64,000 bases of DNA, taken from assembly GCF_902713615.1 (NCBI RefSeq), contig NC_052149.1, positions 127,413,256 through 127,477,255 of the forward strand. Direction: 5' to 3'. Position 1 is the first letter of the stretch. Each line of letters opens with the position of its first letter. The position numbers were made by a program, and so were the translations under genes. Shown here piece after piece: positions 1 through 64,000 of the stretch. Below the pieces are notes generated by a model. It was not told where the DNA came from. It ran no database searches and was given only the letters and a program-made list of their open reading frames with translations. This DNA comes from Scyliorhinus canicula (lineage: Eukaryota).

Positions 1-1075
1 GTTCCCTAACTATTGTCTTTTTCAGTTATTTAACTTTCAACTATTTAGACACAGTGTCTCATACTCATCAATCAATCAGCATGTTGCTTTCCTGTCATGT
101 CCAAGTCGTTACTATATATATTGTAAATAATTGTGGACCCAACACTGATCCCTGTGGCACTTCACAAGTTCATAAGTTCATAAGATATAGGACCAAAATT
201 AGGCCATTTGGCCCATGGAGTCTGCTCCACCATTCTATCATGGCTGAAATGTTCCTCATCTGCTGCCTACTCTGTTACAGACTAAGAGCTGAATTGCGAA
301 ATCAGCCAGAGCATCTCCTCCCTCGATCACATGACCTAGGAGAGGGAGTAGGCAAGTTAGCCTCCCAAGCAATGTGATGATGGCTGATCCCATCATAGCC
401 CCAACTCCACCGTCCTGCCCGTTCTCCATAACCCTTCAGCACATTACCAATTAAAATTCTGTCTAATTCCTCCATAAATTTGCTCACTGTCCCTGCATCC
501 CCTGCACTCTGGGGTAGCGAATTCCACTGATTCACAACCCTTCGGGAGAAGTAGTTTTTCCTCAAATCTGTTTCAAATTTGCATTGGAGGCTGTTCAGAG
601 GAGGTTCACTAGATTGATTCCAGAGATGAGGAGAGATTGAACAGTTTATAAAATTTACAATGCAGAAGGAGACCATTCAGCCCATTGAGTCTGCACCTGC
701 CTTATAAAGAGCACCCTACTGAAGCTCACATATCTACCCTATCACTGTAGCCCAGTGACCCCCACTTAACATTCTTTGGACACTAAGGGCAATTTAGCAC
801 GGCCAATCCACCTAACCCGCATATCTTTGGACTGTGGGAGGAAACCGGAGTACCCGGAGGAAACCCACGCACACACGGGGAGAACGTGCAGACTCTGCAC
901 AGACAGTGACCCAGCAGGGAATCGAACCTGGGACTCTGGAGCTGTGAAAGCAACTGTGCTAACCACAATGCTACCGTGCTGCCCTATACTTTAGGTATAT
1001 TATACTCTAGGTATACTCTGGTATAGGTTTAGGCCCATACTCTCCAGAGTTTAGAAGAACAAGGGGAGATCTAAT

Positions 1076-1935
1076 TGATTTGATTTAATTTATTGTCACA
1101 TGTACCGAAGTACAGTGAAAAGTATTTTTCTGCGGCCGAGGGAACGTACACAGTACGCACATAGTAGACAAAAATAATAATCAACAGAGAACATTGACAC
1201 ATAATTGTACATCGACAAACAGTGATTGGTTACAGTGCGGAACAAGGAGCCAAACAAAGCAAATACATGAGCAAGAGCAGCATAGGGCATCGGGAACGGA
1301 TCCCCCGAGGAGGAGTCGTTGAGGAGTCTTGTAGCTGTGGGGAAGAAGCTGTTCCTATGTCTGGATGTGAGGGTCTTCAGACTTCTGTACCTTCTGCCTG
1401 ATGGAAGGGTCTGGAAGAAGGCAATGCCTGGGTGGGAGGGGTCTCTGATAATGCTGTTTGCCTTCCTGAGGCAGCGGGAGGTGTAGACAGAATCAATGTG
1501 GGGATGGCAAGTTTGTGTGATGCGTTGGGCTGAGTTCACCACACTCTGCAGTTTTGTGCGATCTTGGACTGAGCAGTTGCCATACCAGGCTGTGATGCAG
1601 CCGGATAGGATGCTCTCTATCGCACATCTGTAGAAGTTTGTGAGAGTCGATGCAGACATGCCAAATTTCTTTAGCTTCCGTAGGAAGTAGACATGTTGTT
1701 GGGCTTTCTTGACTGTAGCATCAACGTGAGTGGACCAGGACAGACTGTTGGTGACGGTGACCCCCAGGAACTTAAAGCTATCGACCATCTCCACTTCGGA
1801 GCCATCGATGCAGACGGGAGTGTGTGTCGTGCTGCGCTTCCTGAAGTCAATGATCAGTTCCTTGGTCTCTCCAACATTTAGAGAGAGGTTGTTTTCAGTA
1901 ACCAAGCAACCAAGTGATTTATCTCCCTCCTGTAG
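1076..1935 (-). mobile_element. Rex1/Babar-like LINE 3' fragment
   Basis: NNLSLNV..TKELIIDFRK, FKFLGV, FYRCAIESILSGCIT C-terminal RT region; short tandem tail at 1076-1094. Confidence 0.75.
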
Positions 1936-3344
1936 TCTGATTCGACGTTGATGCATACAAGATGCTAAAAGGTATGGATAAAGTAGACGTGGAGCTGATG
2001 CTTCCTCTTGTGTTTTTCCTCAAATCTGTTTTAAATTTGCTACCTCTTATTCTAAGATTATGACCTCTCGTTTTAGAATGCCCACAAGAGGAAGCATCAG
2101 CTCCACCTCTACTTTAGCCAAAAATGCCAACTGAATGATCAATCTCAGTCTTCTTCTGAGATCCCCAGTATCTCAGCCAATTTCATTTATTCCATGTGAT
2201 ATCAAGAAATGACTAAAGGCACAGGATACTATGAAGGATTGGAACCAGCTGCTTCATCAATGATCTTTCTTCCATCATAAGGTCAGAATTGGGGATGTTC
2301 GCGGATGACTGGACAATGTTCAGCACCATTCACGATTCCTCAGATACAGAAGCAGTCCATGTCCAAATGCAGAACTAAACAATATGCATGGTTGGGCTGA
2401 CAAGTTGCAAATAACATTTGTGCCATACAAATGCCAAGCAATGATAACTGCAACGCCAAGAACATTCAAGAAGCTTAACACCATCCAGGATACAGCAGCC
2501 AGCTTGATTGACACCCCATCCAACAAGGTCAATGGAGTATGTCAGTGAGATCGTGACAACCATTTCAGTGAAGTCAGGGATAATAGATCAATGAGGTCAG
2601 GGGTAGTTTGGAATGAAACTGGGTCTGGACCCACTGCATTTGGGACAGGTTGGGGATTATGGAGTGTGGATCACAGAATCCCTACAGTGAAGAAGGAGAC
2701 CACTCAGCCCATCGAACCCCCACCGATCCTCTGAAAGAATACTTCACCCAAGCTCAGTACCCGCCCTATTCCATTAACCCCTTAATGTAACCTGCACATC
2801 TTTTTGAATACTAAGGGACAATTTACCACAGTGAATCCACCTAACCTGCACATCTTTGGGCTGTGGGAGGAAACTGGAACACCCGGAGGGAAACCCACAC
2901 AGACACAGAGAGAATGTGCAAACTCCACAGAGACAGTGACCCATTGCCAAAATAGAAACTGGGTCCCTAGTACTGTAAGGCAGCCGTGCTAACCACTGTT
3001 CTACCATGTCACCAGGAGTGAACATCGGAATAATGGAGTGAGGAGGTAGGACAGCAGTGATAAAGGTTTCTGTGTTCAAGGGGCTGCTTTAGTGTAAAGA
3101 CAGACAATGGTGTTGAGATGGAAATAAGAGGCCTCCTTGATGGAGAGGATGTTGAGTTTGAAGCTCAGCTACTGGATGCCCAATGGGAAGGAGGCCCATG
3201 TTTACTGGTCCCTATTGGAGAATCCAGTGGGAAGGAGGCCCATGTTTACTGGTCCCTATTGGAGAATCCAGTGGAAAGGAGGCCCATGTTTACTGGTCCC
3301 TATTGGAGGGTCCAGTGGAACCTGGGGACCATGGTCAATGGTAA

Positions 3345-3700
3345 GGGCAGCACGGTTGCATAGTGGTTAGCACAATTGCTTCACAGCTCCAGGGTCCCAG
3401 GTTCGATTCCCGGCTTGGGTCACTGTCTGTGCGGAGTCTGCACATCCTCCCCGTGTGTGCGTGGGTTTCCTCCGGGCGATCCAGTTTCCTCCCACAGTCC
3501 AAAGATGTGCAAGTTAGGTGGATTGGATGTGCTAAATTGCCCTTAGTGTCCAAAATTGCCCTCAGCGTTGGGTGGGGTTACTGGGTTATGGGGATAGGGT
3601 GGAGATGTGGGCCTAGGTAGGGTGCTCTTTCCAAGAGCCAGTGCAGACTCGATGGGCCGAATGGCCTCCTTCTGTACTGTAAAACAAAAAAATTCTATGA
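3345..3700 (+). mobile_element. HE1-like tRNA-derived V-SINE (representative; others at ~660-983-, 2670-3010-, 3838-4190+, 7165-7512-, 7912-8139+, 18930-19260-, 20540-20710-, 43797-44150+, 49176-49391-, 60085-60345-, 61700-61960-)
   Basis: A/B-box head, GGGTTTCCTCCGGG..CCACAGTCCAAAGATGTGC central domain, CR1-like tail; the 7912-8139 copy has an 18-bp TSD. Confidence 0.85.
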
Positions 3701-5250
3701 ATGTGGAGCAATTCTTTTATGTAATACATGTGTGATTGTCCACCTTGTGACTTTCAAAAGGTGGACACCTCAAAGGGGAACATGTAAATGTGGTGTACAT
3801 GGAATTCCAAGCAGTATTTGATAAAGTATTTGATAAAGGGCAGCAGGGTAGCATGGTGGTTAGCATAAGTGCTTCACAGCTCCAGGGTCCCAGGTTCGAT
3901 TCCCGGCTGGGTCACTGTCTGTGTGGAGTCTGCACGTCCTCCCCCTGTGTGCGTGGGTTTCCTCCGGGTGCTCCGGTTTCCCCCCACAGTCCAAAGATGT
4001 GCGGGTTAGGTGGATTGGCCATGCTAAATTGCCCGTAGTGTCCTAATAAAAGTAAGGTTAAGGGGGGGGGGTTGTTGGGTTACGGGCATAGGATGGATAC
4101 GTGGGTTTGAGTAGGGTGATCATGGCTCGGCACAACATTGAGGGCCGAAGGGCCTGTTCTGTGCTGTACTGTTCTATGTTCTATGTTCTAAATGTTACTA
4201 CACAAATTCAAAGTCAATGGTGTCCAGGGTAACATCTCCACATGAATAATGGATTGGTTAGTTAAGAGGAAGCAGAGAGAGGGGATAAATTTTTCAGCTT
4301 GTCCAGTAGTAACTAGTAGAATGGCACAGAGATCAGTGCTGAAGCCTCAACTATTCACAATCTACATCAATGATTATTGAAGGAAGAGAATGTAGCTAAT
4401 GTGCGAATGACACTAAGATAGGTGGGAAAGTCAGTTATGAGGAGGAGGTAGAGAGTCTGCAAAGAGATAGAGACTGTGTGTGAGTGGGAAAACATTTGGA
4501 GTATAACGTGGGTAAATGTGAACTTGTCCACTTTGACAGGAAGAATAGAAAAGCAGTAAAGTATTTAAATGGAGAGAGATTGAGGAACTGGCTGCTACAG
4601 AGGGATCTGGGTGTCCTGGTACATGAATCACAAAACGTTAGTCTGCAGGTCCAGCAAGTGATCAGGAAGGGAAATGGAATGTTGGTGTTTATTACAAGAG
4701 GATCGGAAAATTAAAACAGGGAGGTTTTACTGCAGCTGTACAGGGTCCTGGTGAGACCACATCTGGGATAATGTGTACAGTTTCAGTCTCCTTATTTGAA
4801 AAATATATAATTGTATTCGAAACAGTTCAGAGAAGATTCACTCGACTCATTCTTGGGATGACGGGTTTATCTTCGGAAGAAAGTTTGGACAGGGGGCCCG
4901 AACCGACTGGAGTTTAAAGCAAAGAAAAGAGATTTCAGTGAAATATAAGATCCTGAGGGGACTGAGTGACTGGATACCAGGAGGTTGCTCCGTCTTCTGG
5001 GGTACAGGCAGATGGAAAAACAGAGGGACAAAGAGACAAAGAATGGGAGGAAGAAAGAGTGGAAAAATGAGCGAGAAAACGAGTGAGACAGATAGAGAGA
5101 GAGAGACTGAGGAACAGCTATCAAGGGAGAGAGAGAGGGGGAGAGCAAGCAGGTACAGTGAGACAGGAAGAACAAGACAGAGAGACAGAGAGTGAGGAGG
5201 GGAGAGACAGAAACCGAGGGACTGAAACTGAGGGAGTGAGAGAGAAGAAG

Positions 5251-5344
5251 AGGAAGTGAAGGTGCTGACGTGGTGTCTCTGCCTCATACCATTTACATAC
5301 TGAGGAACGGGCTGTCAGACTCTCACAGGCTGCAGCTTTATAAA
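5251..5344 (+). promoter_or_regulatory. Ig light-chain V promoter, cluster 1
   Basis: AGGAAGTGAA (Ets/IRF-like, 5251-5260), TGACGT (5266-5271), octamer variant ATTTACAT (5291-5298) and TTTATAAA (5337-5344) lie 60-150 bp upstream of the leader ATG; the block recurs at 62944-63037. Confidence 0.7.
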
Positions 5345-5404
5345 GCAGAGCCCAGTGAAGGGAGAGTTTATCAGTAACCAGGCACAGGGACAGGAGCAGA
5401 CACC

Positions 5405-5453
5405 ATGATTTCAGCCATCCAGCTGATCTGGCCTCTGGCATTCTGCATCGCAG
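5405..5453 (+). CDS. IGKV: Ig kappa-type leader exon L1, cluster 1 (MISAIQLIWPLAFCIA)
   Basis: CACCATG start, hydrophobic signal peptide, phase-1 GT donor at 5454; splices in frame to the AG at 5638-5639. Confidence 0.93.
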
Positions 5454-5639
5454 GTACAAATCTCTCTCCTTCCACCTTGAATATTTTCCTGCTCTCCATT
5501 TCAATCCAATTCTACTGACTTGTGATTGAAGGGAAAATGCTGAAGGCAGAGGAACAGTCAGTGTCTCCAACAATATCTCATTGTACAGGCTCTTTCTGTG
5601 ACTGTTCTTACTTCATTCTGTTTCTCTATTACCCCTCAG

Positions 5640-5937
5640 GTATCAGTGGAGACATCATCATGACCCAGTCTCCCCCGGTGCTGTCATTGAGCCTGGGCCA
5701 GACCGCAACCCTCACCTGTACGGCCAGTCAATCTGTTAGCAGTTATGTTGCTTGGTATCAACAGCGAGAAGGTCAGAAACCGGCTCTGCTGATCTATGAT
5801 GCAACAAACCGGTTCACAGGAACATCCGACCGATTCACCGGCAGTGGATCTGGAACACGATTCACCCTGACAATCAGCAACGTACAGAATGAGGATGTCG
5901 CTGATTATTATTGTGCACAACGGCAAAGCTTCCCCTT
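5640..5937 (+). CDS. IGKV: Ig kappa-type (NS4-like) V exon, cluster 1, apparently functional
   Basis: [12 protein letters not shown]...[17 protein letters not shown]...[14 protein letters not shown]; both Cys, the WYQQ Trp and the DxAxYYC motif present, no stops, followed directly by an RSS. Confidence 0.95.
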
Positions 5938-5965
5938 CACAGTGATACAGAGCCTTACAAAAACC
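5938..5965 (+). other. 12-bp-spacer recombination signal sequence of V1
   Basis: CACAGTG (5938-5944), 12 nt, ACAAAAACC (5957-5965); exact consensus. Confidence 0.97.
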
Positions 5966-6320
5966 TCAATACGCACAGTCCCACCTCCTGTACTGACACA
6001 TCCCATAGTTTTACATAATATATAATAAACACAAGAAAGGAAACTGTACAAATGATTCTCACCGTCCACTACACACTCCAGTCCCTGTGGTATCCACAGC
6101 TCACTGAAGGCCTCAAGTTTCCATCTTACTCTCCATGTCCACATATGAAGAGCAGCTGAAAGATTTATCATCTAAAATTAGAATTCTCAACTCTCCCAAA
6201 AAAACAGAGACATTGAGAGAAACAGAGAGAGAAAGAGTGAGAGAGAAGGACATGAGTGAGTGAGAGACAGAGAGAGAGACAGAGAGTGGGTGAGAGTGAG
6301 TGAGTGAAGCAGAGAGCAGA

Positions 6321-6359
6321 GGTTTTTGTACAGCCGCTGCACTGGAAGCTGTCAGTGTG
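6321..6359 (-). other. 23-bp-spacer RSS of J1
   Basis: GGTTTTTGT (6321-6329), 23 nt, CAGTGTG (6353-6359; reads CACACTG from the coding end, one mismatch, essential CAC intact). Confidence 0.93.
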
Positions 6360-6394
6360 GCTTACGTTCGGTAAAGGAACCAAGCTCAGACTGA
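6360..6394 (+). CDS. IGKJ: Ig kappa-type J segment, cluster 1 (LTFGKGTKLRL)
   Basis: FGxG motif directly after the 23-RSS; GTAAGT donor at 6395-6400, phase-compatible with the C exon. Confidence 0.95.
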
Positions 6395-7554
6395 GTAAGT
6401 AAACCCCAATCCTCCGTTATTAACCCTTTCAATACTGAAACTTTCTCAAACACAAATGCTAAATAGTTGAAGGTGTTAGTGGGGAGCTGCAGTGAATGAA
6501 ATGGTTCATTGAAGAACACTGTGTAGAACAGGGTGCCCAGCTGTATTTCTTTAGTTCCATTCCCCCCTTTAAGCAGCAAGATATAAGTAAGCAGCTTTTA
6601 CCCACCGTGTGGAGGAGATCTGGACGTTTGCAGACTGTGTTCACATTCCTGGACCATGGAGTGAAATCACTCACTAGACTCCTGTCAGTCTGTGTGTGAC
6701 AGACACGGGCAGAGTTTGATGTGAGCTCTGGCTCCCTGTCACACTCTCTGATATAACTGATCACAGCAGCAGCAGCAGCACAGTGAGACACCGAGGTCCC
6801 ACTTCCCCCAGCTTCAACTCTGCTCTCTCCACTCCCTGCTTATCTCTTAGCAAAGTTCTGATGACAAACAGGTCCAGCAGGGCTCACAATCCAGTGGCTT
6901 CAGTGTTCCAGGCTTTTGGGGAGACTCTCAGTTACTTTCTCTTTGGGTCGAGTTCAGTCCGATATTTATCCCTGATCCAATATTCCTGAAAATCCCTGGA
7001 GATATTTTTTATTGTTTCATGTGTTGTGTGCATCGCTGGCTGTGTCCCCCCCCCCCCCCCCCCCTCTCTGGACTTCAGAGACTATAATCTGCTCTCCATC
7101 TCTCCCCTGAAGACACTCTCTCTGGCTGGGGAACAGCTCCACCCTCCCCAAGTTGCCTCATTCATAGATCATAGAAGTTACACAGCAGAAGGAGGCCATT
7201 CGGCCCATCGAGTCTGCACCGGCTCCTGGAAAGAGCACCCTACCCAAGGTTAACACCTCCACCCTATCCCCATAACCCAGTAACCCCACCCAACACTAAG
7301 GACAATTTTGGACACTAAGGACAATTTATCATGTCCAATCCACCTAACTTGCACATCTTTGGACTGTGGGAGGAAACCGGAGCACCCGGAGGAAACCCAC
7401 GCAACCACGGGGAGGATGTGCAGACTCCGCACAGACAGTGACCCAAGCCAGAATCGAACCTGGGACTCTGGAGCTGTGAAGCGATTGTGCTATCCACAAT
7501 GCTACCGTGCTACCAAGTGTGAGCCAGGAGGGTGAACATGGCAGCCTATTGGAG

Positions 7555-8400
7555 CATGAGGTGTCAGCCGTGCCACAGTGGGTATCACTCTCGCCTCTGA
7601 GCCACAATGTTGTGGCTTCAAATCCCACCCCAGAGACTTGAGCACATAATCCAGGCTGAGACTCCAGTGCAGAATGAAAATGAAAAATAAAATGAAAATG
7701 ATAATCGCTTATTGTCACAAGGAGGCTTCAAATTAAGTTACTGTGAAAAGCCCCTAGTCGCCACATTCCGGCGCCTGTTCAGGGAGGCTATTACGGAAAT
7801 TGAACTGTGCTGCTGGCCTGCCTTGGTCTGCTTTCAAAGCCAGCGATTTAGCCCTGTGCTAAACAGCCCCTATTGAGGGAGTGCTGCACTCTTAGAGGTG
7901 CTGTCTTTCAGGGGCGGCATGTGGCGTAGTGGTTAGCACTGGGACTGCGGCACTGAGGGCCCAGGTTCGAATCCCGGCCCTGGGCCACTGTCTGTGTGGA
8001 GTTTGCACATTCTCCCCGTATCTGTATGGGTTTCACCCCCACAACCCAAAGGTGTGCAGGTTAGATGGATTGGCCATGCAAAATTGCCCCTTAATTGGTA
8101 AAAAATAATAATTGGGTACTCTAAATTTATTTTTTAAAAAGAGGTGCTGTCTTTCAGATGAAGCAAACTGATGTCTGCCCTCTCAGGGGGTGTAAAAGAT
8201 CCCATGGCACAATTAGAGGGAGAGCAGGAGAGATCTCCCCGGTGTCCTGGTCAATATTTATCCCTCAGTCAACTTCACTAAAAATTTGATTATCTGGTCA
8301 ATGTCACTCTGCTCTCTGGGATCTTGCTGTGCACAACTGGCTGTAACTTTGGGACATTCTGAGATGGTGACAGCTGTTATTGAAATCCAAGTTTTTCTTT
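7555..8400 (+). mobile_element. Deu-domain SINE (SacSINE1/AmnSINE-like) interrupted by two younger SINEs
   Basis: GTCTGCCCTCTCAGG..GTAAAAGATCCCATGGCAC..CCCGGTGTCCTGG..AATATTTATCCCTCA is recognisable as the Deu domain. Confidence 0.7.
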
Positions 8401-8679
8401 GACGTTGGAGATTCCTGATCCTGACCCTAGCCCATTGTTCGTAGTCTTGCACTCCAGAGGTCACAGGGTCATTGGGAGCAGTGACCCTGTCTGACCCCCA
8501 GACACTGAGACTAATTGCAGCCTCGCCCTTGATCTCAGCCCAGGGGTGGGCGGCAAAGTTTGAAATGAAATCTCGAGCCTTCTAATCTCACAGCCAATTA
8601 GAATCCTTTGTGAAGTGACATTCCAAAATGATTTAACCAAAATGACATTACCTTCTGACACTGAACCAATTTGAAATGC

Positions 8680-10414
8680 AATTTGTCACTTTCCCTTGGA
8701 TTCCATCAGCTGTTAATTTTCAGACCCGTCTGTCATTGGAACTTTGTCAAAATCCTTGTAAAATCATGTTGTCAACATCAAACTCACTCCCTTCATCAGC
8801 CCTCCTTGTTCCCTCTTCAACAAATTCAATCACGTTAGTCAGACACGACCTTCCCTTAACAAATCTATGTTCACTGTCCTTGATTGAACTGTGTCTCTCT
8901 CAATGATGATTCTAATTTCTCTCAGAATTATTTCCAATAATGTTCCCACCACTGAGGTTAGACTGACTGGTCAGTAATGACTCAGTCTGTCCCTTCCTCC
9001 CTTTTTAAACAACGGTACAACATGATCAGTCCTCCAATCCTCCGACACCACGCCTGTAGTCAGAGAGGATTGGAAAATAATGGCCAGAGCCTCCGCTATT
9101 TCTTCCCTTGCTTCCCTTAGCAGCCTGGGATACATTTCACCCGGACCACTTTCAAAGATGATAAACACATTAATATCTCCTTTCTCACTATCTTTATCAA
9201 ATCCAATATTTCACAATTCTCTTCCTCCTGAACTACAATATCTGCTTTGTCCCTTTGCTTTGTGACAACTGATGTAAATTATTCATTAAGAACCATCTCC
9301 ATGTCTTCCACCTCCACACACGTTAAATTTTCTCTCTAATCGGCCAATTCATAAGACCATAAAATATAGGAGCAGAATTCGGCCACTCAGCCCATCAAGT
9401 CTGCACGGCCATTCAATCATCGTTGATATTTTTCTCATCCCCATTCTCCTGCCTTCTCCCCATAAACCCTGATCCCCTTATTAATCAAGAACCTATCTAT
9501 CTCTGTCTTAAAGACACTCAGTGATTTGGCCTCCACAACCTTCTGTGGCAGAGTTCCACAGATTCACCACCCTCTTGCTGAAGAAATTCCTCCTCATCTC
9601 TGTTTTAAAGGATTGTCCCTTTAGTCTGAGATTCTGTCCTCTGGTTCTAGTTTTTCCTACAAGTGGAAACATCCTCTCCACATCCACTATCCAGGCCTCG
9701 CTGTATCCTGTAAGTTTTAATAAGATCCCTCCTCCTCAAACCTCCAACGAGTACAGGCCCAGAGTCCTCAACTGTTTCTATACGACAAGTTCTTCATTCC
9801 AAGAATCATTCTTGTGGACCTCCTCTGGACCCTCTCCAAGACCAGCACATCCTTCCTTAGATACGGGGCCCAAAACTGCTCACAGTACTCCAAATGCGGT
9901 CTGACCAGAGCTTTAAAAAGTCTGAAATACATCCCTGGTCTTGTATTCTAGTCCTCTCGACATGAATGCTAACATTGCATTTGCCTTCTTAACTGCCGAC
10001 TGAGCCTGTACGTTAACTTGAAGAGAATCTTGAAGAAGGACTCCCAAGTCCCTTTGTGCTTATGATTTCCTAAACATTTCCTCATTTCGAAAATAGTCCA
10101 TGCCTCCATTCCACCTTCCAAAGTGCATATCCTCACTCTTTTCCACAGAGGGATGGAGTTTAAGACTAGGGAGGTTATGCTGCAATTGTATAAGGTGTTA
10201 GTGAGGCCACACCTGGAGTATTGTGTTCAGTTTTGGTCTCCTTACTTGAGAAAGGACATACTGGCGCTGGAGGGTGTGCAGAGGAGATTCACTAGGTTAA
10301 TCCCAGAGCTGAAGGGGTTGGATTATGAGGAGAGGTTGAGTCGACTGGGACTGTACTCGGAATTTAGAAGGATGCGGGGGGATCTTATAGAAACATATAA
10401 AATTATGAAGGGAA
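8680..10414. mobile_element. Nested CR1 fragments in the J-C intron (minus-strand pieces; the plus-strand piece from 10141 continues at 13027-13355)
   Basis: CR1 RT C-terminal peptides ([19 protein letters not shown]) and 3' tails. Confidence 0.75.
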
Positions 10415-13026
10415 CGGACTTCTGGTGGCGACCATGCTGTGAAAGGTCGCATAGTTAGCAGCTCCCACTCTTGGTGGTTTTTTAAACGGCTTTTAAACTG
10501 GATTTTTGCGGAAATTATTTCTAACATAAGTGGATTAAAGTGAGAGGAGGAAAAGGCAACCCCGATCCAATGGAATTACGTTCAAAAAATAATCGCAAAA
10601 GAAGGAATCAAAAGTTGGTTGTAAGTGAGGATCTGAGCTTGGTGGCTGCAATGACAGAGAAGCGAGATCCAGCCCCATCGGTCCAATGGTCGATGGATAA
10701 GTTGGCAGCATACCTGGGTGAGAAGTTCGTCCAGTACCGTAAGGAGTGTGCGGAGGACCTGACCAAGGTGGTAGCCTTGATTAAGGAGGATGTCGACCGG
10801 ATGGAGGTGACAGTGACGGCCTAGGAACAGTCAATCCAAAAACTACAGGAGCAGGCGACGGAACAAGAGGAGCACTGGGATGGCACTGGGATGGCAAATT
10901 GGTATTTCACAAGATCGGCAAAAGCGGCTGCTGGAAAAGGTGGAGGACCTGGAGAATTGTTCCCGCAGGCAGATCATTTGGATCATTGGTCTGCCAGAGG
11001 GAAAGGAAGGATCGGATGCCGGTGCGTAGGTTGTGGAGATGTTCGAGAAAATGAAGGGGGCAGAGGCGTTCGACAGGTCGTTGGAGGTGGACTGGGCTCA
11101 CAGGGCACATGTGCGCAAGCCCCAGGGTTGTGAGCCCCCGAGGGCGATGGTGGTGATAGTGAGTGGGGGGTGGGGTGGGGTGGGGGGGGGTGCGTGGAGC
11201 ACAGGGTTTCTCTCTATGTGGATGACTTGCTGCTTTATGTTACAGACCCGGTGGGTGGAATGACCAAAACCATGGAGGTACGAGCAAAATTTGGGCTATT
11301 TTCAGGCTGCAAGTTGAATATGGTAAAAAGCGAGATGTTTGTGATCCAGGCACGGGGGCTAAAAAGGAGACTGAGGGAGTTACCTTTTAAAGTGGTGGAG
11401 GAGTTTTAGTTATTTAGGGATTCAAGTGGCTAAAGAGTGGGGGCAGCTCCACAAGTTAAATCTGGGCAAAGCGGTCGACCAAATGAAAGGGGATTTCGAA
11501 AGATGGGACACGCTCCCGCTGACGTTAGCGGGAAGGGTCCAAACGGTAAAGATGACAGTCCCCCCAAGACTGTTTTACTTTTTTCAATGCCTTCCCATTT
11601 CTGTCCCAAAGGCTTTTTTAAGAAAAATAAACATGTCAATTACAGGTTTTGTATGGTCGGGGAAAACCCCAAGAGTCGTGGCCAACATATTGATGGTCAG
11701 GAAGTGGATAGTGGGGGAGGGGTCGGCCTGGGAGTGAGTGGAAGCGACATCCTGCAAGGGTAGGAGTGTGGAGGCTTTACCCTGCCATTCTTGCCAGCTC
11801 GGTATTCTATGAGCCCTGTGGTGGTGACAGCCCTAAGGGTGTGGGGGCAATGCAAGCAGCACATGGGATTGGAGGGGGCATCAGTGTGGTCTCCGATCTG
11901 TAACAATCACCGGTTTATCCCGGGATGGCTGGATGGGGCTTCAGGTGGTGGCAGCAGGCAGGGATCGAGAGATTTGGGGATTTATTTATTCAGGAGTGTT
12001 TTCCGACCTTGAAGGCACTAGAGGAGGAGTTTGAGCTACCGGGCGGAAATGGATTTCGATATCTGCAGGTCCGGGACTTTGTACGAAGGCAGGTTCCAAG
12101 CTTCCCTCGCCTCCCCCTGAGGGGACTAAGGATAAAGTGATGCTAAAACTTGGGTTGGAAAGGGGAGGATTTCGGAGATATACAAGGAGTTCATGGAGTG
12201 GGAGGGAGCCCCGATCAGGGAGGTGAAGCGGAAGTGGGAAGAGGAGCTGGGAAAAGAGCTGAAAATGGAAAAGTGGGAAAAAGCCTTGAAGAAAGTCAAT
12301 TCATCCTCGTCGTGTGCCAGACTTAGCCTGATCCAGTTCGAAGTGGTCCACTGGGCCACATGACGATAGCCCGGATGAGCAGGTTCTTTGAGGAGGTGGA
12401 GGATAGATGTGGGCAGTTGGGGGGTAGCCCGGCGAACCATGTACATATGTCCTGGGCATGTCCGAAGTTGAGGGGATACTGGCAGGGATTTGCGGACATT
12501 ATGTCAGAAGTCCTGGAAGGGAGGTTAACTCCGAGTCCAGAACTGGCAATATTTGGGGTATTGGATGATTCGGGGGCCAAGGGGGGAAGGGAGGCCGATG
12601 TCTTGGCCTTCTCCTCCCTGGTGGCCCGGAGACGGATTTTGCTGGGATGGAGGGACTCGGAGCCCCCAATGTCAGGAGTGTGGGTCAGTGATATAGCAGG
12701 GTTTCTCAGTCTGGAGAAAATCAAGTTCGCCTTGGGAGGATCAATTCAGGGGTTCGAACAGAGATGGCAACCGTTCATCAACTTCTTCAAAGAAAATTGA
12801 ACATCAGCAGTAAAGGTGGGGGGGGGGGGAAGAAAATAGGAGGCATGGCAGTGTTAGATAAGGACAGGGAACTCAGTATACGGGTAATTAGGGAATAGGG
12901 CGTGGGCAGTAGGGTACATTGTTTTTTAGGTTTTCTGCATGTGTCGGCCCACGCAGTTGTTTAGGAAATGTTAATGTGTTAAATTGTGAAAATTATAAAT
13001 GCTTCAATAAAATATTTTCTAAAAAC
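10415..13026 (+). mobile_element. Internally deleted L1-clade LINE in the J-C intron
   Basis: ORF1 remnant, HRVSLYVDD RT remnant, HMSWACP C-terminus, AATAAA at 13006; 15-bp TSD AAATTATGAAGG(G/T)AA at 10400-10414 and 13027-13041. Confidence 0.85.
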
Positions 13027-13560
13027 AAATTATGAAGGTAATAGATAGGATAGATGCGGGCAGGTTGTTTCCACTGGCAGGTGAAAGCAGAACTAGGGGA
13101 CATAGCCTCAAAATAAGGGGAAGTAGATTTAGAACTGAGTTTAGGAGGAACTTGTGAATCTATGGAATTCCTTGCCCAGTGAAGCAGTTGAGGCTCTTTC
13201 ATTAAATGTTTTTAAGATAAAGATAGATAGTTTTTTGAAGAATAAAGGAATAAAAGGTTCTGGTGTTCAGGCAGGAATGTCCGCAAAAGATCAGCCATGA
13301 TCTCAGTGAGTGGTGGAGTAGGCTCGAGGGGCCAGATGACCTACTCCTGCTCCTAGTTTGTCAGTCAGCCAAACCTCTACCCATGCCAGGATCTTACCCT
13401 TAACACCATGGGCTCTTAACTTACTGAACAGTTTCCTATGCGGCACCTTGTCAAAGGATTCATTCTTAGTTATCCTCTAGCAATGTTGCACAAATTTAAA
13501 ACGTTTACTCTTGGTCTATCTTTACCCTTTTCCATAACTACTCTAAGTCTAACTGAACCA

Positions 13561-13745
13561 GGGGCTGGTTTAGCTCACAAAGCTAAATCGCTGGCTTTTA
13601 AAGCAGACCAACCAGGCCAGCAGCACGGTTCGATTCCCGTACCAGCCTCCCCGGACAGGCGCTGGAATGTGGCGACTAGGGGCTTTTCACAGTAACTTCA
13701 TTGAAGCCTACTCGTGACAATAAGCGATTTTCATTTTTTTCATTC
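13561..13745 (+). mobile_element. Short (~190 bp) tRNA-derived SINE (others at ~7680-7870- and 43278-43447+)
   Basis: Three similar copies with GGTTCGATTCCC B-box and TTTTCA tail. Confidence 0.7.
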
Positions 13746-13999
13746 ATTCAATTATGATCACTATTACCCAAATACTGCCCCACTGACACCCCTTCACCTG
13801 CTCAGATTCATTCCCTAAATATGGCCAAAACTACTCCTCTTGTTGGGATTGTTCTGTACTGGTTAAAAATGTTCCCCGGAATGGATTGTCAGAATTCTTC
13901 ATCATCGATAAATTGACACTGATTTGATCTCAGTTAATATTCGGGAATTTAAAATACCTTAAAATGGCAGCAAATAAAATTATTTATTTTCTCTTTCAG

Positions 14000-14328
14000 G
14001 CCGTGAGAATTCACAACCCACACTGACCCTGCTGCCCCCCTCCCCGGAGGAGGTCAAGACCAAGGGCACTGCCACCCTGGTGTGCCTTGCCAATCACTTC
14101 TATCCCGATGAGCTGGTGGTGGAGTGGAAGAAGGATGGTGCAGCCATTTCAGACGGGGTTCAGACCAGCAACTACCTGCGAGCTTCGGACAACACCTACA
14201 GCGTCAGCAGCCTGCTGACCCTCTCTGGCTCTGCCTGGGAGTCCAACGCCAGCTTCTCCTGTGCCCTCACCCACGTGAGCCTCTCCTCTGCCCTCAGCAA
14301 GAGCATCAGGAGATCAGAATGTGCGTAG
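14000..14328 (+). CDS. IGKC: Ig kappa-type constant exon, cluster 1
   Basis: Polypyrimidine tract and AG at 13998-13999; (S)RENSQPTLTLLPPSPEEVKTKGTATLVCLANHFYP...FSCALTH...RSECA*; C1-set Cys pair and penultimate Cys. Confidence 0.96.
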
Positions 14329-14576
14329 AGTGTTAGAGACAGTCCACAGAGGAGACACAACTTTAAATAGAACAGGGGTGAGCTGGGAGGACAAAGGTCA
14401 TTGTCAGCACTGAATTAAAACTCTCTTCCTCCTCGGGACTGAGTCTGAGACACTTCCAAGGGTCAAGGGTTAAGACACTTTATTGGAACAGAGTAGTAGG
14501 AGGTTTCCTCTGAATCTAACCCCGTGCTGTACCTGTTCTGGGAGAGTTTGTGGGACAGTGCAGACTCGTGATACCA

Positions 14577-14582
14577 AATAAA
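14577..14582 (+). terminator. Proximal polyadenylation signal of C1 (further AATAAA at 14759 and 14854)
   Basis: AATAAA ~250 nt after the C1 stop codon. Confidence 0.6.
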
Positions 14583-14863
14583 ACCTCTCTAAGACGTTGA
14601 AGACTGTCAGCTTTACAAAAATAATGTGACCCTCTGAAGTCTCTGCTTCAGGAAACCAGACCTCCTTCCTGCTCACCCTGCAGTTACAATTGAAGTTTTA
14701 GTCACTGTTTAAAGGGACAGGATTCTCATGTTATTGAGAAAATCTCCACAAGTGTTTTAATAAACCTCCTTTCTCTCTGTGAATTTCTCCAGCTTCCTCT
14801 GGCTGGGCTGTTTATTCAAGTCTTTCTTCTGACAATGTAAATCTGTAAAAGATAATAAACATT

Positions 14864-15050
14864 AAGAATATTCAGTATGTGTCTCGTGCGTGCTTTGGAA
14901 ATGTCCCTCCTCCCCATCAGCTGATTGGCTGCATTTCAGCAAGCGATTGTCATGATTGGCTGGTTGGCCTGTCAATCAATGACACATCAGCAGAAGATTG
15001 GATTTAAAGACATGTATCAATCATTTTAAAATGATCAGTTTTATCTGGAA
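14864..15050. promoter_or_regulatory. Conserved 3' flank element downstream of C (paralog at ~32725-32920, inverted); candidate enhancer
   Basis: Strong similarity between clusters; three ATTGG boxes (14924, 14955, 14997) and a CAGCTG E-box; function inferred only. Confidence 0.4.
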
Positions 15051-15268
15051 TCCCTCCCTTCCACGAGCCCACCTGACAAACTTCCTCTAATTCTCCCCCC
15101 TGCCCGGGCCCTGAACTCACATCTTTCTCTAGTTTCTCTCCGATCTCCCCTCGTGCCCTCTCTGAGCTCATCTTGTCCATGAGACCCACCTCCTTCTCTC
15201 AGCTCTTTGGCTGCAGAAACCCTCATCCATGTCTCCGTTACCTCGTGACGTGACTATTCCAATACACT

Positions 15269-15530
15269 TGTGGTGAATGCAATTCACCTAATGCATGAGC
15301 TGTCTGTACTGCCTGTATAATAATGTGACCCATGACCTGGAAGTGATGATACAAGCTACTTCCAGGTACTGTACTCCGCCTCTGGCTCCGCCCTCACCGG
15401 GGCCATATACAGTCCGGCCACCTGTGGGTGGCACTCATTTATACAGTCGACTCTGGCAGGCGAGTTCATGGATATTAAAGCCTAATGTTCACTCGTTCTC
15501 ACTGTCTCACAATGAATTAACGGTATCACA
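15269..15530 (+). mobile_element. Solo LTR, related to the 41596 LTR
   Basis: TGTGGTGAAT...ATCACA, perfect 5-bp TSD ACACT. Confidence 0.85.
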
Positions 15531-15809
15531 ACACTCTTGGCTGCTCTCCCACATCCTACCCTCCGGAAACATGAGCTCATCCAAAACTCTGCTGTCCCAG
15601 CCTGAACTCCCACCAAGTCCCGTTCCCCTATCACCCCCTGTGCTCACTGACCCACACTGGCTCCTGGTCCAGCAATGTCTTGGTTTTAAAATTCTCATCC
15701 TTGTTTTCCAATCCCTCCATGTCCTCGCCCCTCCCTATCTCTGGAATCTCCTCCAGCCCCACAACCCTCCGAGATATCTGCGCTCCTCTAATTCTGGCCT
15801 CTTGTACAT

Positions 15810-18800
15810 TCCTTTTTTTTTAATGTTTCCATTGAAGTTTTCTGTTCATGACAGACAAATCTAATCAATACACAGTTGTATCAACTATAAGAAAGGTTAT
15901 AAATAACTTACACCCTTTTACTATACTTACCCGAAATGTGATCGAAATATACACTCGTGTCTTCAAAGAATAAAAAATCTAAAAGAAAAGAAATACGAAA
16001 AAAGAGATAAGTTGTCTTTACGTTTGAGTAACCAGCGTTGTACAGAAACAGTCCGAGCTGCCCCTTTGTAACCTGAGGCGGGAGATACTCACTGCGCATC
16101 GCACCCCAGGGTGGAGTGACAGCGCAGTTAAGCCCTTTGTATGGCAGCATTGCTGTGTTGTCGTTTGTGGGCACCCTCACCCCCCCCCCCCCCCCCCCCC
16201 CCCCCCCCGCCCCCAGTGTATTGTGACGATTTCCCCTCCTCTTTGCTGTGGTGTAGGTGTCCCCTCCTCTCCCCCGCCCCCCCCCCCTCTAACCTCACAC
16301 CCCTCGTCCCCCTCTTACCTTCTCTGATTATTCCTCTCCCCCACCTCACTCTCTGCCTCCCCCCTGCTCCCCTCCACCCCGCCCCCCTCCAGTTGCTGGT
16401 CATCAACAGGTCTTCAAAGTGTCTGGTGAATTGCTTCCATGTGTAAGCGAACCCTTCATCCGATCCCCGATGGTGAATTTTAATTTTTCTAGTTTCAGGG
16501 ACTCCGCTAGGTCGGATAGCCAGTCTGAGTCCCTAGGTGGCGCTGCCGTCCTCCATCTGAGCAGACATCTCCGCTGGGCAATCAGGGTAGTGAAGGCCAG
16601 GCTGTCGGCCCCTTTCCCCACAAAGAGCTTGGAATGCTCCGATACACCAGAGGCCGCCCCTAAGTAGCATGGCTCCATTTTCACCCTCATCACCCTGGAC
16701 ATGGCCTCAAAGAAGGTCATCCAGAACCCAATGCGTTTGGGGAAGGATCAGAACATGTCGGTGTGGTTGGCCGAATCTCCCTGACACCGCTCACGCTTGT
16801 CCTCCACCTCTGGAAGAACCTGCTCATGCGTATTCTAGTTAGGTATACCCTGTTCACCACCTTTAGTTGCGTTAGGCTGAGCCCTGCGCATGAGGAGGTG
16901 GAGTTCACCCTGTGCAGAGCCCTCCTTCTAGCTCTAGGCCTAGTTATTCCTCCCATCTTTCTCATGTTTCATCCATTGGGGCCCTTACCTCTCCTAACAG
17001 TCGTCCATATATGTTGGCACATTCACCGTCCCTTAGTTGGTCCTGGGCTAATAGTCTGTCAGGGTATCTGGGGGAATGTTGTGGTCTCCTTGTTTAGGAA
17101 GTCCCGTAACTGGAGGTAGAGGAGTTTGTTCTGTTTCAGGAGCTGAAGCTTCTCCGCTAGTTCCCTCAGGGTTGCCATTTTACTGTCCGTGCACTCCCTT
17201 ACTGTCAGCACCCTGCGTCCTTCTCCACACTTTGTAAGTAGTGTCCATCTTTGCTGGGGCAAATCAATGGTTTCTGTAGATGGGGCATGTTACTGAGTTT
17301 GAAATGGTGCCTGAGCTGGTTCCAGGTCCTTAATGTGGCCACTACCACCGGGCTCCCTGAGTATGTGGTGGAAGGGCTGGGAGTGGGGCAGTGGGCCCAG
17401 AGGGACATCCCCATATCCTAGGCCTCATCCATCTGCACCCATTCTGCTTTAGGCTCTCCCAACTAGCCTCACACCCTCTGTGTGTTCACTGCCCTGCGGT
17501 AGAATAGGAGGTTTGGCAGAGCCAAGCCTCCCATGTGCTGCACTCTCTGTAGGATGATTTTCTGTATCCGCGGGTTCTTTCCAGCCCAGATGAAGGCCAT
17601 GAACGGTCTATCCACTCTGGTGAAGAAGGATTTAGGGATGAAGATCGGGAGTGATCTGAAGAAGAAGAGGAACCTCGGCAGAAGGATCATTTCTATCTTC
17701 TGCCCTCTTTCCGCCAGGGAGAGCGGGAGTGAGTCCCATCCCTGTAGGTCCCACTTCTGCTCCCTCATCAGGCTGGTTAGGTTTCACTGATGGAGCCGTG
17801 CCCAATTGTGGACTATCTGGATCCCCAGCTACCTGAACTTGGTTTGGACCAGTTTGAATGGCAGGGTCCCCAGCTCTGCTCCTCCCCCCCAGGGCTTCAC
17901 GGGGAAGATTTCTCTCTTGCTCGGGTTTAATTTGTATCCCGAGAAGGCTCCGTACTCCATCAGGAGTTCCATAATCCTGCCCATGCTGGCTAGGTGGTTC
18001 GAGACGTATCGGAGCAGGTCATCCATATAGATTGAGACTCTGTGATCCCTGCCTCCCTTTGGAATGCCCATCCATCCCTTTGCTGATCTGAGAGCGATGG
18101 CCAGTGGCTGAATTACCAGAGTGAACAGCAGCGGGGACAACGGGCATCCCAGCCTCGCGCCTCTGTGCAGCTGGAAATATTCTGAGCTGGTGGCATTTGT
18201 TCGCACGCTCCATGGGAGCGCTGTGGAGGTTTGACTCACAAAGTGAACACTGGCCCAAACCAAAACTCTTCAGGCACCTCCATGAGGTACCTCCATTCCA
18301 CTCGATCGAAGACTTTCTCAGCATCCAGGGAGACGATCACTTCTGGTGTTCTCTCCCCGAGTGGGGGCACAATCACATTCAGCAGGCGTCTGATGTTTGC
18401 TGTTGACTGTCTACCCTTGACAAACCCGGTCTGGTCTTCCACGATCACATCTGGCAAGTGCCTCTCCGGTCGCCTCGTCAGAGCTTTTGCCAAGACTTCC
18501 CCATCAGGGATCAGGAGCGAGGTAGGTCTGCATGACCCACACTACATTGGGTCTTTGTCTTTTTTGGGGATCAGCGAGACCAAGACCTGTGCCAGCGTGG
18601 GCGGCAGGACCGCTCGACAGCGGGTCATTGAGCACGTCCCACAGGTACGGGGCCAGTGCTGCCACAAACTTCTTCTAGAAATTCACCGGGAACCCATCCG
18701 GTCCTGCTGCCTTCCCTGGCTGCATGGCATTTATGCATTCCACAATCTCTCCCAGTCCTCATGCTGCTTCCAATCTCTGTCTCTTTTCCGCCCCTGCAGC

Positions 18801-20260
18801 TGGTATGTCCAGCCTGTCGAGGAACTGTTTCATCTTCCAGTCCCTCGCCAGGGGCTCGGAGGTGTACAGTCCCCGAGTAAAAGTTTGCAAAGGCTCTGCT
18901 GATCTCGTCTGGAGCCATGACCACCCTACCATAGAATAGAATCTCTGCAGTGCAGAAGGAGGCCATTCAGCCCATCAAGTCTGCACCAGCCCTTGGAAAA
19001 TGCACCCTACCTAAGACCATGCTTCCACCCTATCCCTGTAACTCAGTAACCCCACCTAACCTTTTGGACACACTGGGCAATTTAACATGGCCAATCCACC
19101 TGACCTGTACATCTTTGGACTGTGGGAGGAAACCGGAGCACCCGGAGGAAACACACGCAGACACGGGGAGAAAGTGCAAACTCCACAGTCACCCAAGGTT
19201 GGAATTGAACCCAGGTCCCTGGAGCAGTGAGGCAGCAGTGCTAACCACAATGTCACTGTTCCCATCCCTCACCTGTGCTAACTTTCTTGTGGCGACCTTC
19301 CTCCTCAGCTGGTGTGCTGGTCGTCGACTGACCTTGTCTACGTGCTCCTAGAAGGCCCCTGTGTGGCAGAGCTGGTTCACTGCGTTCCCAGTGGAGAGCA
19401 GGTCAAATTCCATTTGTGTTTTTTTCCTCTCCACCAGCAGCTCCATGTTCCGGGCAGTGGAGTATCTCCGATCCATTTCCAATATGGAGTCGACCAGCTG
19501 CTGTCTAGCCACCCTTTCCTTCCTATTCTCTCAGAGATCTGTACACTATTATTTCCCCCCTGATCATTACCTTCAGTGCCTCTCAGAACATGGAGAGTGA
19601 GACCTCCCCGTTTTAGGCACAGGTTACATACGCATTGCTGGCTTGTGACATTCTTTCACAAAACACCTTGTCGGTGAGGAGGGCCGTGTCCAACCTCCGT
19701 AGGAGATGCTGGGCCCAACCCATCTCCAACTTCACATCCATGTAGTGTGGCATGTGGTCCGAGATGACTATTGCGAAGTATTCCGCCCCTACCATCCCTG
19801 GAAGCACCAACTTACCCACTACAAAGAAGTCGATACGGGAGTAGATTTTATAAACGTGGGAGAAGAAGAAGATGGTTGCAACCCCACAGGTCCAGCACCA
19901 CCCCCTCCCACCCCCCACCGCCCCCCTCCCCACCACCCCCCTCCCAGGGTTTGGTTCCTGTTCTAGAGCTGGATTTGTCTGTTTTTATGTCCTGTACGCA
20001 GCTGAAGTCTCCCCCCATGATGAGCTGGTAGGTCATGGGTCTCACCATTGTTTCTTTTAATGATGTCAGCATCATCCCATTTATGTTTACAAGCACCTCT
20101 TCCAGGATCCCACTAACCATCACGTATCGGCCTGCTGGGTCCATCACTGCGACCGTCGCTGTGAGTGCTTCTCGTTTGTAAATAATATGGCCACCCCCCC
20201 TCGCCCTTTTGTCAAAGCTTGTCTGATAAGTAAGTCTGTCCGACCTGTTTTGTTATGCTT
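15810..20260 (-). mobile_element. Degenerate L1-clade LINE ORF2 fragments, interrupted by a SINE (~18930-19260)
   Basis: EN (GGDF, ISDH), RT (RLGCPLSP, YMDD) and C-terminal fragments; poly(T) on plus at ~15812. Confidence 0.8.
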
Positions 20261-21155
20261 CTTGACGTAGCATAAGCTACTTCCTTGGGGGTAAGCTAAA
20301 TATCTTGGATAAGCTAAATATCCTATAACATCCTTCAGCACTATCCACAACTCCACCGACCTTCGTGTCATCTGCAAATTTACTAACCCATCCTTCTACA
20401 CCCTCTTCCAGGTCATTTATAAAAATGACAAACAGCAGTGGCCCCAAAACAGATCCTTGCGGTACACCACTAGTAACTGAAGTTACTGTGAAAGTCACCA
20501 CGCTATGGTGCCTGTTCGGGTACACGGAGGGAGAATTCAGAATGTCCAAATCACTTAACAGCATGTCTTTCAGGACTTGTGGGAGGAAACCGGAGCACTC
20601 GGAGGAAACCCACGCAGAGACGGGGAGAACGTGCAGACTCTGCACAGACAGTGACCCAAGCTGGGAATCAAACCTGGTGCTGTGAAACAACAGTGCTAAC
20701 CACTGCTACCCTGTATGTAGCACAGTGTTGGTGTAGGGGGAGGGGGTGGGCATGCAATACCATTCCCGCTGCCGGCAGAGCCGCTGACAGCTCGCTTTAA
20801 ACCTGATGCCCGGGGTTGTACAGGTGACCCCCACTCTGGCCCCAGCCAGCCCATCAGCTGTATGGGCCTCCAGCACAACCTGTCCCTTCTTTTCGGCCCC
20901 GATCAGTGTGTGTGTGTGGGAGGTGTATGTTAATGCGCGGCTGCAGCTTGTCAATCTTGCCAGTGTCCATCACGGGCCAGGCAAATCCAGCACCGTTTTT
21001 CATGGGCACGTGGCACCAGTGCTAGCCCCTCACCGGTAGAGGAATCGGTGCAGGTGCGGCGCCTATTTTCTTGTGGTAAAAGTCCACAGATTCTCCATTG
21101 GCGTCAACACTAAGTCGCAGAAACGGAGAATCCCGCCCGTTGTGTTTGGTCCTTT

Positions 21156-21854
21156 GGGCGGAATTCTCCGCTCCCGTGAAAAATCGGGAAGGCCGTCGTG
21201 AACTCGGCCGAGTTTCATGACGGCCTCGGAGGCCGCTCCCCTCACCTTATTCACCCCCACCCGGGGGGCTACGAGCGGCGCTCCATAACTCTCGGCCGCC
21301 GGGCCTTGACGCTTGCGTCAAGGTGGCGCACCGAGAATGATGCGACAGGGGCACCTAAGTGACGTCAGCCGCGCATGCGCAGGTTGGCCGGTTCCAATCC
21401 GCGCATGTGCGGCTGACGTCACGATGGCTGACGGCTCAAACCCGCGCATGCGCGGTTGCCGTCTTCCCCTCCGCTGCCCTGCAAGACGTGGTGGCTTGAT
21501 CTTGCAGGGCGGCGGAGGGGAAAGAGTGCGTCGCTTTGAGACGCCGGCCCGACGATCGGTGGGCACCGATCGCGGGCCAGTCCCCTCCCAAGCACGGCCG
21601 TGGTGCTCACTCCCCTCTCCACCCCCCACAAGCTTCAAACGAGCATTTGGCGCCCATGTTCACAACGGCAGCGACCAGGTCTGGTTGCCACCATCGTGAT
21701 CGGTCGCGAACGGCAGGCCGCTCGGCCCATTCGGGTCGGAGAATCGCCGGTCGTCGTGAAAAACGGCGAGCGGGACGCAAGGGGGGCGTGTCGTGAGTCG
21801 CCTGGCCCTCCCAGCGATTCTCCCACCCGGCGTGGGGAGCGGAGAATCGCACCC
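21156..21854 (+). mobile_element. Harbinger-type MITE
   Basis: TIRs GGGCGGAATTCTCCGCTCCC / GGGAGCGGAGAATCGCACCC (17/20 match), 3-bp TSD TTT. Confidence 0.85.
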
Positions 21855-23230
21855 TTTGTACTTCACAAAGGAATTTACCAAACACTGTGACTTGTCCAAA
21901 CCAGAATCTTTTATTGAGTCTGGTTTGGGAAGATAGCAAACTGATACTGTATAGAGCACGTTATCATGGAGTCTGCTAACTACTCCCATGGAATCTTCAT
22001 CCAGCACCGACCAATCACTTGTATGTCTTATTACCCCCTCAATCTTCTCCTGAAGGTGGTGGGATGTGTCTCCCTTATATGGGAGTCGCTGGTCACATGA
22101 TCTTGGTCTGGAGCCCCGTGTGCTGTATGTCGGTCCCTCTCGTTCTGGTGTGGCTGGTGTTTCTTTGCCTCGTGCGCTGCCGTCTTGACCGCTTGTTTCC
22201 CCTGGTTTCTGCCGCTTTTTGTCTCTTTCCAGCCTCTGGAGTTGCTGATGCTCAGCATTGTCTCTTGTGCTGCTGTTGGATAGGGTTGGGAGATACTTTT
22301 TCCCCTGTTCTTGCGGGCCACTTTGAGTAAAAGAGCCTAATTCCGGGTTTTTAGGAGGAGTGCCACCTTTCGTGCATCCACCCACCACATTCCCATCACC
22401 TGAATTCCCAAAATCCATATCCAAAAAATGCACGATTTGGATTCTCCGTCCCTGAGACGAAGTGTTGACCCTGGGGCAGGATTGGTGGACTTCCACAACA
22501 ACAAAACTGTCCCCGCACCGGGACCGATTCAGCGACTGTGGAGGAGCTAGCATCGGCGCCACGTGGAACACAATCGATTCCAATGAGAAACGGTGCCGGA
22601 TTCGCCGGGACTGTGATTGACACTCAGGAGGCTGACAAGCTGCAGCTGCATAAACACACTGCACTCCCCACACACACCATCACAGACAACAAGATGGCAG
22701 CAAGGACAACGGCGCGAGATTCACAAACGCCGAGCTAGAGACCCTCCATGATGCAGTGGAGGAGAGGTGGTCAAATCCTGTACCCCTGCCCGGGAAGGAG
22801 GCCGCCAGCCGCTGCCATTTGCCATTCCTGGACACAGGGGGTAGAGGCGGTCAGCGCCGTGGGCAACACCATCCAGACTGGCCACCAGTGCCGGATGAAA
22901 CTGCACAACCTCCTCAGGGCGGCCAGGGTGAGTAGGCAGCACTGTGGCCCTGGCATTAAACCCCGTCACCCACACCCGTAACTACCCACCCAACCCGGAA
23001 AGTGGCCGGACCCCCCCCCCCCCCCGCCTGCACCAACATGGCCGGGTGCCGTGGCCACTGAGCCACCAGCTACAAGCAGTATTGCTTGCATCGGACTGTC
23101 TAACACTGACGCTTTTTGTTCAACCCCCCTCCCCTAGGAGAAACCCGGCCATAGGAGCTTCAGGGAAATAGTTACACCAAAGACTGGAGATAGATGGGTA
23201 ACTGTAAGAGGGACTGGGAAGAAGCAGTCA

Positions 23231-23893
23231 GTGCAGGGACCCCCTGCGGTCGTTCCCCTGAGTAACAAGTATACCGTTTTGGATACTTGTGGGGGGGACG
23301 ACTTACCAGGGGTAAGCCATGGGGTACGGGCCTCTGGCACGGAGTCTGTCCATGTTGCTCAGAAGGGAAGGGGGGAAAGGAGTAGAACATTAGTAATTGG
23401 GGACTCAATAGTCAGGGGCACAGATAGGAGATTTTGTGGGAGCGAGAGAGACTCACGTTTGGTATGTTGCCTCCCAGGTGCAAGGGTACGTGATGTCTCG
23501 GATCGTGTTTTCCGGGTCCTTAAGGGGGAGGGGGAGCAGCCCCAAGTCGTAGTCCACATTGGCACTAACGACATAGGTAGGAAAGGGGACAAGGATGTCA
23601 GGCAGGCCTTTAGGGAGCTAGGATGGAAGCTCAGAGCGAGAACAAACAGAGTTGTTATCTCTGGGTTGTTGCCCGTGCCACGTGATAGTGAGATGAGGAA
23701 TAGGGAGAGAGAGCAATTAAACACGTGGCTACAGGGATGGTGCAGGCGGGAGGGATTCAGATTTCTGGATAACTGGGGCTCTTTCTGGGGAAGGTGGGAC
23801 CTCTATAGACAGGATGGTCTACATCTGAACCTGAGGGGCACCAATATCCTGGGGGGGAGATTTGTTAGTGCTCTTTGGGGGGGTTTAAACTAA
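23231..23893 (+). CDS. CR1 ORF1 C-terminal SGNH/GDSL esterase-like domain (5'-truncated)
   Basis: GDSIVRG, HIGTNDIG and DGLHLN blocks typical of CR1 ORF1 esterase. Confidence 0.85.
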   Translation: MQGPPAVVPLSNKYTVLDTCGGDDLPGVSHGVRASGTESVHVAQKGRGERSRTLVIGDSIVRGTDRRFCGSERDSRLVCCLPGARVRDVSDRVFRVLKGEGEQPQVVVHIGTNDIGRKGDKDVRQAFRELGWKLRARTNRVVISGLLPVPRDSEMRNREREQLNTWLQGWCRREGFRFLDNWGSFWGRWDLYRQDGLHLNLRGTNILGGRFVSALWGGLN

Positions 23894-26778
23894 TTCAGCA
23901 GGGGCATGGGAACCTGGATTGTAGTTTTAGGGTACGGGAGATTGAGAGTATAGAGGTCAGGAGCACAGATTTGACTTCGCAGGAGGGTGCCAGTGTTCAG
24001 GTAGGTGGTTTGAAGTGTGTCTACTTCAATGCCAGGAGTATACGAAATAAGGTAGGGGAACTGGCAGCATGGGTTGGTACCTGGGACTTCGATGTTGTGG
24101 CCATTTCAGAGACATGGATAGAGCAGGGACAGGAATGGTTGTTGCAGGTTCCGGGGTTTAGTTGTTTTAGTAAGTTCAGAGAAGGGGGCAAAAGAGGGGG
24201 AGGTGTGGCGCTGCTAGTCAAGGACAGTATTACGGTGGCGGAAAGGATGCTAGATGGGGACTCTTCTTCTGAGGTAGTATGGGCTGAGGTTAGAAACAGG
24301 AAAGGAGAGGTCACCCTGTTGGGAGTTTTCTATAGGCCACCTAATAGTTCTAGGGATGTAGAGGAAAGGATGGCGAAGATGATTCTGGAAAAGAGCGAAA
24401 GTAACAGGGTAGTTGTTATGGGAGACTTTAACTTTCCAAATATTGACTGGAAAAGATATAGTTCGAGTACATTAGATGGGTCATTCTTTGTACAATGTGT
24501 GCAGGAGGGTTTCCTGACACAATATGTTGACAGGCCAACAAGAGGCGAGGCCACATTGGATTTGGTTTTGGGTAATGAACCAGGCCAGGTGTTAGATCTG
24601 GAGGTAGGTGAGCACTTTGGAAACAGTGACCACAATTCGGTGACCTTTACGTTAGTGATGGAAAGGGATAAGTATACCCCGCAGGGCAAGAGTTATAGCT
24701 GGGGGAAGGGCAATTATGATGCCATTAGACATGACTTAGGATGTGTTGGTTGGAGAAGTAGGCTGCAAGGGTTGGGCACACTGGATATGTGGAGCTTGTT
24801 CAAGGAACAGCTATTGCATGTTCTTGATAAGTACGTACCAGTCAGGCAGGGAGGAAGGGGTCGAGCGAGGGAACCGTGGTTTACCAAAGAAGTGGAATCT
24901 CTTGTTAAGAGGAAGAAGGAGGCCTATGTGAAGATGAGGCGTGAAGTTTCAGTTGGGGCGCTTGATATTTACAAGGAAGCGAGGAAGGATCTAAAGAGAG
25001 AGCTGAGACGAGCAAGGAGGGGACATGAGAAGTCTTTGGCAGGTAGGATCAAGGAAAACCCAAAAGCTTTCTATAGGTATGTCAGGAATAAAAGAATGAC
25101 TAGGGTAAGAGTAGGGCCAGTCAAGGACAGTGGTGGGAAGTTGTGTGTGGAGGCTGAGGAGATAAGCGAGATACTAAATGAATACTTTTCGTCAGTATTC
25201 ACTCAAGAAAAAGATAATATTGTGGAGGAGAATGCTGAGACCCAGGCTATTAGAATAGATGGCATTGAGGTGCGTAGGGAAGAAGTGTTGGCAATTCTGG
25301 ACAAGGTGAAAATAGATAAGTCCCCGGGGCCGGATGGGATTTATCCTAGGATTCTCTGGGAAGCCAGGGAAGAGATTGCTGAGCCTTTGGCTTTGATTTT
25401 TAGGTCATCATTGGCTACAGGAATAGTGCCAGAGGACTGGAGGATAGCAAATGTGGTCCCTTTGTTCAAGAAGGGGAGTAGAGATAACCCCGGTAACTAT
25501 AGGCCGGTGAGCCTAACGTCTGTGGTGGGTAAAGTCTTGGAGAGGATTATAAAAGATACGATTTATAATCATCTAGATAGGAATAATATGATTAGGGACA
25601 GTCAGCATGGTTTTGTGAAGGGTAGGTCATGCCTCACAAACCTTATCGAGTTCTTTGAGAAGGTGACTGAACAGGTAGACGAGGGTAGAGCAGTTGATGT
25701 GGTGTATATGGATTTCAGTAAAGCGTTTGATAAGGTTCCCCACGGTCGTCTATTGCAGAAAATACGGAGGCTGGGGATTGAGGGTGATTTAGAGATGTGG
25801 ATCAGAAATTGGCTAGTTGAAAGAAGACAGAGAGTGGTAGTTGATGGGAAATGTTCAGAATGGAGTTCAGTTACGAGTGGCGTACCACAAGGATCTGTTC
25901 TGGGGCCGTTGCTGTTTGTCATTTTTATAAATGACCTAGAGGAGGGCGCAGAAGGATGGGTGAGTAAATTTGCAGACGACACTAAAGTCGGTGGAGTTGT
26001 AGACAGTGCGGAAGGATGTTGCAGGTTACAGAGGGACATAGATAAGCTGCAGAGCTGGGCTGAGAGGTGGCAAATGGAGTTTAATGTGGAGAAGTGTGAG
26101 GTGATTCACTTTGGAAAGAATAACAGAAATGCGGAATATTTGGCTAATGGTAAAATTCTTGGTAGTGTGGATGAGCAGAGGGATCTCGGTGTCCATGTAC
26201 ATAGATCCCTGAAAGTTGCCACCCAGGTTGATAGGGTTGTGAAGAAGGCCTATGGTGTGTTGGCCTTTATTGGTAGAGGGATTGAGTTCCGGAGCCATGA
26301 GGTCATGTTGCAGTTGTACAAAACTCTAGTACGGCCGCATTTGGAGTATTGCGTACAGTTCTGGTCGCCTCATTATAGGAAGGACGTGGAAGCTTTGGAA
26401 CGGGTGCAGAGGAGATTTACCAGGATGTTGCCTGGTATGGAGGGAAAATCTTATGAGGAAAGGCTGATGGACTTGAGGTTGTTTTCGTTAGAGAGAAGAA
26501 GGTTAAGAGGTGACTTAATAGAGGCATACAAAATGATCAGAGGGTTAGATAGGGTGGACAGCGAGAGCCTTCTCCCGCGGATGGAGGTGGCTAGCACGAG
26601 GGGACATAGCCTTAAATTGAGGGGTAATAGATATAGGACAGAGGTCAGAGGTGGGTTTTTTACGCAAAGAGTGGTGAGGCCGTGGAATGCCCTACCTGCA
26701 ACAGTAGTGAACATGCCAACATTGAGGGCATTTAAAAATTTATTGGATAAGCATATGGATGATAAGGGCATAGTGTAG
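23875..26778 (+). CDS. CR1 ORF2: APE endonuclease and reverse transcriptase, uninterrupted 967 aa
   Basis: YFNARSI, SETW, GDFN, SDH (EN); [14 protein letters not shown] (RT); no stops or frameshifts. Confidence 0.95.
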   Translation: MGGFKLIQQGHGNLDCSFRVREIESIEVRSTDLTSQEGASVQVGGLKCVYFNARSIRNKVGELAAWVGTWDFDVVAISETWIEQGQEWLLQVPGFSCFSKFREGGKRGGGVALLVKDSITVAERMLDGDSSSEVVWAEVRNRKGEVTLLGVFYRPPNSSRDVEERMAKMILEKSESNRVVVMGDFNFPNIDWKRYSSSTLDGSFFVQCVQEGFLTQYVDRPTRGEATLDLVLGNEPGQVLDLEVGEHFGNSDHNSVTFTLVMERDKYTPQGKSYSWGKGNYDAIRHDLGCVGWRSRLQGLGTLDMWSLFKEQLLHVLDKYVPVRQGGRGRAREPWFTKEVESLVKRKKEAYVKMRREVSVGALDIYKEARKDLKRELRRARRGHEKSLAGRIKENPKAFYRYVRNKRMTRVRVGPVKDSGGKLCVEAEEISEILNEYFSSVFTQEKDNIVEENAETQAIRIDGIEVRREEVLAILDKVKIDKSPGPDGIYPRILWEAREEIAEPLALIFRSSLATGIVPEDWRIANVVPLFKKGSRDNPGNYRPVSLTSVVGKVLERIIKDTIYNHLDRNNMIRDSQHGFVKGRSCLTNLIEFFEKVTEQVDEGRAVDVVYMDFSKAFDKVPHGRLLQKIRRLGIEGDLEMWIRNWLVERRQRVVVDGKCSEWSSVTSGVPQGSVLGPLLFVIFINDLEEGAEGWVSKFADDTKVGGVVDSAEGCCRLQRDIDKLQSWAERWQMEFNVEKCEVIHFGKNNRNAEYLANGKILGSVDEQRDLGVHVHRSLKVATQVDRVVKKAYGVLAFIGRGIEFRSHEVMLQLYKTLVRPHLEYCVQFWSPHYRKDVEALERVQRRFTRMLPGMEGKSYEERLMDLRLFSLERRRLRGDLIEAYKMIRGLDRVDSESLLPRMEVASTRGHSLKLRGNRYRTEVRGGFFTQRVVRPWNALPATVVNMPTLRAFKNLLDKHMDDKGIV

Positions 26779-27029
26779 GTTAGATGGCGTTTAGATTTTT
26801 TCCATGTCGGTGCAACATCGAGGGCCGAAGGGCCTGTACTGCGCTGTATCGTTCTATATAACCTCTGGCCGAAACCTGGAGGGGAACACAGGACCGGCGG
26901 CCCCTCACCGTGGGAGAGCAGAGGGCCCTGGATGTGTCCAGCGGGACAGAAGAAAGGGAAATCGCCGGGTGGAGGTCGGCAGTGGGCGAGAAAGTGAGAA
27001 CCCGCAGAGTAGCGATTCCCCGGGTCAAA

Positions 27030-30020
27030 CCCTAACCACCCCCACCTCAACCCCACTCTCACCCTCACCCCCACCCTCACCCTCACACCTACCCTCACCC
27101 CTATCCTCACCCCACCTCAACCCCACCCCCACCCTCACCCCTATCCTCACCCCCACCTCAACCCCACCCTACACCACCCTCACTCCCAAACTCACCCCCA
27201 CCTCAACCCCACCCCCACCCTCACCCCTATCCTCACCCCAACCTCAACCCCACCCTACACCACCCTCACCCCCACCCTCACCCCTATCCTCACCCCCACC
27301 TCAACCCTCACTCCTATCCTCACCCCCACCTCAACCCCACCCTACACCACCCTCACCCCCACCCTCACCTCTATCCTCACCCCACCTCAACCCCACCCTA
27401 CACCACCCTCACCCGCACCCTCACCCCTATCCTCACACCCACCTCAACCCTCACTCCTATCCTCACCGCCACCTCAACCCCACCCTACGCCACCCTCACC
27501 CCCACCTCACCCCCACCCTCACCCCCACCCTCACCCCATCCTCACCCCCACCTCAACCCCACCCTCACCCCCACCCCCACTCTCACCCTCACCCTCACCC
27601 CAACCTCAACCCCACCCTACACCACCCTCACCCCCACCCTCACCCCCAGCTCAACCCCACCCTACACCACCCTCACCCCCACCCTCACCGCCACCTCAAC
27701 CCCACCTCAACCCCACCCGACACCACCCTCACCCCCACCCTCACCCCTATCCTCACCCCCACCTCAACCCCACCATCACCCCCACCCTCACCCCCAACCT
27801 CACCCCCACCACAACCCCACCCTCACCCCCACCCTCACCCCCACCTCACCCCACCTCAACCTCACCCTCACCCCTATCCTCACCCCCAGCTCAACCCACC
27901 CTCACCCCCACCCTCACCCCCACCCTCACCCCTATCCTCACCCCCACCTCAACCCCACCCTACACCACCCTCACCCCCACCCTCACCCCCACCCACACCC
28001 CCACCTCATCTCAACCCCTCCCTACACCATCCTCACCCCCACCCTCACCCCTATCCTCACCCCCACCTCAACCCCACCCTACACCATCCTCACCCCCACC
28101 CTCACCCCTATCCTCACCCCCACGTCAAACCCACCCTACACCATCCTCACCCCCACCCTCACCCCTATCCTCACCCCCACCTCAGCCCCACCCTACACCA
28201 CCCTGACCCCCACCCTCACCCCTATCCTCACCCTACCTCAACCCCACCCTACACCACCCTGACCCGTATCCTCACCCCCACCTCAACCCCACCCTACACC
28301 ACCCTCAACCCCACCCTCACCCCTACCCTCACCCCCACCCTGACCCCCACCTCAACCCCAGCCTCACCCCCACCATCACCCCCACCCTCACTCCCTCCTC
28401 AACCCCACCCTCACCCCCACCCTCACCCCTATCCTCACCCCCAACTCAACCCCACCCTCACCCTCACTCCTATCCTCACCCCCACCTCAACCCCACCCTC
28501 ACCCCCACCTCAACCCCACCCTCACCCTCACCCCTATCCGCACCCCCACCTCAACCCCACCCTCACCCCCACCTCAACCCCACCCTACACCGCCCTCACC
28601 CCCTCCCTCACCCCCACCTCAACCCCACCCTACACCACCCTCACCCCTATCCTCACCCTCACCTCAACCCCACCCTCACCCCCACCCTCAACCCTATCCT
28701 CACCCCCACCTCAACCCCACCCTACACCACCCTCACCCCCACCCTCACCACCACCTCAACCCCACCCTACACCACTCTCACCCCCACCCTCACCCCTATT
28801 CTCACACCCACCTCAACCCCACCCTCACCCCCACACCCACCCTCACCCCCACCCTCAGCCCTACCCTCACCCCCACCTCAACCCCACCCTACACCACCCT
28901 CACCCCCACCCTCACCCCTGTCCTCACCCCCACCTCAACCCCACCCTACACCACCCTCACCCCCACCCTCACCCCTATCCTCACCCCCACCTCAACCCCA
29001 CCCTACACCACCCTCACCCCCACCCTCACCCCCACCTCAACCCCACCCTCACCCCCACCTCACCCCCACCCTCACCCCTATCCTCACCCCCACCTCAACC
29101 CCACCTCAACCCTCACCCCCACGCTCACCCCTATCCTCACCCCCACCCTCACCCCCACCCTCACCCCTATCCTCACCCCCACCTCAACCCTCACCCCCAC
29201 CCTCACCCCCACCCTCACCCCTATCCTCACCCCCACCTCAATCCTCACCCCCACCCTCAACCCTACCCTCACCCCCACCTCAACCCCACCCTACACAACC
29301 CTCACCCCCACCCTCACTCCAACCCTCACCCCTACCCTCACCCCTACCCTCACCCCCACCCTCACCCCTATCCTCACCCCCACCTCAACCCCACCCTACA
29401 CCACTGTCATCCCCACCCTCACCCCTATCCTCTTCACCCCCACCTCAACCCCACCCTACACAACCCTCACCCCCACCCTCACTCCAACCCTCACTCCAAC
29501 CCTCACCCCTACCCTCACCCCTACCCTCACCACTACCCTCATCCCACCCTCACCCCTACCCTCACCCCCACCCTCACTCCTATCCTCACCCCTACCCTCA
29601 CCCCACCCTCACCCCAACCCTCACACCACCCTTATCCCCACCTTCACCAAAACCCTCACCCCCACATCACCCTCACCCCCATATATCCTCATCCCCACCC
29701 TCGCCGCCACCCTCAACCCTGCACAATCTTCAACCCCACTCTCACCTCCAGCCTCACCCCCACTCTGCCCCCCACACCACCCTTACTCCCACCCTCACTT
29801 CAAGTCACACCCCCACCTTCACCCTCACCTCCACACCACCCTCATCCCCACCCCTGCACCACACTCACCCCAACCCTCATCCACACCATCTCACTCTCAC
29901 CTCCCCCCAACCCTCACACCCACACCACCCACACCTCATCCTTACCCCCACCACCCCCATTCCCCCCCACCCCCACACCCCCACCACAGCATCCTTCCCC
30001 CCCACCACCCCCACTCCCCC
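27030..30020. repeat. ~3-kb C-rich mixed hexamer repeat (CCCCAC/CCCTCA/CCTCAA)
   Basis: Directly visible; G almost absent from the plus strand. Confidence 0.95.
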
Positions 30021-32920
30021 CAGGCCACGGTAGTATTATGTGTTGTCATGCGGGACCTGCTGGTAATGGGTCAGGTCCTTTTGGTGTGCCCTGCACCCTG
30101 CCAGTGCCACAACCCCTCCCATCCCGGTGTGCCGGCCAGTGACAAGGACATGGACACAGACGGGAGCCACATTATGCCAAGACACCCCGGAGCTTGGATC
30201 CGGGGATGACACTGACTTTCCATCCCAGCGTCTCCAACACCCACCGCCATCACAGAGACTCTCACCTCGGTCATTGAAGAGGCTCCTGGGACACCTCTTG
30301 GTGCCCACCACACACATACTCCCTGACATCAAGTGGAGGTAGGAACTCCCGAGGGGGCGGACGGTCGGAGGGCAGCTTGACCCCAGGAACTAGCTGCCAT
30401 CGATCGTGGAGATGCAGTCACAGAGCCAGGGACTACGTGAGGAGATGTCGGCGAGCATGCAGCACCTGCAGGAGGCCAACCACGAGCAGGAGCAGGAGGT
30501 AGTGTCGACCATTCGTGCCACCCAGGCCAACACCGCACGGGTGGCATACGCGGTTGAAGCATTGGAGACGAGGAATTTGGCTGTGGATCAACATGTCCAT
30601 GGCCTTTGTGCAGGTGCTGGTCGAGGCACCCCGAGGGAGGAGGTGGTGATGGAGCCCATGCTGGCGACTCCGCAGGGCAGTGATCAGAGTGCCCCATGCA
30701 CGTTGGCCCTGGCACACACATTGTGCGGCCTTCTATGCCAGCCTGGGCCTTATGCCCTGCCCATCCTGAACCTCCCCCACATCCTCCTCATCGGATGAGG
30801 CTTGGCGCCATCCTCCTCCTCCGGCACGTCACTCCCCCCTGATGCTCAATCACACCCCTGGTTTCTGCCTGGGCGTCTTTGTAGGGGGTCTCCGCGTCGG
30901 TCTGTGGCATTCGGATCGGCATCATCAGCCACAACCGCAGTCGTCCAGTTGCCCAGGAGGCAATCCCCCAGCCGGGCTTGGGTGAGGGAGGTGTTAAAAC
31001 AATGCCAGAAATCATCGAGTGTGCCAGGATGAAGGTGTCGTGCATAATGACCGGGTATCGTGCGCAGACGTGCACGATGCGCAGCCGATGGTCACATATC
31101 CGCTGGACGTTCATCGAGTGGAACCCCTTTCGGTTTGTGTAGAGCGGCCTGTCATCTGCAGGTGCTCGTCAGGGGGCATGCATCCCGGCGATCACCCCCT
31201 GGACCCGGGGCATCTCGGCGATAGCGGTGAACCCCATTGCCTGGGCATCCTGGTGGACTCAGTCCACATTGAATTGAATGTATTGAGCCGACCGTGTCCA
31301 ACGGGCTATCCGGTGGCCCCGGCTTGTACTGCAAACCCTGTCCTGAATGTCTCCTCCCCCCCTCTCCCCCCCTCCCCGCCCCCCACGCCTCCTCTCCACA
31401 CCCTGGCCCCATAAGCGCCCGCCCTTGCTTCCAGGGGTACAGTCAGCTGGCACTGCCCCATGCCAGTCCCATGGGGGGTTGCCCAGCCACACGGCCCATT
31501 CCCCTGTCAACCCCCCCCCCCACCTGCTCCTGGCAAGCCCCCCACCTCCCCAGCCAGCCAGGCCGATGTCCATCCCAGCAGCTCAGAGTGTGGAGATGGG
31601 AGGGGGGGGGGGGGGGGGGGGGCAGGGTCCGCAGTGCCAGTCGGGGCCACTGTGTAGCCCACTGGACGTGGTTGGGTGTAAGGGTATACACCATGCTCAG
31701 ATGTTGGCCTTTCACCCCCTGCAGTCAATGGATATTGGAATTCAGCCAGCAATGGTGGCCTTCCTGCTGGTCGCCGCAGCCCTGGGAGATGCCCTGCGGC
31801 TGTCCGAGCTGGAGCTGCTCGAGGAGGAGGAGGCAGCAGCAGGGGACCAAGCAGCAGCGGAGGAGCAGCAGCTGAGGAGGGAGAGCCAGCCGCCCAACTA
31901 GCCAAGGAGGAAGAGGTGCAAAGGAGGTGCCACATGAGGCCTCATGTGTGCCAACAGCACATGTCTACGACTCCGGCTGAGCAGAGAGACAGTGCGACAT
32001 ATCTGCAGGATCACAGCATACCTGGCACCAGGGGAAATGGGGGAGGACTTCCGCTCCCGGTGGTCGACTAGGTGACGGCCACCCTGAACGTTTTACACCA
32101 GGGCTCCTTCCAGGCACCAAGTAGGGAATTGACCAAATTCTAACAGAGCTCAGTGCACAGGTACATCCACGCCATCAAAGAGGCCCCATACACCCGGTTG
32201 GCTCAATACATTCACTTCAATGTGGACAGGGTCCACCAGGGCAGGCAGCGGGGTTCCTGTTCCAATATCCCTTTAACCCGGTTTTATCAGAAATATATCT
32301 ATGTCCATCTTGAAACCATTTAATGACTCAGATTCCTCCGCACTATGGGGCAGCGAGTTCCACAAATTCACCACCCTCTGTGAGAAGTAGTGAATCCTCA
32401 TCTCAGTTTTAAATCTGGCGCTATCGGAGGGCCAGAGACAGATAGTTGGGATTTTTAAAGTGCCGTTGTAAGTGAATTGGGGAATAGGTTTTTCCAGGGA
32501 TGGATACAGAAGGGGGTAGGGTTGGGGTGTGGAAGGGAGATGTGGGTGGGGAGTGATACAAGGAAGTGATCAGAGATGGTCTTATCTGTGATTGAAACTA
32601 TGGGAGTAGTGAGACCACGTGAGATGGTCAGGTCAAGGGGGAGGTGGGAATATGGGTTGGAGAATTGTGATTGTGATGATTTAATCCCAGCAACTTTCAG
32701 TCTCTTTTCTGTTTTGAATCTTGTAAACTCAGAGATTCCAGATAAAACTGCTCATTTTAAAATGATTGATAATTGTCTTTGAATCCAATGTTATGCTGAT
32801 GTGTCATTGATTGACAGGCCAACCAGCCAATCATGACAATCACTTGCTGAAATGCAGCCAATCAGCTGATGGGGAGGAGGGACATTTTCAAAGCACACAC
32901 GAGACACAGACTGAATATTC

Positions 32921-35900
32921 TTTTTTTTTATAAATGTTTTTATTCAGTTTTCGTATTTTATATTGAACAAATTACAAATTGTTAGGAGAGAGAAAAAAAA
33001 AACAAACAAAAACAAACACGCAAAAATTAACATACATATTACAGGTAAGCATCTTCGTAGTAGTAACTGCGCCCCCCCCCCCCCCCTCAACATGTTTATT
33101 TAGCTTGGTTTTGGGCCTTAGCTAGCCATCGAACCCCCGTAACGAACCTGTAGCCCCCCCCCCCCCTCCCGCTACCTTCCCCCGACTATTCTTCCTCTTG
33201 TACATTGGCCACAAATAGGTCCCGGAACAGTTGCATGAATGGCTCCCACGTTCTGTGGAAGCCGTCGTCCGACCCTCGGATGGCAAATTTGATTTTCTCC
33301 ATTTGGAGAGATTCCGAGAGGTCGGACAGCCAGTCCGCAGCTCTGGGCGGTGCTGCTGACCGCCAGCCAAACAGGATTCTACGGCGGGCGATCAGGGAGG
33401 CAAAGGCAAGGGCATCCGCCCTCCTCCCCAGGAATAGATCTGGCTGTTCTGAAACCCCGAAGACCGCCACTATCGGGCATGGCTCCACCCTCACTCCCAC
33501 CACTTTGGACATTACCTCGAAGAAGGCTGTCCAGTACTCCACGAGTCTGGGGCAGGACCAGAACATGTGGGCGTGGTTGGCCGGGCCTCTTTGGCACCGT
33601 TCACATCTGTCTTCCACCTCCGGGAAGAACCTACTCATACGGTTTCTTGTTAAGTGGGCTCTATGTACCACTTTTAGTTGCGTCAGGCTGAGCCTTGCGC
33701 ACGTGGAGGTGGAGTTGACCCTATGCAGTGCTTCGCTCCAGAGTCCCCACCCGATCTCCATCCCCAGGTCGTCCTCCCATTTCCTCCTTGTTGCGTCCAG
33801 TACGGTGTCGTCCCTATCTACCAGTCGGTCATACATGTCACTACAGTTCCCTTTCTCTAGGATACTTGCGTCCAGTAGGTCTTCCAGTAGTGTCTGTCGT
33901 GGCGGTTGTGGTACGTCCTTGTCTCCTTTCGTAGGAAGTTTTTGAGCTGCAGGTACCGTAGCTCGTTCCCCCCAGCTAGCTGAAATTTCTCTGTCAGTTC
34001 GTCCAGTGTTGCGATCCTGTCGTCCGTGTATAGGTCCCTGACTGGCAGTGTCCCCCCGTCCTGCCTCCACCTTTTGAAGGTGGCGTCGGGCAGTGCTGGT
34101 TTGAACCTATGGTTGTTGCATAGGGAGCCCTGTTCGACATTTTGGTCAGGCCAAGTTGCTGCCGCAGTTGGTTCCAGGATTGGAGGGTGGCTGTCACCAC
34201 TGGGCTGCTGGAGTGTTTTTTGGGTGGGGATGGGAGTGCTGCCGTGGCGAGGGCCCGGAGGGAGGTTCCCATGCAGGAGGCCTCCTCCGCACGCACCCAC
34301 TCAGCTTCTGGCTCCTGGATCCATCCCCTTACTCGCTCGGGCTGTTGCTGCCCAGTGGTAGAATTGTAGATTCGGGAGGGCTAAACCCTCCCCTGGTTTT
34401 TGTTTTTTGTAAGACCTTCTTTGGGATCCTAGCATTTTTACCCCCCCATACGAACGCCATGATGAGTTTGTCCAGCGCTTTGAAAAAGGCCTTGGGGATG
34501 TAGATCGGAATGGATCTAAACAGGAAGAGGAACCTGGGCAGTACGTTCATTTTGATCGTCTGAACTCTCCCCGCGAGGGAGAGCGGGAGTGTGTTCCATC
34601 TTTGCAGGTCCTTTTTAACTTCCTCCGTCAGGCTGGTGAGGTTCCATTTGTGGATCCCTTTCCAGTCATGGGCTATTTGGATCCCCAGGTAGCGGAATTT
34701 ATGTCGGGCTTGTTTGAACGGCAAGCCCCTTTAGTGCTGCCCCCCCCCCCCCCCCCTTGCGGGTTGTAATGGGAAGATCTCACTTTTGCTCATGTTGAGT
34801 TTGTAGCCCGAGAAGGCTCCAAACTCTTTCAGGAGCGCGATGATTCCGTCCATGCTGCTTTGTGGGTCCGAGATATAGAGGAGCAGATCATCCGCATAGA
34901 GTGAGACTCTGTGCTCTCTACCTCCCCTTCGGATCCCCCTCCAATTTTTTGCTGCCCTGAGCGCGATTGCTAGCGGTTCGATTGCTAGTGCGAACAGCAG
35001 CGGGGACAGTGGGCATCCTTGTCTGGTGCCCCTGTGCAGCTGGAAGTATTGGGAGTTGGTATTGTTGGTCTGTACACTCGCCATGGGAGCGTTGTACAGG
35101 AGCTTTACCCAAGCTGGTGAACCCTGTTCCAAGCCCGAACCGCTCCAGTACCTCTATGAGGTATATTCCATTCGACTCTGTCGAAGGCCTTTTCTGCGTC
35201 CAGGGAGACGATCACCTCTTGTGTTCTCTCCCCGGAGGGGGTCATTATCACGTTCAGCAGGCGCCTGATGTTCGCGGTCAGCTGTCTACCTTTGACAAAG
35301 CCCGTCTGGTCCTCTGTGACCACCTCAGGTACACAGTCTTCTAGCCTTTTGGCTAGGATTTGGCCAGTATTTTGGCGTCTGCATTCAGCAGAGATATGGG
35401 TCTGTATGACCCACATTCCGTTGGGTCTTTGTCTTTCTTAGGTATCAGCGAGATTGAGGCCTGTGCTAACGTGGGTGGCAACGTGCCCCTAGCTAGCGAG
35501 TCTGTGAACATCTCCCGCATGTGCGGGGCCAGCGCTGTCGCAAATTTTTTGTAGAAGTCCGCCGGGAATCCGTCCTGGTCCCGGCGCCTTCCCCGCCTGC
35601 ATGGAGCTAATGCTCTCCATGATCTCTCCCAGTGCTAGTGGTGCTTCCAGATCCCGTTTCTGCCCTCTCCCACAACTGGTATGTTCAGTCCGTCAAGAAA
35701 CCGGTTCATCCCAGCCTTCCCCGTTGGGGGCTCTGAGGTGTACAGCTCTTGGTAGAAGGCCTTGAAGGTTTTGTTAATCTTCTCTGGTTCTGTTTCCAAC
35801 GTGCCTCTGGTATCTCTGATTTGCGCAATTTCTCTGCTGGCTGCCTGCTTTCTCAGCTGGTGGGCCAACAGGCGGCTGGCTTTGTCTCCGTGTCGTATAG

Positions 35901-47651: not shown

Positions 47652-48660
47652 AGTATCTCTCCCTCAGTCTCTCTCTCTCTCTACCACAGTCTCTGTCCCT
47701 CAATCTCTCAATCCCTCTCTCACTCCCTCCCTCAGTATCTCTCCCTCAGTCTCTCTCTCTCTCTCTACCTCAGTATCTCTCCCTCAGTCTCTCAATCCCT
47801 CTCTCACTCCCTCCCTCAGTATCTCTCCCTCAGTCTCTCTCTCTCTCTCTCTCTACCTCAGTATCTCTCCCTCAGTCTCTCTCTCTCTCTCTGCCTCAGT
47901 ATCTCTCCCTCAGTCTCTCAATCCCTCTCTCACTCCCTCCCTCAGTATCTCTCCCTCAGTCTCTCAATCCCTCTCTCACTCCCTCCCTCAGTATCTCTCC
48001 CTCAGTCCCTCAGTCTCTCTCACTCCCTCCCTTAGTATCTCTCCCTCAGTCTCTCAATCCCTCTCTCACTCCCTCCCTCAGTATCTCTCCCTCAGTCCCT
48101 CAGTCTCTCTCACTCCCTCCCTCAGTATCTCTCCCTCAGTCTCTCAATCCCTCTCTCACTCCCTCCCTCAGTATATCTCCCTCAGTCTCTCTCTCTCTCT
48201 CTACCTCAGTATCTCTCCCTCAGTCTCTCAATCCCTCTCTCACTCCCTCCCTCAGTATCTCTCCCTCAGTCTCTCTCTCTCTCTCTACCTCAGTATCTCT
48301 CCCTCAGTCTCTCAATCCCTCTCTCACTCCCTCCCTCAGTTTCTCTCCCTCGGTCTCTCTCTTTCTCTCTACCTCAGTATCTCTCCCTCAGTCTCTCAAT
48401 CCCTCTCTCACTCCCTCCCTCAGTATCTCTCCCTCAGTCTCTCTCTCTCTACCTCAGTATCTCTCCCTCAGTCTCTCAATCCCTCTCTCACTCCCTCCCT
48501 CAGTATCTCTCCCTCGGTCTCTCTCTTTCTCTCTACCTCAGTATCTCTCCCTCAGTCTCTCAATCCCTCTCTCACTCCCTCCCTCAGTATCTCTCCCTCA
48601 ATCTCCCTCTCTCTCTACCTCAATATCTGTCCCTCATTCTCTCTACGCCTCCCTCCCTCA
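47652..48660. repeat. CT-rich minisatellite (CTCTCACTCCCTCCCTCAGTATCTCTCCCTCAGT variants)
   Basis: Directly visible tandem structure. Confidence 0.92.
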
Positions 48661-48672
48661 GTATATTTCTTT

Positions 48673-48935
48673 TGTAAGGGACAATGAAAGGAAGCTACAC
48701 TGAGTTGTGGAGAAAACAAAGTTTATTTTATTTAACATGTTAACTATTATATACAGCTCCAGTAGTTCCCGACTGGGTCTCCTCTCATCGGTGCCTAACT
48801 TGCTGACTCTATTTAAACGAAGGCACATGAACTGTGTTAAGGGTCTCCCTGCCACCTTATCTAGGAGCTCGTATTCTCTGCAAACTCCACATGCAGTGGA
48901 TAATCCCTACCCTTTGAGACCATGTGAGTTATAAC
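48673..48935 (-). mobile_element. Possible solo LTR
   Basis: TGT...ACA termini, AATAAA and TATA-like motifs on minus; TSD not convincing. Confidence 0.4.
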
Positions 48936-49394
48936 ACTGTCCCTCAGTTTTCCTCTCTCTCTCTGTCTTCCTGTCTGTCTCCTTCAGTATGTTTTCCTCC
49001 CTCTCTCTCTCTCCATCAGTATCTGTCCCTCAGTTTCCCTTCTCTATCTTTCTTCCTCCCTCTCAGTATCTGCCTCTCAGTTTTTCTCTCTCCCTCTCTC
49101 TGTCTGTCTCCATCTTATTCCTCGTGGTCTGAATTTTGTTCACGTGCTTCGTGCGTGATTGAGGGGTCTGGTTTTTTTTAACTTTAAAATGCCCAATTTA
49201 TTTTTCCCAATTAAGGAGCAATTTAGCCTGGCCAATCCAGCTAGCCTGCAAATCTTTGGGTTGCAGGGGTTAAACACACAGACATGGGGAGAATATGCAA
49301 ACTCCACATGGACAGTGACCAGGGGCCGGGAGCGAACCCAGGTCCTCAGCGCCGTGAGGCAGCAGTGCTAACCACTGCGCCATGCGCTGCTCGA

Positions 49395-49600
49395 GGGGTC
49401 CAGTTTTGTTTACGTGATTGGTGTGTGATTGAGGGGGTCTGGTTTTGATCACATGTTCGGTGCGTGATTGAGGGGATCTGGTTTTGTTCATGTGTTTGGT
49501 GCGTGATTGAGGGGATCCGGTTTTGTTCACATGTTCGCTGCGTGATTGAGGGGATCCGGTTTTGTTCACGTGTTTGCCGTGTGATTGACGGGACCGGAAA
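49395..49600. repeat. 39-bp tandem repeat (~5 copies; one more at ~49125-49175 before a SINE insertion)
   Basis: CGTGATTG recurs at 49463, 49502, 49541. Confidence 0.85.
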
Positions 49601-50489
49601 TAGCCGTGATTTCTGCTCCTGGCTGCCCTCGCATCTGACTCGTGATGTCACACTGGACAGTCAATTAAAGGGTGGCTTGTGTGAATCGGGCCCAGAGATT
49701 GGTACCAACAGGGCCGGGCATATGGGGCGTATGGCGGGCACCGGCTCAATGGAAACCTGGTGGTTTAACTTCAGCAGAGGCATTTCCCCGATGGCTGCCA
49801 GGGATTGGTGAGGAATCTCAGGGAGCCGTCCAGCAGAGGGTATAACAATTAGCATCAGTTAGGCCTCAGCATCAACTCGCTGGGCACGCTAGTTCTCAAA
49901 TGAGAACTTCTTAGCGAGAGGCCCCAGTGATCCTCCAATCACAATGCCCCCATGATAAAGCTGCCCACAGTCTCACCAGTCCATCCAGACTCCACATTGA
50001 CTATGTGAAGATTGATAATTCTGACATATTGTCTTCCTCCCTCAGCTGAGCCATCCTCAAGATCCGGGACCCAGAGGACCACCGCGTGTCACCCAAGGTC
50101 GAGCAATGGACAGATCCACCAGCATAACCCCCTCTCTTGTAACCAGGCACCAGCTGAGATACAGGCAGGTCAGTGACCATTCAATCCTTTGGTCCGATGG
50201 TACTGCACAGGGCATAGGGCACGACACACTGACCTGAGGAGCTGGCGGAGGAGGAGTGAGCAGGGTGCCGGCAGTCGGAGGGTTGCAGGAAGTCAGGGTC
50301 ACGCTGAGTCCAAGGCTGCTGATCAGCCTCTGGAGTTGCCAATCAGTCGGCAGATGCTGGATGTACAGTGGGATGGGCAGGAAGATTTGACGGAGATCCC
50401 TGAGGGTCTGTGTGCCGTGGTCTCTGCACAGACGAGTCCATGCGGAGAGTGAGCCTTGTGACCACTGTGGGTGTCAGTGAGTCTGATCG

Positions 50490-51200
50490 GGGGGAGGGAG
50501 GGAATGTGGGGGGGGGGAGAGTGGAGGGAGGGGGAGGGAGCGAGTGGAGGGAGGAGCAGGGAGGGAGGGGAGAGAGTGAGCAAGGGGAGAGTGAGCGAGG
50601 GGAGGGAGGGAGTGAGGTGAGGGAGGGAGCAAGGGGGCGAAGGGAAGGAGGGAACAAGGGGTGGAGGGGAGTGAGAGAAGGGTGGGAGCGCAGGGAGGGA
50701 GAGAGCGGGGAGGGAGGGAGCGTGGAGGAGGCAGGATGCGAGGGGAGGGGAGGGAGGGAGCGCGGAGATGGAGCGAGGGGAGAGCATGGAGAGGAAGGGA
50801 GCAAAGGGAGGGAGCGCGGGGAGGGAGGGAGCGCGGGAGGGAGGCAGGGTGCAAGGGGAGGGGAGGGAAGGAGCGCGGAGATGGAGCGAGGGGAGAGCAT
50901 GGAGAGGGAGGGAGCGCGGGGAGGGAGGGAGCGCAGGAGGGAGGGAGGGAAGGGAGAGGGCGCGGAGAAGGAGGCAGGGTGCGAGCAGAGGGGTGAGGGA
51001 GCAGGGAAAGGGAAGGAGGGAGGGAAGGGAGGGGGAGAAGGGAAGGAGGAAGCAGGAGGGAACGAGGGGAAGAAGTGAGGGGAGGGAGTGAGCAGGAAGG
51101 GAGGGCATGTGGGGAGTGAACGGGGGAGAGAGGGAGTGATGGGAGTGTAGTCGCGGGAGAGGGAGGTAGAGGGGGAGGGAGGTAGCGGGAATAGGGAGGG
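50490..51200. repeat. GA-rich low-complexity tract
   Basis: GGGA/GGAG-rich, with some longer internal repeats. Confidence 0.85.
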
Positions 51201-51499
51201 GCACCAAGACACAGCTCTCTCAAACGCAAGGTTATAGCCTTGCCTTACAAGGATGGTCCGCCGAAGATTCTTTCAGTTCCTCAGTGTGATATGTGATTTT
51301 TGTGTGATTGTTAGAGTATGTTACGTTCTTGATTTGTTACTCTGAAAATAAATACATATTGATTTTGTTTGAATGTTCTGAGCATTATTCATGTTTTCCA
51401 TTGGTGCTGGACATGGTGGTGGGAGAGATGGGAGGGGATGTAAACTTTCTGACAGAGATTGTCATTCGATACCAGGGGGGGCGAGGGCCAGAAATGTTT

Positions 51500-52600
51500 G
51501 GTGAGGAAGCTGTGCTCTTGGGGTGAGGTTGACGCTCTGAATCCAGGCCCCCCTGGTGTTCCTGCCTCCCTGAATTTCCTCACCTCTACCTCCACGCCCT
51601 CACCTTGTGTCTCCTGGCTCCTCATCAGATCCATCAGTAGATTCATCCGCTGTGACCTATGGAGCTGCCTCACTAACCTCATTCTCCATTGGGTAACCCC
51701 TGCCAGGGGCAGATTGTGCAGAGAAGGCAGACAGTGACTATAAGCCACGCGCTCTGGAGGATATCGAAGTGCTCACCCTGATCAGTCCAAGCAGCAGAAC
51801 CTCATCTTCGCCCTTGTAGAGACATGTTGTATCTCTCCTCCACCATGGCCCTTGGATGACGGAGTGATATCATGAGCCACCTTTTCCTGGGATATCCGTT
51901 GTCTCTTGTGGTGGTTGTGTATCAGTGTAGATGCAATACAACTGAGCAAGCACTAGAGGGAGCACGGGAGAGCTATAAATACACAGGGACAGGAAGTGAG
52001 GACACACTTCACAGAAGGGGCCTTGGCAGCAGGACTGGCAGACACAGGCAGGCAGCATTTGAGGTAGCTGTAAGTTAAGCTCTGAAGACAGAACAAATTC
52101 ACAATAAAGCATCTTCTCCAACTTTGAGACTACGAGCTTCATTAAGACACAAGGAACAACACATCTCCCAGCAGCCAACCATCCAGCTGAGCTGGAGCCA
52201 TGAACAGCCTTGTCAACTGGGAGTGTCACAGGGTGCAGACATCATGGGAGCCAGGGTATCTCTCATAGATTTGCAGGATCTGTGTCTTGTGATCACAGAC
52301 TATCTGCACGTTCATGCAGCGAAGGCACTTTCTGTTCATGAATGCACCCAGCTGACCCTCTGGCTGTATGAGTGTATCTATGACACCCTGAATGTGTGGG
52401 AACCCAGCGATTAGTGTGAAGCCTCTGGCTATCTCAGCCTTGCTGGCTTCGTCCATCCGGAAATGATTGAATGTCCTGACCCATCTGGAGAGAGTGTCAG
52501 TGACCAGCTTGATACAACTGTGGACAGGTGAATGAGACACTCCACACTGATCCCCCACTGACCCCTGGGCCGATCCGGAGGCTAAATTGTTGAGGGTTAT
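51500..52600 (-). mobile_element. Harbinger-like DDE transposase remnant split by a solo LTR
   Basis: GFPHIQGVID, MNVQIVCDH, WLLGD-NGYP, ERYN and LHNL motifs. Confidence 0.75.
51907..52163 (+). mobile_element. Solo LTR
   Basis: TGT...ACA, TATAAA and AATAAA, TSD TCTC(T/C); splits the transposase reading frame. Confidence 0.8.
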
Positions 52601-53225
52601 GTGCCTGGCTGTCCACTTGGAGATAATCTACCCAATCATCTGGCCACAGTCCCCCGGGAAAGGCGGAGGGAGCCTGCTTCAGCTCGGGACCTCAGAAATG
52701 TTGAGGGAGCTGGATTACTGCCTGTGGATTCTGGCAGCAGGACAGTGGCATCTTCTGCAGACCCTTCAGCCCTCAATCCCTACTGGCCCTGTGCCTGCAC
52801 CTCTCCTCCCACAGGACGCTCCCTGGGACGCTGCCCGTAGACACCTAGCCCCCTCTCCCTTCTGCCCCTCTCCCCTCTTCAGAGGAAGTCTCACCAGCAG
52901 GGAATACAAACCCCATTTGCAGAGATGCAGACGGCAGTGTCTCCTGCACTGAAGGCTGAACTCACCAGAAATCCTCCCAGAGAGTTAATGAAACAAAAGT
53001 GTCCTTAATGAAAAGCTCCCAAAGCAAATCATCCAGCTGAAACCTCAGCAATAATCCAGCAGCAAACTCTCACCGAAACTGCTCACTATTCAAACTGCCA
53101 ATGCTCCCGTCTCCTGTTATCCCGCCCTGGAATGAGAAATCCAGCAAAACGGAATGTCCGTGCTGCCTGTGAGACGCCCCCAAAGTCACACAGGCAGCGG
53201 GAGATCAGATTCTGTACAATTGGCT

Positions 53226-53640
53226 GGGAACAGCAACGTAGAATTCTGAGCGGAGATAAACGGTGCCCTCTGGTGGAGGAGCCGGGAACAGCAACGTAGA
53301 ATTCTGAGCGGAGACAAACGGTGCCCTCTGGTGGAGGAGCCGGGAACAGCAACGTAGAATTCTGAGCAGAGACAAACGGTGCCCTCTTGTGGAGGAGCCG
53401 GGAACAGCAACGTAGAATTCTGAGCGGAAACAAACGGTGCCCTCTGGTGGAGGAGCCGGGAACAGCAACGGAGAATTCTGAGCGGAGAGAAACGATGCCC
53501 TCTGGTGGAGGAGTCGGGAATAGCAACGGAGAATTCTGAGCGGAGATAAACGATGCCCCCTGGTGGTCAGGCAGGGAACAGCAACGGAGAATTCTGAGCG
53601 GAGAGAAACAAAGTCCTCTGGTGAACGGACCGGGAACAAG
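53226..53640 (-). repeat. 58-bp tandem repeat (~7 units), each unit carrying a CTCF-like extended motif
   Basis: GGGAACAGC recurs at 53226, 53284, 53342, 53400 and 53458, with variants at ~53516 and ~53574; minus-strand cores CCACCAGAGGGCAC-like at 53263, 53321, 53379, 53437, 53495, 53553. Confidence 0.9.
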
Positions 53641-54334
53641 GACACCGAATCTTCAAACTCCAGCTGGGCCGATCAGGACTGATGTCAGCAAACATTTCTT
53701 CACTTGAAGACTTGTGGAAATCTGGAACTTTCTCACTGAAAAAAAGCTGTTGAAGTCAATTCAAAATGTTCAAACTGAGCTTGATGGGGTTTTCTTACAC
53801 AAGGTTATTGAGGGTCATGGAGCAAGCTGGAGAAATGGAGTTAAGATTCAGATTGACCATGATCTAATTGAATGGTGGGACAGGCTCGAGGGGCTGAATG
53901 GCCTCCTCCTGATCCCATGGGCGGGATTTTCCCCTACTTGGCGGGACGGAGTGGCTGTGAACCACTCCATCGTCGGGCCGCCCCAAAGGTGCAGAATCCT
54001 CCGCAACTTGAGCGGCTAGGCCTGCACTTTTAAGGGTGCGGAGTGGTTGGCGCCCGGCAGGCTGGCATGGAAGGCCTTTGGCGCCACGCCAGCCGGGGCC
54101 AAAGAGACTCCGCCGGCCAGCACGGGTCCGCGCATGCAGGAGAGCGTCAGCGGCTGCTGACGTCAACCCCGCGCATGCACAGGGTGGGGTTTCACCTACG
54201 CGTCTAACATGGCGGAGGCTGATGGTCGGCGCGTAGGAAAAGAGTGCCCCCATGGCACAGGCCCGCCCGCAGATTGGTGGGGCCCGATCACGGGCCAGGC
54301 CACCGTGGGGGCACCCTCCCCAGTGCCAGATTGC

Positions 54335-55910
54335 CCCACGCCCCACTGGAGGAGGGGACTCCACAAATATCCCCGTCCTCAATGATGGAGGAGCCCAGCA
54401 CTTCAGCCCAAAAGACAAGGCTGAGGCATTCACAACAATCTTCAGCCAGAAGGGCCGAGCGAATGATCCATCTTGTTCTCCTCTGGAGGTCTCCAGCATC
54501 ACAGATGCTCGGCTTCAGCCAATTGGATTCATTCCACGTGATATCAGGAAAAGGCTGTAGGCACTGGATACTGCAAAGGCTATGGGCCCTGACAACATCC
54601 CAACAATACAGTAGTACTGAAGATTTGTGCTCCAGAACATTGTCACACCCCTAGCCAAGTACAGCTACAACACTGGCATCTACCCAGCAATGTGGAAAAT
54701 TGCCCAGCTGTGTCCTGTACACAAAAAACAGGACAAAGCCAACCTAGCCAATTACCGCCCCATCAGTCCACACTCGGACATCAGCAAAGTGATGGAAGGA
54801 GTCATCATCAGCTATCAAACAGCACTTACTCAGCAATGACCTGCTCACTGACGCTCAGTTTGGGTTCCGCCAGGGTCACTCAGCTCCTGACCTCATTATA
54901 GCCTTGGACTAAAGCACTGAATGCCAAAGGTGAGGTGAGAGTGACTGCCCTTGACCGAGTTTGGCATCAAGGAGCCAAAACAAAACTGGAGTCAATGGGA
55001 ACATCACTGTAGGAGTTCCTCAGGGTAGTGTCCTAGATCCAACCATCTTCAGCTGCTTCATCAATGATCTCCCTTCCATCATAAGGTCGGAAGTGGGGAT
55101 GTTTGCAGATGACTGCACAATGTTCAGCACCATTCACGACTCCTCAGATATTGAAGCAGGACCTTGGCAGAGAAGTGGCAAGTTACAATCGCGCCACACA
55201 AGTGCCACGCAATGACCATCTCCTACAAGAGAGGATCTAACCACCACCCTTTGACATTCAATGGCATTACCATTGCTGAATCCCCACAATCAACATTGTG
55301 AGGGTTACCATTGACCAGAAACTGAACTGGACAAGCCACATTAATACTGTGGCTACCAGGGCAGGTTAAAGGCTAGGAATCCTACAATGAGTAACTCACC
55401 TCTTGACCTCCCAAAGCCTGTCCACCATCTACATGGCACAAGTCAGGAGTGGGATGGAATACTCCCACTTCCCTGGATGAGCGCAGCTCCAACAACACTC
55501 AAGAAGCTCAACACCATCCAGGACAAAACAGCTGCTTGATTAACATCCTATCCACCAGTTTAAACATTCACTCCCTACCCCGCAGACGCACAGTGGCAGC
55601 CTTATGTACCATCTACAAGATGCACTGCAGTAACTCACCAAGGTTCCTTCGACAGCACCTTCCAAACCCATAACCACTACCATCTAGTAGCACAGGAGCA
55701 GCAGATATATTGAAACACCACCACCTGGAGGTTTCCTTGTGTGACTCAAATCACATCATCCTGGGTCAAAATCCTGAACCTCCCTCCTTAACAGCACAGT
55801 GGGTGTACCTACACCACATGGACTCAGTGCTCAGTGAAGGCAGCTCACCACCACTTCTTCAGGGGCAATTAAGGATGGGCAATAAATGCTGATCCAGCCA
55901 GTGACACCCT
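54335..55910 (+). mobile_element. Degenerate CR1/L2-group LINE RT region (related pieces at ~2100-2540 and ~43445-44800)
   Basis: [27 protein letters not shown] remnants with stops and frameshifts. Confidence 0.7.
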
Positions 55911-56099
55911 CATCACATGAATGAATACATTTTTCAAAGTGTAGCCTCAGCCTCTTCTCTATTCTGTGTGTGGAAGTCTGGACCCTGTCGCCAGGATATT
56001 TGACAACAGGAACCATCACCACTTTGTCCAATTCTGTCCCCAACCAAAATTCCCCGCACAACCTGAATTTATCTTGTGCCGTAATGTATAAAACCTCTG

Positions 56100-56950
56100 A
56101 CTTCCGGGGGTGCGGGTGTGCTGGGCAGTCACAGGAAAGGTGTCTATCCTCTAAACTTCAGATTAATTACTTTAGACCTGAAGATTGGCCTCTGAGCCAA
56201 ATAAAACCCTTCCCACCCTCCCCCAAAAGCACCACAGGCCCAAGGTATGCCCGCAAACATGCAAAGGGGCCGAAAAGATAAAGAGGGCAGCAAGAGCCGG
56301 GAAAGGAAGGATGAAGCTGCAGACAGGGGGAGTGAGGCAGAGAAAGTCATGGGAGAGAGAGGAATGCCGCCGAGACAAACACCAATTTACTCACCAATAG
56401 GACAATGGATGGAGCTCCCAACACAGGAGATCCTAAAATACACAGACACCATAAAGAAAGAAATCATGGCAACGGTAAAGTCAGCGGTTGCGGACACCTT
56501 CAAAGAGGCGCTGGTGACGACGGGTGCGAGTTCTCGAGAAGGCAGCCACCGACCAAGGAGACCAATCGACCCGCTGGAAGCGAGCCCAGGGAGCGCTCAA
56601 GTGGAAGGTGGAGGACCAAGAGAACATGTCTCGCTGTCAGAACCTCAGGATTGTGGAGCTACCGGAGGGCACCGAGGGCAGAAACCCAACAGGCTACGTG
56701 GCACGGATGCAGGGTAAGCTGGTCGGGGATGAAAGCTTCCCCAAGCCCCAAAGTGGACATAGTCGACAGGTCGCTCCATCGAAGCCTAATTATCGGCATC
56801 TCCAGCAGTTCCAGGACAAGGAACGGATCCTGAACGGGGCACAGACTACGCAGTCCTGCATGTGGGAAGGGCACTGAGTCCGTGTCTATCAAGACATTGG
56901 GGCAGTCCTGGCCAAGTACAGCTGAATTTAAAGGAGCCAAAAGAGCAAGG
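56100..56950 (+). mobile_element. L1-clade 5' end and ORF1 fragment
   Basis: NMSRCQNLRIVELPEG-like ORF1 similarity to the 38-kb L1. Confidence 0.65.
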
Positions 56951-57114
56951 TATAAGGTATGTGCCATACAACCTGAAGGCTTCTCTATTCACCGGGCGGA
57001 CCGCACGGCATCTTCAGGCAAAGCGAAGGGTGGAGGGGTTTGCCTCCTCATCAACTCCTCCTGGTGCTTGGATGTGGCGACCCTGGCGACCTACTGCTCC
57101 CCAGACCTGGAAGG

Positions 57115-57403
57115 TGTGGTGATATGCCTGTATATAGTTACCAATGTGACCTCTAATCAGCTGGTGGCGATAGAGATCTACCATGTGACTTGCGACGCCC
57201 ACCAGTTGGTAGTAAGTCGTACAAGAGGATAGTCGCACTTCGAGTAGCTCCGGGAGGATTCACTGAATGCATTTAGTAGCCATCGTCTCTATTATAGTCT
57301 GTTAATTATCTTACCATGTGTTTGTTAATAAATCATTTTTTCTAGTTAAAGAACTAGATGTTCTGTGTAAATCATTACCACGGTTATAACACAGAACACA
57401 ACA
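57115..57403 (+). mobile_element. Solo LTR
   Basis: TGTGGTG...ACAACA, AATAAA, perfect 5-bp TSD GAAGG. Confidence 0.8.
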
Positions 57404-57759
57404 GAAGGGACAAAGGGCAAGAACTGACCACAACGGTGAGTCCTAATCACGGCAGGCCAACGCCAAACAAGCCCACCCGATCCATTCCCAGTACAGTTCA
57501 GTGCCAGGGGGAAACTATAACGGGGGGGCAAAGCTACGCAGCGGTGGCAGCCGATCGCCAGGGGCTCACAAACAGGGGCTCCAACACCTGTACGTAGGCT
57601 CTATCTCAAGGGAACACAGTTAGATATCTGCTCTACAAGAGCTCTTGGGTCTCCCGTTGGCATCGGTCGGTTTTGTCCTTGCTCCCTGCTCTGTTCCTTC
57701 ATTTCCCCTAACATTGCACTCTGTAAGTATCCTTTTTGTTTGTTTTCATGTTGATTTTT

Positions 57760-59376
57760 TAAAACGTTTTTATTAAGGATTTTTTGATATTATACAGAAC
57801 AATGGTGTGAACATACATTGAAAACAAAAATATATACATCGGTCATCTTCCATTATTTACATCAGTTGTCTTTCGTTATTTACAAAAGTTACAGCTTCTT
57901 GCTTTACGTTCTCCAATCGACGTTTATTTCTAGCTGGACCCCCTCCCTCCCTCCTTCCCTCTCCCCCTTTTCCTGACCCCCTCCCCTTCTAGTCCTCAGG
58001 CGTGCTCTCATCAGTTCTTATATCCAGTTCCTGATTGGTTAGTGTGAACCATGTATGATGTAATGTGCTGGGCGTGGTTGGGCTCAATGCCTGTTTATAT
58101 CCCCAAATCTCACCCCCCCCCCCCCCCCCCCCCCCCCACCCTCTTTTGTTTGCATTCATTATTGTACCATGGCTTCCATCTCCCTTCCTCTGTCTTATTG
58201 GCTGTTGGCAACAAACAATCTTGGAACAACTGGGTGAATGCTCCCCACACGTTTTGTGGAATCTCTTTTCCGACCCCCGGATGGCAAATTTAATTTTCTC
58301 TACCTGGAGAAATTCCGATAGGTTGGACAGCCAGTCTGCAGTTTTGGGTGGTGGTGCTGATCGCCAAGCAAGCAGGATTCTCGGGCTGGTGATCAGGGAG
58401 GGAAAGGCAAGGGTGTCAGCCCTCCTCCCCATGAAGAAATCTGGCTGGTCTGATACCCCGAAGACCGCCACTCTCGGGCATGGCTCCACCCTCATCACCA
58501 CAACCTTGGACATTGCCACAAAGAAGGCTGTCCAGTACCCTACTAGTCTGGGGTAAGACCAGATCATGTGGGCGTGGTTGGCCGGGCTCCCTTGGCACCG
58601 TTCGTATTGGTCTTCCCTCTTCTGGTTAAGTGGGCTCTGTGCACCACTTTCAGCTGCTTTAAGCTAAGTCTTGTGCATGCGGGGAGGGGGGGGGGGGGGG
58701 GGGGGGGGGGAATTGACCCTGTGCAGTGCTTCGCTCCAAAGTCCCCACCCTATTTCAAACCCTAGGTCTTCCTTCACTTTTCCCTTGTCTCGTCCAGTGG
58801 TCTACCTGCCCTTCCTATTAGTTGCCCATACAGGTCGCCACGGTTCCCCCTCCCTAAGATGTCCACGTCCGATAAGTCCGTCCTCCAACAGCGATCGTTG
58901 CGGGGGTCGTGGATATGTTTTTGTTTCCTTACTTAAGAAATTTACCTGCATGTCTGAGCTAGCAACCCCCCACCCCCGGTCAGCTGGAACGTCTGTTAGT
59001 TCCTGTAGTGTTGTCAGTCTGTTGTCTGCGTAGAAGTCCCTAACTGTCAGTGTCCCCCTGTCCTGTCACCACCATTTGAAGGCGGCGCCCATTGTCACCA
59101 GAGTGAACTTATGGTTGTTGCAGATGGACATTTCGGTTAATCTGAAGAGCTGCCGTGGTTGGTTCCACGACCGGAGTGTTGCTACCACCACTGGGCTCGT
59201 TGAGTATTTGCACGGTGTGGATGGGAGCGTAGCCATGGCCAGTCTTCGGGGGAAGGATCCTGTGCCACAGCACTCCTTGATTCACACCCACTCGGCTTCT
59301 GGCTTCTTTATCCCTTTACCCTCTCTGCGATTGCCGCCCAGTGGTAATATTGCATGTTTGGGAAGGCCAGCCGCTT

Positions 59377-59407
<31 letters not shown>

Positions 59408-59860
59408 TCTCTGCAGGACCTTTCGGGGGATTCGGGATTTCTCGGGGGTTTTAGAGATGGGGCCTTAGGGATGTAGATCGGTATGGATCTGAACAGGAAG
59501 AGGAACCTGGGCAATATGTTCATCTTGATCGTTTGCATTCTCCCTGCTTGGGAGAGTGGGTGCATGTCCCACCTCTGCAGGTTCCATTTATGGGTCCGTG
59601 TCCAGTCATGGTAAATTTGGATCCCCAGGTAGCGGAATCTGTGTCGGGCTTGTTTAAATGGCAATCCATCCAGCTCTGCCCCTCCCCCTTGCGGGTTCAC
59701 CGGGAAGATCTCACTTTTGGTCAGATTGAGTCTGTAGCCCGAGAAGGTGCCAAACTCTTTCAGGAGCGCCATGATTCCCTCCTTGCTGTTTTGCAGGTTC
59801 GAGATCTAGAAGAGTAGGTCATCCACATAGAACGAGACTCTGTGCTCTCTACTTCATGTT
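57760..59860 (-). mobile_element. L1-clade 3' fragment
   Basis: MALLKEFGTFSGYRLN...FRYLGI...NILPRFLFLF and the C-terminal region match the 33-35 kb L1. Confidence 0.8.
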
Positions 59861-60926
59861 GATGTTATGTGCTCTGTTATACGTAAAATTCTTCTCTCAA
59901 TAAAAATATTTTTAAAAATATGTACAAAACATCCCAATATGTTTCACAGATCAACAATAAGGGGAATGGAGGAGGGGATGGGGAGACTTTAGGACAATTG
60001 ATCAAAGGATTGGGTGAACGGATGGAGTTTGATGGAGGAGAGAGAGACCTGGAAAGGGGGAAGGATTAAGGGTGAGAGTTCAGAGAGCATAGAACCATAG
60101 AGTTCCTACAGTACAGAAGGAGGCCATTTAGCCCATCGGATCTGCATCAACCCTCTGAAAGAGAAACCAATGAGGCAGGCCCCCCACCCTATAACCCCAT
60201 CTAACCTGCACATATTTGGATACTAAGGGGCAATTTATCATGGCTAATCCACCTAACATGCGCATTTTTGGATTGTGGGAGGAAACCAGAGCACCCGGAG
60301 GAAACCATGCAGAGACAGGGAGAAAGTGCAAACTCCATGCAGGGCCTCAGCATCTGAAGGCTCTGCTGTCAATGGTGGGATGAAGGAAGTAGCGATGGGC
60401 AGGAGACCAGAGTCAGAGGATGGAAGGGTGAGGGAGGGAATGTGAATCTGCAGCAGGACACAGAGGTAGGGAGGAGTGAGGCCATGGAGGGAACTGGAGG
60501 TCAGTGAGGTCAGAGGTTTAGGTCAGCAACATCAGGATTAACAGTTCAGTGGTCAGGGGTAACAGATCAATGAGGTCAGGAGTTGTAGGTCAGCCAGGTC
60601 AGGGGTAACAGCTCAGGGTTAACAGGTCAATGAGGTCAGGGTTAACAGGTCAGTGAGGTCAGGGGGAGTGCTGGAATGGCACTTTGTGAGACAGGGTCTG
60701 GACCCACTGGATTTGGGACAAGTTGGAGATTATGAAGCGTGGATGAAGGAAGCCAGGAGACAACATTGGAATAATGGAGTTAGGAGGCAGGACAAGCCGG
60801 GATAAGGGTTTCTGTGCGCAAGGGGCTGATGTAGTGTAGAGACGGACAATGTTATGGAGATGGAAATAAGAAGCCTCTGTGGTGGACAGGATGCGGAGCC
60901 TGAAACTCAGCTCCTGGAGGACCAGG

Positions 60927-61478
60927 GGGTCCAGTGGGAAGGAAGCTCATGTTTACTGGTCCGTATTGGAGGGTCCAGTAGGAAGGAGTCCCATGTTTAC
61001 TGGTCCCTATTGGAGGGTCCAGTGGGAAGGAGTCCCATGTTTACTGGTCCCTATTGGAGGGTCCAGTGGGAAGGAGGCCTATGTTTACTGGTGGAGGGTC
61101 CAGTGGGAAGGAGTCCCATGTTTACTGGTCCCTATTGGAGGGTCCAGTTGGAAAGAAGCCCATGTTTACTGGTCCAGTGGGAAGGAAGCCCATGTTTACT
61201 GGTCCTATTGGATGGTCCAGTGGGAAGGAGGCCTATGTTTACTGGTCCCTGTTGGAGGGTCCAGTGGGAAGGAGGCCCATGTTTACTGGTCCCTATTGGA
61301 GGGTCAGTGGGAAGGAACCCATGTTTACTGGTCCCTATTGGAGGGTCCAGTGGGAAGGAGGCCCATGTTTACTGGTCCCTATTGAAAGGTCCAGTGGGAA
61401 GGAGTCCCTTGTTTACTGGTCCCATTTGGAGGGTCCAGTGGAAAGGAGGCCCATGTTTGCTGGTCCCTATTGGAGGGT
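60927..61478. repeat. 44-bp minisatellite, ~13 copies (about 3 copies at the paralogous site 3180-3320)
   Basis: Unit GGGTCCAGTGGGAAGGAGGCCCATGTTTACTGGTCCCTATTGGA. Confidence 0.92.
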
Positions 61479-62943
61479 ATAGTGGGATATGGACAGAACA
61501 GTTGATGTGCAGCAGTTTCTTTATGTTATAAATGTGTGATTGTCCATCTTTGGAGAAGTCACAAGATGGATAAAGGGGAACCTGTAGATGTAAAGAACAC
61601 GGAATTCCAAAAGGTATTTGATAAGGTGCCACATCAAATGTTACTACACAAGATACGATCTCATGGTGTATGGGGTAACATCTTGGCATGGATAATAATA
61701 ATAATCTTTATTAATGTCACAGGTAGGCTTACATTAACACTGCAATTAAGTTACTGTGAAAATCCCTGTTCGGGTACATGGATTCAGAATGTCCAATTCA
61801 CATAACAAGCACGTCTTTTGAGACTTGTGGGAGGAAACCGGAACACCCGGAGGAAACCCATGCAGACAGGGGGAGAATGTGCAGACTCCACACAGACAGT
61901 GACCCAAGCCGTGAATCGAAATCGGGACCCTGGCGCTGTGAAGCAACTGTGTTAACCGCTGTGATAATGGATTGGTTAGTTAACAGGAAGCAGAGAGAGG
62001 GGATAAATGGGCCTTTTTCAGCTTGGCAAACTGTAACAACTAGTGGAGTGTCACAGGGATCAATGCTGGAGCCTCAACTATTCACAATCTATGGGCGCAT
62101 TTTAACAGAAATGTCTCTAAGTGTCATTTGTGGCGGGTTTTGTTGGGAGTTTCCACCTGCCTCTGTCGGCGAGTTCCCACCGCTATCTAACCATACTTAG
62201 TCACCCTTTTGGGCTCTGGAGAGTTTTTCACCGGTTTACCTCACACTTAGAATTATTCTCATCACTGGGGAGCTGAACTCAGAGATCGAGCCTGAGTTCC
62301 CTGGAAAGGATGCCCCAATCTCAAAGTCAGCTTGTGGGTCGTCCCCCCCCCCCCCCCCCCCCCCCACCCACCCATGGCCAATGTCATCCCCCACACACAA
62401 ATGGGCACTACCCTACATTTTGGAGTATAACGTGGGTAAATGTGAACTTGTCCACTTTGGCAGGAAGAATAGAAAAGCAGTAAAGTATTTAAATGGAGAG
62501 AGATTGAGGAACTGGCTGCTACAGAGGAATCTGGGTGTCCTGGTACATGAATCACAAAACGTTAGTCTGCAGATCCAGCAAGTGATCAGGAAGGGAAATG
62601 GAATGTTGGTATTTATTACAAGAGGAACGGAAAATAAAAACAAGGGGGAAAAAATCCATTGAAGCTTTGAAGAATGAGACATGATCTTATTGAGACATAT
62701 CAGATTGTGAGTGGAGTTGATCGGGTGGCTATCAGGTGGTTGTTCCCTCTTCTGGAGGAGAGAGAGAAAGAGGAGGAGACAGAGGGACAAAAGAAAGATA
62801 AAGTGAAGGGGAAAGATAGAGAGAGACATGGAGAGAAAGAGAGGGGGTGAGTGCAAACATGGAACATTGCAGGAAGAACAAGGCAGAGAGAGAGAGAGAG
62901 AGACAGTCTGAGGAAGATAGTGAGGGTTGGAGTGAGTGGGAAG

Positions 62944-63037
62944 AGGAAGTGAAGGTGCTGACGTAGTGTCTCTGCCTCATACCATTTACATACTGAGGAA
63001 CGGGCAGTCAGACTCTCACAGGCTGCAGCTTTATAAA
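62944..63037 (+). promoter_or_regulatory. Ig light-chain V promoter, cluster 3
   Basis: Near-identical to 5251-5344; ATTTACAT at 62984-62991, TTTATAAA at 63030-63037. Confidence 0.7.
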
Positions 63038-63097
63038 GCAGAGCCCAGTGAAGGGAGAGTTTATCAGTAACCAGGCACAGGGACAGGAGCAGACACC

Positions 63098-63146
63098 ATG
63101 ATTTCAGCCATCCAGCTGATCTGGCCTCTGGCATTCTGCATCGCAG
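63098..63146 (+). CDS. IGKV: Leader exon, cluster 3
   Basis: Identical to the cluster 1 leader; GT donor at 63147. Confidence 0.9.
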
Positions 63147-63332
63147 GTACAAATCTCTCTCCTTCCACCTTGAATATTTTCCTGCTCTCCATTTCAATCC
63201 AATTCTACTGACTTGTGATTGAAGGGAAAATGCTGAAAGCAGAGGAACAGTCAGTGTCTCCAACAATATCTCATTGTACAGGCTCTTTCTGTGACAGTTC
63301 TTACTTCACTCTGTTTCTCTATTACCCCTCAG

Positions 63333-63631
63333 GTATCAGTGGAGACATCATCATGACCCAGTCTCCCCCGGTGCTGTCAGTGAGCATGGGCCAGACAATC
63401 ATCATCACCTGTACGGCCAGTTAGGATGCAACTGGTGATGTTGAATGGTATCAACAGCGAGAAGGTCAAAAACCCACTCTGCGGATCTATAATGCAGTGG
63501 GCCGATTCACAGGAACATCCAAACGATTCACCGGCAGTGGATCTGGAACACGATTCACCCTGACAATCAGCAATGTGCAGAATGAGGATGTCGCTGATTA
63601 TTACTGTCAGCAAGGAAGCAGCTTCCCCATA
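63333..63631 (+). pseudogene. IGKV: Ig kappa-type V exon, cluster 3, nonsense pseudogene
   Basis: ...TCTAS-TAG (63422-63424, at the Gln codon of V1/V2)[11 protein letters not shown]...[10 protein letters not shown]; otherwise in frame. Confidence 0.88.
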
Positions 63632-63659
63632 CACAGTGATATAGGGCCTTACAAAAACC
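63632..63659 (+). other. 12-RSS of V3
   Basis: CACAGTG, 12 nt, ACAAAAACC; exact consensus. Confidence 0.96.
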
Positions 63660-64000
63660 TCAATACACACAGCACCACCTGCTGTACTGACAAATCCCAC
63701 AGTTTATATAAAATATTATAGACACACAATCCCACCTCCTGTACTGACACATCCCACAGTTTTATATTATATAATAAACACAAGAAAGGAAACTGTACAA
63801 ATGATTCTCACCGTCCACTACACACTCCAGTCCCTGTGGTGTCCACAGCTCACTGAAGGCCTCAAGTTTCCATCTTACTCTCCATGTCCACATATGAAGA
63901 GCAGCTGAAAGATTTATGATCCAAAGATAGAATTCTAAACTCTCCCAACAAAACACAGAGACATTGAGAGAAACAGAGAGTGAGAAAGAGTGAGAGAGAA

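Follow-up and report, generated by a model that had tools for sequence, protein, structure and literature searches.

The window analysed here, a 64-kb stretch of Scyliorhinus canicula DNA, contains three kappa-type Ig light-chain clusters that were confirmed by Pfam (Table 1), with the J and C segments of cluster 3 lying beyond the window. The V and J segments of cluster 1 are separated by ~0.4 kb. A BLAST search with the cluster 1 J region detected no cluster 2 J at 45800-46330, and the homology of cluster 2 to cluster 1 ended at 46098, ~175 bp short of the expected J position. Translation of the cluster 3 V exon revealed an in-frame stop codon in CDR1 at 63422-63424, making this V a probable pseudogene despite its seemingly intact RSS (63632/63651). 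Self-BLAST of the window showed that homology among the clusters is confined to the V regions (5127-6247 against 62833-64000 and 46705-46098) and the C regions.

Table 1. Positions of the Ig light-chain segments, the tandem array with its two-part CTCF-type sites, and the adjoining repeat copy in the 64-kb window
Feature	Position	Strand	Details
Cluster 1 V exon region and 12-RSS	5519-5965 (V 5519-5945)	+	V-set 5.6e-18; heptamer 5938, nonamer 5957
Cluster 1 J and 23-RSS	6321-6397 (J 6360-6397)	+	Nonamer 6321-6329, heptamer 6353-6359
Cluster 1 C exon	13978-14325	+	C1-set 3.3e-22
Cluster 2 C exon	40756-41103	-	C1-set 2.1e-21
Cluster 2 V exon region	46330-46746	-	V-set 2.6e-11; RSS heptamer/nonamer 46330/46311
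58-bp minisatellite, 7.1 units	53226-53638	- (motifs)	Tandem Repeats Finder, in-register units, self-BLAST
Unit 6 two-part site	53263-53293	-	Core 19.51 bits
Unit 5 two-part site	53321-53351	-	Core 19.51 bits
Unit 4 two-part site	53379-53409	-	Core CCACAAGAGGGCAC, 17.63 bits
Unit 3 two-part site	53437-53467	-	Core 19.51 bits
Unit 2 two-part site	53495-53525	-	9-mer TGCTATTCC (7/9), core CCACCAGAGGGCAT, 15.95 bits
Unit 1 two-part CTCF-type site	53553-53583	-	9-mer TGCTGTTCC (8/9, gap 5), 8-nt spacer, core CCACCAGGGGGCAT, 19.95 bits
Unit 0, degenerate first unit	~53611-53668	-	CCTTGTTCC, 8 nt, TCACCAGAGGACTT; core 5.5 bits, 9-mer 5/9; aligns with other repeat copies
Interspersed-repeat copy, 5' part, old; runs into the array	53600-53925	-	Aligns with three other copies in the window
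Cluster 3 V exon region	63212-63640	+	V-set 2.6e-10; RSS 63632/63651

A tandem array with a 58-bp period lies in the 16.5-kb head-to-head spacer between clusters 2 and 3, at 6.5 kb from V2 (minus strand) and 9.6 kb from V3 (plus strand), which agrees with its placement between two light-chain clusters in the initial annotation. Tandem Repeats Finder returned for 53226-53638 a period of 58, 7.1 copies, 90% matches, a score of 635 and 0 indels, the arrangement of a minisatellite or VNTR, in which units of 10-100 bp are joined head to tail at one locus. Read in register on the minus strand, units 1-6 consist of TGCT(G/A)TTCC, exactly 8 nt, and then CCAC(C/A)AG(A/G)GGGCA(C/T), reproducing the pattern described in the initial annotation, and the unit that it had singled out as the best (unit 1) had the highest core score. 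The seventh unit (from 53262), described there as degenerate, retains the 9-mer and then passes into unrelated flank, with no core present. All three minus-strand frames are open across the array; a coding repeat was ruled out, since a 58-bp unit shifts the frame at each repeat and simply contains no stop codons. Words of the array were present in runs from two samples of the same species from two studies, so the array is not an assembly artefact. The CpG observed/expected ratio was 0.85 in the array versus 0.27-0.29 in both flanks, a value that fits either youth or germline hypomethylation and decides nothing between them. The four CpGs of the unit were also found in the single unit of a related species.

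CTCF core motifs were scored on both strands of the 64-kb window with a JASPAR MA0139.1 count matrix whose column sums (908-913) were consistent, and the upstream module was scored with the 9-mer printed in PMC5498337 in place of the JASPAR extended matrices MA1929/MA1930. This scoring, proposed as a check in the initial annotation, gave 15.95-19.95 bits for the six cores, against a maximum of 25.5 bits. The six were the top matches on either strand of the window, with p-values per position of 1.0e-7 to 2.0e-6 from the exact score distribution, and the next match had 15.3 bits (47573-47591). The upstream 9-mer matched the published TGCAGTTCC at 8/9 positions in five units (TGCTGTTCC) and at 7/9 in unit 2 (TGCTATTCC), and the gap from it to the 19/20-mer core was 5 nt in all six units, equivalent to 8 nt to CCAC. 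Among the other CTCF-like matches in the window, the upstream-module match never rose above 5/9; other strong CTCF sites that might frame the clusters were rejected, none having the upstream module and the best being that at 47573-47591.

These values agree with the architecture described for CTCF sites in other vertebrates. The core of the M2 probe in PMC5498337 is the reverse complement of TGCAGTTCC, and M2 is placed 5-6 bp upstream of M1 in that study; the combined motif spans 33/34 bp (PMC3368268), and the mouse HS-94 site has a 5-nt gap to its 20-mer core, equal to that of the array (PMC11417384). Both parts of a two-part (M1+M2) site, a core match and a same-strand upstream module at the known spacing, were found in each of the six units, as had been claimed from the sequence. 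The array consensus and the M1 gel-shift probe of PMC5498337 have 11 consecutive letters in common (CAGAGGGCACC), as do the array consensus and the core of the mouse HS-38 insulator (CCACCAGAGGG, 11 letters; PMC11417384), so the CTCF match does not depend on the matrix alone. The joint probability of a core and a 9-mer carrying no more than one mismatch, at one or other of the permitted spacings, was 3e-11 to 4e-10 per position, and at the top score ~0.25 such matches are expected per 4-Gb genome. The pairing of core and upstream module is beyond chance. Because the six sites trace to a single event that was copied, the effective sample is one, and that one is a very good two-part site.

To place the array within the genome, we examined contigs from four whole-genome runs positioned on 52200-54600 at a likeness of at least 85%. 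The adjacent segment 53820-54600 attracted ~19,000-26,000 contigs per deep run and 3,320 in the shallow fourth run (X9), whereas 53253-53657 attracted few or no contigs at this likeness in the four runs. Summed depth in the bins of the array was 0-9, as in the single-copy flanks, bearing in mind that depth is not copy number; the single-locus reading rests on the contrast in contig placement between the array and the adjacent repeat. The array lies at a single locus and is not a dispersed satellite; dispersal was what the initial annotation had named as speaking against its proposal. Summed contig depth at 53820-54600 was 10^4-10^6 in every shark run compared, including those under two other species labels, which places this repeat among the most abundant in these genomes; the pile-up is sharply bounded at 53857 and 53915.

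The unit is related to the interspersed-repeat copy that runs into the array. Alignment of 53930-53540 (minus strand) located the other copies of this repeat in the window at 13360-13030 (minus), 9367-9691 (plus) and 188-537 (plus), and the head of the copy at 53857-53915 attracts many thousands of contigs. In the same alignment, unit 0 is the segment from which the 58-bp unit derives, in the form that it has within the interspersed repeat itself. Core scores formed a series from the homologous segments in the repeat copies near 13.1 kb and 9.6 kb (-0.15 and 2.7 bits) through unit 0 (5.5 bits) and the related species (11.05 bits) to the array units (16-20 bits), and the upstream 9-mer rose in parallel from 3-4/9 in the repeat copies to 5/9 in unit 0 and the related species and 8/9 in the array units (7/9 in unit 2). 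These scores show that the segment in the ancestral repeat is only faintly CTCF-like. The core reads CCACCAG in this lineage and begins with CTAC or CTGC in the related species and the other repeat copies. A site dispersed by transposition would be present in the element's other copies and spread with them, which was not found here, and the words of the array are not abundant. A reverse-transcriptase fragment (54955-55212) and a weak DDE match (52229-52627) lie in the surroundings.

The better 9-mer (TGCTGTTCC) sits at the 3' end of the unit, so that its placement 8 nt before a core arises only by head-to-tail duplication; because the placement needs duplication, the two-part grammar is partly produced by duplication itself. 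A short TGTTCCC repeat, whose copies are 58 bp apart, marks the borders of the duplication and could have seeded slippage. We propose that the array probably formed as a single-locus minisatellite, by tandem amplification of 58 bp from within an old copy of the interspersed repeat. A faint proto-site in a mobile-element remnant could, through one core substitution and a slippage duplication, have become a full two-part site, and the outcome is six co-oriented, near-consensus M1+M2 sites at a pitch of 58 bp.

Comparison with a related species, which the initial annotation had suggested as a check on conservation, revealed a different state of the locus. One 722-base contig (run X10, contig 10), with an ordinary depth of 13.8, covers 52698-53269, then 13 letters, then 53632-53787, bridging the locus with both flanks at ~94% identity and one unit between them. 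Copy number is accordingly 7.1 units here versus ~1.2 in the bridging contig, which constitutes VNTR variation between species. The single unit has a core of 11.05 bits and an upstream module matching at 5/9, and its core reads CTACCAG versus CCACCAG here, a change at a nearly invariant position of the matrix. This evidence consists of one short-read contig. Since other contigs of run X10, at low depth, also reach bins 53415-53657, a further allele or locus with a larger number of units may exist in the related species.

Units 0 and 1 have 79-86% identity to the remaining units, a divergence above the ~6% divergence of the flanks between species, so part of the array may predate the species split and the relative may have contracted. 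On this comparison, the ancestor may already have had a few units, with contraction in the related species instead of expansion here. Copy number and site quality are not kept between the species, whether by contraction or by expansion. Variation inside the array was also compared between motif and non-motif columns, with 4/23 motif columns and 11/35 of the others variable (Fisher p = 0.36) and a 14-nt non-motif block of the unit also invariant. Selective conservation of the motif columns was rejected as not significant, and the earlier claim that both modules survive while other positions vary did not hold. The inner units are simply young, and special preservation of the modules has no support.

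Several properties of the sites bear on their recognition by CTCF. The core plus upstream motif is bound alike by lamprey, chicken and human CTCF (PMC5504073), and in skate, CTCF motifs are found at domain boundaries with an inward orientation bias (PMC10115646). By analogy with these bracketing species, the array units should be recognised by shark CTCF, and from their motif content they are predicted to bind it well. The array cores have no CpG at the methylation-sensitive positions. The CTCF footprint is ~40 bp (PMC3368268) and the pitch of the array is 58 bp, so several of its sites could be filled simultaneously. In other systems, the upstream module increases affinity and is required for enhancer blocking, and extra copies of a site add insulation (PMC12885311, PMC11417384), the latter in mouse (PMC11417384). 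The N-terminal side of CTCF stalls cohesin and blocks enhancers more strongly (PMC12885311, PMC11417384). With the motifs on the minus strand, this side is turned toward clusters 2 and 1, in keeping with the direction assigned in the initial annotation, and the array, if occupied, would form a multi-site directional barrier facing cluster 2. Cohesin extruding from clusters 2 and 1 would then be expected to stall before reaching cluster 3.

The best explanation overall, which we consider probable, is a repeat-derived, copy-number-unstable minisatellite that is likely to be CTCF-competent, a property predicted from its motifs. That the array is instead a dispersed satellite or an artefact of assembly, unconnected with this locus in particular, might be suspected in a window rich in tandem arrays and directly beside a very abundant repeat. 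This is extremely improbable: contigs are almost absent on the array and number tens of thousands on the adjoining repeat, which largely rules out a dispersed satellite, the array words recur in two samples from two studies, and the orthologous locus with the same flanks is present in the related species. It is conceivable, though rather unlikely, that the array is an ordinary minisatellite in silenced, repeat-rich chromatin whose CTCF-like motifs are unoccupied in vivo. The array is embedded in transposon remnants (54955-55212, 52229-52627 and the abundant repeat from 53820), several substitutions that distinguish the units convert CpG to TpG or CpA, as expected of methylated DNA, and motif matches by themselves predict binding poorly (PMC5504073). 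However, among mammalian sites, those that combine a near-consensus core with an upstream module are bound most reliably and constitutively (PMC3368268), the array cores are free of CpG at the positions where methylation matters, and the CpG ratio of the array is unlike that of the methylated flanks.

We judge it distinctly unlikely that the array is a maintained inter-cluster insulator, that is, a multi-site CTCF barrier built and kept by selection between neighbouring light-chain clusters, which would limit loop extrusion, the action of enhancers and that of RAG to a single cluster. The six co-oriented sites are of the two-part kind typical of strong insulators (PMC12885311, PMC11417384), they sit in the spacer between divergent V genes with the motifs facing one of the two recombining units, the array retains much CpG, and shark rearrangement is confined to one minilocus by an unexplained mechanism (PMC2435157). 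The joint match of core and module is far above chance, and its improbability keeps selection for CTCF binding conceivable. Against maintenance, the related species' contig shows a single unit whose core is weaker and which lacks a good upstream module, so that conservation between related species was not observed in this one short-read contig, and the motif columns show no excess conservation. Nor does the element recur at equivalent positions within the window: the tail-to-tail interval between clusters 1 and 2 (14-41 kb) contains no CTCF site above 12.1 bits, no equivalent site lies beside the other V genes, and self-BLAST detected no paralogous array beside other clusters in the window, the 52-54 kb region having no matches. 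With a stop codon in V3 and no detectable J in cluster 2, there is little here to protect, and the short-range joining of V and J in cluster 1 needs no scanning barrier. Returning to the repeat-derived minisatellite, barrier activity, if any, would more likely have emerged recently as a side effect of repeat turnover than represent a conserved feature of Ig locus organisation, since neither the copy number nor the quality of the motifs is maintained in the related species.

A broader idea is that the multi-cluster Ig loci of sharks recurrently recruit repeat-derived minisatellites with CTCF sites as directional boundaries between neighbouring clusters, which we regard as a speculative suggestion with a low chance of being correct. 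If it were true, each V-J-C minilocus would have its own loop domain, which would explain rearrangement within the minilocus, and changes in array copy number would tune the strength of insulation.

In mammals, clustered CTCF motifs lie between units of antigen-receptor loci at the IgH IGCR1 and 3' CBEs and at Igk Cer/Sis, where they face the recombining unit. These elements are conserved and bound by CTCF, have deletion phenotypes, and consist of a few dispersed sites with no minisatellite. The shark array resembles them in placement and orientation but differs in that conservation fails and its CTCF sites are predicted only. Closer in structure are human VNTRs with two-core CTCF motifs, such as the HRNR repeat, which likewise has a two-part match in each unit (PMC10234305). 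In HRNR, the predicted sites scale with copy number, and copy-number change has been proposed to alter local folding (PMC10234305). Multi-site occupancy is predicted from sequence in both cases; the HRNR repeat lies in coding sequence and varies among humans, whereas the shark array is non-coding, repeat-derived and located between Ig clusters, with variation seen between species.

DXZ4 and its mouse homologue (PMC3491370) likewise present co-oriented tandem CTCF sites as one architectural element with fast sequence turnover. In DXZ4, kilobase-sized units form an array of tens to hundreds of kilobases, and CTCF binding has been demonstrated and occurs specifically on the inactive X, whereas the shark array is 0.4 kb of 58-bp units with predicted sites. 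Rodent SINE B2 likewise provides a CTCF-type site descended from a mobile element, in which the site is part of the element consensus and was spread by transposition (PMC3368268, PMC10982698). The shark array differs from SINE B2 in that the other repeat copies have no site (-0.15 to 2.7 bits), and local point change with tandem duplication takes the place of transposition.

Sharks keep V(D)J joining and expression within a single minilocus out of many that are nearly identical, and a strong, directional, multi-site candidate CTCF element between two clusters provides a concrete and testable candidate for minilocus confinement. Among the leading matches of a literature search, we found no work on CTCF in shark Ig loci. 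Apart from Ig biology, the locus illustrates in miniature how a full two-part CTCF site can arise. This significance is tempered by the lack of the array in the related species, by the partly defective neighbouring clusters, and by the well-established occurrence of CTCF sites in tandem arrays and transposon-derived sequence in mammals.

Other repeats were observed around the clusters. A 2.9-kb C-rich array (CCACCC-type) with periods of 6, 12, 23 and 57 and a GC skew near -1 occupies 27036-29980, between clusters 1 and 2. A 68-bp x 7 tandem repeat with 91% matches (40107-40587) immediately follows the C exon of cluster 2, and no 68-bp array was reported in the homologous flank of cluster 1 (14484-14854). 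A 44-bp tandem repeat lies ~2 kb upstream of both V1 (3180-3318) and V3 (60927-61487), with 3 copies at V1 and ~13 at V3, within a duplicated upstream region (3012-3318 against 60753-61069, 84%), and represents a second minisatellite of variable copy number that is linked to the cluster unit. An unbroken 969-aa open frame on the plus strand at 23869-26775, between clusters, matched Exo_endo_phos (3e-20) and RVT_1 (4e-36) and is possibly an intact LINE ORF2.
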